From the IMG/VR virus record IMGVR_UViG_3300030060_004838, positions 1 through 64,000 of that record: a stretch of 64,000 nucleotides of DNA. One strand, 5' to 3'. Position numbers and translations under genes: made by a program. The notes below the pieces were generated by a model. The model saw only the letters and a program-made list of their open reading frames with translations, did no database searches and was not told the origin of the DNA. This DNA comes from a virus. Below, in pieces: positions 1 through 64,000 of the stretch; within the stretch, counting starts at the first letter, position 1; each line of letters begins with the position of its first letter.

Positions 1-654
1 TAACATTTTTAGAATTCTTTTGGTATCTGTTAATTCTTGCCATTCAGCAGGACTATGTTCACTTGTATAAACTTGATAAAGTAATTCTCTTGCCGCTTGC
101 ATTTTAGATTTTAGTCTTTTAATATCTACTTCTTCACCGTAGTTTCTTTCTAACCATTCAAATATTTCTTTGTCTGTTAAATCTAACCCTACAAATCCTT
201 CCGTAAAATTATCTTCTAATTTACCAAATTCTTTCCAATTATCTAAAGAACCTCTACCTTCTCTATATGCCCAATGTAAAAACATAGCATATATTTCTTT
301 ATTTTCTAATAATTTTTTGGGTAAATTAGCACCATATTTTTTTCTAAATGGGTCTTTTGAAAATGATGATTGTTCCTGTATATTTTTTAAATTATCGTGT
401 ATTCTTTTTGCTTTAGCACCTTGAGGGTCTTTTGCTTGTTGGCTAAATAATAAAGACTCAGATAATTTTTCTCTTAGTAAATCACCAATAGGTTTAGGGC
501 TATCCCATTTTTCTTGTAATCTTTCTACAACAGTTTCCCATTCATCTCTATAATCTTTAGGTCTTTCTCTTGCACTAAGGTATGCAATTCTAACCTTATC
601 ATATAAGATTCTTATTTCCCTTGATAGTGGGTCAATTCTTCCCGTTACAGGCAA
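1..654 (-). CDS. Head-module hypothetical protein, 5' part (runs off the window start)
   Basis: TTG start after a GGTGA RBS; frame reads MPVTGRIDPLSREIRILYDKV... and stays open to position 1; not in the ORF track. Confidence 0.7.
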   Translation of the reverse strand, partial: MPVTGRIDPLSREIRILYDKVRIAYLSARERPKDYRDEWETVVERLQEKWDSPKPIGDLLREKLSESLLFSQQAKDPQGAKAKRIHDNLKNIQEQSSFSKDPFRKKYGANLPKKLLENKEIYAMFLHWAYREGRGSLDNWKEFGKLEDNFTEGFVGLDLTDKEIFEWLERNYGEEVDIKRLKSKMQAARELLYQVYTSEHSPAEWQELTDTKRILKML

Positions 655-665
655 TATTAATCACC

Positions 666-1199
666 TTATCTCATATCAGCAGGTTTTTGAGCAGATGAAG
701 CAGCAACTCTTGTAGTCATTAAATACTTTCTAAGTTTATTTGCCGCTTCTTGTAATGATGCTAAAAGAGCCTTACCTTCACTTGTACTCATAGGGTCAGC
801 CTTTTTCTCATCATCTCCACCTGATAAAGCACCAACCGCTAATGCTGGTAATATTTTTTCTTGACTTTCATTCATAAATTCATCTACTACTTCATCAATA
901 TCTTCTTTAGAAATAGAACGACCTGTAAAATCTCTTGATTCATTTCTTGTTTTAATAATACCTTTAGAAATATTTTGTACAATAGGTCTTGCAGTTAATC
1001 TAACTACATCTACTTCTTTACCTTTCTTTTGACTTGGAGTAGTAGGTTTTTCATTAGGGTCAATATTACTACCTAAATGATTAGTAATCAAATTTGCTAA
1101 TTCTACTAACTGTGTTATTACTGCCGCTGTTCTATCATCTTCATGTGAATGAACCGCAAAGTCCATTGTTAAATCTTGTTTTGCTTCCCAATCCATCAT
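666..1199 (-). CDS. Hypothetical head-module protein
   Basis: 177-aa ORF in the minus-strand operon, translationally coupled to neighbours. Confidence 0.7.
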   Translation of the reverse strand: MMDWEAKQDLTMDFAVHSHEDDRTAAVITQLVELANLITNHLGSNIDPNEKPTTPSQKKGKEVDVVRLTARPIVQNISKGIIKTRNESRDFTGRSISKEDIDEVVDEFMNESQEKILPALAVGALSGGDDEKKADPMSTSEGKALLASLQEAANKLRKYLMTTRVAASSAQKPADMR

Positions 1200-1426
1200 T
1201 GTTCACCTGCCATTTTTACTACTAATTCATCTATTTCCGACCAATCCATTTTAGCGATTGTATCAGCACTTGGTACTCTACTTGCTGTTTGAATTGATGG
1301 TTTTATTCCTTCTACCTTTACGAGTCCTGCTTTTAGTAATACATTATCAGCATTATATACAGTCGTTTCTAAAGTCTTTACTCTCTCTACTAATTCTTTT
1401 AATAATAGTGTTAATTCTTCACTCAT
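1196..1426 (-). CDS. Small coiled-coil hypothetical protein
   Basis: 76-aa ORF with ATGA overlaps on both sides. Confidence 0.7.
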   Translation of the reverse strand: MSEELTLLLKELVERVKTLETTVYNADNVLLKAGLVKVEGIKPSIQTASRVPSADTIAKMDWSEIDELVVKMAGEQ

Positions 1427-3639
1427 TTTTCTTCACCTAATTTTGGATATACCATTTCTCTTAATTGTTTATATAATTTTTCGTAGTCCTTTCTTAATCT
1501 TGTTGCTAATTTTACTACTTTAAGATTTTCATCTTCTAATTTAAGAACCTTCTTATTTAGTTTTTTATCTCCCTTGACAACACCTAAAGATTTCAACACT
1601 CTAACAAGTTCCGACAACTTAAGGAAATCATGCCCAAAGTATTCTGTGGGGTCTGCTATATTTAAAATTGCCTTAACTTTCTTTCTTTGTTTTGCATTGA
1701 GAGATTCTAAAATTAAACCTACATCTTCTTTAATAATAATGTTATCTTCTTCACCTAATACTACCAATAAATTATCAAGAGATTTCTTTGTTTCTCTTTG
1801 ATAGGTGGGTAATTTTCTTGGTGTTGAAGGTGCTATTGATTGAACCTTTGCTGGTTTTAGATATTCTACTTCTACTAAAGCATCTTCGTCTTTTAGTAGT
1901 TTTGCTAATATTTTACTTGATGGGTACATTTGCATAAAAGTGCTAATAATATAAGATAAAACAGTTTCTCCTTCTATTTTTTCACTAACTGTATCTATAA
2001 TACTTTTTTCTATTGCTTTTAATTCTTGTGCATTTCTTCCTGCATATTTTTCACTTAAAGACCTGCCTCTAACAATATCAATCAAATCTTCTATAACTTC
2101 TGTTCTTTCTTCCATAGTTCTGTATTTTCTCATTAATTTACCAAAAGCAGGACCTAATCTAAAATCAATTGTATTTGTTTCTGTATCTACTACAATATTT
2201 GATTTAATCGCTCTAACTAATTTAGGTAAAGTATCTTGTTGGAATGTTTGTAGTCTTAAGAAGTCATTTGCAACAGTATCACCTTTTGATTGCATTATTC
2301 CATCTCTTAATCCCTGTGCAAAATAAGCAAAATTTTCAGGGTCTTCGGGTTTTCCTAAAGCATAATTTCTTTCCCAAACATTTCTATAAAGAGATTCGAG
2401 AGTTCCTAATGGTTTTAATTTAGGATATTCAGGCAATTGACCTGCTACCTTTTTGATAAATTCAGTCTTTTTATCTTCTGATAATTTTTCCCATTTATCT
2501 ACATCACCCTTGAAACCTGCTTTACCAACCCAATACATAGGAATATCTCTAAGAATAACACTATTAAACCAAGTAGGATTTCTCAAATCTAATTTTTCAA
2601 AGCCTATAAAGTAATCTGTTCCTTTGATTTTTAATCTTTCATCACCACCAAATCTAACAGATAAAGATTTTTTAAGTATCTTTGATTGTTGTCCTACTTT
2701 GATACCTTCTGTTTTTGCTTGTGTAGCATCAGGAGTAATTTTTGTTGAACGACCTTGCCTCTTTTGTTTTTGTTTTTGTTCACTTTGTAATTGTAATAAA
2801 ATTTCTTTTAGTTTGGTTCTGTCTGTATTAGGTATTTTAATATCAGAATCATTTAGATATTTTTCTAATCTTAAAATAGTTTTATCATTTGCTGTATATA
2901 AACTACCTACTAAATTAATAAGATTTATCAAATTAGAATATCTTTCAGCATCTTTTCCAGCAGCACTTTTCATCCATTCTTCTACAAGTTTTTGGCTTTC
3001 GGGTCTTTCTTTTCGTTCCTTTTGCCTCTTAACTTCTTCTCTTTGTAAATATTTTTTATATTTTTCACTTGCCACACGACTAATTTCTTGTCGTCTTTTT
3101 TGTTCGGCTTCTCTTTGAGGTCTTCTTTCTTCATTTAGTCGTCTTGTTTCTTCCATTCGTGAATCAAAAAGTTTCTCTCTATATTCTTTAACCTGTTCTA
3201 CAACATCATTTAAATTTTCAGCACCATGATTTTTTTCAAGATATTCAAAAATTAAATTAGATTCCATTTCACCTTCAGGGTATCTGTCGGCTAATTGTGT
3301 ACTTAAAATTGTATTAACATTTTTTATTTCAGATTCTTTTTGTCTTAAATCATTTTCATATGTATTATATGATTTGCTTCTATCAAGTGGATATTTTGCT
3401 TCAATAGCATCTATTTTTTTATTATAAGTTTTATTACCCCAATCAAATCTTTTATCTCTTGTATTACCAAATTGAATAATTTCCATTACTCTCTTTTTTC
3501 TTTTCTCAACCTCGTCTATCATAGTTTTTATTTCATCTTCTGATAACGCCTTAATAAGATAATCACTATCTACTAAAGCGTAGTAAAGTCTTGTGTAAAG
3601 ACTTTTTCGTAAATTATCTATTAAGATATGAGATTGCAT
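1423..3639 (-). CDS. Large charged coiled-coil protein, putative virion internal/scaffold-like protein
   Basis: 738 aa, downstream of portal; many [ILM]xK[SA] motifs (NLRKS, YLIKA, WMKSA, ILKKS, IEKSI). Confidence 0.6.
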   Translation of the reverse strand: MQSHILIDNLRKSLYTRLYYALVDSDYLIKALSEDEIKTMIDEVEKRKKRVMEIIQFGNTRDKRFDWGNKTYNKKIDAIEAKYPLDRSKSYNTYENDLRQKESEIKNVNTILSTQLADRYPEGEMESNLIFEYLEKNHGAENLNDVVEQVKEYREKLFDSRMEETRRLNEERRPQREAEQKRRQEISRVASEKYKKYLQREEVKRQKERKERPESQKLVEEWMKSAAGKDAERYSNLINLINLVGSLYTANDKTILRLEKYLNDSDIKIPNTDRTKLKEILLQLQSEQKQKQKRQGRSTKITPDATQAKTEGIKVGQQSKILKKSLSVRFGGDERLKIKGTDYFIGFEKLDLRNPTWFNSVILRDIPMYWVGKAGFKGDVDKWEKLSEDKKTEFIKKVAGQLPEYPKLKPLGTLESLYRNVWERNYALGKPEDPENFAYFAQGLRDGIMQSKGDTVANDFLRLQTFQQDTLPKLVRAIKSNIVVDTETNTIDFRLGPAFGKLMRKYRTMEERTEVIEDLIDIVRGRSLSEKYAGRNAQELKAIEKSIIDTVSEKIEGETVLSYIISTFMQMYPSSKILAKLLKDEDALVEVEYLKPAKVQSIAPSTPRKLPTYQRETKKSLDNLLVVLGEEDNIIIKEDVGLILESLNAKQRKKVKAILNIADPTEYFGHDFLKLSELVRVLKSLGVVKGDKKLNKKVLKLEDENLKVVKLATRLRKDYEKLYKQLREMVYPKLGEEK

Positions 3640-3641
3640 AC

Positions 3642-3866
3642 TTAAACTTCCTTCATTTTCTTATTTATTTTTGGTCCACCTGTAATAAAACCTGGAATTG
3701 TTTGTTCATTAGTTCCTTTATTTACAGGGGGATGTTCTTGAACACCTGCTGGAATTGTATTAACTGTTTCCTTTGGTGTTTTAGGTTCTTGATTTACCTT
3801 TTTTCTAAGGGCATCAATTTTTGCTCTTGCTTGTTCTAACTTTCTATTAATTATATCATTATTCAT
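3642..3866 (-). CDS. Hypothetical protein
   Basis: Likely start MNNDIINRK just after the portal stop; the longer ORF-track start overlaps the portal. Confidence 0.55.
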   Translation of the reverse strand: MNNDIINRKLEQARAKIDALRKKVNQEPKTPKETVNTIPAGVQEHPPVNKGTNEQTIPGFITGGPKINKKMKEV

Positions 3867-3867
3867 T

Positions 3868-5511
3868 TTAACCAACTCGTCTTTCTGTTCTTCTATCAAC
3901 ATTATTATTTGCTGCTTCTTTAGGTAATCCTGTATTTCTTTTAGGTGGTCCAACACTCATAGATGGTTTATTTCTTGTTGCTGGTGCTTTTGCGCCACCT
4001 TGTTGTCCTAATAATTGTTGTTCTTGTAATTGACCTAATTGACTTGCATCTATATCTGTTCCCGCATATGGGTCAGTTTCTAATTTTTTATTGGATTTCA
4101 TATTACCCATTTCACCTTCTTCTTTTTTAGGTGGTGGTTTAGAGTATATGAAATTACCATCTTCATCCATATCTACTTCAAATCCTAAGTTTTTAATTTG
4201 AGTAGCAAGGTTGATTTCAATTTCTCTCCTTCTTAATTCTGCTACATTGTCTTCTTCTTCTGAACGCAGTAATTTTAAATCCCAATCTGTAATACCAAAC
4301 TGTCTTAAAAGGAATGGGAATAAGTATTGATTATATACATTTTGTGCTAATTCTACTGAACGATTAGTTACAAGTATTTGCATACCTTCGTTATTTAGAC
4401 CACCGCTTGTAGAAGTATCTCCTTGAAATATTTTACTTACTCCGTAGAAAGCACCAATCCTATCTCTTAAATCATCCTTTACATTTATGTAATCCATTTC
4501 TTTTAGAGTATTCATAAACTGTACCCATTCTATACTTCCCTTATTTCCACCTTCAGTTTCAATACCCATAATAGGAATATAGTGTGGGTCTTTTTCTAAT
4601 TTTTCTTTAACACCTTTCCAATACTTTACAAGTGATTCCATGTTATTTGTTTGTACTGCAAGAATACCTCTTGGTGCTCTTGCTTTTGTATAAGATGTAT
4701 TGATATAATTTTCCATAGCAATCAATGTAGTAATATGACTCCATAATGTTAGTATTGGTGAAAAGCCATATAATCTTGATGGGTTATATTTACTCAAATG
4801 CATAACTTCTCCTTCTACAAAGTATTGGTCTTTTCCATGCACTCTATTAATATATACGACAGGTTGTAATTTACTACCACAATGAGGACATGGATTAGTA
4901 CAGTCATCATCATAAATATCTCTATGTGTTATACAAGTATAATGTGCTTCGCCTCTATCTCCTTCTTCATCAACATCAATATACATTGTTAATGGGTCGC
5001 CTCTATAAACTTCTTTAATTTTGTGTAGGGCTACATTACCTTGATTATCTAAATAATATTCTTTAACTAATACTAAGTAAGCATCATCAGCAATATTTAA
5101 ATCAGATTCTAATTCTTTTAATACATCAATAAATTTTTGTTCTGAACGATTTACATAACCCTCAAAGAATTTTTTAGCATAAAGCATTTGTTCGTTAGAT
5201 GGACTTCTTAATTTTTTACTACCACAATTTCTACAAACATCTGTTTCCTTTTCATGTGTTGTTCCACAATCTTCACAGATTTTATAGAATGCTTTTTCCC
5301 ACTCATAGCCTCTCCTGAATATTTCTGTTTTTAATTGAGTAATACAAGTTCTAACAATTGTAGATTGATTTGCTACATCGTATAATACAGGTCCAATAAT
5401 ATGTTGAACATTTCTTTTTTCCTGTATTCCTAAATTATAAACTTCTTTAGCAAGTGGTGTTGGAGTTTTTCTCCTAACAAACTTTCCTAAATAATCTCTA
5501 AGACCCATCAA
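3868..5511 (-). CDS. Portal protein with two zinc-ribbon insertions
   Basis: 547 aa near terL; portal-like segments (DLNIADDAY, YGFSPI, IGAFYGVS); CEDCG..CRNCG and CITH..CPHCG inserts. Confidence 0.85.
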   Translation of the reverse strand: MMGLRDYLGKFVRRKTPTPLAKEVYNLGIQEKRNVQHIIGPVLYDVANQSTIVRTCITQLKTEIFRRGYEWEKAFYKICEDCGTTHEKETDVCRNCGSKKLRSPSNEQMLYAKKFFEGYVNRSEQKFIDVLKELESDLNIADDAYLVLVKEYYLDNQGNVALHKIKEVYRGDPLTMYIDVDEEGDRGEAHYTCITHRDIYDDDCTNPCPHCGSKLQPVVYINRVHGKDQYFVEGEVMHLSKYNPSRLYGFSPILTLWSHITTLIAMENYINTSYTKARAPRGILAVQTNNMESLVKYWKGVKEKLEKDPHYIPIMGIETEGGNKGSIEWVQFMNTLKEMDYINVKDDLRDRIGAFYGVSKIFQGDTSTSGGLNNEGMQILVTNRSVELAQNVYNQYLFPFLLRQFGITDWDLKLLRSEEEDNVAELRRREIEINLATQIKNLGFEVDMDEDGNFIYSKPPPKKEEGEMGNMKSNKKLETDPYAGTDIDASQLGQLQEQQLLGQQGGAKAPATRNKPSMSVGPPKRNTGLPKEAANNNVDRRTERRVG

Positions 5512-6905
5512 ACCACCCCACTTTCAATACTGTCCATCAATTGCATCTTACAATTATCATGGTATTTAACTACTACTTCAGGGTCTATATTATATTTCTC
5601 AAATTCCTTTGCGCCCTGTCCCCTTGAGTCTTTCCAATTTTCATATTTAATTAGTTTAAATATTTCCTGTAATCTTGGTTTTGCCCATTCTGTTTTCTTG
5701 TGATTTTTCTTAATTCTAATTGCCTCTTGAATTAATTTACCCTGAGCCTTTTTCATTCTTAAATGTGGTAGACATTTTTCTAAAATAGCATTAATATCAT
5801 TTTGACTGTAAAAATTTAGTCTGTGTTGGCTTCTATTATTCTCTCCTACTTTTTGGTCTAAGTGTAATCTACCACATTTTAATTCAGATTCAAGTTCTTG
5901 GAAAAATGCTTTACCTCTTTTACCCGTAGCAATCATACCTACTCTTGGTGCTAAAGAAGAATCCATAGTAATAAAACCGTCTGAATCAATAAATCCTGCA
6001 ACATAAGAATATAAGTCTTTTTTAATTAGGGGCTTAACTAAATAGTATTCATTGTCTACCTTAGTAGCATCTAACTTCATTAACATTTTAGATATAGATT
6101 GAGGGGTAGATATTTTTGATTGGCCGTCTGTTAGCCTCGAATGTATTTCGTTTGAAGATAGCCCTTGATTATTACAAAGAATTTCTTTTACACTTTTTTC
6201 TATCATTTCCTTTTTACTTTTTCTAACAGATTGATGTGGAATATTTTTTAGTAATTTTCTTAATTCTTTTTTACTTTCATTTAGAATAACACATTGTTTT
6301 GAATATTCTGTTCCGTAATCTAAACTTTTCTTTTCTAAATCGCTTTCCCACATTTTACAACAAAGTTCTATAATTTTACTTCTCGTTTCACCATCTTTAA
6401 TGTTATGTAATTTTTGAATTTGTGAAGGATTATAACCTAATCTACTAAATCCTAATTGATAAGGTTTTAACCAATAAACTGAATCTAAACTTTTTTGTAC
6501 ATATTTTTCATATGCTGTAATTAAATAATCTATACCTTTTGTTAGTTTATCTTTAGAATCACCCTTTAATTTTCTTCTCATTCCTCTTAATTCTTTAACT
6601 AAATCAGGAATATTTTTATCAGCAACTATTGGTTCAATAGGCAACTGAGTAATATAAGATGTTGCTTCAGATAAATTAATTTTTAAAGTTTTAGATATTT
6701 CTTTTAGTATTTCTACTTCATCTCCATATTGCGTAGTAATCCATGTTGATACATTAGATTTACCAAATGCTTCTTTTATTTTTTCTTTAATAGGTGCAAC
6801 AGATTCTTCTAACATTTCTTGTTGCTGTTTAACTCTTTTAATTTCTTCGACATCTCTTTCTAATTCTTCGACATCAAGTTCATCTTGTTTAAATATTAAT
6901 ACCAT
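5508..6905 (-). CDS. Coiled-coil/wHTH protein with a C-terminal LAGLIDADG endonuclease domain
   Basis: YVAGFIDSDGFI LAGLIDADG helix, then ..LKCGRL..RLNF..LPHLRMKK; likely start MVLIFKQD. Confidence 0.8.
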   Translation of the reverse strand: MVLIFKQDELDVEELERDVEEIKRVKQQQEMLEESVAPIKEKIKEAFGKSNVSTWITTQYGDEVEILKEISKTLKINLSEATSYITQLPIEPIVADKNIPDLVKELRGMRRKLKGDSKDKLTKGIDYLITAYEKYVQKSLDSVYWLKPYQLGFSRLGYNPSQIQKLHNIKDGETRSKIIELCCKMWESDLEKKSLDYGTEYSKQCVILNESKKELRKLLKNIPHQSVRKSKKEMIEKSVKEILCNNQGLSSNEIHSRLTDGQSKISTPQSISKMLMKLDATKVDNEYYLVKPLIKKDLYSYVAGFIDSDGFITMDSSLAPRVGMIATGKRGKAFFQELESELKCGRLHLDQKVGENNRSQHRLNFYSQNDINAILEKCLPHLRMKKAQGKLIQEAIRIKKNHKKTEWAKPRLQEIFKLIKYENWKDSRGQGAKEFEKYNIDPEVVVKYHDNCKMQLMDSIESGVV

Positions 6906-8313
6906 AAAAACCACCCCCTTTCTTCGGTGAAACAGTAGGAGAATTAAACAATCCACCACTATCAATATCTATAAATGCATCGGTGAATGTTTTTGTAGCG
7001 TAGTTTGCTAAAGCAAGAGCAATTACAATATCATCATGCGCCCCCACACCTTCAATTTTACCATGTGCGTTAATTCCAAAAGCACCTAATTCTTGTGTAA
7101 TAGCGTTAGTTACACTTTTAGATTTTTCATTCTGTGTTGGTAAAATAAGTTTTCCATTGTCTATATTCATTTGTAAATTTAAAATTATTTCTTCCTTTTT
7201 CTTTCTACTCATAGTGAATTCCTTTACGGGGAAATCAGAAATATTTTTCAATTCCATAGCGAAGGCTTTAGCAAAGGTATTTGTTTCTATCATAACAATC
7301 TCGGGTTTGTATCTTCTACACAATTCCATTATGTGATTGATATGTTCTCGGAAATCAAGACCCTTTGCTCTAAACATATGCACAACCTGTTTATTCATAT
7401 TTTCATCAACCTCTAAGACCATCATTACAGTATAATCACCATTTGCGGAAATAGCAGGGTCATATCCTATGTAATATTGAAAACCCTCTCTCGCAACGCT
7501 CTCAAGCGAAGCATAGGGATTCTTACAGGCTTTAATTGCATCAGGGGCAAAAAGCATAGTATTGGTACTGATAGGAACACAAAGGTATTCTCTTGTAAAT
7601 TTAGATGACCCTATTTCTATTTTTCTTTCTTCTAACATTTTAAGACTCCAGCGATTAGGCCAAAGTGCTGAACCGTCTTGTTTGATTGCAGGGTATCTTT
7701 CAACATTGTATGCGGGGTTTTCTTCTAACTGTACAAATATATCTGTATAGGTAAAAGGAGTTCCTACCATTCTTAGAGAGGCAGTATGGTGAAGTGTAGG
7801 AATCATATCTCCCCAAAACCAATCTGTAACTCTTTGAATAGCCGTCATACTAAACTCTTTCAATGGGTCATCAATGATAATTTCTTGGGGGTGCAAACCA
7901 CGAATCTGAGAACCTACTGAACGCTCTAATATTTCATTACCATTAGTTAAACGCATAGCCCCAACTGCCCAACCCCCTCTCGGTTTAAACTTCTTTAATT
8001 GTGGAATATTAGTGAACATTCTATCTATGTCTTTCATATGTACCATTGTTTGTTTATGGTTTGAAGAAATGTATAACATTTGATATGGTGGTTCTTGAAA
8101 ACATAATTGATATACACACCATGAATGAAAGAAAACTGATTTTCCGTGGTCACGGCTACAAATAATTACTGTGCGTGAAGTATTATTTACAAGGTCTAAC
8201 CATTCCTGATGAAAGTCGGCTAACTCATATCCTAATACCTTTTCAAAAAAATAGGGAAAGTTTCCTTTAGACATTTCTAAATCCATTTCTGTAAGTAAAT
8301 CCATTATACTCAC
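6889..8313 (-). CDS. terL: Terminase large subunit
   Basis: Walker A CSRDHGKS, Walker B EIIIDD, coupling motif VGTP, RNaseH-fold nuclease YIGYDPA..DYT..ETN..HDDIVIALALA. Confidence 0.92.
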   Translation of the reverse strand: MSIMDLLTEMDLEMSKGNFPYFFEKVLGYELADFHQEWLDLVNNTSRTVIICSRDHGKSVFFHSWCVYQLCFQEPPYQMLYISSNHKQTMVHMKDIDRMFTNIPQLKKFKPRGGWAVGAMRLTNGNEILERSVGSQIRGLHPQEIIIDDPLKEFSMTAIQRVTDWFWGDMIPTLHHTASLRMVGTPFTYTDIFVQLEENPAYNVERYPAIKQDGSALWPNRWSLKMLEERKIEIGSSKFTREYLCVPISTNTMLFAPDAIKACKNPYASLESVAREGFQYYIGYDPAISANGDYTVMMVLEVDENMNKQVVHMFRAKGLDFREHINHIMELCRRYKPEIVMIETNTFAKAFAMELKNISDFPVKEFTMSRKKKEEIILNLQMNIDNGKLILPTQNEKSKSVTNAITQELGAFGINAHGKIEGVGAHDDIVIALALANYATKTFTDAFIDIDSGGLFNSPTVSPKKGGGFYGINI

Positions 8314-8945
8314 CTACCTTTAATAATATCCCAAGCCTTCATCATAGCCTTATTATCTTCCATACTTTCAGGAATATAAATAGCATAAGTTCTATTTTTA
8401 CCTTTTAGTATATCATAATATTCTTGAGGAAGATTAGGATGTTTTTCTTTTGCATTCAAAAATATTTCAAAACCATCACTTTGATACTTTGTTAATCTGT
8501 TTTCACTATCATTAGATATATCAAAAACTATTGGTATTGCTTTTTGTTCTGCTAAACTTTTGATAAAAGGAATTCTTTTTTTATCTAACATTTGATTAAA
8601 GCCTCTACCAGTATAATCTACCCCATACATAGTAGGATGTTTAGGCATACCTCCTACTGTAAAACTACCTGCATCTCCTATAACATCGTCTAATACTACT
8701 GCACCAACTTTAGCAACATAATATCCAAACTCATCAACAATTATCCAAAGATAATTTTCATCTCCCCTAAATGTAAAGGGGCTATCCTTTCTATTTCTTG
8801 GTTTTCTATCTGCTTTAGGCCAACGGTTTGCTATTCTAATAAATGTTGGTTCATCTATTGGACCAACTAATGTAAAAGTTTCACCATCTTGTTGAAAAGT
8901 TTCTCCTGAAGGTACAGGAAATGTTCCCTCTCTTACACCTTTCAT
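8310..8945 (-). CDS. Putative GNAT-family acetyltransferase
   Basis: DYTGRGFNQML resembles acetyl-CoA motif A and YQSDGFE motif B; C-terminus AWDIIKGR. Confidence 0.45.
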   Translation of the reverse strand: MKGVREGTFPVPSGETFQQDGETFTLVGPIDEPTFIRIANRWPKADRKPRNRKDSPFTFRGDENYLWIIVDEFGYYVAKVGAVVLDDVIGDAGSFTVGGMPKHPTMYGVDYTGRGFNQMLDKKRIPFIKSLAEQKAIPIVFDISNDSENRLTKYQSDGFEIFLNAKEKHPNLPQEYYDILKGKNRTYAIYIPESMEDNKAMMKAWDIIKGR

Positions 8946-11530
8946 CTAAATAACCCCTTAACTTTATACACAACTTCGGTTGATAAACCTAACTTATCTG
9001 CAATATCATTAAAGGAAGATTGGCTCTTTACTATATTATAAATATCTATACCATATAAATCAATATGATTTTCTTTTTCAATTACATCAACAACAAAGGA
9101 TATATCATCTATGTCTGAAATATCAAGACTTGCTTTGTATATTTGTTCGCCTCTCATCTTTCTAATTATATCTGTTGCTTCTAACATAGCGTGAGTAATT
9201 GGACCTGTTAATTTTAGATTACTACTTTTTAATCTCTTAATTAATCTTTCATTTTGAGTTTTAATACCTTTAATTGTTGATTCTCTAACAAATGTTTCCC
9301 ATTCAGAAGAATCTAATAACCTAACTAAACTTTCAACAGAAGAATTTGTTTCTTGTTGTTTTCTATTCCAAAAAGGTAAAGGTTCACCCATAAATTCTAT
9401 CTTTTTTAATTCTTCTTCTGATTCCGTTGCTTTAGCAATTTCGTATAAACTATCTCCAAACATAATAGTAGTACTGTCTATAATATCAGGCATTCTTACA
9501 TTATCATCTTCATCTACAATAGAGTCTACATGGGCAAAGAATTTTGTATAAGCATCAACAGCATCTTCAAATTGTGTGTTTAAACTATCACTATAATATA
9601 TCTGTTCTTTCTGTGATAATTTGTATAAAAATGAATTTATTTTAATATAGTCATCGAGTTCTACAATAGGTTCAGAACCTGCTGTAATTGCTCTCCTTGC
9701 CATACTTACATTACTACTTTGCAATATTTTAGGAAAGTCTTTGAATTCCTTAGATGTGTAAAATTCAGGTAAATCATCAAAAAGAACATTTTTACTTGTA
9801 AGGGGTTTAATATGGTATTCTTCTATCAATTTAATTAATGGGTCTATTTCTCGCATTCTTTGTATATTTGCTTCTGCTAACTTAGTTACTGTTGGTCTTG
9901 TAATACCACCTAAAAACTGATATGGTGTTCCTGTACCTTTACCCTGTCTACCTCCAAATTTAGGTTTATAGGGTTGCTCTAATAATTTTTCAACTTCTGC
10001 TTGTAACTCAATAAAACTACCAACATTTTTAAAGAAATTTTTAGTATTATTATTAATAAATTCTGAAGCATCTGAGTATTTATCGAATGTTTTTTGTTTT
10101 GGTCCAGCACCGTTTTCATAATAGAAAACTGTAAATGCAGCACTTATAGAATCAAAATATGCAACGGTTTCAGAATTATCCATTAAAGGTAAATAAAACT
10201 CATTTGCTTCAAGCATTATATTAACTGCTCTTGATTCTCTAAAATTATCTAAGAAATTTTCTAATTGTTTATCTACAATATTTTTTAAGTCTTTAGTAAA
10301 TTTTCCTAACTTACCTAATTCTAATTTTTCTTCAATTATTTCTTTAGCACTACTTAATATATTATCAGTATATTCTCCTGATATTTCATTGTTCTTAAAT
10401 AGAATAGAAAATAGTGGGTCTACATCTTTTGTAACCATACTTTCTCTAACTCTTTCTTCGGCTTGTTCTATTTCATCTGTCAAATCATCTGTAACTGTTG
10501 GGTCTATATAGCCTGTGATTCCCCCACCCTCATAATCTAAATCAGAACCCATAGCACTTCTTTGTCTTGCTACTGCTTCACCTGCTAAATCTTTTGTTCT
10601 TTTGTCTATTTCTTCAGGTATTTCTTTACCTAACATACTAAAGAATTTTCTAAATAGTTTAAGTGCTAATCTTTCATCAGATTCATCTTCTATTCTTACA
10701 GCACTAAATTTAATTATATAAGATGGAAAAATACTGTTAGAAGTTAAATTTCTAAAAACATCTCTATATGGATTTTCTTCCTCTCTTTCTTCAGTAATAT
10801 TTACGCCTCTTTGTCTGAATGCTGCTAATAAATCATCTTGTAGACCATCTATGGCTTCCACCGCTTGAGCAAAGGTATCAAATTTATCTTCTATACCCTG
10901 CCAATAATTATAAATTTTTAACCTTGATTCAACAGGCATTACATTTACATTTACTAATGCTTCTTCTAATAATTCTAAAGTTTCAAACTCAGCCACTTCG
11001 GTTCTTTTTAATTTCTTTTTTGTATCGCCTTTCTGTAATACATCTAATAATTTTTTAAAGGCATCTTTTTCTTCTGATGTTAGTACTTCTAAACCTGTCC
11101 TTACATTTTTACCAGCAGTTAGACCTTCGTTAAGTCTTTCTATAAGTTTGTCTTTATTTTGTAGACCATCGTATGTTAGTTCAATAATTCTTGCATTATT
11201 AATAGCATTGATAGAACCTTCTCTAAACCTTTTTCTATTTGTAGAAGGAACAACTTCAGTCATTGGTCTTTTATCAAACATAAAATATTGAAATAGAGTT
11301 TCAATGTTTGGACTTGTACCGAAGAAAAATTTACCGTCTTCTAAATATTCTTGAAGGTTGCTAATTAAAATATCAAATTGTTTATCGGTTAAAGTATATC
11401 CTTCTCCCTCTAAAGACTCTTTGAAACGGGTTCTTCTTGCATCAGACATTCTATCTCTTGATGCGGCATTTAAGAGTTGTTCTCTTAATTCTTCGGATAA
11501 ATCTGCTATGTCCATATTACTCCCCTCCAT
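8942..11530 (-). CDS. Large acidic hypothetical protein with C-terminal HTH (putative virion protein)
   Basis: 862 aa; ends SFNDIADKLGLSTEVVYKVKGLFR (HTH-like). Confidence 0.65.
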   Translation of the reverse strand: MEGSNMDIADLSEELREQLLNAASRDRMSDARRTRFKESLEGEGYTLTDKQFDILISNLQEYLEDGKFFFGTSPNIETLFQYFMFDKRPMTEVVPSTNRKRFREGSINAINNARIIELTYDGLQNKDKLIERLNEGLTAGKNVRTGLEVLTSEEKDAFKKLLDVLQKGDTKKKLKRTEVAEFETLELLEEALVNVNVMPVESRLKIYNYWQGIEDKFDTFAQAVEAIDGLQDDLLAAFRQRGVNITEEREEENPYRDVFRNLTSNSIFPSYIIKFSAVRIEDESDERLALKLFRKFFSMLGKEIPEEIDKRTKDLAGEAVARQRSAMGSDLDYEGGGITGYIDPTVTDDLTDEIEQAEERVRESMVTKDVDPLFSILFKNNEISGEYTDNILSSAKEIIEEKLELGKLGKFTKDLKNIVDKQLENFLDNFRESRAVNIMLEANEFYLPLMDNSETVAYFDSISAAFTVFYYENGAGPKQKTFDKYSDASEFINNNTKNFFKNVGSFIELQAEVEKLLEQPYKPKFGGRQGKGTGTPYQFLGGITRPTVTKLAEANIQRMREIDPLIKLIEEYHIKPLTSKNVLFDDLPEFYTSKEFKDFPKILQSSNVSMARRAITAGSEPIVELDDYIKINSFLYKLSQKEQIYYSDSLNTQFEDAVDAYTKFFAHVDSIVDEDDNVRMPDIIDSTTIMFGDSLYEIAKATESEEELKKIEFMGEPLPFWNRKQQETNSSVESLVRLLDSSEWETFVRESTIKGIKTQNERLIKRLKSSNLKLTGPITHAMLEATDIIRKMRGEQIYKASLDISDIDDISFVVDVIEKENHIDLYGIDIYNIVKSQSSFNDIADKLGLSTEVVYKVKGLFR

Positions 11531-13862
11531 CTAATACTTCTCTTAGTGTTATCGTCTTTACCTTATCCGTATTTAAAGATGGCTTTTCTTCAAAGTCAAA
11601 TTTCTTTTCAAAAGCATAATACTTTAATTCAGCATCTAAGTCCTTTACTGTTGTCATAGATTCATCTAATTTATATCGAGTATTGCCTACCTTAATTTGT
11701 GTTGGTGGTTTAGGTAATTCTAAAAAGCCTTTTGAGGCAAGATATTCTCTTATACCTTTAGTTTGCCCTTTGATTTTAATACCTGATGATTTATATTTAT
11801 CAGTTGTATCTTCCCCAATTAGGATAATATTTTCCGCTATTTTTTCAGGTAGTTTTTCTTTTATTTCTAAAATTGCATCAGATAATTCTTCTTCTACATT
11901 AATTAAATATTGCTTAGTGCCGAACCAAGTATTTTTATCACTTTCTTCAAGTGAATCCATAGCGTCTATATCACTAAATATTTCTTTTCTATTTTCATCG
12001 GTATCAGGTTCAATATCTAATTCTTCCCCATTTTCTCTAAATACCTCATCTATGCGCTCAAAGAAATTTTCTAAGGTCATGTTAATATTTTGATTATAAT
12101 TTCTTAATGCTGCATTTGTTAAAATTTTTCTAAAAATAGTTAGTATTGCTCGCATTGAATCAAAAAATGTAGTTTCTGTTGAGTCGGCAAATATTCTACC
12201 TGATGGTAAATATCCTTTAAAATCACCTAATGTTCTAAGTTGTTCACCTTTATCTCTACCTTCTTGTGAACCAAAATCAATATAATAATCAAAAAATAAT
12301 GCTAATATATTTCTTGAAAGAATGTTTCTTGAAAATACTGAACTTCCACCTAAATTTTCTATAAAATCATTTATTTGATTTGAAGTTTTAAATGCAAAAC
12401 CTAAAGTCATTGGTTTAGCAACACTAACATCAGGATTTTGTGAAGGGTCTAATGTTTCTGAGCCGCCACCTTGATAACTATCTTCTAACTTTCTTCTTGT
12501 TTTAAGCCAAGTTTCAAAACTATTATTCCATTGTTCATTACCATCTCTAACTCTTCTTTTAATAGTATCAATCATTTTAGATTTATTTAATCTAAATGTG
12601 TCGTATTGCGTTCCCTTGTTCTCTATAATTTTAATAGATTCTTGTTGAGAAGGTAATACTATATCAAATAATTCAAAGTCCTGTGAGTCTGAATCATTAG
12701 CATTTTTCATTCTATCATTAACTTCTTTAACTGCCCAATCATGTAGGTAATCCTTCCTTCTTGAAGCAGGTGTCATACCTTTCCTTGAAATATCTATATC
12801 TCTAACTAAAGCGTTTATTGCTTTATTTTGTGTCATCAAGTCATGTACTATTTCAATAGTAGTACCTCTTAACGATGAAATAAAATCAATAGAAGAATTT
12901 GTTTTATTTAAATTATTAATCAATTCAATAAATTGTTGTTCAGTTAGTTTGCTAATTTTATCTACTAAATTATCAGGAATTAAATATTGTATAGATTTTC
13001 TTTCACCCATTACAATATTTCTTGAATCCCCTACTGTTCTCGTTACTTCTCTAAAGCCACCTTCTTTATCGAATCTTTTACTTGCAGGGATTACCTTCCC
13101 TTCTCTTGTTTCAAATCTATCTTTACCCCTTTTAACGGTAATATCTCTCATACCTTCTGTTGTATATTTATACTTATTATTTTTATTAAAATAATCAAAG
13201 ACCTTTTTATCGACTCCGCCTAATACATCATCTTCTAATCTTAAATCAAAAACATTCTTTAAGAATTGTGCATCAGGTTTTTCTATTGAATCTTTACCCA
13301 TTCTATTTACCCAACGGCCTCCCCTTAACCAATTACTATTAGTTGAAGTATCAATAAAATAATGAATAGCATATAACAAATCAACAGATGGTTCGTCAAT
13401 CATTTTTTGATATAGAGCATTTAAAGTTTCTATTGTCCATTCTTGGTCTGTCTTACCTTGTGGTGAAACTAATTGTCCAAATGTTATACCTCCTATTGTT
13501 TGTTTTATTAGAGGATTTTCATCTGTTCCTTTTAGAGCCTGTAATTCTTCTAATCTCTCTCCTATAATTTTAATACTATCTTCTCTATCTTTACCTACCA
13601 TTGAAAATGTTCCTTCAATCATTCTATTAAGAATGCTATTAGGTGCTTCTTCGCCAGCCTTAATTTTATTATAATCGGCTTTTAATTGTGTTAATGCTGT
13701 ATCAATATTTCTAATTTGTGTTTCTCCATGTATCTGTACTAATTCTTCTATTTCTTTAGCAGTAGGCAATTGTCCTTTACTAAATTTAGTTTTAATAGCA
13801 CCTGCACTAATAATATTAGGTGTACTATCTTCATCTTCTTTAAGAATTAGTTTCCAAGACAT
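11517..13862 (-). CDS. Large WxxILK-tagged protein (putative virion internal protein)
   Basis: 781 aa, starts MSWKLILKE. Confidence 0.7.
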   Translation of the reverse strand: MSWKLILKEDEDSTPNIISAGAIKTKFSKGQLPTAKEIEELVQIHGETQIRNIDTALTQLKADYNKIKAGEEAPNSILNRMIEGTFSMVGKDREDSIKIIGERLEELQALKGTDENPLIKQTIGGITFGQLVSPQGKTDQEWTIETLNALYQKMIDEPSVDLLYAIHYFIDTSTNSNWLRGGRWVNRMGKDSIEKPDAQFLKNVFDLRLEDDVLGGVDKKVFDYFNKNNKYKYTTEGMRDITVKRGKDRFETREGKVIPASKRFDKEGGFREVTRTVGDSRNIVMGERKSIQYLIPDNLVDKISKLTEQQFIELINNLNKTNSSIDFISSLRGTTIEIVHDLMTQNKAINALVRDIDISRKGMTPASRRKDYLHDWAVKEVNDRMKNANDSDSQDFELFDIVLPSQQESIKIIENKGTQYDTFRLNKSKMIDTIKRRVRDGNEQWNNSFETWLKTRRKLEDSYQGGGSETLDPSQNPDVSVAKPMTLGFAFKTSNQINDFIENLGGSSVFSRNILSRNILALFFDYYIDFGSQEGRDKGEQLRTLGDFKGYLPSGRIFADSTETTFFDSMRAILTIFRKILTNAALRNYNQNINMTLENFFERIDEVFRENGEELDIEPDTDENRKEIFSDIDAMDSLEESDKNTWFGTKQYLINVEEELSDAILEIKEKLPEKIAENIILIGEDTTDKYKSSGIKIKGQTKGIREYLASKGFLELPKPPTQIKVGNTRYKLDESMTTVKDLDAELKYYAFEKKFDFEEKPSLNTDKVKTITLREVLDGGE

Positions 13863-13871
13863 ATGACAACC

Positions 13872-14087
13872 TCACAATTGAGATTGTACTAATAGGACTA
13901 CTGCTACAAGTGTAGGAATAGCAATAAGAATTTGTTTCTTATACTGCTTTACTTTAGCAAGAATTTTATCAGCCTTCTTTTCACTAACAAGACCTAAATC
14001 TTCTGCTATATCAAGAGCATCTTCTACTAAATCCTCTACATCTTCTACTGTTTCTTTAATTTTATTTTCATCTACCATTTTATTCAC
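13872..14087 (-). CDS. Small membrane protein (C-terminal TM helix)
   Basis: Hydrophobic C-terminus ILIAIPTLVAVVLLVQ. Confidence 0.65.
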   Translation of the reverse strand: MNKMVDENKIKETVEDVEDLVEDALDIAEDLGLVSEKKADKILAKVKQYKKQILIAIPTLVAVVLLVQSQL

Positions 14088-14447
14088 CTATTCTGATTTT
14101 ATAGTTTCCATAGTATTACTATGAGTATTATTTTCTTTTTCCATATGCATTTGATGTTTATGTTGTGCATCTTCTAAACCTCTCCTGTGTTCATATTCAG
14201 CAGGAACTTCTACAATTTCATTTGCTTGTTCTGCTTCCCATGTTCTTAGTAAGGTATTAAATGCTGGCGCAGCAATACCACCAATAATAGCAATTAACGC
14301 AATAAATCCATCAAGATTCTGTAATACTACATCAGGCTTCATAATACCTGTATAAACAACTGCCCCTGATGCCAACAACCAAAGATATATTGCTGGTAAT
14401 ACTGTTTGTCTAACTAACTTATCATTAAATGATTTTTCTTTACCCAT
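14088..14447 (-). CDS. Two-TM membrane protein, possibly holin-like
   Basis: Two hydrophobic helices plus charged tail. Confidence 0.6.
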   Translation of the reverse strand: MGKEKSFNDKLVRQTVLPAIYLWLLASGAVVYTGIMKPDVVLQNLDGFIALIAIIGGIAAPAFNTLLRTWEAEQANEIVEVPAEYEHRRGLEDAQHKHQMHMEKENNTHSNTMETIKSE

Positions 14448-14448
14448 T

Positions 14449-14688
14449 TTACATCACCTGTGTTCCAATTAATATTGCTGATAGTGAACTTAATAAACCA
14501 AGTATTACCTTTTTCATCAAATCGAAGCCTTCACCTATTAGATGGTTTTGAGCATCTATTGATGTGGCTAACTCGGTTAGTCTGGTACTTAACTCTAACT
14601 GATTATCTGTTAATTTTTCTAAAAGCATCTCATGTCTTTCTATTTTATCTTCAATATTATCCATTCTAACTTTTTCTACTGTTGTCAT
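14449..14688 (-). CDS. Coiled-coil plus C-terminal TM protein (hemolysin/holin-like architecture)
   Basis: Heptad N-terminus, hydrophobic VILGLLSSLSAILIG. Confidence 0.55.
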   Translation of the reverse strand: MTTVEKVRMDNIEDKIERHEMLLEKLTDNQLELSTRLTELATSIDAQNHLIGEGFDLMKKVILGLLSSLSAILIGTQVM

Positions 14689-15399
14689 TTACTCATCCCC
14701 TAAATCGTAATAAAAGTCATCTTTTCTATGAATATTAGGGTCAAACTGTTCAGCCTTATCTGTATGCCAACCAAATAAATAATTTTTTACACTTCCAGGT
14801 TTTTCAGTCATTCCCATAACTCCTAATTTTTTAATAATTTCTTGTTGTACTTCTCTAACTGTAACCTTTCTATCTTGAGCATTTACAAATTTATCAATAG
14901 CATTTCTAATTCTTTTATTAGGTATTTTCTTTTTTGCTTTAGATATACCTTCTCTATAACTATATGTTGTAGGGTATCTTCCTGATACAACAATATTTGA
15001 ATCTGATTCTAAGAATTTTCTTAGTCTTTTAGTGGTCATGTTTGAAGGAAATGTATCTTGTAAATGTCTTTGAATTTGTGCAATTGAAACTCTCGGGTTT
15101 GTTTTTATAAATTGTACAACAACATCTGTTTGTTTAGGTTTAGGTTTTCCTCCACGCTTTAAATTTTTTCTCCAAGATTCATCGGCTTTTCTTACACCCT
15201 TAACACCTATAATATCATATTCTTTTAATAATATTTTAAGACCTTGAAATATATTTTCACTATAATTTTCTCTTAACATTTTTAAAATTAGGCGAACATA
15301 TTCTTTATCGTTAGCACTAAATTTATCCATATTTTCTTCAGTTAATGTAATAAAACCTTCAACCTTTTCTTTATTTTTAAGAATTTTTCCCCAAGACAT
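14689..15399 (-). CDS. WxxILK-tagged protein with two wHTH-like modules
   Basis: Starts MSWGKILKN; internal VRKA/SWRKNLKR and ISKA junctions precede wHTH-like units. Confidence 0.6.
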   Translation of the reverse strand: MSWGKILKNKEKVEGFITLTEENMDKFSANDKEYVRLILKMLRENYSENIFQGLKILLKEYDIIGVKGVRKADESWRKNLKRGGKPKPKQTDVVVQFIKTNPRVSIAQIQRHLQDTFPSNMTTKRLRKFLESDSNIVVSGRYPTTYSYREGISKAKKKIPNKRIRNAIDKFVNAQDRKVTVREVQQEIIKKLGVMGMTEKPGSVKNYLFGWHTDKAEQFDPNIHRKDDFYYDLGDE

Positions 15400-15400
15400 A

Positions 15401-15640
15401 TTAACGCTCACCTTCTCTTTTTTCTAAAAATTGAAGCATACTTATCATTACTTTATCTAATTCTTGTTTCTTGTTTATCACTTCTTGAAGCATAGATATT
15501 AAAGTTTGGTCATCAACTTTTATAGCCAAATCTGCTGCTTTATCTAAATCCTTTGCATCTTCAAAACTTCTCTTAGCGATTCTTACTAAAATTGGTGCAA
15601 GGACTTTTTCCTCAACTTTTAATAAAACATCCCAACTCAT
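15401..15640 (-). CDS. Small WxxILK-tagged protein
   Basis: Starts MSWDVLLKV. Confidence 0.7.
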   Translation of the reverse strand: MSWDVLLKVEEKVLAPILVRIAKRSFEDAKDLDKAADLAIKVDDQTLISMLQEVINKKQELDKVMISMLQFLEKREGER

Positions 15641-16299
15641 GATAATCTCTCCGCTACACTATCTCTAATCTCAGTCCATACTTCAGGATATTTTTCTATA
15701 AGAACTTTTTGTATTATCTCTACTTGTTGTACTACAATAGTTTCTTCTCTCTTATGTACTAACTGACCTTTAAACTCTAACATATATTTTAACGACTCTC
15801 TTATTTCTTTTGCTAACTTAGTTAGCGAGTCTATTTGTTTAGTGCCTAATTCTGTATTTTGTAATAATTCATTTACTTTATTTTGTAATGTATTAACATT
15901 ACCTGAAAGTATATCTATTTCGTTTATATCCATTCTTGCTACCTCAATAGCACCATGTTGTTGTACAATAGGCTTCAAATGTTTTTTCATATGTAATTGA
16001 ACTTGGGCTTCTGAACATGATAGTATTTCAGCCGCTTCTGAAATTTTCATTGTACCTTCACTAATTGCTATTTCTATTTCGGCTCTATTAGGGTGTGTAC
16101 AAACAGGACAAGAAGGGTTAGAGTTATCATGATAATCCCCTAAATGGTTTTGCATATGTTTTTTAGAAGTTCCCGCCCACCAATTATTCTGTTTATCTAA
16201 TTCATCACAAGTAATATTTCCAGCAAGTATATCTTCTTCTAAACCATCACGGTCTTCGTGTTGGCATAATTTACAAGACTTTCTTACTTTTCTTGTCAT
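15637..16299 (-). CDS. Tandem Zn-HTH protein, candidate terminase small subunit
   Basis: Two CxxCxH..R..E...G..HM..HL repeats followed by a coiled coil. Confidence 0.5.
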   Translation of the reverse strand: MTRKVRKSCKLCQHEDRDGLEEDILAGNITCDELDKQNNWWAGTSKKHMQNHLGDYHDNSNPSCPVCTHPNRAEIEIAISEGTMKISEAAEILSCSEAQVQLHMKKHLKPIVQQHGAIEVARMDINEIDILSGNVNTLQNKVNELLQNTELGTKQIDSLTKLAKEIRESLKYMLEFKGQLVHKREETIVVQQVEIIQKVLIEKYPEVWTEIRDSVAERLS

Positions 16300-16303
16300 C
16301 TAA

Positions 16304-16468
16304 TCAATCCTTTGCCATAAATGCATTTCTTGAACCTTCTTTTTCTTTTTTATCTTTTAGGGCTTCAAAATCTGCACCTGTAATTTTTGTTTTAGGTTCA
16401 GCCGCTTCAGCAATTTTCTTTTGCTTGGGGCTTAGTTTCTTTTCTTTTAATATATCTTTCCAACTCAT
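16304..16468 (-). CDS. 54-aa WxxILK-tagged peptide
   Basis: Not in the ORF track; MSWKDILKEKKLSPKQKKIAEAAEPKTKITGADFEALKD...; GGAG RBS. Confidence 0.7.
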   Translation of the reverse strand: MSWKDILKEKKLSPKQKKIAEAAEPKTKITGADFEALKDKKEKEGSRNAFMAKD

Positions 16469-16469
16469 A

Positions 16470-17888
16470 TTATCTTCTCCTTAAAAATCTTCCAGCATCA
16501 GGGGCTTCCGTTCCTTGCCTTTGATTTTGATTTGCTAATCTTCTACCTTCATCTATTTTGTTTTTAATTTCTTGTAAAATTTGTAAAGTTAATGGTACTT
16601 TATCTTGATTATATCTATTTACTACTCTATTAGCAAAATAACTTTTGTTTTTTCTTGCCCCTGTTTTTTGTCCATATTGTCTATCTGTATCTTTAAAGTA
16701 TTTTTTTGCTGACCTATCTTGGAATTTGACACCTATTCCTTTTTCTATCTCATCATTTTTAAGAATATTTTGCCAATTAGTATTTTCTATTTGTAATTCA
16801 CCTTGTTGTTTCAAAACTAATCCGGGTTTTGATGTACCTTCTTTAGCCTTTGGAGTTTCATATGTCTTTACTTCTTCACCTAAAATTCTTAAAACTTCTA
16901 CAATAGTTTTATTTAAAGCAAGATTATTTTTTGGGAATCTTAATTTTACATTTGTTAGTTTTTCAACACCTTCTACTCTATCATATCCCTTAGCAAAATT
17001 TAGAAGTTTTGCTTCTTCTTCATTTCTTATCGCATAACTTTCATTAGTGAATGCAGCATTTAATCTATCTTTCATAGGTGCTCTTGATTTACCAGCAGGA
17101 TAAATATTAGGATTTTGTAATACTTCAATTACTTTTTCTTGTACACTTTTAATTTGTGCCAATTGTCTTGGACCTGCTGAGTTATTAAAAATAGCAATTC
17201 TATTACCATCACCCATTTTAATTTTATCTACTCCCTTTAGGGCTTTTCTTGCTATGGATAAAATACCGCCCTTACCCTCATCTGTTTCTCCTTCTCCTGT
17301 TATGGCTTGCCATAATGGAGGTCTTGCTTTCCCTGTACTTTTATTAGACCATTCATCTTTTGCAGTAGCGATTTTTATTTTACTATTAGGTTTATTTTTA
17401 TTAGCCCACTCAGCATATTCATTATATGCTTTTGTTCTATAATGACCGTAGACCTTTCCTCTTGTAATATCAGGCTCTTGTGGGTCATCAGTTTCATTGA
17501 ATTCTATAACTGTATCAAAAGGAATATTTCTTGGATTCCATTTACCTTTATCTCTTGTTAAAACATTTAACATACCATTTATTGCTTTTTCTAATTGCAT
17601 TCTATGTTCTGTTTCAATTGTATCTCCATCTAATATTTCTGTTAGGGCTTCTAATAAAATACCTAAACCTTCAATACTTCTTGCTTGGTCACGGGCATAT
17701 GTAGCATCACCATGACTTAGTACTGTTTCTAAAACAGTTTTAGGTTTATTTCCTCTTTTTCCTCCTACAATTCCCCATTCAGTACCTTTATTCCACTTAA
17801 CTTTCCAAGCGTCATAATCTCCCTTGATAGCACCAACATCAAATGTTTGGTCTACATTATCAAAATCTGTACCTTCAAATTTACTCAT
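16470..17888 (-). CDS. Hypothetical virion-block protein
   Basis: Likely start MSKFEG; internal NWQNILKN tag near the C-terminus. Confidence 0.65.
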   Translation of the reverse strand: MSKFEGTDFDNVDQTFDVGAIKGDYDAWKVKWNKGTEWGIVGGKRGNKPKTVLETVLSHGDATYARDQARSIEGLGILLEALTEILDGDTIETEHRMQLEKAINGMLNVLTRDKGKWNPRNIPFDTVIEFNETDDPQEPDITRGKVYGHYRTKAYNEYAEWANKNKPNSKIKIATAKDEWSNKSTGKARPPLWQAITGEGETDEGKGGILSIARKALKGVDKIKMGDGNRIAIFNNSAGPRQLAQIKSVQEKVIEVLQNPNIYPAGKSRAPMKDRLNAAFTNESYAIRNEEEAKLLNFAKGYDRVEGVEKLTNVKLRFPKNNLALNKTIVEVLRILGEEVKTYETPKAKEGTSKPGLVLKQQGELQIENTNWQNILKNDEIEKGIGVKFQDRSAKKYFKDTDRQYGQKTGARKNKSYFANRVVNRYNQDKVPLTLQILQEIKNKIDEGRRLANQNQRQGTEAPDAGRFLRRR

Positions 17889-19147
17889 CACTTTCCACAA
17901 CCGCAGGGTGTCGTTTTATCTCTACAATCTTTACAAGGTTTCTTTTTACCAAACATTCTATTACTAATATTTGGAGTAAAACCAGCATTCGTTGTCATTG
18001 TTGTTCCAAATTCTTTAGATAATAAATCTCTCCAACCGAATTCTCCTGTATATTGCTCGTTAGATTTAAACTCATCTTGAAATTTTCGTCTTGTTTCTTC
18101 ATCTTCTTCACCAAATTCTATTTCAGGTCTGTTTCTCATTTCTTCCGCTTCTTCTTGTGTTGTTTGGTCAGCAACTAATTCATTTGCTTCCATTCTTTTT
18201 TGCATATAAGGATAACGGAAAGTAAAAGCAAAAGCAACAGCACCTGTAAATTCTTTAATTAAACTAACAGTTTCAGATTTTGAAGCAAATCTTTGTACTG
18301 ATGATTTAATTGAATTAGAAATTTCTGCTGGTGTAACATCACTTTCACCGTCATTATCTAAATCAAATAAATCTATTGATGCTTGGTCTTGTGTTATTAC
18401 ATCTTGTAAATATTCATCTATATTAGATAATATTGATTTAACATCTTTTATAACTGTGGATTCTGCCGCACTCCATACATCATTTATAAATTCAGCGGGA
18501 ACTTCACCCATAGGGTCTACATCCATTAATTCAGACATTTCATCATCTTCAACATCAGCGTCAGCAGATGCTCTTACTGTTTTATAACTTGTATCAAATA
18601 TACTACTCATTAATTCTTCAGCCATTTTTAATGCTGCTGAGTAGGTTCTATTATAACCTGATGATGAGTATATTCTTTGTATGTTTGTCATTTCATCATT
18701 AAATTTAGGGTCTTTTGTAATTGCATCCATAAAACCTTCAAGTAGACTATCAATCATTTCTTTAGCAATAGTTACACCTAAATCTTTAATTTGATTTTTA
18801 AGTTGTGAAGGTTCTCTCCTTATAGCCCTAAATCCTCCCTGTTCTTCTGTTGATATATTAAAAGGACCAATACTATCTAACATATCTTCTAAAGGTTGTT
18901 CAAGAGCAACTTTAAACCAATTAACTAATTCTGTTATCTTAGGATTTTTAGGGTCATTTCTAAAATCTTGCATTCTTTTATCTCTTTCCTCACCCTCTAA
19001 TGGGTTACCTTGTTCATCTCTTGTAATAGGTTGCCTATCACTTCTAAAAGGTTCATCAACAAACCCATAACCTTCTATAAAAGCAGTACCATCAGGTTTT
19101 CTAAATTTATCACCATATTCTTTCAATAGTATATTTCTCCAATTCAC
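17888..19147 (-). CDS. WxxILK-tagged acidic protein
   Basis: Starts MNWRNILLKE; second tag GWRDLLSKE; C-terminal CxxC..CxC. Confidence 0.7.
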   Translation of the reverse strand: MNWRNILLKEYGDKFRKPDGTAFIEGYGFVDEPFRSDRQPITRDEQGNPLEGEERDKRMQDFRNDPKNPKITELVNWFKVALEQPLEDMLDSIGPFNISTEEQGGFRAIRREPSQLKNQIKDLGVTIAKEMIDSLLEGFMDAITKDPKFNDEMTNIQRIYSSSGYNRTYSAALKMAEELMSSIFDTSYKTVRASADADVEDDEMSELMDVDPMGEVPAEFINDVWSAAESTVIKDVKSILSNIDEYLQDVITQDQASIDLFDLDNDGESDVTPAEISNSIKSSVQRFASKSETVSLIKEFTGAVAFAFTFRYPYMQKRMEANELVADQTTQEEAEEMRNRPEIEFGEEDEETRRKFQDEFKSNEQYTGEFGWRDLLSKEFGTTMTTNAGFTPNISNRMFGKKKPCKDCRDKTTPCGCGK

Positions 19148-19299
19148 TTTTCATTCCTCCTTAGTGCTTTGGTTAAAGTATCAATAATATCTAAAGGCAT
19201 ACCTAATTCTTTACCTTTTTTAGTAAAGGCTTTAAGTGCTGATTCCCAATCAGTAATTTCTTCCTTTGTTATGCTTTTTAGGTATTCTTCCCATTTCAT
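19144..19299 (-). CDS. 51-aa doubly tagged peptide
   Basis: Not in the ORF track; MKWEEYLKSITKEEITDWESALKA...; overlaps both neighbours by 4 nt. Confidence 0.7.
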   Translation of the reverse strand: MKWEEYLKSITKEEITDWESALKAFTKKGKELGMPLDIIDTLTKALRRNEK

Positions 19300-19778
19300 C
19301 TAAAATCTCTCCTTAGTGTTTTTTGCCAATTTGTTCCTGCTGTTTCTTGTTTTCTTTTAGCACAATACATCCAACTTTGTAATGCTTCAGCCCCTGCTGC
19401 TTTAGCGATTGTTGCTACACTACTTAATAATGATGTTTTCATTTGGTCTATTCTAAAATATCTACCTATAATTTTATTTACCGAAGCAGTAGCAAAACTT
19501 CCTGGCCTCATTTGGTATAATTGTTTTAACATTTCTAAAAAATTTTTACAATCTAAATTAGTAGGGTCTAATACTCTACTAATATCTTGACGATTAAGAT
19601 TATTTACACCCTGTTCTAATTCTCTAACAGTTTTTAACCAAGTATCTTTTGATAACTGGCAACAGTCTTTTGCCGAACCTTCTAAAACATCTTCCATATC
19701 AAACTCTTGATAAATATATTCTTCAGTATCTAATTCTCTATCAGGTTTATAGTTCGGCATTCTAACCATTTTAATCAC
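19296..19778 (-). CDS. Hypothetical protein with C-terminal NWQKTLRR tag
   Basis: 160-aa ORF in the operon. Confidence 0.6.
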   Translation of the reverse strand: MIKMVRMPNYKPDRELDTEEYIYQEFDMEDVLEGSAKDCCQLSKDTWLKTVRELEQGVNNLNRQDISRVLDPTNLDCKNFLEMLKQLYQMRPGSFATASVNKIIGRYFRIDQMKTSLLSSVATIAKAAGAEALQSWMYCAKRKQETAGTNWQKTLRRDFR

Positions 19779-19929
19779 CTTTTATTTCCTGTAACAAAAC
19801 ATTTTTTAGTTTTTAGTTCTTCCTTATCTATTTCTTTAGATTTAGAATCAAACCATTCGTCAAGTAAAACACACCTTGTCATTCCCTTCCCTCTATTTAT
19901 TTAAAATTTGAACTTCTTTATAATAATTA

Positions 19930-20694
19930 CTACCCAAGCAAGACCATTAGATTATTACCCATTGGCATTAATTGGTCTGCTATCATATTTAATTTTCTTT
20001 GAAATACTCTTTCATTAGTAGATAATAACATTGTACTTCTTCTCATTCCTGCGGGTATAAAATCTGTAAATTTAAAACTAACAATAAAAGCACCACTACC
20101 GTCATCATTTACTGGTCCAATATTAACATACATATCATTAGCATATTCACTTTTCCAAAAATTATCTATTATACCATAATATTCATTCTTAGTACCAAAC
20201 CTTTTTACTATTTCTCCCTCTCTTCCTTTTAATGTAGATTTTATCCACTCTAATACTTGACAAGCAATATCTTCATCTTTAAAAGGTATAAACTGAGCAA
20301 ACATTTCTACACCAATTTTTCCATCTAATCTATCGGGTCTATTCTTCGGTACTAATTCTATTTTAAAACCATAATAATACCCATTACCTTCATATCTTAT
20401 GTTATAATCTAAATCCGAATCTCCTTCTACACCATCAAATGCTCTTGACCTAACTATAAGTTCGTCTTGTTCACCGTCATCTCTATGACTTATTATAGTA
20501 CCTGACATAGAATTTAAAGCATCAAATATTTTTGATACATATGATTTCATTCTTGCTATTACTAATTTATGTTTTTCTAAAAGTTCAGCATTACAATCTC
20601 TTTCATCTTTTTCAGGTAATGGTTGTCTTTTGACCTTAGTAGATTGTCTACCTACCTGTATTTGGTCTTTTTTTAATTGTTCATTCCAAGTCAT
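19930..20694 (-). CDS. Tagged single PLPEK-module protein
   Basis: Likely start MTWNEQLKKDQIQVGRQSTKVKRQPLPEKDERDC. Confidence 0.7.
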   Translation of the reverse strand: MTWNEQLKKDQIQVGRQSTKVKRQPLPEKDERDCNAELLEKHKLVIARMKSYVSKIFDALNSMSGTIISHRDDGEQDELIVRSRAFDGVEGDSDLDYNIRYEGNGYYYGFKIELVPKNRPDRLDGKIGVEMFAQFIPFKDEDIACQVLEWIKSTLKGREGEIVKRFGTKNEYYGIIDNFWKSEYANDMYVNIGPVNDDGSGAFIVSFKFTDFIPAGMRRSTMLLSTNERVFQRKLNMIADQLMPMGNNLMVLLG

Positions 20695-21559
20695 GTAATT
20701 CCTCCAATAATTCAAACATTGGTTTATCTAAATTTGGCTCAACATCTATTTTATCCCTTCTTAATGATTCAGAAACTGTACTATATTCTGAGTCTTCTAA
20801 TCTTCCATTATCTACTAAGTTGTCAAGATGTGTTTCTCCTTTAGAAGTTATACTTGGGAAGCCCTCTTTTTTAAAAGTTAAATAACCTTTGCTAATTAAT
20901 CCTACTACTGTTTTTTCATTTTTAGACCACTCTCCAAAAAAGTGCCTCCAAGCATCAGATAGTTTCCAATTAGGATTTCTATTTCTTTTTGACTTTTTAA
21001 GTAATTTTAAACCAATATATTCTCTAAGTTTTACATTTCTAAATGTTTCATAACCATAATATATCCCTAACGGACTATTTCTATTAATAGTAATATAAAT
21101 CCAATTACCATCATAGGTATGAACAAAGTGAACTAATACTTCATGTCTTCCTAAATCAACACTAAATTGACCTGCTGCTAATTTCATTTCATCTCCTTGT
21201 GGTTTCAAAGCCCAACGGTCTGTTAAACCCCAAAATCTAACTAAACCTAATTTGTATAAGTGTCTTTGTACATTTAATTTATTAGCAATAGGGACAGGGT
21301 TCATTCTTTTTAAATCAAAAACACCAATAAAATTTATACTGTAATCACTACTTTGTCTAACTGTTGGGGAATTGTCTAATGATACCATTATAGTATCATA
21401 CTTCCATGTTTTAGAATAAGTGGTTGTTTGTCCACTTTCATCTTTATAATTATTAATTGCTATGGCTTTATCTTTTATATATTTTTTTAATTTATCAGGT
21501 AGTACAGAAAGTGCCACATAAAAATAGCCACCTGAACCTCTCGGTGTTAATTTTTTCAT
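20681..21559 (-). CDS. Hypothetical protein
   Basis: 292-aa ORF, no recognisable motif. Confidence 0.6.
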   Translation of the reverse strand: MKKLTPRGSGGYFYVALSVLPDKLKKYIKDKAIAINNYKDESGQTTTYSKTWKYDTIMVSLDNSPTVRQSSDYSINFIGVFDLKRMNPVPIANKLNVQRHLYKLGLVRFWGLTDRWALKPQGDEMKLAAGQFSVDLGRHEVLVHFVHTYDGNWIYITINRNSPLGIYYGYETFRNVKLREYIGLKLLKKSKRNRNPNWKLSDAWRHFFGEWSKNEKTVVGLISKGYLTFKKEGFPSITSKGETHLDNLVDNGRLEDSEYSTVSESLRRDKIDVEPNLDKPMFELLEELHDLE

Positions 21560-23172
21560 TCTACCCTCTCCAAATTTTCAGCAGGTATTCCACCTTCACG
21601 AACAAATGTAATTGCATTAATTCTAATATCTTTATGAAGGACAGGTTCTTTTAGGTTTTTAGTTCTAACTCCTACAACACCTACATTAGATTCTGGTATG
21701 CCTAATTCCTTTGCCCTTCTTTTAGCAAATTCTAATGCTTCTTCTTTACTTTCAGTTGTATAAGTTATTCTTTCAACATTTCTCAATTCTTTAGGTATGT
21801 GTTTATTACTTCTTGTGCGAGTATAACCTCCTGTAATACCTTCTCTTAATATTCCTTCAATATCTAATGTTCCATGATATTCTGTGATTTCTCCTAATGG
21901 ATTAACTGACTTTTTTAGGTAACTATCTAAATCATCTTGTGAGCCTGCCCAATCTGATGCAATCCCAATAATTCTATCATACATTCCTTCTGTCGTTGAG
22001 TTAAGAATTGATATTATATCTTTTAAATCCGATTCATATTTTTCAGGCTTATATCCTTCTTGTAAATCTTCAAGTATTTTTTCTTTATCTACTACCATTT
22101 GAAAATCTTTAGCAACATGAGTTGTTAATTGTACATTAGATGCCGTAGGCCATTCACTAACTGATTGATTTATATCATACCCCATCTCAGATAAAACATC
22201 AAATGTATTAAATCTGTAATAATCCATATTAAACTCTACATCTTTTTCCCATGTTGTTTTAGACAAAATTGCCAATAAAGCACACGCATCTTTTTCAGAA
22301 ATATTATCAGGTGCGGCATATATATAATCAACCATAATAACATGTCTTTTATCTTCTGGTAATTTTAAATATGGGCACAAGAATGATTTATCATAATTTC
22401 TATGCATGTGTGATGAACCTGTAAAATTATAAGAAAAAGTTTGATTCGTAATTTTATTATCAGCATAATCAACAAAACCATATGCTTTACCAACATCAAC
22501 AAGATAATCAATTTGATTTTCTATCACATCTACTATTTTCCTATAAACTTGAATACATCTTGGTGGTGGTTCATCTTTAACAGGTTTTATTTCTTTTTCT
22601 TTTTCAGGTAGTGGTGTTGTTTTTATTCTTGAAGTTCCTCTTTGTGTAGGTTTTAATTCAGCCTTTTTAATATCATATCTATTAACCATCTTTTGCCAAA
22701 ATCTTATTGATTCTGGTTCAATACTACCCACTATCAAATCAAGTTCGTATGGATTTTCTTGTCTTTCTTCTATTTTTCTTGTAATTATTTTTAGGCTATG
22801 TTCACCTACTGCTAATGCTTGTTTAAATGGTACTTCAATGTTTAATATATTTTCATAAATTTGTTTAATTAATTCATCACCTTTTTCTTTTAACTCATTA
22901 ATTAATTCTTGTACTGCTATTTCTCCAAGCCCTTGTCCTCTAACATCTTCTCTTGTAGCAAAGGTATCTAATAACCAAAATAGTTTATCTGTTCCTTTAT
23001 TATAATCTAAAAATACTGTGGCTCTTACTTTTTTATCTTTAGATATAAATTTAATATTAAAATCATTTTCTGCAAATTTGACTAACCATTCAAAACCATA
23101 TTGGTATTCTCTATCTTCTTCAGGATATTCTTGCCCTACATATACAGGTGCTTTTAGAATATTCCTCCACAT
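21556..23172 (-). CDS. Tagged polyprotein: GNAT acetyltransferase + PLPEK module + ADP-ribosyltransferase-like domain
   Basis: MWRNILKA; GNAT REDVRGQGLG and IRFWQKM; C-terminal YHGT..GILREGI..YTT..ALEFA..GGIPAENL (Tpt1/KptA-type ART fold). Confidence 0.7.
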   Translation of the reverse strand: MWRNILKAPVYVGQEYPEEDREYQYGFEWLVKFAENDFNIKFISKDKKVRATVFLDYNKGTDKLFWLLDTFATREDVRGQGLGEIAVQELINELKEKGDELIKQIYENILNIEVPFKQALAVGEHSLKIITRKIEERQENPYELDLIVGSIEPESIRFWQKMVNRYDIKKAELKPTQRGTSRIKTTPLPEKEKEIKPVKDEPPPRCIQVYRKIVDVIENQIDYLVDVGKAYGFVDYADNKITNQTFSYNFTGSSHMHRNYDKSFLCPYLKLPEDKRHVIMVDYIYAAPDNISEKDACALLAILSKTTWEKDVEFNMDYYRFNTFDVLSEMGYDINQSVSEWPTASNVQLTTHVAKDFQMVVDKEKILEDLQEGYKPEKYESDLKDIISILNSTTEGMYDRIIGIASDWAGSQDDLDSYLKKSVNPLGEITEYHGTLDIEGILREGITGGYTRTRSNKHIPKELRNVERITYTTESKEEALEFAKRRAKELGIPESNVGVVGVRTKNLKEPVLHKDIRINAITFVREGGIPAENLERVE

Positions 23173-23176
23173 AACA

Positions 23177-23287
23177 TCATCTCTTTCTCGGATAGTTTGG
23201 TTTATTTGGTCTTTTCTTTTCCGACTTTTGGCTCGGTTCTCCTTTTTTTCTTTTTATTGGTTTTCGTATTTTATTTTTATTGGGCAA
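23177..23287 (-). CDS. 36-aa Lys/Arg-rich peptide
   Basis: TTG start after GGTGA; MPNKNKIRKPIKRKKG...; not in the ORF track. Confidence 0.45.
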   Translation of the reverse strand: MPNKNKIRKPIKRKKGEPSQKSEKKRPNKPNYPRKR

Positions 23288-23405
23288 TCGTATCACCATT
23301 CATCGCTTCAGGTTTGCCATGTTTAACCCAACATTCTTTACAAAACCCAAAAGGATAATTAGCATCTGTATTATAACAACGACCACAATAAACAAATTCT
23401 TTCAT
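23277..23405 (-). CDS. 42-aa zinc-finger peptide
   Basis: MKEFVYCGRC...FCKECW; not in the ORF track; ATGA overlap with the upstream gene. Confidence 0.6.
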   Translation of the reverse strand: MKEFVYCGRCYNTDANYPFGFCKECWVKHGKPEAMNGDTIAQ

Positions 23406-23893
23406 TTTCTACGCTTCCTTTTCTCTTTAGTCTTTCTCTTTTGTGCGTTGATGAAAGTCCTATAAATACCTGCCGCAGATTTTTTACCCATTTCTCTTGC
23501 CCTTTGTTCCATAGCAATAGCCGCTTGAGTTTTATGTGCATGAGTTCTACTACTTCTTTTTATTTTTGCTACTGAGCGTTTTGCATCTTTTACAGTTTTA
23601 AATCCTAAACCATGTATTGTTCCTTTTGGATTTTCATCTGTATATAAATCTGAATGTTTTTTAGAATTAGCGGGTTGCCCTTTCTTTCTTGGAATTCTTT
23701 TTGCTTTAAGAATATCTTTCCATGTAATAACATCTTCAGATTTTTTATAACCTGAAGCATATGCAGCAGCCGCTTGGCGTTCAGCATCTTTACGATTTTT
23801 ATAGACTTTACCACGCTTACCCCATTTATAGCCGCCTTTCACTTTTCTTATTGGTATATCAACCCCTCCTTTTGAACCAACCATGAAGGCCAT
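23402..23893 (-). CDS. Basic two-module protein with internal TWKDILKA tag
   Basis: PIRKVKGGYKWG..YASGY module, then RIPRKKGQ..HSDLYTDENPKGTI module; true start uncertain. Confidence 0.65.
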   Translation of the reverse strand: MAFMVGSKGGVDIPIRKVKGGYKWGKRGKVYKNRKDAERQAAAAYASGYKKSEDVITWKDILKAKRIPRKKGQPANSKKHSDLYTDENPKGTIHGLGFKTVKDAKRSVAKIKRSSRTHAHKTQAAIAMEQRAREMGKKSAAGIYRTFINAQKRKTKEKRKRRK

Positions 23894-24872
23894 ACTTTTC
23901 TTCTAAACTAAAAGTTCCTTTTCTTCTTTTCTTTTTCTTTCCTCTTTTACCTGCTCGTCTTTTGTAAGTTTTACAGGCTGAACAAGTAGGTCTGCATCTT
24001 CTCTTTCTTCCTTTAGATGCATCTTTTCTTCCACAAGGTTTCGGACCACCTTTATCATTACAAGTTCCGCAAGCAATCCAACCTTTGAATATTTTTTCTT
24101 CCCATGACTTTTTAATATCGCTATCTAAATAAGCATCAGCAATCATTATTCCTATTTCTTCACCTGCTTCTATATCACTTGGATAATGACTTCCCATAAT
24201 TACTCTTGATAATGCTATACCTTCAGCCATATTAAATAATTCATCTTCTTTTTCAGGGTGTTCTTCAGCAAGCATTTTTGCTAAAGCATATGCTTCAATT
24301 GCATGACCACTCGGAAATGCTGGTGTATCATCAGTATCTGTTACAGATTTAATTTTATCTGAAATTTCATAAGGTCTTGGTCTTTTGTATTTCATTTTTA
24401 ATTGCATTGTATAAATATCTACATCTTTAATGAATTGCTCATAATCAATTAAATTAGCCCCTACTATATCTAACATCATTTCATTATTATTTTGGTCTAA
24501 ATCATCTTGAATATCTTTGTCCATTTCATACTTTTCCATTATGTTAAGGACTTCAGATATTTCACTTTCGTTAGAAGGAAAATCTAATTCAGGAAATTTT
24601 ACCTCAAAGGAGGGTTTGCTATTTAGTAATTTTTTTTTACTGTCTGAAAGTTCTTTCATCCATTTAGATTCTGCCTTTTTAACAGAATTACCCCAATTTT
24701 TAGCACCTTTTTTTCTACATTGTACTAATGCGCCACTTGCATATGCCGAAGGCCATTTTTTATATCTTCTTCTAACTTTGTAATAACAGGCATCTTGTTT
24801 TTTACCTGATTTTTGCGTCTTACGCCTACGAAGTTTTTTCTTCTTCGCTTTCAAAGTTTCTTCCCAAGACAT
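23859..24872 (-). CDS. Tagged polyprotein with a central PAP2/haloperoxidase-family phosphatase domain
   Basis: K..KRPRP, FPSGH and SRVIMGSHYPSD PAP2 motifs, flanked by basic Cys-rich modules; junctions VKKA and IKKS. Confidence 0.75.
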   Translation of the reverse strand: MSWEETLKAKKKKLRRRKTQKSGKKQDACYYKVRRRYKKWPSAYASGALVQCRKKGAKNWGNSVKKAESKWMKELSDSKKKLLNSKPSFEVKFPELDFPSNESEISEVLNIMEKYEMDKDIQDDLDQNNNEMMLDIVGANLIDYEQFIKDVDIYTMQLKMKYKRPRPYEISDKIKSVTDTDDTPAFPSGHAIEAYALAKMLAEEHPEKEDELFNMAEGIALSRVIMGSHYPSDIEAGEEIGIMIADAYLDSDIKKSWEEKIFKGWIACGTCNDKGGPKPCGRKDASKGRKRRCRPTCSACKTYKRRAGKRGKKKKRRKGTFSLEEKYGLHGWFKRRG

Positions 24873-24876
24873 TAAA

Positions 24877-25197
24877 TCACCACAATTTTTTACACGCTAA
24901 ACATTTAGGGGTTGTAATTCTACCTTTACATTGGTCGCAATTATGTCTTGCTCTAAAATTTCTTCTTCTCTTTCTACTTCTATGAGTTCCGCCACCACGA
25001 TTCTTTCCTGAACGCTTGTAATTACCATACCCTTTAGCACCCGCATGAATCTTTTTACCTTCATGCGTTAGCATCATAATTTTTTTACCTGCTCTATCAG
25101 AAGGATAAACACGGCCTACTCTCATATCCTCTTTTTTCTTGGGCTTGCGCTTTTTTGTTTTGCGCTTTTTTCTTTTAAGAATATCCTCCCAACCCAA
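24877..25197 (-). CDS. Tagged, very basic protein (putative DNA-binding core protein)
   Basis: MGWEDILKR; KKIHAGAKGY..RRRNFRARH..C motif. Confidence 0.65.
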   Translation of the reverse strand: MGWEDILKRKKRKTKKRKPKKKEDMRVGRVYPSDRAGKKIMMLTHEGKKIHAGAKGYGNYKRSGKNRGGGTHRSRKRRRNFRARHNCDQCKGRITTPKCLACKKLW

Positions 25198-25199
25198 GT

Positions 25200-25451
25200 T
25201 TATTCCTCCTTTAAATAATAATCTCCATGTTCATGTTCAGCCAAATAATCTTTATGGTCTAAAGCATCACTAATAACATACTTCAAATATACTTCTTCAA
25301 AACCTTCCAATTTTTTTCCTGCTTCGATAAAGTTTTTCATTCCAGCGGCACCGCCTTCATCTTTTAAAACTTTTTTAATAAATTTTTCATAGACTTTATA
25401 TTTTTTATTTTCAACGGCCTTTAGTTTTGCCTTTAAAATTTCTTCCCACAT
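25200..25451 (-). CDS. Small WxxILK-tagged protein
   Basis: Likely start MWEEILKA. Confidence 0.7.
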   Translation of the reverse strand: MWEEILKAKLKAVENKKYKVYEKFIKKVLKDEGGAAGMKNFIEAGKKLEGFEEVYLKYVISDALDHKDYLAEHEHGDYYLKEE

Positions 25452-25456
25452 AGTAA

Positions 25457-25777
25457 TCACATATTATTAATTATATTATCATACATAGACATAATCTCTT
25501 TTGTAACTGTATTCCAATTTACATCATCAAGAGAATATCCATCACCTACAAATCTACGACTCCATTCAGCATCCATATTAACTAAGTTTCTTGCATTACC
25601 CCATGTTCTTTGGAATGAATCTCTAATTGTTTTATAATCAACAGGCATACCTAACCTTTTATTCATAAAAGACATAGTTTCTATATGATAAGGGATAGTA
25701 GTGGCTAAAGATTCTTTCATCATATCTAATAATACCTTAGTGGCATCGTCTTCTTTTCTAAGAATATTATTCCACAT
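25457..25777 (-). CDS. Small WxxILK-tagged protein
   Basis: Starts MWNNILRK. Confidence 0.7.
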   Translation of the reverse strand: MWNNILRKEDDATKVLLDMMKESLATTIPYHIETMSFMNKRLGMPVDYKTIRDSFQRTWGNARNLVNMDAEWSRRFVGDGYSLDDVNWNTVTKEIMSMYDNIINNM

Positions 25778-26534
25778 CTTCTTCCCTCGCTTCTAATTCG
25801 ATATTATACCAAATAATTTCGTCTATTACTATGTTATCATCATTTATTAAATAAACATATGCATCATAACTGCCATTAGTAAAACTACCTAAAGACATAT
25901 TTCTATATTCAGCATCTCCATTATAAACATCCCATACATCTATTGAATAGTTATAAGGTTCTTCGTATGTTCCATTAGCATCATATACTAAAAATTGTAC
26001 TTCTACCTGTTGTACTTCATCACAATTAACATCAACATCATATGTAAATTCTAAAGATGTATTTGCAATTTTATCTAAGTAATAATCATAGAATAAAGGT
26101 TCACATTCTTCATAAGGTTCACATGAACCATCATCTACATTTGCTTCAGGGTCATAGTTTTCAGCAGCATCATTTGTACAACCCCAAATCATTTCATCAT
26201 ATTCATTACCTTCATCATCTTCCCAAAACCATTCATCGTCATCTCCATTACCTGCGGGAGTAAGGTCAATAATACCTGATAATTCTAAACCACTTGTTGA
26301 TAGTAGAATGAGTATTGGTATTAGGGCGGTTAATAATTTATGAGTTTTATTTGCCATTTCTGTTGCCCTATCAATTGCTGAAGTATTTTCTTTAATAGCA
26401 TTAGAATTATTTAATTTACCATCGTCAAGTAAATCAGCAATAACATCTCCTTTTGAACGACCTGTTAATTTAGCAATCTCATCAGCATTTTCTAAGGAAG
26501 TCTGTATATCAGGGGTATCACTCATTTTTAACAC
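25767..26534 (-). CDS. Membrane-anchored acidic protein with a GCTN..A.NY...A..DDGSC motif
   Basis: One TM helix (LLTALIPILILLS), motif GCTNDAAENYDPEANVDDGSC, beta-rich C-terminus. Confidence 0.7.
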   Translation of the reverse strand: MLKMSDTPDIQTSLENADEIAKLTGRSKGDVIADLLDDGKLNNSNAIKENTSAIDRATEMANKTHKLLTALIPILILLSTSGLELSGIIDLTPAGNGDDDEWFWEDDEGNEYDEMIWGCTNDAAENYDPEANVDDGSCEPYEECEPLFYDYYLDKIANTSLEFTYDVDVNCDEVQQVEVQFLVYDANGTYEEPYNYSIDVWDVYNGDAEYRNMSLGSFTNGSYDAYVYLINDDNIVIDEIIWYNIELEAREEDVE

Positions 26535-27006
26535 TCCATAGATTTTTCCAAAGTTTATGTTGTTTATAATTTTCTTGTAAATATTGTAATATTTCTTTTT
26601 TACTTGGCGAGTTAAATTTCATACTTTCTGTAATATTATTATATATCATTTCAAATGGTGTATCTTTAGATACGAGATTATCAACCATTGTTTTCCAATT
26701 AGATTTTATGATACTTTTTTTAATTAATCTATATTCTTTAGTTGGTCTACTACTTCTACCCGTAGTAGTTTCTTTAGTAGTTTCTCTACCTTCAGCCCTA
26801 CCTTGTCTAACTAATTTATCTAATACCATTCTTAATTTTAAATTACTAAATATACCTGACATTTTACCTCCATGTCGGGTTTTTAGATTACCTAATACTT
26901 CATCAACAGAATAAAATCTTTCTTCATCTATCCCATATTTTTCAACATAATTTAATTTAGTTGGGGAAAGACCTTTGCCACCTTTTAATATATGTAGCCA
27001 ATTCAT
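26518..27006 (-). CDS. Tagged wHTH-like two-module protein
   Basis: MNWLHILKG; internal LIKKSIIKS junction. Confidence 0.65.
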   Translation of the reverse strand: MNWLHILKGGKGLSPTKLNYVEKYGIDEERFYSVDEVLGNLKTRHGGKMSGIFSNLKLRMVLDKLVRQGRAEGRETTKETTTGRSSRPTKEYRLIKKSIIKSNWKTMVDNLVSKDTPFEMIYNNITESMKFNSPSKKEILQYLQENYKQHKLWKNLWSVKNE

Positions 27007-27048
27007 AGTATTCCCTAAAAAGAAATAAAATAAAAAAACTATTTAAAT

Positions 27049-28347
27049 TTAACGAATACTATCAGGGAAAGTACTTGTGGGTGTATCTTCATAAACAACA
27101 CTTATATTTCCAAATTCTATTTTTATCCTATCAATGCATTGTGTTATTTTTTGCTTTAAATTTTCTTTAAATTCTGCCCATTTTTTATCATCAAACTTCA
27201 ATTTATAATCTTCTTTATAAGTTAAGTTATGTTTTCTCCAATCAAGATAATGATATGGATTATAAGATGCTGGATTCATACCCGTTCTATTCATAACTAT
27301 TTCTATTCCTAAATCATGACCTGTTTCTGAATGAACTTCAGTCATCAATACAAATTGTATAAGCATATCATTACTTCTCATTTTCCCCTGAATAGAAATT
27401 ATTTCCTCTACTGCATAGTGTAGGCCGGTTGTATAATTTTCTGAAAAGTATCTTATTTTTGCTGTTTCTATAAAATGACACCAATCAGAAACAGAAATGT
27501 TATTAAAATATTCAGTATTTCTCCACCATGCAACATAATTTACCTTTTTTCCTGTAATATATTTACTTAATTCCCCTAACTGTAACAACGCTGACCCTAT
27601 TCTAAATTTACAATCGTCATCCTCATCGTCTTTTTCAGGTAATGGAGTCTTTTTAGTTTTAACATTCTGTCTACCAATTTCTACTTGTGATTTTTTTATA
27701 AGTCCAGGAAAAATATTATCACAAGTTTCCCAAGCAAATGAAGGTAATCCATAATTTTTCATAGTTGGACTACCTATTGCTTTAGACCATTCTTTAAATG
27801 CCTTTACCCAACGATTATATGTTTCACACATAGACTTTATTGCTGGTCTTCCACCAACTTTAGGGTTATATCCATCCCATCTTTCATAAGGAATTGTCTC
27901 TCTCCCTACTTGTACATGTTTTGCCATATAGAAATAATGAACAGTTGCTTCAAAATGCGATATTCCCTGACCCCTATCACCAAATAAACCAAAAGAAAAA
28001 GACAATTGTACCCTTTCTTTACCATTATTTACCTTTCCTTCAACCCATACATATGTAGTAATATGGTCTACAAATGAATTTGCTATATGTTCATCTCCAT
28101 TTACAGTAACTTTCATAGTATCTTTAAATTCACACCAATATTCTTCTTTTGGCATATCAAATCTAACACTATCGAATTGAGGCATATACAAAGTAGCATT
28201 AGAATCCCAAGCCGTCTTTAAATTTAAAAAATCATTAATTAGTTTTTCCCAAAAAGGCCAACATTCTTCAGGCTCATCTTTTTCGGGTAAAGCCCTCCTT
28301 CTTGTTTTGACATTTTGCCTACTAACATTAATTAAATTCTTCTTCAT
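27049..28347 (-). CDS. Two-PLPEK-module polyprotein
   Basis: RQNVKTRRRALPEK..C and IKKSQVEIGRQNVKTKKTPLPEK..C. Confidence 0.75.
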   Translation of the reverse strand: MKKNLINVSRQNVKTRRRALPEKDEPEECWPFWEKLINDFLNLKTAWDSNATLYMPQFDSVRFDMPKEEYWCEFKDTMKVTVNGDEHIANSFVDHITTYVWVEGKVNNGKERVQLSFSFGLFGDRGQGISHFEATVHYFYMAKHVQVGRETIPYERWDGYNPKVGGRPAIKSMCETYNRWVKAFKEWSKAIGSPTMKNYGLPSFAWETCDNIFPGLIKKSQVEIGRQNVKTKKTPLPEKDDEDDDCKFRIGSALLQLGELSKYITGKKVNYVAWWRNTEYFNNISVSDWCHFIETAKIRYFSENYTTGLHYAVEEIISIQGKMRSNDMLIQFVLMTEVHSETGHDLGIEIVMNRTGMNPASYNPYHYLDWRKHNLTYKEDYKLKFDDKKWAEFKENLKQKITQCIDRIKIEFGNISVVYEDTPTSTFPDSIR

Positions 28348-30911
28348 TTATTCCACCACATTACTTCAGCAGGTATAATTTCATAATTATCCAACATATT
28401 TTCTACTGCTATGTCACATATATACTTATCTTTTATAGTACCTTCATAGTAATCATCATATAATGTTGCAACAAAACCTATCATACTTTTTTGACTTGAA
28501 TCATGACTATCCATAAAATTGTTTCTCATAGAAGCACTTGTAAATTGACAAGCAAGAACATAATCCTGTCCTTTATATTCAAAGGGGTATTGTTTATCAA
28601 CATAAGTTATTATGATTGAACCTGTTGTAAAAGTTTGTTCACCTGATACTACTTGATTAATCGCCTCTATCATTTTACAACAACAATACTCTTTTAACTG
28701 CCCATCTATTATTTTAAAATCTTCATATTTTAAATCAATAGTAGTAGAAGAATTAGCAACTTTAGCATCTAACAATATTTTCTTAAGTAATACTGCTTTT
28801 CTAAAAGCAATATTTTCCCACCTTGCTACTTCATCTCTACAATCTGATTTTTCTTTTTCAGGTAATGCCTTCCTACGAGTTCTTACATTTTGACGGCCTG
28901 TTTGTATTTGGCTCTTTTTGATAGGAGAACCTAATATTGAATTCCATTGACTTAGAACACTATCTAAATTTAATTCGCTTAGTATCATTTTCATGTGGTC
29001 TTTTTGTTGTACATATAGTTCATTTTCATATGCGAAGCCATAACCCCAACTTACTCTAATAATCCATTTTCCTTTTTCATCATCACCGTCTAACATAAAA
29101 TGACCTATGGTTTGAGTTTTAGGGTTTGTTGCGGCAGCCCTAATACCATAATCATAGCCTGTTCCACCTTTTTCCTTAGTATCTTTTTTATAATATTCTG
29201 TAATACCATTAAAATTATCATCGGGTTTTTCTGACCATAATTCTATTGCTTTACATGCAGACCATTCAGTTATATTTTCAGGACTATCAACTGTTACAAC
29301 AAATTTTGTACTATAAGTAAAAGGTACTGATAAAGTATATTTTGTTGTATTATCATAATCTGAATATTCTGTCTTTAAATCTATCTCCGTGACTTTGTTA
29401 TTATATTTTGAAAATCTGTGATTAGAACCATAAACGGGAGGGTCGTTTAAATTAATATCATATACCAATTGTTTTAATATAGTACCAATAATATCTCTTA
29501 AACTTTCAACATAATCAGCCAATCTTAAAAGTTTAGGTCTACATTCTTCTTCTTCCTTTTCGGGTAGTGGTTTTCTAATAATTTTAGTGTCTTGTCTACC
29601 TTGCGTTCTCAAATCCGCTTTAGTAATAGAGCCTCCATATTCACCTCCCCTATACCAAAGTTTATTTTTTCTAACTTCATCATTCATTTTAATTAAATTT
29701 TCTTGATATTTGGTCATGTAATTAGACTTATTGGGTATTTCTACATCATAATCTCTCTCTAACATACTTAACCATGCAAATAATGTATCAGCATGATGTA
29801 CTAAACCATCTTCATAATAATCCACATTTTCAGTAGATGCGTAACTTGCAATTGAATCTTCTCCAAAAGTATGATAAAGTTCACCATCGTTCAACCAATT
29901 TCTTTTATCAATAAAAGCATGTGCTCTATATATTATTACGCCTTCTCCATCTTTTAATGCCCACTCATGTTTGCAAGCAAAAGTAATGGTAAAATCTTTC
30001 ATTTCTAAATTCATTGTAAATGGAACAGTATTTCCAGCAGTTAAAATTCTTGGCCTCATAATTCCTACTTTATCTTTGTAATTAATATTATTACACCAAA
30101 ATTGATTATCTTTTTTTGATTCAGCACTTATTACATTAAACCTATACTTATCTTTAAATTCCCTACCATAAAATTCTTCTACTATTTTATGTATTTTAGG
30201 ATAACACCTTTCATCATCCTTTTCGGGTAGAGGGGTTCTTTTAGTTTTTACATTTTGCTTAGGTACAGTAATTTGATTCTTTGATATATCACCATCACCT
30301 ACCATGTCATAAAGTATTCTTTGTGCTTGCGTTAAATCTCCTGAACTGTTTTTTATTTTTGTATTAAAGGGTTTCATCTGTTCTAATTTATCAGCGAAAT
30401 TTAAACAGTTTTTACTTGTTTCAAATAATTTTTCTACATACCCTTTAGTAAAAACATTAGGTTCTACTTCCCAATTTATCATTACTGTTCCTAACATATG
30501 TGAAGAATAACCTTCAAAATCTATTTCTGCATACTGCCAAACTCTCCATTTATTAAACCTTTTAGATATATTCCAAGATAGATAAAGTTGTACATTATCG
30601 GTTAAAAAAATATAATACCTAACACTAAATATATCAGAGTCATCTTTAGTATCAGGATGAATTATTAAATTATTATTTCTATCCTTAACCATTTCACACC
30701 AATCTTCATTTGAGAATTTAGAAAGCCAATTACTATCTCTTGCATGTCTTACAGTAGGTCTTTGTATTTCGTTACAATCAGCCCATGCTTGAAATATATC
30801 ATCTATAATTTTATAGCAATCAGGGTCTTCTTTTTCAGGAAGTGGGCTTCTTCTTGTCTTTACATTCTGTTTAGGAATAGTAATTTGATTCTTCAGAACA
30901 TCCTCCCACAT
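28344..30911 (-). CDS. Tagged four-PLPEK-module polyprotein
   Basis: MWEDVLKN, then four ~200-aa units each opening with K[NSA]..[RK]Q.[VT][KR]...[PA]LPEK...C. Confidence 0.8.
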   Translation of the reverse strand: MWEDVLKNQITIPKQNVKTRRSPLPEKEDPDCYKIIDDIFQAWADCNEIQRPTVRHARDSNWLSKFSNEDWCEMVKDRNNNLIIHPDTKDDSDIFSVRYYIFLTDNVQLYLSWNISKRFNKWRVWQYAEIDFEGYSSHMLGTVMINWEVEPNVFTKGYVEKLFETSKNCLNFADKLEQMKPFNTKIKNSSGDLTQAQRILYDMVGDGDISKNQITVPKQNVKTKRTPLPEKDDERCYPKIHKIVEEFYGREFKDKYRFNVISAESKKDNQFWCNNINYKDKVGIMRPRILTAGNTVPFTMNLEMKDFTITFACKHEWALKDGEGVIIYRAHAFIDKRNWLNDGELYHTFGEDSIASYASTENVDYYEDGLVHHADTLFAWLSMLERDYDVEIPNKSNYMTKYQENLIKMNDEVRKNKLWYRGGEYGGSITKADLRTQGRQDTKIIRKPLPEKEEEECRPKLLRLADYVESLRDIIGTILKQLVYDINLNDPPVYGSNHRFSKYNNKVTEIDLKTEYSDYDNTTKYTLSVPFTYSTKFVVTVDSPENITEWSACKAIELWSEKPDDNFNGITEYYKKDTKEKGGTGYDYGIRAAATNPKTQTIGHFMLDGDDEKGKWIIRVSWGYGFAYENELYVQQKDHMKMILSELNLDSVLSQWNSILGSPIKKSQIQTGRQNVRTRRKALPEKEKSDCRDEVARWENIAFRKAVLLKKILLDAKVANSSTTIDLKYEDFKIIDGQLKEYCCCKMIEAINQVVSGEQTFTTGSIIITYVDKQYPFEYKGQDYVLACQFTSASMRNNFMDSHDSSQKSMIGFVATLYDDYYEGTIKDKYICDIAVENMLDNYEIIPAEVMWWNK

Positions 30912-31083
30912 AATATCCCTTAGTAAAGCATTAAACGATATTTACTATTTAATTATATGGCAAAATAACTTGTGGTATAAAAATATACCAGACTCTTTTT
31001 TCAAAAAATGGCCGGAAATTTTTTTGCTATTAGCGAAAATTTTTTTTTTGAATTAAATCTATTTCCAGAATAAGAATTTGTAT

Positions 31084-31446
31084 TTAATTGTACATATTAA
31101 AATTAGAATCGTCATCTTTCTTTGATTTTGACATCATTTCTTTCATTTGTTTAACAACATCCTTTTCAAACTGTGAATTTGTATCACTTTCTTCATGTAT
31201 ATCTGCAAAATAGTTAATTTTCTTGTTATATTCTCGTATTATACTAACAAATTCCTCACGCAAGTCTTCATAAAACTGTTGTATCTGTTCTTTAAATTTA
31301 TCAGGTACAGGTGCATGTTTAGAATAGAATTGATAGAAATCATGCCAATTAGCGAAATGATTCTCGAGGTTTTTCATGATATTTTCTAAGTCTTTGTTAG
31401 ATTTGTCTTCTTTTTCGTTATTGTTAAAGTAAAAGTTGAATACCAT
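31084..31446 (-). CDS. Hypothetical protein
   Basis: 120-aa ORF; its start codon lies inside a degenerate ACCATGTGGT site. Confidence 0.55.
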   Translation of the reverse strand: MVFNFYFNNNEKEDKSNKDLENIMKNLENHFANWHDFYQFYSKHAPVPDKFKEQIQQFYEDLREEFVSIIREYNKKINYFADIHEESDTNSQFEKDVVKQMKEMMSKSKKDDDSNFNMYN

Positions 31447-31668
31447 GTGGTTATCCTCATTACAAGTAGGATAAGTAGAGGGTTATAACTGTATGTATTG
31501 GATTATTTGTATCATTTTGTAGGATATGCGAATTTACTTTAACATAATGTGCAAAAAATGTATTTTTATGGTGCTACAAAGGCGTTTTTATGTAGAGGGT
31601 GTTTTTAATGTCGCCCACAAAAAAGAATTAAAATCAATTAAAAAAAATTTAGGAACCTTCAAAGTAGA

Positions 31669-31678
31669 ACCATATGGA
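31669..31678. repeat. ACCATATGG palindrome, site 1
   Basis: ACCATATGGA preceded by CTTCAAAGTAGA. Confidence 0.85.
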
Positions 31679-31749
31679 TATAGAATGAATCTGAAACTAA
31701 AAAGAACCCTCCGCCATGAGAGATGATGACGAATGAACCTGCACACAGA

Positions 31750-31778
31750 ACCATATGGATTGAAACTTTGTGGCATCC
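31750..31778. repeat. ACCATATGG palindrome, site 2, with right hairpin
   Basis: ACCATATGGA, then GGAT-tgaaactttgtggc-ATCC. Confidence 0.85.
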
Positions 31779-31817
31779 TTAGTAATAGAACGAACACCTA
31801 TTATATGGTGAATTGTA

Positions 31818-32060
31818 ATGGTAAAACAACAATGCAAACTAACAGGCAAGATGGTAGAACGCAAAGAGATTAACCAAAATGGTTATTCAAAACTGCATTA
31901 TAGCGAGTATCAGAAAATGAGAAACTACGCTAAGAAGCAATTGAATCAAACATTTGGTATCGCTGATTATAGAAAAGTCATGGGCTTTGAAGTAGTTAGT
32001 CGCAAATCTCTATCAGAAGAATTGAAAACAAAAGTGAGAGTGTATTTCCATGACGAATGA
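31818..32060 (+). CDS. Hypothetical early-region protein
   Basis: 80 aa, TATTATATGGTGA leader. Confidence 0.65.
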   Translation: MVKQQCKLTGKMVERKEINQNGYSKLHYSEYQKMRNYAKKQLNQTFGIADYRKVMGFEVVSRKSLSEELKTKVRVYFHDE

Positions 32061-32266
32061 AGGACTTTAGTAAATTAACATTTGATGCTATGATTTCAGC
32101 ATTAATGAATGTAGATGACCAATTTCAGCAATTTGATGACATTTCTATTAATGTCAAGCAAGGCGGCATTCAATTAAGAATGAAGAAGAATTGGAAGGGC
32201 GTTTCTATGAGTTTGAAAAACGAGGAACGACTAAGAAGGCATGAAGAAAGCATGTCGGAATACTGA
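32057..32266 (+). CDS. Hypothetical early-region protein
   Basis: 69 aa, ATGA-coupled. Confidence 0.6.
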   Translation: MKDFSKLTFDAMISALMNVDDQFQQFDDISINVKQGGIQLRMKKNWKGVSMSLKNEERLRRHEESMSEY

Positions 32267-32292
32267 TTAAAATCAGGTAAGTTTGGAAAATT

Positions 32293-32337
32293 GAGGGATT
32301 TTGGGGCTTTTCGGAGTCCTGAAATCTCTCTTTTTTT
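32293..32337 (+). terminator. Hairpin plus T-tract terminator
   Basis: GAGGGATTTTGGGGCTT-TTCG-GAGTCCTGAAATCTCTC followed by T7. Confidence 0.65.
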
Positions 32338-32375
32338 AGGGTGCGTCATTTCCACAAATTTACAATTTAATACTT

Positions 32376-32596
32376 ACCATATGGTAGGCGATAGCACATT
32401 CTACCGCAGGAGGGATAATAAGAATGTTTGATTGTGATGAGTGATGTTAGTTTATTTTCTTATTACCATATGGTTCATGCGTTAGCATATGATGAACCGC
32501 AGGGGGGATAACAGAATGTTCTTTGACGATGACGAGTGATTACATCAGTTAAGAACATTTTAATCTGTTACCATATGGTAATGCTTTGCAATTACC
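32376..32596. repeat. Tandem structured repeat containing ACCATATGGT sites 3-5
   Basis: Cores at 32376, 32465 and 32570; two ~90-105-nt units with covarying hairpins and a shared CCGCAGG.GGGATAA..AGAATGTT linker. Confidence 0.85.
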
Positions 32597-32672
32597 TTAG
32601 ATTTTTCAAAAATGGTATTTTTTATTTTCCTGCATTGGAAAAAAATACCAAAAAACCAAATATATCAAGATA

Positions 32673-32855
32673 CTAAAAATGGAAAGAAACTCCCCAATAA
32701 TGTTCTATTGCGCCTCTAAATTTATCTTCATTAAATCTCTCATTATCCTCTTTGAAAAATTGACAAAACGAATTTATCGTATATTCATCTATTTTCAAAT
32801 CTCCAAATAAACGAGCCACTATTTCATAATGTCTTTGTTGAAATTTAGGATTCAT
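32673..32855 (-). CDS. Small hypothetical protein
   Basis: 60 aa; FQQRHYEIVA..F..DNERFNEDKF looks like a common small phage protein motif. Confidence 0.6.
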   Translation of the reverse strand: MNPKFQQRHYEIVARLFGDLKIDEYTINSFCQFFKEDNERFNEDKFRGAIEHYWGVSFHF

Positions 32856-33111
32856 TTAAATTCCACCCCCTATAAAATGGATAATCAGGTAAGTGTCTAC
32901 AAATTTGATTAAATGCTACACAATACATATCTAATGTTTCATAAAATGATGGGTGGTCATCTTCTTCATAAATTTCTTCCATTTGATGAATTAGGAATCT
33001 AACAGTCATAAGTATATCTGTAATTTCATCATTTGTGATATTATCAGCATACCATTGTTTTATCATCTTCAATCTTTTTTCTGTAAATTTTACCATAATA
33101 TCAAGCCTCAA
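32845..33111 (-). CDS. Hypothetical protein
   Basis: 88-aa ORF in a four-gene minus-strand cluster. Confidence 0.6.
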   Translation of the reverse strand: MRLDIMVKFTEKRLKMIKQWYADNITNDEITDILMTVRFLIHQMEEIYEEDDHPSFYETLDMYCVAFNQICRHLPDYPFYRGWNLNES

Positions 33112-33415
33112 ATGTAAATATTTTTCTAATATTTTCTAATTCTTCTTTTACAGGTTTTGCACAACATTCACAATCCCAATCTTCAAGATTACTTAGAATA
33201 TATAGGATTTGTGTAGAAACTCCTTCACTTCCATATTCCATCCATGCTCTATCCATAGCCAAAAAATATGATATTGCATATTCTCGGTATGTTGGTTTTT
33301 TATCGTTATAGCAATTCTTTGCACTTATTACTTTGAATCTTAGGCTGTATAATTTTCTAAATATTTCTTCCGTTGGCATTTTACTCATCTCCATTAACTT
33401 CATTTGTTTTCTCAA
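33101..33415 (-). CDS. Hypothetical protein
   Basis: YAISY..A...YG.EG..QILYILSNL..W motif. Confidence 0.6.
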   Translation of the reverse strand: MRKQMKLMEMSKMPTEEIFRKLYSLRFKVISAKNCYNDKKPTYREYAISYFLAMDRAWMEYGSEGVSTQILYILSNLEDWDCECCAKPVKEELENIRKIFTFEA

Positions 33416-33590
33416 TTACTGCTTGAATTAGTGCTTCCATATTTTCTTTCACTTCATCAATTGTATCACCTTGCACTCTTGCGCTTTCACAAATCCAATT
33501 TTTATATCGGTCTTGTTTTAGTTTAACAACAAAATTTTTCTGCACAGGCTCGCTTTTTTCTTCTTCTAAATTCTTTTTCCAGAATGGCAT
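33381..33590 (-). CDS. Small protein, possibly HicB-N-like
   Basis: VQGDTIDEVKENMEALI resembles the HicB QG.T.EE..N..EA motif; ATTATGTGGTGA leader. Confidence 0.45.
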   Translation of the reverse strand: MPFWKKNLEEEKSEPVQKNFVVKLKQDRYKNWICESARVQGDTIDEVKENMEALIQAVIEKTNEVNGDE

Positions 33591-33636
33591 ATTTTTTCAC
33601 CACATAATTATATTTTGAACGGTTTATGGTTCGTGC

Positions 33637-33676
33637 TTCAAAGTAGCCTTACCATATGGTTCTGCTTTGAAGAACC
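33637..33676. repeat. ACCATATGGT site 6
   Basis: Core 33651-33660; CTTCAAAG..CTTTGAAG dyad; GGTTCT-gctttga-AGAACC hairpin. Confidence 0.85.
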
Positions 33677-33863
33677 TTAAAAAATTAAAAAAAATAAAAT
33701 TTTAAAAAATATTTTTTTGGTGAAGGAAAAAATAATTAAAAACCTTGATTTTTTTTGACAAGAAAAATTCTAAAAACTTGTGGCAATTTTTTGTGTGATT
33801 GCCAAATCAATATCTACGGGCTTCTCAAAATATTTGATGTATCTAAAGATTCAATCTTCATCT

Positions 33864-34499
33864 TCAATTAGAAGATTCATCAGATTCACCTTCGTCATTA
33901 TCAGATTCTGTTGCATTTTCTTCTGATGGTGGTGGCGCAATTGTCATTCCATCTTCAAGAGAAAAGTTTCCATCCCAACGACCATCATTGAAATATTTTG
34001 TAAATCTTTGATTTACTGCTACTCCACGACCATCTCCGAAATCTAAACCGTTCTCAAATGGTGAACCACCAACCTCTTTATTTCTATCAGAAATTACAGA
34101 TGTCATTTGGATAATCGGATTTGAATTCCAAAATTCTGCGTATGCTTCTGCAACCAATTTCTTTAGAGTTTTCAAACTTGCTTGAGCGTGTGCTGGCAAA
34201 TTTGATTCTTTTCCAATTGAAACAGGCCAATCCATAGCCAATTTTCCATCTGTTTTTTCTACTGTCCAATCTCGACCTTCAATGAGGATTTGATTCCATA
34301 AATTCTTCCGCTTTTCTGCATTTCTGTTTCCTCTACGGATATTCATGTTAATCAATTCAACAGCATCAATAATATCATCTGAAGAATTCAAAAATTCTTG
34401 ATTACCTTCAAGGCTCAAGAAATCCTCAATTCTTCCAATTCTCTTATTCCATGCTTCATCTGTCATTGACAAATCTTTTTCTTTCTTTTCTTTCGGCAT
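33864..34499 (-). CDS. Hypothetical protein, paralog of 34656-35135
   Basis: 211 aa with an acidic tail; collinear motifs shared with the divergent neighbour. Confidence 0.7.
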   Translation of the reverse strand: MPKEKKEKDLSMTDEAWNKRIGRIEDFLSLEGNQEFLNSSDDIIDAVELINMNIRRGNRNAEKRKNLWNQILIEGRDWTVEKTDGKLAMDWPVSIGKESNLPAHAQASLKTLKKLVAEAYAEFWNSNPIIQMTSVISDRNKEVGGSPFENGLDFGDGRGVAVNQRFTKYFNDGRWDGNFSLEDGMTIAPPPSEENATESDNDEGESDESSN

Positions 34500-34572
34500 A
34501 TTTATTTCTCCTTATTTTTTTTCTGTCGCCAATATTTTTTGGCGTAGAATATCATCATTTTTTATTATTCAA

Positions 34573-34616
34573 GGTAATTCAAAGTATTACCATATGGTTG
34601 CAACTTTGTGAAAACC
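34573..34616. repeat. ACCATATGGT site 7 (full double-hairpin form)
   Basis: GGTAAT-tcaaagt-ATTACC ATAT GGTT-gcaactttgtgaa-AACC. Confidence 0.88.
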
Positions 34617-34655
34617 CTATACCTGAAACCCTCTTTTATTATGTGGTGAAAACCA

Positions 34656-35135
34656 ATGAGTAAAGAAAAATACGAAACTGATGAGGGCTATGAAGCATTT
34701 GTAGCACCTCTTGAAGAATATATGAAGAAGAACAAAGCCAAAGATGCTGAAATGACAGATGCCTATGAGTATGCTGTGAACACCATCAAAAGAGGTCGAA
34801 AGTTTGCTAACAAAAGAAAAAGATGTTTTGACAGTCTGTATGATGAGTGGAACCATCTTAATTTTGAAGGTTGGCCTTTGAAGAAGTTAGATGATGAAAC
34901 CACTAAGGAAATTCAAAAGATGGCTGATGATATGGACACACCAAATGAAGATTATTGGAATGCCCTACCTATCAAACCTACATTTAAGGTCAAAGGTAAG
35001 GAATACATTGATGCTGATGGCAAATCCTTTGCTAAGAGGATGAATGAATCACTTGTGAAGAAATGGACTGTTCACGCCAAAGAGAACGGTTCACTTTGGA
35101 AGTCCCAAGATGATATACCCACCCGAGAGGCTTGA
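34656..35135 (+). CDS. Hypothetical protein, paralog of 33864-34499
   Basis: 159 aa, TATTATGTGGTGA leader. Confidence 0.7.
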   Translation: MSKEKYETDEGYEAFVAPLEEYMKKNKAKDAEMTDAYEYAVNTIKRGRKFANKRKRCFDSLYDEWNHLNFEGWPLKKLDDETTKEIQKMADDMDTPNEDYWNALPIKPTFKVKGKEYIDADGKSFAKRMNESLVKKWTVHAKENGSLWKSQDDIPTREA

Positions 35136-35290
35136 ATATGTTTGACGATGATGAATGATTGACAAAAATTGACCCCTAATTTTGCCCATACCCCATGCTG
35201 TTTTGGTGATTCAGCACAAAAAAAATCACCACCCTTCGGGGTTTCTTACCACTATTCAAAGAATCGTTTTTACAATGTTTATTGTTAGTA

Positions 35291-35315
35291 ACCATATGGT
35301 TGTAATTTTTACACC
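35291..35315. repeat. ACCATATGGT site 8
   Basis: Core 35291-35300; GG(T)TGTAA-ttt-TTACACC hairpin. Confidence 0.8.
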
Positions 35316-35449
35316 CTGAAAAAAATAAAAAAAATAAAAAAGGTGGTAGAGAAATCATTTAAGATTTTTTTAAAATATCGGGGATGATATTTATGCATGA
35401 TAATATGATACAACAAACAAAGAACCAATTAAGAAACTCTACCATGAGT

Positions 35450-35800
35450 TATTTGTTGTAAAAGGGTGTGGGCAGGATTAGGTCGGTTAAACCATAACTT
35501 ACCTGCAAATTTTCACGGAAACACCTGCTTTTATTCTTGATTTGCAAATAAAATCGGCCGCTACTTCTAACTTCCCCACTTGAGCGTTTGTTCTCAAATG
35601 TTCCCACAGACAATTCGCTAAAACTGTTCACGCTATTAAATCGTTCACAAATGCAGCCTTTGATTATTACGCCACTCCTTCTCGATGGAAAGATTAATTG
35701 CATTTATCCGCTAAGAAAATCTCGGGAGGAATACCTTAAAGTGTTCAATCTCTTTTTCAGTCACCACAATATCTTGACCCGCTAAAGCCAAGATGTAGAA
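35450..35800 (-). ncRNA. Candidate structured non-coding RNA
   Basis: GC-enriched, no convincing ORF, several hairpins, minus-strand TATAAA at 35810-35815. Confidence 0.35.
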
Positions 35801-35822
35801 TATGATTGATTTATAGCCGTAA

Positions 35823-35865
35823 GGTCATCACAAAGAGATTACCATATGGTTCTAAAACTTGTAGA
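35823..35865. repeat. ACCATATGGT site 9
   Basis: Core 35841-35850; GGTcATC-acaaaga-GATtACC left hairpin and TCTA..TAGA right stem. Confidence 0.85.
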
Positions 35866-35878
35866 TATTCGAGGCTAT

Positions 35879-36433
35879 CTTCATATGAAGGGGTCGGCAG
35901 GAGAGGGCTACCCCTTATAAGTGGGTCGGGGTCGGATTGGGTGTCAATAATTGACAGAATGTAGCAGATTATTTCAGATAATTTGTTTTATTTATGTAAT
36001 AATAACCAAAACAATATATAAACTATATCTAATAGATTCAATATATTATTATCTCTTTATTCTTCTTTATCTTTATTCAGTTAATAGAAGTAAGTCATTT
36101 TGTATTAGATAATTTTCCCGATGGGATTTCCCATCTTTTCCCATTCCTATGAGAAAACATTTTGTTTTAGATAATTATATTATCTTAATCATTATGTTTA
36201 TTTTAGTATCTTTTCCCCTTTTCCCTTTCCTTCCTTACTTACTTACCTTACTTCTCTCTCTATTTATGTATATATTTGTGTATATATGTGAGAGGGGTAA
36301 AGTGTGGGAAAAGTGGGATTATGGGAAAAGGTATCAAAATGTTTAAGAAAAAGCAATTATCTTATGCAAAATATTATCTCATACATTTTGTAGCATGGGA
36401 TAATGGGAAAAGCCTACATTTTGTATTAGATAA
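35879..36433. other. Candidate replication origin
   Basis: GGGTCGG repeats, AT-rich tract, three CATTTTGT[A/T]TTAGATAA direct repeats (36096, 36158, 36417), opposed TTTCCC/GGGAAA boxes, located at the strand switch. Confidence 0.5.
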
Positions 36434-36446
36434 AGTTTTGAATTAA

Positions 36447-36740
36447 ATGAAAAAGACTGAAGTTCTGGTGGACAGCATGGAAACAAAAAAGAAGATAAAA
36501 GAAACAATGGATGAAATTAGGGATTTCCTAATCCAAAAGAATGAACAATATGGCGATTCTGTGATGAACCCAATTAGGGTTTTTTCAAAAGCAGGAATTG
36601 ATGAAGGGTTAAGAATTAGAATTGATGACAAACTCAATAGATTAATGCAAGGTAATGATAGCATGGAATCTGATGAGGATGTTGTTAAAGATTTGATAGG
36701 TTATTTGACCCTACTATTAATTCAAATTAGGGAGGAATAA
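36447..36740 (+). CDS. DUF1599/Nmad1-like all-alpha NTP-pyrophosphatase-fold protein
   Basis: KNEQYGDS..IRIDDKLNRL..DVVKDLIGY. Confidence 0.7.
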   Translation: MKKTEVLVDSMETKKKIKETMDEIRDFLIQKNEQYGDSVMNPIRVFSKAGIDEGLRIRIDDKLNRLMQGNDSMESDEDVVKDLIGYLTLLLIQIREE

Positions 36741-36751
36741 ACCTGGGAAAA

Positions 36752-36958
36752 ATGAAAATGATTCACTACATGTTAGAAAATGAATTTAGCGAAGATAGAA
36801 TTGCTTGGTTTATATTCTTAAATGGTCGTGCTGGCAATTGGCATAAGTGTAAAAAAATTGCAAGAGAAATGAGGAATGATTATGAAAATACAAGAAAAGA
36901 AAATGAAAATGCAAAACAAACTGAACAAGCAAAAGAAAGAATTGAAGAAGATTCTTGA
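36752..36958 (+). CDS. Hypothetical protein
   Basis: 68-aa plus-strand ORF. Confidence 0.5.
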   Translation: MKMIHYMLENEFSEDRIAWFIFLNGRAGNWHKCKKIAREMRNDYENTRKENENAKQTEQAKERIEEDS

Positions 36959-37277
36959 TGAGATTGAAACTAAGAAACAAAAAGATATTGCTATATTTGG
37001 CAAACCTTTGAGTAATAAAAGAGGTACAGATAAGGCTGAATCTAAGAAACGAGCAATCAAACTAACACAAAAAAGTTTAGATAAAATTGAAGATGATTTG
37101 AATAGAAAGTTCAAACTATCCGCAAGAGATTCTAAGGTTCTCGATTCAATTAGAAACGGAACTAATATTGGGAATACAACTGCCGATGATAAAGGTTCAA
37201 AATGGGATAACCGTTGGAATGGTTCATCAGCATCAAGAAGAAATGCAAAAATATATCATAGGAGAGGTACAAGATGA
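36876..37277 (+). CDS. Basic hypothetical protein
   Basis: 133-aa ORF. Confidence 0.55.
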   Translation: MIMKIQEKKMKMQNKLNKQKKELKKILDEIETKKQKDIAIFGKPLSNKRGTDKAESKKRAIKLTQKSLDKIEDDLNRKFKLSARDSKVLDSIRNGTNIGNTTADDKGSKWDNRWNGSSASRRNAKIYHRRGTR

Positions 37278-37489
37278 TAGAACCTAAATTAACAAACTGC
37301 GCTTTTTGTCAATGTAAATTATCTATTGGAGAAAAGTTTCTTTGTACTGATTGTTTGACTGATGGTAGAAATCTTTTGAGAAAGGTTGAACAATTAAAAG
37401 AGTGGAGGAAAACTCTCGATGAAAAACTTGAAGTAGTCGAAAAATTAGTAGATGATATAGAAAATATCGTTGCAGATATGCAGGAGTGA
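37274..37489 (+). CDS. Zinc-finger/coiled-coil protein
   Basis: CAFC..CTDC. Confidence 0.6.
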   Translation: MIEPKLTNCAFCQCKLSIGEKFLCTDCLTDGRNLLRKVEQLKEWRKTLDEKLEVVEKLVDDIENIVADMQE

Positions 37490-37494
37490 AGTAA

Positions 37495-37728
37495 ATGAAA
37501 TATAAAAGAATCAAAGCAAAAATAATTAAGTTTTTGAAAGAAAATGGTGAGAAGTCTACTATGGAAATATACGCCCACATTAATCGTATAGATAAGAATG
37601 GGATTACAACAGCAGCCCTTAGTAATGTGCTTGCAAAAACACCTGAATTTATCAAGGTTGATACAATGAGAGTTTCAGGCATGACACAAAGCACATACAA
37701 TTTGATGATGTGGAGAGTTGAAAAATAA
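37495..37728 (+). CDS. Winged-helix DNA-binding protein
   Basis: IIKFLKENGEKSTMEIYAHIN..ALSNVLAK..F..W wHTH pattern. Confidence 0.65.
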   Translation: MKYKRIKAKIIKFLKENGEKSTMEIYAHINRIDKNGITTAALSNVLAKTPEFIKVDTMRVSGMTQSTYNLMMWRVEK

Positions 37729-37835
37729 TGCGATTCTAATACTGTACAAAATGTGCAGTATAACATAATGATAATTTATCATTATAGCAGACATAATTTA
37801 CAAGAATCTTTATAGACTCAGTATTTTATGTAAAT

Positions 37836-38201
37836 ATGGTGAGGAACTGCCTTAAGTCCAACACAAAAAATGGAAGTGAAGAAATGAGCAAGAATGTAAA
37901 TGAATTGGAAACAATGTTGAAGGAACAAGTAGAAGCAGGTCTTATTACGGATTTTGAACTCCGTAGAATTATGAGTCGTGCAACAGGCGGAGTTTATCTT
38001 GATGAGAACCAAAATGCACAATTTGAATTGGCAAAAGAATTCATCAATGAAACACTAACTACTCTATCTAACTTGAATGTTGTAAGTGAAAAGAGAATGG
38101 ATAGCACACGAAGAAAAATGGAAAAGGCAATTGTAAAGCATATTACAAGTGGCGGAAATCTAACAGATTCAGGTGCGCCAATTTGGAACGATGAAGTTTG
38201 A
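37836..38201 (+). CDS. Hypothetical protein
   Basis: Likely start at MSKNVNE. Confidence 0.55.
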   Translation: MVRNCLKSNTKNGSEEMSKNVNELETMLKEQVEAGLITDFELRRIMSRATGGVYLDENQNAQFELAKEFINETLTTLSNLNVVSEKRMDSTRRKMEKAIVKHITSGGNLTDSGAPIWNDEV

Positions 38202-38223
38202 ATAAAAAAGGAAGTGAAGAAAA

Positions 38224-38430
38224 ATGGTAAAGATAACAATTTTGAATGAAACAGGACACACAGAACTAACTCTAAGTGCTAATGAAGCATTAGACCAAAT
38301 TATTGACCACCCTACCCATTGGGCATATATTGATGGTGAATTGGTTACAAGAGAAGAAATTGCTAACATTGATTTTAATGCGGTTGATGAAGTCGTATTA
38401 ACACAAGCAATTGTTGGCGGTTCTGTTTAA
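38224..38430 (+). CDS. Ubiquitin-like (beta-grasp, ThiS/MoaD/SAMP-like) protein precursor
   Basis: 68 aa; WAYIDGELV..DEVVLTQAIVGG-SV, i.e. di-Gly plus a 2-residue extension. Confidence 0.75.
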   Translation: MVKITILNETGHTELTLSANEALDQIIDHPTHWAYIDGELVTREEIANIDFNAVDEVVLTQAIVGGSV

Positions 38431-38591
38431 GTTTCTAAATAAAATAGAAATCACCCGTAAGGGTTTAGGTGGCACACTATTTATGCGTAAATAGTATTAC
38501 TAAAGTTAGTGGAACTTACCAAAATCCACACAACACATAGCAGTTTCCCGTCTGCTTTATCAAAACGGGATTTTTTTATTGAGGATTTACT

Positions 38592-38999
38592 ATGAGTAAT
38601 TTTTGGAGAAAGAGTGAAGGTGCCGATGACTTTATCGAAATAGCGAGGATAGCATTGGGTAAAAATATAAAAGAAGATTATACTGAATGGTGTCATTATG
38701 CAAACCCAATGCATTTTTGTAAATACCCTGTATTTCATAAAGGGTTTGAAACATTATTAGCGGAGTGGAGAAATGAAGTTAATAGCCCAAAGATACAAAA
38801 ATCAAGTTATTTAAGTGCAAATTTAAATTTAAAAGTTGCTGATGAATTTGAAGAATGGAGAAATTTATATCTAATTCGCAAGGTAGATGATTACCTTAGT
38901 AGACACTTAAGATGGTCTAACAGTCAAAACCCAAAACAACAATTTGGTAGAGCAAAAGATATATTTATTTATTTCCAGAAAGAGGCGAATTATCAATGA
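38592..38999 (+). CDS. Hypothetical protein
   Basis: 135-aa ORF, GAGG RBS. Confidence 0.6.
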   Translation: MSNFWRKSEGADDFIEIARIALGKNIKEDYTEWCHYANPMHFCKYPVFHKGFETLLAEWRNEVNSPKIQKSSYLSANLNLKVADEFEEWRNLYLIRKVDDYLSRHLRWSNSQNPKQQFGRAKDIFIYFQKEANYQ

Positions 39000-39304
39000 T
39001 AAATGACATATTGAAAACTCTTCGTGCGATGCCAAAACTGTTCAAAGAGTTTAGAAAAGAAACAAAATACATTAATAGGTTATCAAAAATGGAAAAGAAG
39101 GAAGGAATGGTAGGAACTTTTCTTCATGTATTTGAAACAGAATTAATGGACATACTACCAACAGAAGTATTAGTATTAATACTAACAGAATTCGTAAAAG
39201 AGTATGAAAGCAAAAAAGAAGAACATCAGCATGATATGGATGTTGTAAATATACCTGCTTTTAATGCTTATTGTGATAAATATGGGGTAAAAACTGCCCT
39301 ATGA
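38996..39304 (+). CDS. Hypothetical protein
   Basis: 102-aa ORF. Confidence 0.6.
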   Translation: MINDILKTLRAMPKLFKEFRKETKYINRLSKMEKKEGMVGTFLHVFETELMDILPTEVLVLILTEFVKEYESKKEEHQHDMDVVNIPAFNAYCDKYGVKTAL

Positions 39305-39314
39305 AATACAAAAT

Positions 39315-39402
39315 GCTAAGGTGGCTGAGTTTGGTTAAAAGCGCAGGGCTTAAATTCCTGTCCAAAAATGGTTCGTAGGTTCAAATCCTACCCTTAGCAC
39401 CA
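39315..39402 (+). tRNA. tRNA-Leu(UAA)
   Basis: Acceptor GCTAAGG/CCTTAGC + A + encoded CCA; anticodon arm CAGGG-CTTAAAT-TCCTG; long variable arm; T-loop GTTCAAATC. Confidence 0.93.
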
Positions 39403-39411
39403 ATTCAAAAA

Positions 39412-39651
39412 GTGATGATTATGTATAGAAACAGAAAAGAAATTAAGAAAATGACAAAAGCAATAGAATCTTTAGGTGTTGAAATTGTTGATTTTGAAAT
39501 TAGCAAACATTTTAAGATTCGGGTTAAAAATCCGACAACAGGAACTGTAAAATTAATTACAGTTTCAAGTAGTCCAAAATGTAAGGGGGTTTATCATGAG
39601 ATTAAATCCTCAGTAAGAAAAGTTTTTAGAAAAGAAGGTGAAATAATATGA
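39412..39651 (+). CDS. HicA-like (dsRBD-fold) protein
   Basis: SLGVEIV..SKHFKIRV..ITVSSSP pattern. Confidence 0.45.
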   Translation: MMIMYRNRKEIKKMTKAIESLGVEIVDFEISKHFKIRVKNPTTGTVKLITVSSSPKCKGVYHEIKSSVRKVFRKEGEII

Positions 39652-39929
39652 GTTATAAATGTATAAGTTGTGAAAAAGAGATAGAGGTAGTAGAAACAGG
39701 CTCAGAGGAAAAGATATTAAATCCTAAAAAAGCAGTAATGCTTCTTTCTTATGCAGCGTATGGTAGTAAATTTGACTATGGTAAAACATCGTATAATTAC
39801 AGTAGTAAAGTTAGTATGTTTTTTATGTGCGATGATTGCTTTGAAAAGAATATTTCAATGGCTGTTAAATTAACAACATTGTCTAATGGTAAAATAGAAC
39901 CAGCAGTACTACCTAATTCTAATGAATAA
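39648..39929 (+). CDS. Zinc-binding hypothetical protein
   Basis: CISC..YGSKFD..CDDC. Confidence 0.6.
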   Translation: MSYKCISCEKEIEVVETGSEEKILNPKKAVMLLSYAAYGSKFDYGKTSYNYSSKVSMFFMCDDCFEKNISMAVKLTTLSNGKIEPAVLPNSNE

Positions 39930-39985
39930 TTTGAAAATAACTAATTATGGACCTAATAAAACCGTAATTTTTTACAAAAAACCCT

Positions 39986-40468
39986 ATGATTAAAATTGTA
40001 GGTAATATATATGGTGATAAAATGAGAATAACAGAATTTTACAAAGAGTATGACATAGATGAAGAAGCCTACGATTTCGTACCAACCAAGATGTTTGAAT
40101 TAGATTTAAAACAATCAGGATGGAAGATTAAAGAGGGTAAATCTTTATCAAAATTGCATGATAAATTTAATGACTTAAATATTATCTGTGCTAACCCTAA
40201 CTTTTATAACGATGGAACAATAATTGCAGAAAGCCGAAAAAGCATAATTCAAGCGAGTGGACACCCTATTATCAAATATAATAACAAAGAATATTGGGAA
40301 ATAGGCCATTTAGTAAAAATTTACGGTGATGAAGCAATAAAAGAAATGGATAAATGGGAGTGGCTTCAAGTAATGGATTGGATAATAGTAGAAAAGAAAA
40401 CAAATAAACTTCTACTACAATTTGATTCATGGGAAGATTTACCAACAAGAAAGGAAGTGGAACAATGA
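39986..40468 (+). CDS. Hypothetical protein
   Basis: 160-aa ORF, likely start MRITEFY. Confidence 0.55.
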   Translation: MIKIVGNIYGDKMRITEFYKEYDIDEEAYDFVPTKMFELDLKQSGWKIKEGKSLSKLHDKFNDLNIICANPNFYNDGTIIAESRKSIIQASGHPIIKYNNKEYWEIGHLVKIYGDEAIKEMDKWEWLQVMDWIIVEKKTNKLLLQFDSWEDLPTRKEVEQ

Positions 40469-42324
40469 CAAGAGCAAATAAAATATTAAGTGATGTAACT
40501 GTGCATATGAAATACGCAAAATATGTACCTGAGAAAGAAAGAAGAGAAACATGGAGTGATATATGTTTTAGAAATATGCAAATGCATACTAAACAATACC
40601 CACAATTAAAAGAACAAATAGAACAGATATATTCTGAGTTTGTAGTAACAAAGAAAGTATTACCTTCTATGCGTTCTTTACAGTTTGGAGGAAAGCCGAT
40701 TGAAGTAGCACCCAATAGAATTTATAATTGTGCATATATGCCCGTAGATAATATTGCTGCTTTTTGGGAATCAATGTTTTTACTTCTTGGCGGAACAGGC
40801 GTAGGATATTCAGTACAGTTTAATCATATAGATAAACTACCAGAAATAAAACAACCTAATTCTAAAAGAACAAGAAGATATTTAATTGGTGATTCGATTG
40901 AAGGTTGGGCTGATGCAGTTAAGGTATTAATTAAATCTTATTTTGGTAGACTTTCAAGCACACCAATATTTGATTATTCTGATATTCGTGCAAAAGGTGA
41001 AAGATTAATTACTTCTGGAGGAAAAGCACCCGGCCCTCAACCGTTAAAAGAATGTTTAGTTAAAGTTGAAGGAATTCTAAAAGATGTTCAAACAGGGGAT
41101 AGATTATCTCCTATTCAAGCACATGATATTATGTGTCATATTGCTGATGCAGTTTTAGCAGGTGGTATTAGACGAGCCGCTTTGATTTCTTTATTTAGTG
41201 CAGATGATATGGATATGATAACTGCAAAAACGGGTAATTGGTGGGAACTAAATCCACAAAGAGGAAGGGCTAATAATTCAGCCGTTCTTATTAGAAGTAG
41301 AATTGATAAAGACTATTTTATGAATTTATGGAAAAGAATTGAAGAATCAGGTTCTGGAGAGCCAGGAATTTATTTTTCAAACGATAAAGATTGGGGAACA
41401 AACCCGTGTTGTGAAATTGCATTAAGACCAAATCAATTTTGTAATCTAACAGAAATAAATGTAAGTGATGTTGAAAGTCAAGAGGATTTAAATTCAAGAG
41501 TTACTGCGGCTACCATATTAGGAACTTTACAAGCAGGTTATACCGATTTCCATTATCTAAGAGAAACATGGAAAACTACAACAGAAAAGGATGCATTACT
41601 TGGTGTTAGTATGACAGGTATTGCTTCTAATAAACTAAAAGGATTAGATTTAAAATTAGCGGCAAGATTATCAAAGAAAGTTAATGAAACAATTGCTAAA
41701 GAAATAGGAATAAAACCTGCGGCAAGAATTACTTGTGTAAAACCTGCGGGAACTACATCTTGTGTTTTAGGAACTTCAAGTGGTATTCATGCATGGCATG
41801 ACGATTATTATATTAGAAGGATAAGAGTTGGAAAGAATGAAGCAATTTATAATTATTTAGTTGAAAACCACCCATCTATTATTGAAGACGAACAGTTTAG
41901 ACCACACGATACTGCTGTAATTTCTTTACCACAAAAAGCACCCGAAGGTTCTACAACAAGAAGTGAAGATGCAATTCAATTACTTGAGAGAGTAAAAAAT
42001 ATTGCTACTAATTGGGTAAATGAAGGACATACATTAGGTATGAATACTCATAATGTTTCAGCAACCATTTCAATTAGAAAATGGGAATGGGAAGAAGTTG
42101 GAAATTGGATGTGGAATAACAGGAAATTTTACAACGGTTTGTCTGTATTGCCCTATGATGGCGGAACATATGTTCAAGCCCCATTTGAGTCAATTACAAG
42201 GCTAAAATACGACCAAATGATAGCGGGTTTAGATGAGATAGACTTGACTAAAATTATTGAAACAGAAGATAATACAGATTTACAGGGCGAGGTTGCTTGT
42301 GCAGGTGGCCTTTGTGAAATCTAA
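40465..42324 (+). CDS. nrdJ: Class II (adenosylcobalamin-dependent) ribonucleotide reductase
   Basis: YNCA, NPCCEI, FCNLTE, TCVKPAGTTS, C-terminal ACAGGLCEI; no beta subunit nearby. Confidence 0.92.
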   Translation: MTRANKILSDVTVHMKYAKYVPEKERRETWSDICFRNMQMHTKQYPQLKEQIEQIYSEFVVTKKVLPSMRSLQFGGKPIEVAPNRIYNCAYMPVDNIAAFWESMFLLLGGTGVGYSVQFNHIDKLPEIKQPNSKRTRRYLIGDSIEGWADAVKVLIKSYFGRLSSTPIFDYSDIRAKGERLITSGGKAPGPQPLKECLVKVEGILKDVQTGDRLSPIQAHDIMCHIADAVLAGGIRRAALISLFSADDMDMITAKTGNWWELNPQRGRANNSAVLIRSRIDKDYFMNLWKRIEESGSGEPGIYFSNDKDWGTNPCCEIALRPNQFCNLTEINVSDVESQEDLNSRVTAATILGTLQAGYTDFHYLRETWKTTTEKDALLGVSMTGIASNKLKGLDLKLAARLSKKVNETIAKEIGIKPAARITCVKPAGTTSCVLGTSSGIHAWHDDYYIRRIRVGKNEAIYNYLVENHPSIIEDEQFRPHDTAVISLPQKAPEGSTTRSEDAIQLLERVKNIATNWVNEGHTLGMNTHNVSATISIRKWEWEEVGNWMWNNRKFYNGLSVLPYDGGTYVQAPFESITRLKYDQMIAGLDEIDLTKIIETEDNTDLQGEVACAGGLCEI

Positions 42325-42427
42325 TACAATATGTAATAGATAAAAAATGTAGTTTTACTATTTTCTACACGATAGGATGGATATTCCACCCTTTTCAAAA
42401 AAATAGAATTAAAAAGGAAATGATAGA

Positions 42428-42643
42428 ATGAGCGAAAGCAAGGATTATGAAAATGAAGAAAGATATGAAGTGTTTAGGATAACTTCTTTGAAGTCAAACG
42501 GTAGCGTTTGGACAAAACAATACGATAGCAATATTGATTGGAATAAGGTAATACCAATGTTATTATCTAAGTTTCCACATATTTTGCTAAGTAAGCAAGT
42601 AATGAAGACAGACCCACTAACACACTTAATGAATTTGGAGTGA
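42428..42643 (+). CDS. Hypothetical protein
   Basis: 71-aa ORF. Confidence 0.5.
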   Translation: MSESKDYENEERYEVFRITSLKSNGSVWTKQYDSNIDWNKVIPMLLSKFPHILLSKQVMKTDPLTHLMNLE

Positions 42644-42648
42644 TATAA

Positions 42649-42882
42649 ATGAAAAAAGCAGTAGAATTTAGATTGATAGAAAGCGAAGAAATGCCACCTG
42701 TGGTAATTAAGAAAGATGAAGATACTAACGGATGTATTATTGTATTAAATAGAGCACATACTATTTGGCTTAGTTTAAATCGTAGTACAATTCCAGGAAT
42801 TACACAAAGTTTAGCCGAAAAACTAAATCAAATGTGTGATGGTTATTTAGAACAACAATTATTCAATATGGGAATGGAGTGA
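42649..42882 (+). CDS. Hypothetical protein
   Basis: 77-aa ORF with GGAGTGA RBS. Confidence 0.6.
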   Translation: MKKAVEFRLIESEEMPPVVIKKDEDTNGCIIVLNRAHTIWLSLNRSTIPGITQSLAEKLNQMCDGYLEQQLFNMGME

Positions 42883-42887
42883 TTTGA

Positions 42888-44087
42888 ATGGAAGATTTTA
42901 TTGGACACCATATAGAAGGCGAACATAGACATGAAATTAATATTAATCAAAGCGGGGCTTTCAATAAATCACTAATTAATAATTTAGTAGATATAAGTGT
43001 ATCTAATGATTGGGAAGAAGCAAAACATGAATGGAGAGCAACAGGTAATGTTTGGTATAGACCTATGAGATATTTAGATACTACAATACAAGAATTACCT
43101 GAACCTCATTGTGATAATCACCCTAATTATTGTGTTTGTGGACACCCGATTGCTTGGCATTTTGAAGTAGAAAATACTGAAAATGGTACATTAGAAATTC
43201 TTGGTAGTGAACACATTACAAATTGGATGATTATTAGACACTTAAAAGAAAACAAAGGTATTCCTGAAGATGCAATTACTGAAGAAAAAATTATTGAATG
43301 GATGAAAGAAGCAGTTAAAACTATGAAAGCCGAATGGTGGTGGAAAGAACATGGTGATGATTGGGAAGAAATGTTTAATGAAGTTAAAGAATTAGATTTA
43401 AGAATCAATGTTCGTTCTAATGGACAATATTGGGATTCTTCTACAAAAAGACATGAAGATAAAATGGTTATTGCAAAAACCAAAACTAATTCATTAGGTA
43501 AAATGGCTTCTGTTGTATGGAGATGGAATCACCCTGATAATCCAAGACGACAAATTGATACAAGAGGTTATCCTAATGAAAAACTTTGGAGAGATGTGCA
43601 ATTGTTATTTGCTAAGGCTCAAAGATTTGAAAAGCAATTAGATATACAAATGGAAGAAGTAGAACAAAGAAAATCATATATCCGTGAACAACAAGCAAAG
43701 CAAGATGAATTGGCTGAACAAAGAAGAATGATGATTAAAGAAGAAGCCATGAAAATTAGAGCAGAAGCAATATATGAAAGAGATGATAAAACATTAGCGG
43801 AGGCTTGTGAGTATTATGATTTACCACCTTTCACAGTAGAGAAAGGTAATAATGAATGGGAAAGAAATTTCTTGAAAGATATGAAAGGTAAAATTATTGC
43901 AAGAAAACAACTTTCACCAAGACAATTAAACAGAATATTACAAATTATTATGCCCGAAGTGGCTGAAGAAGAACCTGCAACATCAAAACAAATTAATTAT
44001 ATTAAAAAGTTAGGTGGAGAGGTTTTAGAAAACATGACAAAAACCCAAGCAAGTGATTTGATTGGTGAATTATTAAGGAGAAATTAA
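42888..44087 (+). CDS. Hypothetical protein with a Zn-binding motif and a C-terminal PAT.KQ..YI..LG domain
   Basis: CVCGHPI..N..NG..GSEHI; PATSKQINYIKKLG..TKTQASDLI. Confidence 0.7.
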   Translation: MEDFIGHHIEGEHRHEININQSGAFNKSLINNLVDISVSNDWEEAKHEWRATGNVWYRPMRYLDTTIQELPEPHCDNHPNYCVCGHPIAWHFEVENTENGTLEILGSEHITNWMIIRHLKENKGIPEDAITEEKIIEWMKEAVKTMKAEWWWKEHGDDWEEMFNEVKELDLRINVRSNGQYWDSSTKRHEDKMVIAKTKTNSLGKMASVVWRWNHPDNPRRQIDTRGYPNEKLWRDVQLLFAKAQRFEKQLDIQMEEVEQRKSYIREQQAKQDELAEQRRMMIKEEAMKIRAEAIYERDDKTLAEACEYYDLPPFTVEKGNNEWERNFLKDMKGKIIARKQLSPRQLNRILQIIMPEVAEEEPATSKQINYIKKLGGEVLENMTKTQASDLIGELLRRN

Positions 44088-44088
44088 A

Positions 44089-45342
44089 ATGGGAACAGTA
44101 ACATTTAGAGTAAGACATGCAAGCGATGACAGAAACTCAGTATTAGAAACAACACTATCTTGTAATAAATTTACAAGAGATAGAAATGTAGATATTTGGG
44201 CACAAAGACAAAGACAGAATATTTCTAAAGAACCGACAATTGAAAGTATTCACAATACACTTAAGGGAACATTGAATATAACAGGATTAGTTAGAAGCGA
44301 TGAAAAGAAGTCCTTGTTTATGAGAGTAGGTAATTGTAAATATCTAATTAATATGCGTAAAGTAGGAAATAGATATATGGCTAATGGAGATTTTGCTAAC
44401 TTAGATACTATTATGAAAGCAATTAGTAGAACTATTATGCGTTCTGCTTATATTAATGGAGAAGGTCAAGAAGCACAAGAAGCATTAGATGATTATTTTC
44501 TAAGATGTGTTGAAGTGCCTGAAAATGTTTCTTATGCTATGGAAAATAGAGTGCCATATAAATTCTTTGAGAGAGATGGTAGTGAAATCCATGAAAGAAG
44601 CACAAGACTTTCTTTAATGAGAATTGCTCAAAACAATTATGCTCTTGAAATTAGTAGTGGTGTTTGGGGAGAAATAAATGCTAAGAATCTAAATACATTT
44701 ATTAATTCTTATTTGTATAATAAGCGTTCAGGAAAATGGTATATGGTTTCTCCTGCTGAACTTTGGTTTAGAACTGTTGGTACAAAAGGAACTCCTGCAC
44801 AGATTAAAATTATGAAAGAGTTTTTGAAACAAAATAGAAGAAGTGATTTGGCTGAACAAAGGGCTATGCAATTGTTTAATGATATGGTCAATAAATATGA
44901 TACTGTCACAAAAGGAACATTTGAAAGAAATGGAGAAAAGGTTTTGGCTATGTTTGTTAGAGGTAAATATGCTGATTGGATGATTGTTGATAATAAATCA
45001 AAGCGTGGAATCCAAGATGTAAGCACATATGTTTTGACAACAAAAACATTAGGAGAAGGACAAGCAGTTACTGTTTTAGATAATGTAATAAATAATACTG
45101 ACAAAGAACCTTATTGGGCTGGACCGATTTGTATTGATAATTTATCAAGTGGTGCTTCTGTTGGTGACCAATTTGCAGCAAGAGCATTTGCTTGTATGAA
45201 TGATACTATGCTTCTTAAATTAGTTTCTACTGTTAGTAGATATATTAAAGGGCATGATGCAGAACAAAATGATATAAGGTTGGATTGGGATGCCATGTGT
45301 AAATTGTCAAGCAAAGCACCTGAACTTAAACAAAGAGATTAA
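44089..45342 (+). CDS. Hypothetical protein with a C-terminal Cys motif (GPICIDNL), possible E2-like partner
   Basis: 417 aa, in the same run as TFB and ThiF; FVRG..W.I...GPICID..GDQFAARAFACMND. Confidence 0.5.
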   Translation: MGTVTFRVRHASDDRNSVLETTLSCNKFTRDRNVDIWAQRQRQNISKEPTIESIHNTLKGTLNITGLVRSDEKKSLFMRVGNCKYLINMRKVGNRYMANGDFANLDTIMKAISRTIMRSAYINGEGQEAQEALDDYFLRCVEVPENVSYAMENRVPYKFFERDGSEIHERSTRLSLMRIAQNNYALEISSGVWGEINAKNLNTFINSYLYNKRSGKWYMVSPAELWFRTVGTKGTPAQIKIMKEFLKQNRRSDLAEQRAMQLFNDMVNKYDTVTKGTFERNGEKVLAMFVRGKYADWMIVDNKSKRGIQDVSTYVLTTKTLGEGQAVTVLDNVINNTDKEPYWAGPICIDNLSSGASVGDQFAARAFACMNDTMLLKLVSTVSRYIKGHDAEQNDIRLDWDAMCKLSSKAPELKQRD

Positions 45343-45913
45343 TTTACCTGTTTGTTCAGTTTGTGGTTGTATTCAGGCATATAGAATATATGAGGTAAGT
45401 GATATACCTAAAAATGAAAAAACATTTAGCACAGACTTAATGATGCTTATGAATGAGTTTGATATAGAAGATAAAGATGAAGTTATCAAAAATGATAAAT
45501 ATATTTCTTATACTAATATATATTATACTTATGATTTAGCGGAGAGGGCTTGTGCTATCTTATACTATACTATGAGGGATTTAAATAAACCTGCTATCAT
45601 GTTGGATTATTGTAAATTTTTGGGATGCAAAACAAGTAGAGTAAGTAGACTTGCAAAAAGAATAGCAAGACATTATTCAAATAGTGGAGTGTTTGGTATA
45701 AATGATATTGACGAGTTTTTGGATAATATGGAAATCAATAGTAAAGAAATTAGTGAAGCGTGTAAAGCGTGGAATGAGCAACAAACCTTGACAAGAGGAA
45801 TAATTGCGGCATATGTATATGAACACACAACATATACTCAAAAACAAGTGTGTGAAAAATTTGGAGTTAGTTTGCCAAGATTAAAAAGAAACTTAAGGAA
45901 AGTGAGAAAATGA
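45290..45913 (+). CDS. tfb: Transcription factor B (TFB/TFIIB)-like protein
   Basis: N-terminal CxxC..VCSVCG Zn ribbon, cyclin-like repeats, C-terminal HTH TQKQVCEKFGVS. Confidence 0.75.
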   Translation: MPCVNCQAKHLNLNKEINLPVCSVCGCIQAYRIYEVSDIPKNEKTFSTDLMMLMNEFDIEDKDEVIKNDKYISYTNIYYTYDLAERACAILYYTMRDLNKPAIMLDYCKFLGCKTSRVSRLAKRIARHYSNSGVFGINDIDEFLDNMEINSKEISEACKAWNEQQTLTRGIIAAYVYEHTTYTQKQVCEKFGVSLPRLKRNLRKVRK

Positions 45914-46464
45914 AAAAGAGAGATGTATTGATAATAGGCGCAGGTGGAATTGGAAGTTTTCTAATACCATTGTTGGATAAAGTAGGATTGTATGACATAA
46001 CAGTTTATGACCCTGATATTGTAGAGGAAAAGAATCTAACATATCAAAACTTTACCAAAGTAGACTTAGAAAAGAAAAAGGTAGATGCTATGAGTGAAAG
46101 ATATAATATTGATGCTCAACCATATCCTGTTCTAACAGCAGGACAATTAAAGGGATATGATTTGGTAGTATGTTGTGCTGATAATTTAGATATTAGAAGA
46201 ACAATGTATAATTCAAATGTTAAATGGTTAGACTTAAGAGCACAAGCAAGAAACGCTGCTATGATTTCACATTTAGAAGACCCGAAATTATATACTGTTT
46301 TTACAAGTGGACCAGATGGTTCTTTTTCTTGTCAAGGAGAATGGGATGGAAAACCTGAAGGGATTAATTTTATGCAAGTTGTAATTGCAGGTTATGGCGC
46401 ACAATGGATTCAAAGATTCTTTACAGGCGACCATGTAGAAAAACACTTTAAAATTAATGGGTGA
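45910..46464 (+). CDS. ThiF/MoeB/E1-family adenylyltransferase
   Basis: IIGAGGIGS, YDPDIVEEKNL.YQ, KKVDA, VCCADN..R, putative catalytic SCQ. Confidence 0.88.
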   Translation: MKKRDVLIIGAGGIGSFLIPLLDKVGLYDITVYDPDIVEEKNLTYQNFTKVDLEKKKVDAMSERYNIDAQPYPVLTAGQLKGYDLVVCCADNLDIRRTMYNSNVKWLDLRAQARNAAMISHLEDPKLYTVFTSGPDGSFSCQGEWDGKPEGINFMQVVIAGYGAQWIQRFFTGDHVEKHFKING

Positions 46465-46776
46465 TATAATGTCTAAGATTGATTATAATAAACAATCTAA
46501 AAAATTACTAATAGCCATGTTAGAAGAACAAGATGATATTATTAATGCAGTATGTAACTTTATGGGAACATCTACTGTTATGGATTTATTTATGTCTTTT
46601 AAAGGAGAGGAAGAAGAATGAAAAACGAATGGATTTGGATGAGAGATATTATTAAAAAGATAGAAGATTTAGGATATGCAGTAGTTAATGACATAGGAGA
46701 TGAAGAAGATGAGTGAATTAATTATAGGAATTATAGGTATGGTATGTTTGTATGTTATAGGAAAATTTCTTTATAG

Positions 46777-47325
46777 ATGGGAGGAAGAATAATGAATTTC
46801 TTTTACATAGAAACTTGCCCTGTCGCTATTGCTAAAAGTCATAACAATGCACATTGTATTAAAATGATTTTAGAATATGCACAAATGCTATCTACGACTC
46901 ATAGAGTTGTAGACCAATATTATCATGAAGTAGATGGTAAATATGTATTTGTAGGATTACCCAAAGATATGCAAAAAGTGTACAAGATTGCTCATTTAAA
47001 TCACCCCACTACAATTTGGGTTAGAGAATCTGTACAACATTACAATTTTATGTTTGATGTATTTGAAGCATTATGTGATGAATATACTTATCGTTATGGT
47101 AAAGTGCATCAATCAGATAGATTATTAAGAGAGATGTTAAGAAAACCACCATCAAGATTAGAAGATAATGGATTTGAAGAACCGCCTCAATGTATGCCTG
47201 ATAAATATAAAGTAGAAGGAAATAGTCTACAAGCCTATCGTAATTTTTACATGGGTGATAAACAATGGAAAGGTTGGAGAAGTGAATATAAGAAAAGAGA
47301 TAAACCAAAATGGATGTGTGTATAA
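46777..47325 (+). CDS. Pyrimidine-dimer DNA glycosylase (DenV/Pyr_excise)-like protein
   Basis: MNFF..KMILEYAQMLST..HLNHP..WVRES..EYTYRYGKVH..PQCMPD..AYRNFY. Confidence 0.7.
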   Translation: MGGRIMNFFYIETCPVAIAKSHNNAHCIKMILEYAQMLSTTHRVVDQYYHEVDGKYVFVGLPKDMQKVYKIAHLNHPTTIWVRESVQHYNFMFDVFEALCDEYTYRYGKVHQSDRLLREMLRKPPSRLEDNGFEEPPQCMPDKYKVEGNSLQAYRNFYMGDKQWKGWRSEYKKRDKPKWMCV

Positions 47326-47519
47326 TGACAGAATGGAAATTAGGAATAGGAACAGGAAATGCAAAATGTAGAGTATGTGGTAAGCCAATTAAAGAAGGCC
47401 AACCAATGATTAAAATAATTAATTCAAGGATTAGTGGACAGGTTCATTCTAATCCCTTTGAATGTGGAAAAGAAAGACAAGAACAATTAGGATTTGAATA
47501 TGTAGGAGAGGAAGTATAA
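47310..47519 (+). CDS. Small zinc-finger protein
   Basis: AKCRVCGKPIKEG..H...C. Confidence 0.55.
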   Translation: MDVCIMTEWKLGIGTGNAKCRVCGKPIKEGQPMIKIINSRISGQVHSNPFECGKERQEQLGFEYVGEEV

Positions 47520-47962
47520 TGATAGAAAGAATGAATGATAATGAACTGTGGGATATGTGTAAAGATTTGATAAATGCCGCTTATGTAAATAATTATGATG
47601 ATGAAGATTTTCATGCATCTATTTGGCAGGTATCAGTAGATTTACTTGAAGGAAAAGAAGTTTCTGTAATTGTAGATAAAGATAATAAATTATTTATTAG
47701 TAGAGGAACTGCAAGTTTCGTAGACTACAAAAATGAAAATGTAGCAGGTATGAAAATCCCTCTTAAATGCTGGATTCATACTCACCCTTTTGGAACTGCT
47801 TATTTTAGTAGCACAGATTGGGGAACAATTAATGCCCAAGCACCTATATTAAATTCAGCAATTGTTCTTGGAAATAAGGAGAGAATGAAATGGTGGAAGA
47901 ACGATGGAAAAGAATTTCTGAGCAAGACTCATCTAATGGATTTAGACGAGTGCGAAGAATAA
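47519..47962 (+). CDS. JAB/JAMM (MPN+) metallopeptidase
   Basis: Catalytic E (KEVSV) and HTHPFGTAYFSSTD = HxHx7Sx2D. Confidence 0.88.
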   Translation: MIERMNDNELWDMCKDLINAAYVNNYDDEDFHASIWQVSVDLLEGKEVSVIVDKDNKLFISRGTASFVDYKNENVAGMKIPLKCWIHTHPFGTAYFSSTDWGTINAQAPILNSAIVLGNKERMKWWKNDGKEFLSKTHLMDLDECEE

Positions 47963-48312
47963 GATTCCCTGTATTATCAAACTTAATTATAGAATGCCCT
48001 ATTTGTAATGGGGCTAAATGTAATGTTTGTAATCAAACAGGTGAATATGAATTATCTTCAGAACCGTATGTAGAAATCCAACAACCTTTGATAATAAAAT
48101 ATATTGTTGATAATTTACCAATTATTGCAAGTGAAATTCAAAGACTATATGGAAAAACACCAACGGTAGAAACTTATTTTGTTTCTGAAGAATATGAAAT
48201 AATTAGAGTCGATTCTCTAAGTGGTTCGGTTTGGATTGCCTTAAACCTTAAAAAATTAGAAAATCCAAAATATTTTTACAACAAGGAGAGTGTAGATAAA
48301 TGGTTAGCGTAA
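47890..48312 (+). CDS. DnaJ-type zinc-finger protein
   Basis: CPICNG..CNVCNQTG; true start probably later. Confidence 0.55.
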   Translation: MVEERWKRISEQDSSNGFRRVRRIRFPVLSNLIIECPICNGAKCNVCNQTGEYELSSEPYVEIQQPLIIKYIVDNLPIIASEIQRLYGKTPTVETYFVSEEYEIIRVDSLSGSVWIALNLKKLENPKYFYNKESVDKWLA

Positions 48313-48587
48313 GAGAAATAAAAAGAATATTTGAGAAAATAGCACCCGATAGACAATTGCCTTTACCTGCAATTATAGAATATCAAACAAGAGCCGAAAA
48401 GATTTTGGAACAGTTTGCTGAATTATGTAATTTAGAAGCAGGTGGAGATATGACAAAAACAAGATTGACAGTAAATCATGTGAAGTTAGCATCAGTTAAT
48501 TTTAACGATAGAGTTGTTGAAAGAAAAGAAGAAGAATTGGAATTTGGTGAATGGAATACAGATGAAGGAGATGAAGAAGATGAGTGA
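48300..48587 (+). CDS. Histone-fold protein with an acidic C-terminal tail
   Basis: EIKRIFEK..RQL...A..(long helix)..EA....TRLTVNHVKLA histone-fold pattern; tail EEELEF..DEGDEEDE. Confidence 0.6.
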   Translation: MVSVREIKRIFEKIAPDRQLPLPAIIEYQTRAEKILEQFAELCNLEAGGDMTKTRLTVNHVKLASVNFNDRVVERKEEELEFGEWNTDEGDEEDE

Positions 48588-48740
48588 ATGGTATGAAGAT
48601 TGGAGTAATATAAGAGCATTAATTAGATTTTTACACGATGTAAAAGGTGTAGATTTTGATAATCTAATGTATGCTATGGAAAAACCGTGGAAATATAATG
48701 ATGAATATAAAGAAATGAGAGAATTGGAGAGTGAAGAAGA

Positions 48741-50228
48741 ATGATGTGGAATGAATTTGCAAGAGTTAATGAAGAATTTATAGATATGACACCTACACAA
48801 ATGGTAAAGTATTTTGATGAAAACCCGATGGATAATACTGAAGAAATATTAAACCTATGGGCAAGAAATTATCCTAATAATGGTGCAGGTGAATCAGGTC
48901 TTATATCAAGAGTAGCAAAAAGATATGGAGTAGATGTTGATACAATTGAAACTTTAGTAGAAATACATGGTGGAGTAGGTGAAGCAATTGAAACTTTATT
49001 TGATGAGGCTGATGGAAATAGAGATATTACAGTATCAGATGTTTATAGTGCTTTACATGGACAAGATATGGAAACTGTATTTACTGAAATAATGGATTGC
49101 TTTGACAATGTAAATGCTATGGGTAAGAAATGGCTTGCTGCTTTTCTTCTAAATCAAACAAGAAATAAATGTGGTAATAATGTTGTTAAAAAGATTTTAC
49201 AAAAGACATACGGTATTCCTGCTGATGATATTAAGAAAGCAGTAAGTTTCCTACCTATCGAAGATGTAATTTACCAAGCAGTTAATAATGGTGCTTTAGT
49301 ATATGTTCCCGAAGCAGGTAATTATATGAAACCAATGTTAGCAAAAGGTGGAGATTTTACAGTAAGAAATCGTAGATTCTGTGATTATAAATATGATGGT
49401 ATTAGAGCACAAATTCATAATAGTGAAGAAGGTATTACAATCTTCAATAGAAAGGGTGATGATATTACATCTAAATTTGCTAATGATTTGGTCGAAGTAA
49501 TAAAGAAAAATTCTGACCCTGTTGATTGGATTGCTGATGGGGAAATATATCCTATTGATGCTGACGGTAATCCTGCTGAATTTAAAAATATCATGAGTCG
49601 TATTCATGGTAAAACAGATGATGTTATTTATCGTAATCCTGTAACTATTAAATTATTTGACTGTATGATGTATGGTGGACAACCCGTGTTTGAAGATGAT
49701 TTAGATACCCGTTGGGAAACTTTGAAAATGCATTTTGATAATAGTTTAGTTGCTAAAATGATAGAAATTAACTCTCATGAAGAAATGTTAGAAGTTTATA
49801 ATGATGCTATTGAAGCAGGGTTTGAAGGAGTAATTGTAAAAGACCCTGAAATGATTTATGAATTTGGTGCAAGAAGTAAAGGTTGGTTAAAGTATAAACC
49901 ACCTATGGTTGAAGTAGATGCTATTATTACAGGTGCTACAATGGGAACAGGAAAAAGAGCAGGTGTTTATGGTGCTTATGATATTTCTATTAAAGATGGA
50001 GATAATTTAATTTCTGTTGGAAAAGTAGGAAGTGGATTTACAGATTCTGACCTAACATTTTTAACCCAAGAGTATAACCGATTAGGCGCAGGGAATTTAA
50101 TTATTGAGGTAAAAGGTGACATGCTTACTAAAAATGAATCAGGAGATTATGGATTAAGATTTCCAAGATATGTTAAATACCGAGATGATAAAGAAGAACC
50201 TACACAATTAAAAGAAATATTGGAGTGA
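48741..50228 (+). CDS. lig: ATP-dependent DNA ligase
   Basis: KYDGIR, DGEI, FDC, EGVIVKD, WLKYK, LRFPR. Confidence 0.93.
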   Translation: MMWNEFARVNEEFIDMTPTQMVKYFDENPMDNTEEILNLWARNYPNNGAGESGLISRVAKRYGVDVDTIETLVEIHGGVGEAIETLFDEADGNRDITVSDVYSALHGQDMETVFTEIMDCFDNVNAMGKKWLAAFLLNQTRNKCGNNVVKKILQKTYGIPADDIKKAVSFLPIEDVIYQAVNNGALVYVPEAGNYMKPMLAKGGDFTVRNRRFCDYKYDGIRAQIHNSEEGITIFNRKGDDITSKFANDLVEVIKKNSDPVDWIADGEIYPIDADGNPAEFKNIMSRIHGKTDDVIYRNPVTIKLFDCMMYGGQPVFEDDLDTRWETLKMHFDNSLVAKMIEINSHEEMLEVYNDAIEAGFEGVIVKDPEMIYEFGARSKGWLKYKPPMVEVDAIITGATMGTGKRAGVYGAYDISIKDGDNLISVGKVGSGFTDSDLTFLTQEYNRLGAGNLIIEVKGDMLTKNESGDYGLRFPRYVKYRDDKEEPTQLKEILE

Positions 50229-50234
50229 ATATAA

Positions 50235-50507
50235 ATGGATGTAAGAAAAATAGAAGAAGGAAAAGTTTGTCATTATTGTCATCAGCCTTTCAATGGAATA
50301 GAAGAAGGATTGGTACAAACACTACCTAATGGTGAGGAATCATATTATCATCTTAGATGTGTCGGTAAATTAATGGTTTATAGAATTGAAGGTGTATTAC
50401 CTCAACATTTATTTGAGGCATGTATTGATAAATTAAATCAACCTTTACCACAGAAATTAAAAGATGAACAACAAATGTCTTTAGATGATTTTAGTGAGCA
50501 AGAATAA
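50235..50507 (+). CDS. Zinc-finger protein with a C-terminal PIP box
   Basis: CHYC..H..C; QMSLDDF. Confidence 0.6.
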   Translation: MDVRKIEEGKVCHYCHQPFNGIEEGLVQTLPNGEESYYHLRCVGKLMVYRIEGVLPQHLFEACIDKLNQPLPQKLKDEQQMSLDDFSEQE

Positions 50508-50570
50508 TATTATATAAATATAAAAATATAGATATTATTATAAGGTATTAGTAAAAAAGGTGATATAATT

Positions 50571-50984
50571 ATGTTTAATAATGAACAATTACAAGGTATA
50601 TTACTTACAATAGCAAGACCTGAAACGACAGTATATCGTTCACAAAGTAAAACAGGGTGGACAATAAGAACAAGAATTATGTTTAGAGCAAAAAGAACAT
50701 TCTTAATTGCTTTACAAAGAAAGTTTGAACAGTTAGAAATAAGTTCAATATTAAGAGATAAAGAAGGAGTGAATAGAAAAGCACCTGTATTAATTATAGG
50801 TAAGCAAGATTCTATTACTAAACTTAGAAGTCTTATGCCTAAACATATACCTTGTTCACATGCTAATTGGGAATTGTTTGATACAGTAATTACTAAGATA
50901 AAAGATAAAGAACATTTAGAAATAGAAGGAATGAAAAGATTGAGAGAGTTGTTAGAAAATGAAAACAAAAGCGAAGAAGTTTAA
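50571..50984 (+). CDS. Degenerate LAGLIDADG-fold protein
   Basis: Helix-strand topology like single-motif LAGLIDADG (..GW.IRTRI.F..FL..LQ..F..) but no acidic D/E-G at the motif end. Confidence 0.45.
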   Translation: MFNNEQLQGILLTIARPETTVYRSQSKTGWTIRTRIMFRAKRTFLIALQRKFEQLEISSILRDKEGVNRKAPVLIIGKQDSITKLRSLMPKHIPCSHANWELFDTVITKIKDKEHLEIEGMKRLRELLENENKSEEV

Positions 50985-51789
50985 TTTGTATGTTGGTGGT
51001 CATGGTAGTGGTAAAACTAAGAAGGCTAAGTTAGAATTAGGTAGTAGACCTTACACTATAATGCAAGCGTGTGATATTACTATTGATGATATTTATTCTT
51101 ATCCTAAACATCACGGTGTATTGATTGAAGATGTACATTACAAACCTGAGAAGGATAAAATATTACAAATATTATATGTTCTTCCTTATGTAGCATTAAC
51201 ATCATTAAATGAAAGAGATGTGCCAAAAGCAATTATGAATCTATGCACAAGAAAAAGAATGGGTAGAATAGATAATAGACAAATAGATATTAAAAAGTTA
51301 GCCCCAAACTGTGAGGATATTAAAAATCTTGATAGAACAATATATGATTTGAATGTTGAATACTTAAAAAACAAAGATAGGAGAGAAGTGTTAGATTTAA
51401 TTAAACACAATAAGCCTGCTGATTTACAGTTAATTAGTTGGATTCAACCTAATATTGATTGTAGAAATATAGCATTTGCTGATAATATTATGAGGCGTTG
51501 GAGTATAGATTATTTCTATGAAATACTTACATACTCTTGGTCAGGTTATCATGGCGGAAGAATTGAATTTCCTAAAAGATATTCGTATTCACCTGTTCCA
51601 AAGATATGTAATAAGTTAGGTCTTAAAACAAAGGATGCTTATTTAGTTAAAACATTCTTAAAGAATGATAAATATAAAGAATGGGCTATTTCTAAATTAG
51701 ATAAAGACGAATGTAAAATATTGGGACTACAAAAACCAAGAAAGAAATCTATTAGAGTAGTAAATACAAAATTGGGTGATTGGATTTGA
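50959..51789 (+). CDS. Clamp-loader (RFC) large-subunit-like protein
   Basis: Walker A GGHGSGKT, LIEDVH, C-terminal PIP-like NTKLGDW. Confidence 0.6.
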   Translation: MKTKAKKFNLYVGGHGSGKTKKAKLELGSRPYTIMQACDITIDDIYSYPKHHGVLIEDVHYKPEKDKILQILYVLPYVALTSLNERDVPKAIMNLCTRKRMGRIDNRQIDIKKLAPNCEDIKNLDRTIYDLNVEYLKNKDRREVLDLIKHNKPADLQLISWIQPNIDCRNIAFADNIMRRWSIDYFYEILTYSWSGYHGGRIEFPKRYSYSPVPKICNKLGLKTKDAYLVKTFLKNDKYKEWAISKLDKDECKILGLQKPRKKSIRVVNTKLGDWI

Positions 51790-51933
51790 GATTGGCTAAA
51801 GGAACAGGAGTTTCATTTAATGTTTGGTTAGGTAAGTTAGATAAGTCAGTTACAGATAGAGTAAAATTCTTACAGTTAAGGGAATATTATGAAGATGACT
51901 TAACACCTGATGAAGTAAAAATAAAGGTGGATA

Positions 51934-52290
51934 TTGATGGTTAGACGAAATTGGATTAGGGGAGTTAGGCGTAAAAGAAATAAAACTTATGCTGAAAGGT
52001 TTATTGATAGAGCCATGAATGATGGTGAAGAAAGAACGGCAAGTCTAATATTAGACGCTATTCTTGATTATATTGATAAATCAAAAAGAAAAATTACTTA
52101 TACTTTTGTTCCAACAAAAGGTAAAATATCTTCTTATATTAGTAATAACCCTAATTATATTTTAGTCGAAAAAGCAAACAATAAACATAGTACGATTTAT
52201 CGTAAAAAAGAAATATGTGATACCTGTGATGGTTCAGGTTTTAAAAACCATAAGAATTGCGAAGAATGTAATAGTGAGGAAGAAGAATGA
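51934..52290 (+). CDS. wHTH-like protein with a C-terminal Zn finger
   Basis: CDTCDGSG..CEEC. Confidence 0.55.
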   Translation: MMVRRNWIRGVRRKRNKTYAERFIDRAMNDGEERTASLILDAILDYIDKSKRKITYTFVPTKGKISSYISNNPNYILVEKANNKHSTIYRKKEICDTCDGSGFKNHKNCEECNSEEEE

Positions 52291-52493
52291 AATGTGAAAT
52301 GTGCGGTAGAGAAAATGCAGAATCAGTAGGAATGCATTGTGGTAAATATAAAGTTTGTAACAATTGTGTGAGTAAATCTATTCATACAAGAATGTGGGTT
52401 TTAGGAAAACCAACAAAATATACTGATTATTTATACGGTGTTGAATATAAGGTGAGTAGCGATGATGGAGAAAACGAATCAGTTATTAAATAA
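52287..52493 (+). CDS. Zinc-finger protein
   Basis: CEMC..CNNC. Confidence 0.55.
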   Translation: MKCEMCGRENAESVGMHCGKYKVCNNCVSKSIHTRMWVLGKPTKYTDYLYGVEYKVSSDDGENESVIK

Positions 52494-52662
52494 ACTCAAT
52501 GATAATATTGAGAGAGGAAATAGAATATTAGTTATTGTCACGATTGTTAATATTCTAACTGTAATTATGATAGGATTAGTGCTATTATGATTTGTAAATA
52601 TTGTGACGGAAGTGGTGTGGCTATTGAAATGCCATGCCCTGAATGTAAAGGATTAGGAGAGA

Positions 52663-53583
52663 TTGAAAATGAATTGGACAGAAAAATACAGACCGAAAAG
52701 AGTAAGTGATATTAGAGGACAAAATAAATTTGTAAATGATGCTACATCATGGATAGAAAAAGGTAATATGCCTAATGTATTAATTTATGGAAATCCTGGA
52801 AATGGTAAAACAACAGCAGGACATTGTTTAGGTAATGAATTCTTAGGTGAATCAAAAGCCCTAAACTATTTAGAAATTAATGCAAGTCAAGATAGAAGAT
52901 TAGAAACTATTAGAACTACCATTACAAATTTTGCTAATACAAGAGGAACAGATGATGTACCATTTAAGATTTGTTTATTAGATGAAATTGATGGTATGAC
53001 AAGAGATTCTCAAAGAGCATTAAAAAGAACAATGGAAAGAGCAACCAATGTTAGATTTATTATTACTTGTAATAATGTTGCTGATGTTGATTATGCTATT
53101 CGTAGTAGATGTGCTAATTATTATTTTGAACCACTTAGTATAGATGGTATGGTAGAAATGCTTTGGCAGATTGCTGAAGAAGAAAATATTGTATTATTAA
53201 AAGATGAAGTTATTGATTTCTGTAAATCACTTAACGGTGATATGCGTAGAGGAATTAATGAATTACAAGCAACAGCATTTAGTGGTGCTGGATTAAAAGA
53301 AAAGACAAAAGAGTTTATGATAAATTATGATAAGATTTTGGATATGCTTGCGGCTGGACAGATATTTGAAGCAAATGAAATACTTACAAAAGAAATAGTA
53401 AGTGGTCGTTCTGTAAAAGAAATCTGTAATAATCTGCATCATTGTGTATTAGAAAAAGAAGAATATGATAGAGTCGCTATGTTTAAGTGCCTAAGTCATA
53501 TTGGAGAAATGGAATGGAGAAGTAAGTCAATGACTCCTAAAATTGTTGTGTCATGGTTTGTGGCGCAATTCATTGACAATTGA
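52663..53583 (+). CDS. rfcS: Replication factor C small subunit
   Basis: WTEKYRP, GNPGNGKT, NASQDR, LDEID, SRC, GDMR. Confidence 0.92.
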   Translation: MKMNWTEKYRPKRVSDIRGQNKFVNDATSWIEKGNMPNVLIYGNPGNGKTTAGHCLGNEFLGESKALNYLEINASQDRRLETIRTTITNFANTRGTDDVPFKICLLDEIDGMTRDSQRALKRTMERATNVRFIITCNNVADVDYAIRSRCANYYFEPLSIDGMVEMLWQIAEEENIVLLKDEVIDFCKSLNGDMRRGINELQATAFSGAGLKEKTKEFMINYDKILDMLAAGQIFEANEILTKEIVSGRSVKEICNNLHHCVLEKEEYDRVAMFKCLSHIGEMEWRSKSMTPKIVVSWFVAQFIDN

Positions 53584-53609
53584 AAAAAGAAAAACAGGAA
53601 GTGAAAAAA

Positions 53610-54848
53610 ATGAATGAAAGAATAGAAAATGAATTGAATGGTTTGGCTACCAAATTAGGTAAGTCCGAAGAAGAAATGTTAGCAAAGTTTAATGAAATTG
53701 CTGAGAGTAATAACCTTGATTTAGAAAATGAGCGACAGTCTATGGTTGCACTAACTCTAACAAGAAACTTTGTGCGAGGTTCTTTGAAAGGAAATACATC
53801 ATCAAGGAGAGGCGGATATGGTAATGATGCTTTTGGATTTGTTGTTGGTAGTGAACCTGCAAGAGATGTACAAGAATGGAGTAGAAAAAGATTGCTAAGT
53901 GATTATAATAGTAATTCTAATACTGTGTTTAATGAAGAAAGATGTGCTGAAGTTACACTAACAGATGCAGGATATGAAAAGAGTCAAGTTGTTAATGGTG
54001 ATGTTCAAACAAAGACAATTCCTCAATTACCAAATTCTGCTATTGAAGTAGATGAGAATAAGTGGATTGTACCTATTGATAATATTAAAGCATTTATGAG
54101 TGGAGATTCTAACCCTCGATATGGTAAGCCTCTACCTGCTGAAGAATTTAGAAGGAGAGTACATTTGATTGCTAAGAAAGATGGTGGCGATTTCCAATAT
54201 TGGACTTTTGGTTTGAAGAATATTGCCGCTAAAGAATGGGATGTAAAAAACTTTGAATGGCTACATCTTAATGCTATCTTTAATGATGATAGAAATGCTT
54301 GTTATGGTATTAAGGGAAGAACACTTTCTTCTCTACAATATAATGCTAACTTAGATGAAGATGATGATTTATATGTTGGTAATCTACCTTCTATGGAAGA
54401 TTTACTTGTAGAATGTATGGGTGATTATATTGCTGATTTGTTAGAAATTGAAGATTATCATTCAACAATTATGTCAAATCCAGGAATGAAACTATGTATT
54501 ACTGATGGAATTGTTAGCAGTATGAATTTGACTGTTAATGAAAAGACAGGAAATAGAGTATTGTGGATTGAACCTGCTGATGCAAGTTATGGTTTTGAAG
54601 AAGCAGATATTCCTGATTCAACCCCATGTTGGATTCCTTCTAATGTAGATATTGATTTTGGTGTAGGTAGTGATGTTATTATTATCGGAAGAACAAATCA
54701 AACACAAAAGAGAGATGAAGATGGTAATTATCTTGAAGATGAATATAATCCTGTTTCTTTGAACATTTATGGTATTCTACCGAGAGTTGCTCTTGGTGCG
54801 CCTAATGAAGTTGCAGAAGCAGTAGATGATGATTTAAATTATTGGTGA
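53610..54848 (+). CDS. RPA-like ssDNA-binding protein
   Basis: C-terminal OB-fold pattern (DFGVGSDVIIIGRT..LNIYG), acidic-aromatic tail DDDLNYW, replication context. Confidence 0.6.
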   Translation: MNERIENELNGLATKLGKSEEEMLAKFNEIAESNNLDLENERQSMVALTLTRNFVRGSLKGNTSSRRGGYGNDAFGFVVGSEPARDVQEWSRKRLLSDYNSNSNTVFNEERCAEVTLTDAGYEKSQVVNGDVQTKTIPQLPNSAIEVDENKWIVPIDNIKAFMSGDSNPRYGKPLPAEEFRRRVHLIAKKDGGDFQYWTFGLKNIAAKEWDVKNFEWLHLNAIFNDDRNACYGIKGRTLSSLQYNANLDEDDDLYVGNLPSMEDLLVECMGDYIADLLEIEDYHSTIMSNPGMKLCITDGIVSSMNLTVNEKTGNRVLWIEPADASYGFEEADIPDSTPCWIPSNVDIDFGVGSDVIIIGRTNQTQKRDEDGNYLEDEYNPVSLNIYGILPRVALGAPNEVAEAVDDDLNYW

Positions 54849-54853
54849 TTTGA

Positions 54854-55009
54854 ATGAATTGGAAAAAATTAGGACTTTATAGTAGTTTATTTTCTATTGT
54901 TAGTAGTATTGCTATTTATGCTTTACATGATGAAAACTTAGGTATCTTTGTTGGATTGTGGGCTTCAGCATTATTGCTTCTAACAGATAGAGTAGACGAA
55001 GTAGTTTGA
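54854..55009 (+). CDS. 51-aa two-TM membrane peptide
   Basis: Not in the ORF track; GGTGA RBS; ..LGIFVGLWA.. motif. Confidence 0.6.
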   Translation: MNWKKLGLYSSLFSIVSSIAIYALHDENLGIFVGLWASALLLLTDRVDEVV

Positions 55010-55052
55010 TTAGTTATTTGTGTAATCGTAGGCGTTAATGACGGTCAAATAG

Positions 55053-55298
55053 GTGCGAAGCCTATCCTCTAAAGGAGAAATTAAAATGAAAAGATATGTA
55101 AGAATGAATCAGTTAAGTATGGATTTAGCGGAAGTTGAATCTATTGAATGGAAGAAAATTGATGACGATGAAGTAATTGCTGACCAAGATTTGTATTCAG
55201 TTAGAATACATATGAAAAGTGGTAAGATGTACACACGACAGATATTTGAAACACAGTTTGAAGAATTGAAAGAACAATTCAAAGAATTAATAGTATAA
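55053..55298 (+). CDS. Hypothetical protein
   Basis: Likely start MKRYVRM after GGAG. Confidence 0.55.
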   Translation: MRSLSSKGEIKMKRYVRMNQLSMDLAEVESIEWKKIDDDEVIADQDLYSVRIHMKSGKMYTRQIFETQFEELKEQFKELIV

Positions 55299-55317
55299 AA
55301 AAAAGGAAGTGAAATAA

Positions 55318-56232
55318 ATGGGAATAGGAAATAAGAAAGGAATTGCGGCAGGAAAGGTATTGAATAATGCAAAAGAAGAACAAGGTTTATCAGCGTTTAA
55401 ACAAGCAAAGTTAAAGGCTATGAATCAAAGAAAGATTTTGTTAGAACAAGAATCAGCATATATGATTTGTGGTATTAGCGGAAATCCGGGAACAGGAAAA
55501 ACAGGTATTGCTTTAGATTGTAGAACCGAAAAAGAAAGAAAAACACATTGGTTGTTTATTCTTGATTTTGATGAAGGTGCAGAACCTACATGGCGACAAC
55601 ATTGGGCTAATGATGAAAAAATTGTTATCTTTAATCCATATATGTATAATGAAGATATGACTGTTGATTATATGGCTACTGCTGATATGGCAAGATATTT
55701 TATTGCTATGGTAAATGAAGCAATTGAATCAGGAGAAATTGAAGATGGTGAAGATACTGTAAAAATTGAAGCAGTAAAAGCAATTATTTTTGATGGTCTT
55801 GATTCATGGTTAGATACTACTAATATGATTGCAAGATTAAATCATATTAAGGGTAAAGACCCAAGAGCAGCAGATAAAGTAAAAATGGTGCCGACACAAT
55901 GGTATGCAAGAACAGAAGAATATAAAAGATTATTTAAGGCGGCTTGTCAATTAAGATGCCATAAATTCTTTATTACACATATGAAAGAAGTCCATGATGG
56001 ATTTGATATTGTTGGTCTAAAGCCTGATTGGGAGAAATCTACAACGGCTAAATTATTCCAACACATTGAGTGTAAAATGGAAGAAAGAGGCAAGAACTTT
56101 AAGTTGGTAGGACAAGTTAAGAAATCTAAAACTAATGCAGATAATGTAGGTCAATCTTTTACTATTATGGAAAATGATAATGGTAAGATTAAGTGGACAG
56201 GTATTCCTGCAATTAGCGAAGGAACTCTTTGA
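55318..56232 (+). CDS. P-loop ATPase, Sak4/AAA_24 (RecA-superfamily) recombinase-like
   Basis: GNPGTGKT, LDFDEG, IIFDG, FITH. Confidence 0.7.
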   Translation: MGIGNKKGIAAGKVLNNAKEEQGLSAFKQAKLKAMNQRKILLEQESAYMICGISGNPGTGKTGIALDCRTEKERKTHWLFILDFDEGAEPTWRQHWANDEKIVIFNPYMYNEDMTVDYMATADMARYFIAMVNEAIESGEIEDGEDTVKIEAVKAIIFDGLDSWLDTTNMIARLNHIKGKDPRAADKVKMVPTQWYARTEEYKRLFKAACQLRCHKFFITHMKEVHDGFDIVGLKPDWEKSTTAKLFQHIECKMEERGKNFKLVGQVKKSKTNADNVGQSFTIMENDNGKIKWTGIPAISEGTL

Positions 56233-56338
56233 GGATTTAATTCCTCTTTGAAATTATAGGGTTTTGTTAGAGTAATGAATAAAAAAGTGGGCATCACTAA
56301 CAGGGTTTTCCTCCAACCCTTTATTCCCCCTATGCACA

Positions 56339-57118
56339 TTGGAGATGAAAAAAATGAAATGTAAAGTAAATGGAAAGATATTGAAAGGAAAGATTGAGAG
56401 TGTTTTACTAAAAGGTAAATGGAACAATGGCGGAACAAATAAAAATTCTGTACTATGTCCTACTATTGTATTTAGTGTAGATAAAGAAGGTAACAATTGT
56501 ATATTAACAAATGGTAATCCTTCTACTTATATTACCAACTCATTAGATTTAATTGAGATGGATGAAACTAAATCAGGTAGAGTAGCATTAGATTCAGATA
56601 TTCTATTGAAATATTTACCTAAAGAAGATTGTATTTTTCAATTGAAAAATAATAATTTGCAATTGGTAACTGAAAAGAAATCTGTATCTTTGCCTATTTT
56701 AGATAGACATGAGAATAATGATAGTATATTATTTGTTGAAAAGAATCTAAAGGTAAGTAGAGATACTAAAGAAAAGGTAATTGTAAGTTCAAAAACTCAA
56801 TTAGAAACAAGAATTAAAGTTAGTTCTGATGAATTATCAGAAGCGTTTTCAGATTGTGAAGCCGTAGGTAATTCAGTTTATAAATTAGATTATGATGGTG
56901 AAAGATTAACTATTTCATCTTCTACTAATACTGAATCTGTTTCAGTAAATATAGAGCCTGTTGATTCAATAGGTGTAAAAGCAACGATGGAATTTAGTGC
57001 GCCCTTCTTTAAATATTTAGAAGGTAGGACTACTATTCTATCATTTAATGATGAGTCACCACTCTCAGTAATTAGTGGTAATATGAAAATATTAAGAGCA
57101 CCAAGAATAGAAGCGTGA
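56339..57118 (+). CDS. pcn: DNA sliding clamp (PCNA-like)
   Basis: ~255 aa, two-domain beta-alpha clamp pattern, C-terminal ..DESPL..ILRAPR. Confidence 0.65.
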   Translation: MEMKKMKCKVNGKILKGKIESVLLKGKWNNGGTNKNSVLCPTIVFSVDKEGNNCILTNGNPSTYITNSLDLIEMDETKSGRVALDSDILLKYLPKEDCIFQLKNNNLQLVTEKKSVSLPILDRHENNDSILFVEKNLKVSRDTKEKVIVSSKTQLETRIKVSSDELSEAFSDCEAVGNSVYKLDYDGERLTISSSTNTESVSVNIEPVDSIGVKATMEFSAPFFKYLEGRTTILSFNDESPLSVISGNMKILRAPRIEA

Positions 57119-57122
57119 TATT

Positions 57123-57359
57123 ATGAGTAAAAAGAAAAAAGAAGAAAAGCCTAAAATAGAAAAACAAGACCCCCAAGTATTAATACAAAGCCTATTACAA
57201 ATGATACAGTATATGGCTAACGCTCTAAATTTAGAAGCGGCAGGTGTATTACATAATACCGGTTGGTGTAAAGATTTAATTGCCGATGACGGTTGCCCTG
57301 TTTGTAAGATTGAAAAGGAGAGGGAAAACGATGAATTGGTGGAATCAAAAGATAATTGA
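57123..57359 (+). CDS. Hypothetical Zn-binding protein
   Basis: H...C..CPVC. Confidence 0.55.
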   Translation: MSKKKKEEKPKIEKQDPQVLIQSLLQMIQYMANALNLEAAGVLHNTGWCKDLIADDGCPVCKIEKERENDELVESKDN

Positions 57360-57532
57360 TAAAACCGTTTGTGGCTTTGATGATTGTGATAATTCAATTG
57401 TAAATAATTCTTTTGATGGAAACCCTGTAATAAATAAAGACATTTGTGTTTATTGTTATAGAGAAAGAGTCCATAAAAAGGCTATGCAATTGTATAGAAA
57501 ACAAACAAGAGAAAGATTGGAGGAAGAATTAC

Positions 57533-57805
57533 ATGCCAATGTCTGACCATCAAGATTCTGAAAACTTTGCTTATGATAAAACATGGGAACAAATTGAAGC
57601 ACTTTTAGATGAGGCTGAAAGAGAACAAAATAGAAGATGGGTAGCATTTCAAAAATGCCCACCAACTTTAAGACAACAACATTGGAATAATTATAAAGGA
57701 TTAGAAGGAGTAATTAATGCTCTTAGATGGGTTCTTGGCGACCTTAAAACGCCAAAAGATAAAGTATTAGGGAGAGATAGATTTGAAAATAGAAGAAAGA
57801 GATAG
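57533..57805 (+). CDS. Hypothetical protein
   Basis: Likely start MPMSDHQDSENF..KGLEGVINALRWVLGD. Confidence 0.6.
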   Translation: MPMSDHQDSENFAYDKTWEQIEALLDEAEREQNRRWVAFQKCPPTLRQQHWNNYKGLEGVINALRWVLGDLKTPKDKVLGRDRFENRRKR

Positions 57806-58835
57806 TTTAACTTATGATGATATTAGTATTATACCGAGTATGTCTGATATAAAATCAAGAAGTCATTGTGATACAGCAGTTGGATTCGGCAATTTTAATT
57901 TAAATGTGCCATTAATTGCTTCACCAATGGACACAGTTTGCGGTTCAGAAATGTGTATTGAATTAGCAAAACTTGGTGGGATTGGAGTATTGCATAGATT
58001 TCAAAATATCAAAGAACAGGTAGCATTATGCTATGATATTGAAGCAGAAGTAAGAGGACAATATATTGCTGCAATTGGTGTAGGCCAAAGAGGTAAAAAT
58101 AGATTTGATTCTTTAGTAGGTTATACTAATATTCAAGGTGTCTGTATTGATGTAGCACATGGCGACCATGAATTAGTAGGTGAAATGATTTCTTATATTA
58201 AAGAAGAATTTGAAGATGTACATGTAATGGCAGGTAATATTGTAACTAAAGGTGCGGCTGAAAGATTAATTGAAGCAGGTGCTGATTCTTTAAGAGTAGG
58301 AATAGGTAATGGTTCTATGTGTGAAACAAGAATTAGAGCAGGTGTAGGAGTTCCTCAAGCAACAGCATTATTAGATATTGCATATCATATAAATGAAGTT
58401 TTAGACTTAGATGAAATACCATATATTATTGCTGATGGTGGTTGTAAAACAGTAGGAGATATTCCTAAAGCAATTGCTCTTGGTGCTGATGCAGTTATGA
58501 TAGGTTCTTTATTTGCAGGAACAAAAGAAACTCCTGGAATTATATCTAAAATGGGTCAATGGCCTAATGAACAATTATACAAAAAGTATCAAGGTTCAGC
58601 ATCTATTGATTCTAAAACAGCAAGGGGTGAAGAAACTAAAAATGTAGAGGGTAATTCTAAAATTACACCATACAAAGGAAAGGTAAGAAGAATAGTTGAA
58701 GATATATCTGATGGAATTAAAAGTTCTATGAGTTATGTTGGGGCATATACAATTGCTGATTTCCAAACTAAAGCAAAGTTTTGTAGAGTTACACAAGCAG
58801 GACAATTAGAAGCAAAACCACACGGATTATATTAG
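57783..58835 (+). CDS. guaB: IMP dehydrogenase / GMP reductase family protein lacking the CBS subdomain
   Basis: [29 protein letters not shown] (catalytic Cys), ADGG, YQGSAS, VEG, MSYVGA. Confidence 0.85.
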
Positions 58836-58843
58836 GTGATAAA

Positions 58844-61243
58844 ATGATAATTAGTGAAGCAAAAAATAATGTAGAATTAAGATGGAGAGATAAAGATAAC
58901 AGAAGGGTTAATAAAACTATTACTAATTTTAAACCATACTTTTTTATTGAAAGAACAGAACAAATGCCTGAGTATATAGATTCATCAAGTAAGTATGGGG
59001 CTAACAGAATAAAGCCTACATATGTATTTGGTGAGTGGAAATCATTGGGTGGTAAAGAATTAACTAAAGTTGTATTTGATACTGTTGGTGATTTTCATAA
59101 TGGTAAAAAGCATTGGACTATTACATATGAAGCCGACATAGGTTTAGCAAGAAAATATACAAATGACTGTATGGAAGAAATAAAAGAATATAACTTGCGT
59201 AAATGGTATCTTGATATTGAAACTCAAGTTGGTGGTAGATATGACGGGCAAATAAATGCTTTGACTTTCTATGATTCTTTTGATGATTACTATTATGTTA
59301 TGACCCATTTTCCTATTGAACCACTACCATCATATAAAGATGTATTAGTTTATGAAGACGAACAGGATATGTTAGAAGCATTTGTTAAATTTGTAGAAGA
59401 TAAAGACCCTGACATGATTATAGGTTGGTATGTATTAGGTTTTGATATACCTACTATTCTTAAAAGATTAATTGCTAATGATATTAATCCTAAGAAATTA
59501 TCACCACATAGAGAAGTTAGAGGCGTTTCTCATAATAGAGTTTATAATATTAATTATGCAAATACTTCACAACCAATAAAAGGTAGAATTACTTATTGTC
59601 TTATGACTCGATTTGAAAGATTATGGTTAGATTCTCAAAAAGGAACATTACCTTCTCTTAAATTAGATTATTGTTCAAGAAGATTATTAGGTGAAGATAT
59701 TGGTAAAGAAAAATCAAATGCTAAGTTTGGTGATGATGAATTTTTCTTGCGTTCTTGGTTAGAAGATACAGAAGTTTTTCTTGAGTATAACCGAGTAGAT
59801 GTAGAATTGATGGTTAGAATGGATAATGAAATGAATATTACTGAAAATGATATTGCACTTCAACATTTATTCGTATGTCCTTTTGAATGTGTATTTCATA
59901 ATTCACAAATGGGGGCGGCATATTTTATGCGTCATTCTGATTGGATTGCACCAACAGGTCAAAAAGGTATTAAAACAAAATATGAGGCAGCATTCGTAAT
60001 GAATCCTGAAGAAGAAGATACTTTTGGATTACATGAAAATGTCGCAGTATTTGATTTTAAATCGCTATATCCAAGCATGATGGCAAGTCGTAATATTTCA
60101 TGGGAAACAAAATCTAACCATGACAATGCTCACAATGTTTATTTCTCTACACCTAAAAATCTTAGAGAGTGGGAAGGAGAAAACATTAGTGTATCATTTA
60201 GAAAAGATAACTTAGGAGTATTACCAAATGCCGTTTTAACACTCATGAAAATGCGTGATGGGTATAAGAAAAATATGCGTGATGCTAAGACTGATGAAGA
60301 ATATAGAAAATGGGATTCAGCACAAATGGCTACTAAGCGTGGTGTAAATGCTTTGTATGGAGTATTAGCAAAAGATGGTTATGGTTGGGGCGATATGGAA
60401 ATGGCTCAAGCGATTACCGCTTCAGCAAGAGAAGCCATGAGAAGCGTAGCATTCAAAGCAATAGAGTTAGGCTATGAAGTAATTTACGGTCATACTGATT
60501 CTATATTTGTAAAGGTAAAAAATGTTGATGATGCAAAAGGTCTTTGTGTTTTACTAAATCAACATATACAAAATGAAGTTTTCAATGAACATGTAGTTTT
60601 AGAATTTGAAAAGTATGCTAAGTCATTTTTCCTATCTATGAAAAAGAATCGCTATTGTGGTTATTTATCTTGGAAAGATAATAAAGATGTAGACGAATTT
60701 TTTGTAATGGGATTTGAAATGAAAAAATCTAATGAAACTAAACTTGCAAAAGAAGTGCAATCCAAAATATTACAAATGGTAGCACAAGGTAAATCAGAAT
60801 CTACTGTTACTAAATATGCAAAGGCTATGTATAAAATAGTAAAGGCAGGTAAATATAAACCGTCTTCTGTTATTAAACAAAGTAGGTTAAGAAAATCATT
60901 AGATGAATACGAATCAATCGCTGGCGGTTCTGCTGGTGTATTGTTTTACAATCAAGAAATTGGTGAAATAAAAGAAGGTGATAGTTATTATTATTATACA
61001 GTAGATAATAAAGGTATTACTAAATACCCCCGACAGTATGAAACTAAAGGTAGGGTAAGAAATGTAGATTATATTGCATTTAAAAAATTAGACGAAGTTA
61101 TTAATAACTTTCCGATTAATTGGAGTCGTTTGGCTGAATCTGAAATTAGTAAGAAAGTCAAACTGATATATGAATCTCTAAGGTGGGATTTATCAGCGAT
61201 AGCCAATGATGGCAGACAAACAACATTAGATAATTGGTGGTAA
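58844..61243 (+). CDS. polB: Family B DNA polymerase
   Basis: ExoI LDIET, ExoII GFDIP, ExoIII YNRVD, DFKSLYPS, KRGVNALYG, YGHTDS, KNRY; C-terminal PIP QTTLDNWW. Confidence 0.95.
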   Translation: MIISEAKNNVELRWRDKDNRRVNKTITNFKPYFFIERTEQMPEYIDSSSKYGANRIKPTYVFGEWKSLGGKELTKVVFDTVGDFHNGKKHWTITYEADIGLARKYTNDCMEEIKEYNLRKWYLDIETQVGGRYDGQINALTFYDSFDDYYYVMTHFPIEPLPSYKDVLVYEDEQDMLEAFVKFVEDKDPDMIIGWYVLGFDIPTILKRLIANDINPKKLSPHREVRGVSHNRVYNINYANTSQPIKGRITYCLMTRFERLWLDSQKGTLPSLKLDYCSRRLLGEDIGKEKSNAKFGDDEFFLRSWLEDTEVFLEYNRVDVELMVRMDNEMNITENDIALQHLFVCPFECVFHNSQMGAAYFMRHSDWIAPTGQKGIKTKYEAAFVMNPEEEDTFGLHENVAVFDFKSLYPSMMASRNISWETKSNHDNAHNVYFSTPKNLREWEGENISVSFRKDNLGVLPNAVLTLMKMRDGYKKNMRDAKTDEEYRKWDSAQMATKRGVNALYGVLAKDGYGWGDMEMAQAITASAREAMRSVAFKAIELGYEVIYGHTDSIFVKVKNVDDAKGLCVLLNQHIQNEVFNEHVVLEFEKYAKSFFLSMKKNRYCGYLSWKDNKDVDEFFVMGFEMKKSNETKLAKEVQSKILQMVAQGKSESTVTKYAKAMYKIVKAGKYKPSSVIKQSRLRKSLDEYESIAGGSAGVLFYNQEIGEIKEGDSYYYYTVDNKGITKYPRQYETKGRVRNVDYIAFKKLDEVINNFPINWSRLAESEISKKVKLIYESLRWDLSAIANDGRQTTLDNWW

Positions 61244-61244
61244 T

Positions 61245-61718
61245 TTGAGAGAACAAAGTAATATAAAAGAAATAATTAAATTAAAGAAAGAAATGGATAG
61301 ATTGGAAGAACGATATAATAAAGCGGAAGAAAAGATTGCCAAGTTACAGACAGAAGAAGAAAATCTTTGGGTTAAAACAGGCATTTGTAGTATTTGTATG
61401 GAAGCCCCTAAAGATGGCTATACTGAATGGCATCATATTATTTCACAGCATAAATGTAAAAAAGAAGGACTATTACACTTAATTAGTGCAAGGTCTAATG
61501 TTGTTGAATTATGTAAAGCATGTCATGATTTAACTACGGCTTCTATGTTAAGAACAAATTTAGAAAACTCTACTTCAAGGGTTTCTAAAGAAAACGCTGA
61601 TAAAGAACCAACAGAAAATCAAATCAAGTATATCAAAAAACTGGGTGGAGATATACCTGATGACCTTACCCGACAGGGGGCAAGTCAATTAATTGACGAA
61701 CTAAAAAAAGTGAGTTAA
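61245..61718 (+). CDS. HNH endonuclease with a C-terminal PT..QI.YI..LG domain
   Basis: CSIC..WHHI..NVVELCKACH. Confidence 0.75.
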   Translation: MREQSNIKEIIKLKKEMDRLEERYNKAEEKIAKLQTEEENLWVKTGICSICMEAPKDGYTEWHHIISQHKCKKEGLLHLISARSNVVELCKACHDLTTASMLRTNLENSTSRVSKENADKEPTENQIKYIKKLGGDIPDDLTRQGASQLIDELKKVS

Positions 61719-61747
61719 GAATCCTCCCAAATAAAAATTATGAAAAG

Positions 61748-62626
61748 GTGTTTAGAGTGAGAAAAGAGAATGGAGAATATACATATAAATGGGAAGGAAA
61801 TATAGATGGAAGTCCACCTATATTGAAAATTACTAAATCTTCTATTGGTAGTTATGGTTTTTGTAATCTTAATTATAAGTATGGATATATTGATGATATA
61901 AAACAGAAAACAAGTCCTGCTATGATTAAAGGAACAATTGTGCACAATGCCCAAGAAGATTTTTGGAAAATGGTAAATGTTGATAATGCATTAGAGTTTA
62001 TAGAAGAACCTATGAAATTACAAAAACATTTCCGTAGTTTATATCCTGAAACAGATAAAGAAGATATTGAAGAATTATATACCTCTATGTCGGCATATAA
62101 TACTGAAAGATTTATTGAATGTCATCACGAAGAAACACTAAATGAATTTATACCTGTTGGTAATGAAATTATGCTTGATGCAAGATACACTACTGAATCA
62201 GGAATAGAAGTACATCTTCAAGGGATTATTGATAGATTATTTTTAGAAGGTGATGGTTATATTCCTATGGAATTAAAAACAGGTGCATGGAAGGATTCTA
62301 AGAAAACTATGATGCGTAAAGAAATGGCTTTTTATAAAATACTATTTGAGAATGCTGACCCCGATGAACTTAGAAAGTTAGGCTTAAACCCCGAAACTCC
62401 TTTTACTCATTGGGCTTGGTATTATCCAGCAAGTAATTATGTATATGCTGAAAAAGTTTCTAAGCGTTCAGAAACAGCAGTTAAAAACTCTTTTGAAAAA
62501 TTAATTAATTCTTATATTGAAGAAGAATGGAAAGCATCTTATTTCTATAAGAAATGTATTCATTGTGGACATTATGACCATTGTGAAGCGGCAGATGGAG
62601 GAAGTCAAAATGACGATTGGTTCTGA
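61748..62626 (+). CDS. Cas4/RecB-like PD-(D/E)XK exonuclease
   Basis: N-terminal C, GTIVH, E, GIIDRL, ELKTG, C-terminal CxxC..C Fe-S motif. Confidence 0.85.
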   Translation: MFRVRKENGEYTYKWEGNIDGSPPILKITKSSIGSYGFCNLNYKYGYIDDIKQKTSPAMIKGTIVHNAQEDFWKMVNVDNALEFIEEPMKLQKHFRSLYPETDKEDIEELYTSMSAYNTERFIECHHEETLNEFIPVGNEIMLDARYTTESGIEVHLQGIIDRLFLEGDGYIPMELKTGAWKDSKKTMMRKEMAFYKILFENADPDELRKLGLNPETPFTHWAWYYPASNYVYAEKVSKRSETAVKNSFEKLINSYIEEEWKASYFYKKCIHCGHYDHCEAADGGSQNDDWF

Positions 62627-63092
62627 TAATGCAGGTCAAGCATTTTATAAAAGTGGTGTTATAGAAGATAAAATAATGGAAAGACAATGGACTCTTAATG
62701 ATATTATTAACAAAAAAGATACTATATCAGAATTAGCAAGTGAATTATTATCAGATATGGATATAGAAACTAAATACTATATTGTGTGTGATACAGCATT
62801 ACCTAAAAGTCCAATGTCTTTTGCTAAAGCAATACACAATAGAGCATTTGATATAGTAGAAAATTGGATTACTGCAAAGTTATCTATGTATTTAAAAACA
62901 GCAACGGTGAATTTTAATGAAGAAGAACCTATGGAATTACTTGAAGAACACTTGGAAAGAACTGAAACTAAGTTGGAAACAGTTGAAGGAAGTCTTAGTG
63001 AAGATGAGAAGGTAATGACTCTAAAAGATAGAATTAGAGCCGATACAAAACAATTAAATAAAGACGAAATGAAAAAGAGAGGAATGGAATGA
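62610..63092 (+). CDS. Hypothetical protein
   Basis: Likely start MTIGSDN after GGAGG. Confidence 0.55.
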   Translation: MTIGSDNAGQAFYKSGVIEDKIMERQWTLNDIINKKDTISELASELLSDMDIETKYYIVCDTALPKSPMSFAKAIHNRAFDIVENWITAKLSMYLKTATVNFNEEEPMELLEEHLERTETKLETVEGSLSEDEKVMTLKDRIRADTKQLNKDEMKKRGME

Positions 63093-63182
63093 AAAGAAGG
63101 TGTAAAGTTATAGGGTGTAAAGCCCAATTAACTAATCCTGAAAAATTATTTTGTTCAATACATGAATATGTGAAAGGTGAGA

Positions 63183-64000
63183 ATGGTGTATTTTCCGAGA
63201 GAAATGTGGGCAGGGAGTCTAAGAAATAAAGCAAGAGAAGCGTCAAGAATAGTAGTAAAGAATGAAGAAGAATACAGAAACTTTATACAAATGTATAATG
63301 GTAAAATGAACCTTTTTACATCTGTATATGATTACAAACACTTTACTCCGAATAGAGGATTAGAATATTCTATTATCATTGATAGAATATTTCTTGATTT
63401 TGATGCTCACGGTGATGAAGAATCTATGCCTAAGTTATATCAAGATGTATTGAGAATGCATAATTGGTTATTAGAAAAAGACTATAAACATAATATATCT
63501 TTTTCTGGTAGAGGTTTTCATATATTTGTATATGGTAATGTAGCAAGAACATTTAGACAAGTTAAAGCATTTTTTAATATCTGTTATGATGTTGTAAATA
63601 GAAGTCCTTATCTTGATACAGTTGTTATTAATACGAGTAGACTCAGAAGAATACAAAATACCTTTCACCTAAAAGCGAATCGTTGGTGTATTCCTATTAC
63701 TCATGAAGATTTACTTGCGGGGTTGCCCACAATATATAAACTGTCAAAAGAAGGTAAAAGAAAAATAAAACCTGTTTATTATGGAAACAAATTAGTTGAA
63801 TGGCCTGAAGTCAAAAAGATGGAAACAGCAGATATAGAAATTGATAGTGTTGAAAGTCCTGGAGATTTACCAATTTTACCTTGTTTAAAAAATGCTGTTA
63901 TGTCTGAGAATCCTAATCATAGAGCAAGGGTTCTTTTAGTACAATGGTATAATGAGTTTTTATCTGAATTAATGGTAGTAAAAGATAATTTAGATTGTAG
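63183..64000 (+). CDS. priS: Archaeo-eukaryotic primase (PriS with a PriL/PriX-like C-terminal region), truncated by the window end
   Basis: Not in the ORF track; MVYFPRE.., LDFD, FSGRGFH, RLRRIQNT, then LPCL..NPNHRAR. Confidence 0.85.
   Translation, partial: MVYFPREMWAGSLRNKAREASRIVVKNEEEYRNFIQMYNGKMNLFTSVYDYKHFTPNRGLEYSIIIDRIFLDFDAHGDEESMPKLYQDVLRMHNWLLEKDYKHNISFSGRGFHIFVYGNVARTFRQVKAFFNICYDVVNRSPYLDTVVINTSRLRRIQNTFHLKANRWCIPITHEDLLAGLPTIYKLSKEGKRKIKPVYYGNKLVEWPEVKKMETADIEIDSVESPGDLPILPCLKNAVMSENPNHRARVLLVQWYNEFLSELMVVKDNLDC

What the first reader, a model, noticed from the sequence alone, without database searches (positions are those of the whole stretch)
38224..47962. Virus-encoded ubiquitin-like conjugation system (Ubl precursor + E1 + JAB)
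Seen: Ubl 38224-38430 ending ..IVGG-SV, ThiF/E1 45910-46464 with a candidate catalytic Cys, and JAMM peptidase 47519-47962. No thiamine, molybdopterin or tRNA-thiolation enzymes are present. Established: JAB proteases trim Ubl extensions to expose GG for E1 adenylation; haloarchaeal SAMPylation tags proteins including TBP for the proteasome; bacterial Bil systems use Ubl/E1/E2/JAB in antiviral defence. Inference: the virus runs its own protein-tagging pathway to redirect the host proteasome, remodel transcription (E1 is coupled to the viral TFB gene) or counter host Ubl defence.
Basis: partly seen in the sequence, partly recalled or inferred. Interest (0 to 1): 0.8.

Follow-up and report, generated by a model that had tools for sequence, protein, structure and literature searches.

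The report
Magrovirus ubiquitin-like protein-tagging gene set
This 96-kb ocean virus of archaea carries a small ubiquitin-like tag made as a precursor, a stripped-down activating enzyme, a trimming protease and a virus-only protein with an E2-like domain, so it probably tags proteins itself, but on unknown targets and with nothing tested at the bench.

Summary
The window encodes a 68-aa beta-grasp protein ending AIVGG-SV, a 184-aa ThiF/E1-like enzyme, and a 147-aa peptidase with a complete JAMM motif.

All three are core genes of magrovirus-type contigs. In 70 Ubl-anchored loci with enough flank, E1 is present in 70 and JAB in 69. All 131 Ubl genes end in A[IV]VGG followed by 0-9 hypervariable residues.

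The 417-aa protein just upstream (44089-45342) has a C-terminal domain predicted to adopt the UBC/E2 fold, with an invariant Cys348. It co-occurs 70/70, and in divergent lineages it sits in a compact Ubl-E2like-TFB-E1-JAB cluster. A real TFB homologue lies between the E2-like gene and E1 in 154/154 loci.

The best reading is a virus-owned Ubl conjugation cascade that works like bacterial BilABCD. It differs in having a minimal E1 that lacks the canonical Arg, the zinc sites and a Cys domain.

A sulfur-carrier role is not excluded, because JAMM-trimmed capped carriers exist. However, no sulfur-relay enzyme was found in the genome. The E2 assignment rests on predicted fold only (Z 4-5.5) with no sequence link.

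Targets are unknown, so the proteasome and transcription ideas remain speculation.

This scan has already reported the same set on at least 28 other genomes. I found no paper describing it.

The parts
38224..38430 (+). Ubl precursor, 68 aa, beta-grasp. Mature C-terminus is G65-G66 (38416-38421). The two-residue cap S67-V68 (38422-38427) is predicted to be removed.
   Evidence: AIVGG is invariant with a variable tail. AF2 pLDDT is 79.8 with b-b-a-b-b-a-b topology. Fold searches are dominated by Ub/NEDD8/SUMO/MoaD/ThiS/SAMP1/Urm1. No Pfam, NCBIfam, PHROG or PADLOC hit.
44089..45342 (+). 417-aa virus-only protein. The N-terminal ~250 aa are of unknown role. The C-terminal domain (aa ~250-400, nt 44821-45339) has a predicted UBC/E2-like fold with invariant Cys348 (45130-45132) in the motif GPICIDN. 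It is the candidate Ubl carrier (E2-like).
   Evidence: Alignments A4 and A7 keep C348, D360, Q361, R365, N371, D372 and T381 invariant. AF2 pLDDT is 83.4. About 28 of 50 rows and 50 of 50 rows are UBC/UEV fold, Z 3.6-5.5. It is present in 32/32 and 70/70 loci. There is no sequence link to E2 families.
45290..45913 (+). Viral TFB/TFIIB homologue, short 207-aa form with an N-terminal CxxC...CxxC zinc ribbon. It is interleaved between the E2-like gene and E1. It overlaps the E2-like gene by 53 nt and E1 by 4 nt. Whether it takes part in the Ubl pathway is unknown.
   Evidence: It lies between the E2-like gene and E1 in 154/154 loci. The family profile matches human TFIIB at 3.6e-12, Pyrococcus TFB core at 6.5e-12 and Brf1 at 1.6e-9. 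15 of 26 members hit Pfam Zn_Ribbon_TF. The window copy alone gives no significant hit.
45910..46464 (+). Minimal E1-like adenylyltransferase, 184 aa (ThiF superfamily). It has the Gly-rich loop G10-G15, D34/D36, K57 and D91-N92. The candidate catalytic Cys141 is at 46330-46332. Tyr45 replaces the canonical Arg.
   Evidence: Pfam ThiF scores 4.4e-16. It is below every NCBIfam equivalog cut-off. The best PDB profile matches are a ThiF-type protein, MccB, UBA5 and Cap2 at about 1e-8. At least 693 clusters, all about 185 aa.
47519..47962 (+). JAMM/MPN+ metallopeptidase, 147 aa. The catalytic set is E47, H87-x-H89, S97 and D100 (47777-47818 covers HxH...D). It is the predicted Ubl-tail trimming protease and possible deconjugase.
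   Evidence: The motif is invariant in 33 sequences. The profile matches AMSH-LP at 3.5e-5, AMSH/Sst2 at 2e-4 and Caldiarchaeum Rpn11-like at 0.024. It lies downstream of E1 in 78/80 and 69/70 loci.

Best explanation
The virus encodes a self-contained ubiquitin-like conjugation pathway with four dedicated parts.

Step 1 (inferred): the JAMM peptidase removes the two-residue cap (SV) from the 68-aa precursor and exposes Gly-Gly.

Step 2 (inferred from family membership): the 184-aa E1-like enzyme, probably as a homodimer, adenylates the terminal Gly with ATP. It may hold the Ubl as a thioester on Cys141.

Step 3 (inferred from predicted fold and an invariant Cys): the Ubl passes to Cys348 of the E2-like C-terminal domain of the 417-aa protein. 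That protein's N-terminal ~250 aa, and the hypervariable loop before the Cys, would choose targets without an E3.

Step 4 (inferred): the Ubl is attached to lysines of unknown viral or host proteins. The JAMM peptidase may also reverse this.

What is shown here: the genes, their families or folds, the conserved catalytic residues, the invariant GG with hypervariable caps, and their strict co-occurrence and clustering across hundreds of viral contigs. What is not shown: any enzymatic step or any target.
For: Ubl:
- 131/131 homologues end in A[IV]VGG plus 0-9 residues, with 38 different tails. 13 stop exactly at GG.
- The predicted fold is beta-grasp.

E1:
- ThiF at 4.4e-16, with the nucleotide loop, DxD, K57, DN and an invariant Cys141.

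JAB:
- The full JAMM motif is invariant. The nearest solved relatives are isopeptidases: AMSH-LP, AMSH and Rpn11-like.

E2-like domain:
- The topology is a1, b1-b4, variable loop, Cys, then a2-a4.
- All 50 rows of the second look are UBC/UEV proteins aligned over the whole E2 core. For example, UbcH5 1-147 aligns to model 251-398, with 103-125 residues aligned and Z 4.0-5.5.
- The independent wide search also lists the E2 modules of bacterial BubCD and Cap2 and the ASFV E2.
- The Cys is invariant even at 25-31% identity.

Linkage:
- From E1 anchors, JAB is present in 78/80 loci and the Ubl in 32/32 full-flank loci.
- From Ubl anchors, E1 is 70/70, E2-like 70/70 and JAB 69/70.
- In divergent lineages the four genes lie within 4.3-5.5 kb in the order Ubl, E2-like, TFB, E1, JAB.

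No sulfur-relay or acceptor family was found in the 96-kb genome.

Parallels with experimentally characterised BilABCD (PMC10557695):
- A conserved Gly followed by up to nine non-conserved residues, removed by the JAB.
- A JAB closest to AMSH.
- An E2 with a hypervariable loop between b4 and the catalytic Cys, and no E3.

Co-fold of E1 with Ubl(1-66):
- The verdict was 'weak support'. Score 0.60 against a best of 3 controls of 0.00.
- The mark was reached by 58 of 80 solved complexes and 2 of 110 mismatched pairs. At 0.60 or under it was reached by only 7 of those 80 and by both mismatches that passed.
- The runs agree in at least 97% of contacts, and the partner pLDDT is at least 88.
- E1-Ubl complexes of related families are solved, so this may reflect likeness only.
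Against: - No step is demonstrated.
- The E2 assignment is structural only and the Z scores are modest (at most 5.5). There is no HPN motif. No sequence or profile link was found to UQ_con, Prok-E2_A or Prok-E2_B. hhalign probability is below 1%, no better than the controls. I could not check residue by residue that Cys348 superposes on the E2 catalytic Cys.
- The E1 lacks the canonical Arg of NLxRQ (invariant Tyr45), both CxxC zinc pairs, the N-terminal helices and any separate Cys domain or UFD (compare the canonical MoeB). Its chemistry may therefore differ.
- The Ubl has no sequence match to any Ubl family, and its fold matches are weak (Z at most 5.2, Foldseek E at least 8.5e-3).
- All these genes are core genes in a conserved syntenic arm, so co-occurrence alone is less specific than in a mobile operon.
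- Capped GG carriers trimmed by JAMM proteases also occur in sulfur transfer.
Confidence: 0.62

Rival explanations
1. Sulfur-carrier pathway. The Ubl is a ThiS/MoaD-type carrier. JAB uncaps it, and the E1 adenylates it so that a host persulfide donor can convert it to a thiocarboxylate. That thiocarboxylate then supplies sulfur for a thio-modification of tRNA, DNA or a small molecule made by one of the unassigned viral proteins. The 417-aa protein would be that acceptor enzyme or unrelated.
For: JGI annotated several family members as 'sulfur carrier protein ThiS'. The E1's best NCBIfam hits are ThiF/MoeB models. Sulfur carriers with 1-2-residue caps after GG are uncapped by JAMM proteases such as QbsD and PtmS1 (PMC6006322). 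The viral tails are mostly 1-2 residues and often end in Cys or Tyr. The fold search also lists MoaD, ThiS, TtuB and CysO.
Against: No rhodanese, cysteine desulfurase, PP-loop thiolase or PAPS-reductase-type domain occurs anywhere in the genome. The E1 scores are far below every ThiF/MoeB equivalog cut-off. The strictly linked partner has a UBC-like fold with one invariant Cys, which sulfur pathways do not use. The JAB's nearest solved relatives are deubiquitinases.
Confidence: 0.15
2. E1-only conjugation, as in archaeal sampylation. Ubl, E1 and JAB form the whole system (SAMP/UbaA/HvJAMM1-like). The 417-aa protein is an unrelated core replication-arm protein whose UBC-like prediction is a chance or inactive (UEV-like) resemblance.
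For: Haloferax sampylation needs only an E1 and a JAMM protease (PMC4443979, PMC4895103; abstracts). The top structural matches of the 417-aa protein are catalytically inactive Tsg101 UEV domains, and the Z scores are modest. There is no sequence link to any E2 family. The host is an archaeon.
Against: The Cys is invariant across about 154 clusters down to 25% identity, together with a fixed surrounding motif. In divergent lineages the Ubl gene lies only ~450-520 bp upstream of this gene. It co-occurs 70/70 with the Ubl. The E1 scores 32 bits against the UbaA model's cut-off of 450.
Confidence: 0.12
3. Interference rather than tagging. The viral Ubl, E1 and JAB act on the host's own Ubl systems. 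Examples are a decoy Ubl that saturates host enzymes, or a JAB that strips host SAMP-type or defence conjugates. They would not build a viral conjugation pathway.
For: Bacterial Ubl systems act in antiviral defence (PMC10557695), so a counter-measure is conceivable. JAB family members are isopeptidases.
Against: A complete, co-evolving writer set (Ubl with an invariant GG, an E1 with intact nucleotide-binding residues, an E2-like Cys protein) is kept in every genome examined. That is more than an eraser or decoy needs. No host defence system of this type was examined here.
Confidence: 0.06

Closest known systems
Bacterial BilABCD systems, Types I and II (Ubl BilA, E2 BilB, JAB DUB BilC, E1 BilD; PMC10557695)
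   Same: The same four roles are present. The Ubl has a conserved C-terminal Gly followed by up to nine non-conserved residues that the JAB removes. The JAB is closest to AMSH-type enzymes. The E2 has a hypervariable loop between b4 and the catalytic Cys, and there is no E3. In compact viral clusters the gene order starts Ubl then E2, as in bilAB. The Bil Ubl (8tyz_B) appears among the fold matches of the viral Ubl.
   Different: This system is encoded by an archaeal virus as a core gene set, not by a bacterial defence island. The E1 is 184 aa with one adenylation domain, no IAD/AAD tandem, no mobile Cys domain and no zinc site, and it has Tyr in place of the active-site Arg. The E2-like domain is the C-terminus of a 417-aa protein. 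A TFB gene is interleaved. The order is E1 then JAB rather than DUB then E1. No sequence-level membership was found.
Archaeal sampylation: SAMP1-3, E1 UbaA, HvJAMM1 of Haloferax volcanii (PMC4443979, PMC4895103)
   Same: It works in an archaeal setting. It uses a small beta-grasp modifier with a GG end, a ThiF-type E1 without a separate Cys domain, and a JAMM protease. SAMP1 appears among the fold matches.
   Different: Sampylation uses no E2, and SAMPs double as sulfur carriers. The viral E1 scores 32 bits against the UbaA model's 450-bit cut-off. The viral set includes an E2-like protein.
CBASS type II Cap2 (E2-E1 fusion) and Cap3 (JAB) (PMC10097602)
   Same: It has an E1 adenylation domain, an E2 module and a JAB. 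The viral E1 matches Cap2 in PDB (5.8e-8) and the PADLOC 'E1-E2' models (1.3e-10). The Cap2 E2 module appears among the fold matches of the 417-aa protein.
   Different: Cap2 conjugates the C-terminus of a cGAS-like enzyme, not a dedicated Ubl. E2 and E1 are fused there. The matches to the viral E1 cover only its N-terminal Rossmann part.
Capped sulfur-carrier systems: QbsE/QbsC/QbsD (thioquinolobactin) and PtmS2/PtmS1 (PMC6006322)
   Same: There is a small GG protein with a 1-2-residue cap, a JAMM protease that uncaps it, and a ThiF/MoeZ-type activating enzyme.
   Different: Those systems have a rhodanese-bearing or partnered sulfur donor and a sulfur-accepting biosynthetic enzyme. None was found in this genome. 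They also have no E2-like Cys protein.
Caldiarchaeum subterraneum Ub-E1-E2-RING E3-Rpn11 operon (PMC5654768)
   Same: It is an archaeal, operon-encoded complete cascade. Its Rpn11-like JAMM appears among the viral JAB's PDB matches at 0.024.
   Different: That system has eukaryote-type ubiquitin, a UQ_con E2 and a RING E3. The virus has no UQ_con match in its genome and no recognised RING.

Membership tests
Ubiquitin-like beta-grasp modifiers/carriers (Ub, SAMP, Urm1, ThiS, MoaD) | beta-grasp fold (b-b-a-b-b-(a)-b) | tested here: met
   AF2 mean pLDDT is 79.8 with exactly this element order. The Foldseek top 50 are all Ub/NEDD8/SUMO/ISG15, with probability up to 0.98 and E at least 8.5e-3. The VIA wide top 50 are nearly all beta-grasp, Z at most 5.2. 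This rests on a predicted model and the scores are modest.
Ubiquitin-like beta-grasp modifiers/carriers (Ub, SAMP, Urm1, ThiS, MoaD) | C-terminal Gly-Gly as the reactive end | tested here: met
   A[IV]VGG is present in 131/131 homologues. The tails are 0-9 aa and hypervariable, and 13 genes stop at GG.
Ubiquitin-like beta-grasp modifiers/carriers (Ub, SAMP, Urm1, ThiS, MoaD) | Sequence membership in a curated Ubl/ThiS/MoaD model | tested here: not met
   No hit in Pfam, NCBIfam, PHROGs or PADLOC. The PDB profile search finds nothing at E up to 10.
ThiF/E1-like adenylyltransferases (PF00899) | Pfam model above the curated cut-off; Gly-rich nucleotide loop and Mg/ATP-binding Asp | tested here: met
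   59.2 bits against a cut-off of 28.1. G10xG12G13xG15, D34/D36, K57 and D91-N92 are invariant.
ThiF/E1-like adenylyltransferases (PF00899) | Conserved Arg of the NLxRQ motif that contacts ATP | tested here: not met
   The family has an invariant NL(T/P/S)YQ, with Tyr45. The aligned PDB chains read NLNRQ and NLTRQ. A canonical archaeal MoeB reads NLDRQ.
ThiF/E1-like adenylyltransferases (PF00899) | Two CxxC zinc-binding pairs and a full-length (~240-250 aa) C-terminal Ubl-binding region, as in MoeB/ThiF | tested here: not met
   The protein is 184 aa with only C88, C89 and C141. The Pfam match covers profile positions 20-129 of 238.
ThiF/E1-like adenylyltransferases (PF00899) | Catalytic Cys in or near the crossover loop | tested here: inconclusive
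   Cys141 is invariant in GSFSCQG, about 50 residues after the DN motif. That spacing is similar to ThiF/MoeB by my reckoning. No structure or assay is available.
JAMM/MPN+ metallopeptidases | E...HxHx7Sx2D catalytic motif | tested here: met
   E47, H87, H89 and S97 are invariant. D100 is present in all rows but one, which has a deletion.
JAMM/MPN+ metallopeptidases | Curated family model above the cut-off | tested here: not met
   Prok-JAB scores 19.7 bits against a cut-off of 25. The PADLOC JAB model gives 0.026. The family profile does match AMSH-LP at 3.5e-5.
E2 / UBC-fold conjugating enzymes | UBC fold (a1, four-stranded sheet, Cys loop, a2-a4) | tested here: inconclusive
   The predicted topology fits. 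50/50 rows and about 28/50 rows are UBC/UEV/RWD proteins spanning model residues 249-401. However, Z is only 3.6-5.5 and the model is a prediction.
E2 / UBC-fold conjugating enzymes | Catalytic Cys in the loop after b4 | tested here: inconclusive
   Cys348 is invariant. It follows b4 after a variable loop. In the shortest members the spacing is about 15 residues, as in UbcH5 by my reckoning. No residue-level superposition was available.
E2 / UBC-fold conjugating enzymes | HPN motif upstream of the Cys; sequence membership in UQ_con or Prok-E2 families | tested here: not met
   There is no HPN in the alignment. UQ_con gives no match in the genome. Pfam on 29 members gives nothing relevant. hhalign against Prok-E2_A/B gives probability 0.1-0.2%.
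BilABCD-type four-gene Ubl conjugation operon | Ubl + E2 + JAB + E1 encoded together, and a Ubl pre-processed at a conserved Gly | tested here: met
   Four analogous genes co-occur in 69-70 of 70 loci and cluster within 4.3-5.5 kb in some lineages. Capped GG is seen. This shows a functional analogy only, not homology-based membership.
BilABCD-type four-gene Ubl conjugation operon | E1 with tandem IAD/AAD and a mobile Cys domain; demonstrated conjugation | tested here: not met
   The viral E1 is a single 184-aa domain. Conjugation cannot be tested with these tools.
SAMP-activating E1 UbaA (NF047750) | Equivalog model above the cut-off | tested here: not met
   32.2 bits against a cut-off of 450.
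TFB/TFIIB (for the interleaved ORF 45290-45913) | N-terminal zinc ribbon plus a cyclin-fold core that matches TFIIB | tested here: met
   The family profile matches TFIIB at 3.6e-12 over profile positions 15-254, the Pyrococcus TFB core at 6.5e-12 and Brf1 at 1.6e-9. Zn_Ribbon_TF hits 15/26 members. The window's short copy alone is not significant.

The most novel reading that the evidence does not exclude
A virus of archaea runs a complete, self-encoded E1-E2-Ubl-deubiquitinase cascade. It is built around the smallest E1 yet seen (184 aa, with no Arg finger, zinc site or Cys domain) and an E2 family found only in these viruses. The viral TFB gene is wedged between E2 and E1 in every genome examined. 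This hints that the transcription machinery, viral or host TFB/TBP, is what gets tagged during takeover of Marine Group II archaea.
Probability: 0.15. Interest if true: 0.88.

Novelty: new variant of a known kind. Interest (0 to 1): 0.7.

Why it matters
Ubl conjugation in prokaryotes is so far known from cellular systems: archaeal sampylation, and the bacterial Bil, Bub and CBASS defences.

Here a whole writer/eraser set is a core, vertically kept module of an abundant ocean virus group (about 300 viral contigs in IMG/VR). The papers I could search on these viruses do not mention it.

If it conjugates proteins, three things follow:
- Viruses of archaea would be shown to use protein tagging, as eukaryotic viruses use ubiquitin.
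- A 184-aa E1 would define the minimal requirements for Ubl activation.
- There would be a new E2-like family with a built-in targeting region.

It would also give an experimentally tractable handle on virus-host interaction in uncultured Marine Group II archaea, since four small proteins can be reconstituted in vitro.

Tried and rejected
- **Ubl sequence searches.** Pfam, PHROGs, NCBIfam, PADLOC and a PDB profile search at E up to 10 found nothing.
- **GenBank phage set.** It holds no Ubl match. It has only distant ThiF-like genes (26-36% identity, mostly N-terminal half only) in crAss-like, Flavobacterium and other phages.
- **E2-like domain, sequence level.**
  - The PDB sequence profile gave only a chance MoaD fragment at E 1.8.
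  - Pfam on 29 members gave nothing relevant.
  - The exhaustive profile search of 1.84 billion representatives found only 154 clusters of the same architecture, with no bridge to a named family.
  - hhalign against Prok-E2_B (7 sequences) and Prok-E2_A (6 sequences) gave probability 0.2% and 0.1%, no better than unrelated controls. The best 6-column local match did pair GPICI with the dG.lC Cys motif, but that is not significant.
  - The ESM Atlas gave only unnamed viral clusters.
  - BFVD gave three unnamed full-length homologues.
- **Whole-genome family searches.** UQ_con, PAPS_reduct, ATP_bind_3, Rhodanese and Aminotran_5 gave no match.
- **Cellular origin.** The species-representative genome scan found the mini-E1 only on three contigs of marine bacterial MAGs. 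These carry the viral E2-like-E1-JAB block, so I read them as mis-binned virus. The Archaeoglobaceae hit is an ordinary MoeB/ThiF among housekeeping genes and was rejected as a relative.
- **Host copy of the kit.** Earlier notes of this scan claim that host archaea carry a diverged copy. I could not test this.
- **PDB entries 9egb/9egc/9egd.** These are the best E1 match, but their identity could not be resolved from the paper library.
- **Two malformed calls.** Searches used 'of' with a locus and were corrected.

Full report
**What is there**

The window is the first 64 kb of a single 95,975-bp virus record. It has about 31% G+C and a strand switch near 35 kb.

The + strand arm from 36 kb onward carries replication and nucleotide-metabolism genes:
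- a class II ribonucleotide reductase
- an ATP-dependent DNA ligase
- an RFC-like AAA ATPase
- an IMPDH/GMP-reductase-family protein
- a family B DNA polymerase
- a PD-(D/E)XK nuclease
- an ERCC4 nuclease

The - strand arms carry the portal, prohead protease, HK97-type capsid and tail tube genes.

This layout, the size and the marine metagenome relatives match the magroviruses of Marine Group II archaea (PMC5434244).

**The three reported genes**

*The 68-aa protein (38224-38430).* It has no hit in Pfam, PHROGs, NCBIfam or PADLOC. It does belong to a family of 126 clusters found on contigs of up to about 110 kb.

In a 37-sequence alignment, 21 columns are invariant. These include NETGHTEL, HPTHW and the C-terminal AIVGG. 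After the AIVGG the sequences diverge completely.

Across 131 viral homologues, every one has A[IV]VGG. The tail after it is 0 aa in 13 genes, 1 aa in 17, 2 aa in 92, and 4-9 aa in 9. There are 38 different tails. An invariant GG followed by a free-running cap, sometimes absent, is the signature of a Ubl made as a precursor.

AlphaFold2 with this alignment gives mean pLDDT 79.8 and the element order b-b-a-b-b-a-b. Foldseek's best 50 PDB matches are all ubiquitin, NEDD8, SUMO or ISG15, with probability up to 0.98 and E from 8.5e-3. The Foldseek-independent search lists almost only beta-grasp proteins, with Z at most 5.2. These include MoaD, ThiS, TtuB, CysO, SAMP1, Urm1 and the Bil Ubl. The scores are modest, as expected for 68 residues, but the assignment is consistent.

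*The 184-aa protein (45910-46464).* It is a ThiF-superfamily enzyme: Pfam 4.4e-16, 59.2 bits against a cut-off of 28.1. Its family has at least 693 clusters, all about 185 aa long.

The invariant residues include the Gly-rich loop, D34/D36, K41-N42, K57, D91-N92, R96, an LDLRxQxR block, and GSFSCQG with Cys141.

It departs from canonical E1-like enzymes in several ways:
- The Arg of NLxRQ is an invariant Tyr.
- There are no CxxC zinc pairs.
- The Pfam match covers only the first half of the model.
- It is below every NCBIfam equivalog cut-off, with ThiF 47 bits, PRTRC ThiF 40 and UbaA 32.

A canonical archaeal MoeB met in passing shows what is missing. I call this protein a minimal E1.

*The 147-aa protein (47519-47962).* It scores below Pfam's cut-off for Prok-JAB. 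It nevertheless keeps E47, H87, H89, S97 and D100 across 33 sequences. Its profile matches the deubiquitinases AMSH-LP (3.5e-5) and AMSH/Sst2 (2e-4), and a Caldiarchaeum Rpn11-like protein at 0.024.

**Do they belong together?**

From 80 IMG/VR loci anchored on the E1 (55-89% identity), JAB lies downstream on the same strand in 78. The two exceptions end within 70 bp of the E1 gene. The Ubl lies 3-8.6 kb upstream in all 32 loci with full flanks.

In the reciprocal test, 70 Ubl-anchored loci have at least 9.9 kb downstream. E1 is present in 70 and JAB in 69. The exception ends 1.2 kb after E1.

These are core genes of a syntenic arm, so co-occurrence by itself is weaker evidence than in a mobile operon. 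Gene order helps here. In divergent lineages (L181-L186) the genes form a compact cluster of 4.3-5.5 kb in the order Ubl, E2-like, TFB, E1, JAB.

**A fourth part**

An earlier first-reader note pointed to the 417-aa ORF at 44089-45342 as a possible E2, so I tested it.

It is present in 32/32 and 70/70 loci, always just upstream of E1.

Its alignment has an invariant C-terminal block: GPICIDN, then GDQ, R, ND and T. The Cys and the D-Q, R, N-D and T residues remain invariant in the most divergent members, at 25-31% identity.

AlphaFold2 gives pLDDT 83.4. The C-terminal domain reads as follows:
- helix 252-269
- four strands between 273 and 319
- a variable insert
- Cys348
- helices 358-370, 372-378, 380-385 and 400-407

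This is the UBC order of elements.

The wide structural search returns about 28 UBC/UEV/RWD proteins among its 50 rows. All are aligned to residues about 250-400. They include E2S, UBC12, Ubc13, UBC9, UbcH5, the E2 modules of bacterial BubCD and Cap2, and the ASFV E2. In the second look, all 50 rows are UBC or UEV proteins aligned end to end, with 103-125 residues aligned and Z 4.0-5.5.

There are real weaknesses:
- Z is low.
- There is no HPN motif.
- No sequence method links the domain to E2 families.
- I could not inspect a residue-level superposition.

I rate the E2-like reading at roughly two in three.

**The TFB**

By tblastn, the ORF between the E2-like gene and E1 seemed poorly conserved. 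An iterative search then finds it between those two genes in 154/154 loci.

The family profile matches TFIIB/TFB over most of its length. Human TFIIB scores 3.6e-12, the Pyrococcus TFB core 6.5e-12 and Brf1 1.6e-9. In addition, 15 of 26 members hit Pfam's TFIIB zinc ribbon.

The window's 207-aa copy is a shortened form that is not significant on its own. Its stop overlaps the E1 start by 4 nt, and its start overlaps the E2-like gene by 53 nt.

Whether that has functional meaning is unknown.

**Conjugation or sulfur transfer?**

The triad alone cannot decide this. Sulfur carriers with 1-2-residue caps after GG are uncapped by JAMM proteases such as QbsD and PtmS1 (PMC6006322). JGI annotated some family members as ThiS.

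Four things count against a sulfur role:
- No rhodanese, cysteine desulfurase, PP-loop thiolase or PAPS-reductase-type domain exists anywhere in the genome.
- Pfam scans of about 50 of the ORFs show none.
- The JAB's nearest solved relatives are deubiquitinases.
- The tightly linked partner has an E2-like fold with one invariant Cys.

The parallels with experimentally characterised BilABCD are close (PMC10557695):
- a conserved Gly followed by up to nine non-conserved residues that the JAB removes
- a JAB closest to AMSH
- an E2 with a hypervariable loop between b4 and the Cys, and no E3

**Co-fold**

E1 with Ubl(1-66) gave the verdict 'weak support'. The score was 0.60 against a best of three controls of 0.00.

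The mark was reached by 58 of 80 solved complexes and 2 of 110 mismatched pairs. At 0.60 or under, only 7 of those 80 reached it, as did both mismatches that passed.

The runs agree in at least 97% of contacts, and the partner pLDDT is at least 88. Related E1-Ubl complexes are solved, so the pass may only reflect likeness.

**Origin and distribution**

About 296 viral contigs in IMG/VR encode the mini-E1 and 185 encode the Ubl.

Among the species-representative genomes scanned, the family appears only on three contigs of marine bacterial MAGs. These carry the viral block, so they are most likely mis-binned virus.

The E2-like family is confined to 154 clusters of one architecture.

**Prior knowledge**

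Three papers on magroviruses and Poseidoniales viruses contain no mention of ubiquitin, ThiF, JAB, MoeB or adenylyltransferase. Wider searches found no paper pairing these viruses with a Ubl system. This covers only the open-access library.

Within this scan, the same gene set has already been reported on at least 28 other genomes. Follow-up verdicts there agree with mine. I reached the four-part reading from my own tests before reading those notes.

**Verdict**

The best explanation is a virus-encoded Ubl conjugation cascade of Ubl precursor, JAMM, minimal E1 and E2-like carrier. It is a new variant of a known kind.

Confidence is 0.62. The main rivals are a sulfur-carrier pathway (0.15) and E1-only sampylation-like conjugation (0.12). 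Targets and biological role are unknown.

Noticed in passing
window 47890-48312 (+): A 140-aa protein whose start overlaps the JAB 3' end by 73 nt. It has an invariant CPxCxGxKCxVCxxTG zinc knuckle and is present in 31/32 full-flank loci. It is adjacent to JAB in this lineage but 2-3 kb further downstream in others. It could be an adaptor of the Ubl system or an unrelated core gene.
   Followed up: partly
window 42649-42882 (+): A 77-aa protein conserved in 32/32 full-flank loci with no family hit. Its position relative to the Ubl genes varies.
   Followed up: partly
window 46777-47325 (+): A 182-aa protein between E1 and JAB matches phrog_624 ('DNA binding protein') at 7.8e-47. It has no Pfam hit and is present in 29/32 loci.
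   Followed up: no
window 40429-42324 and 57783-58835 (+): Two nucleotide-metabolism genes. One is a class II (B12-dependent) ribonucleotide reductase. The other is an IMPDH/GMP-reductase-family protein at 2.9e-91. In this genome the RNR separates the Ubl gene from the rest of the set.
   Followed up: no
window 48741-50228 (+) and L082:12114-13973 (-): There are two ATP-dependent ligase-type nucleotidyltransferases in one genome. The second also gives weak RNA-ligase and capping-enzyme matches.
   Followed up: no
Pfam finds nothing at E up to 0.001, and tblastn finds it in only 8/32 related loci.
   Followed up: partly
L081:6558-14231 (-), i.e. genome 70558-78231: A single 2557-aa ORF lies in the structural arm. 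I did not annotate it.
   Followed up: no
L083, L084, L085 (contigs of 'Maricaulis sp.' and 'Altibacter sp.' MAGs): Contigs binned into marine bacterial MAGs carry the magrovirus E2-like-TFB-E1-JAB block, and L084 also carries the Ubl. They look like viral contigs mis-binned into bacterial genomes.
   Followed up: partly
GenBank phage records, e.g. crAss001 MH675552.1 81727-82056: crAss-like, Flavobacterium and other phages carry distant ThiF-like genes, often annotated 'thiamine biosynthesis protein'. They are 26-36% identical, mostly over the N-terminal half of the viral E1 only. Their partners were not examined.
   Followed up: no
window 21556-23172 (-): A 538-aa protein in the structural arm has an N-terminal GNAT acetyltransferase match at 8.2e-5.
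   Followed up: no
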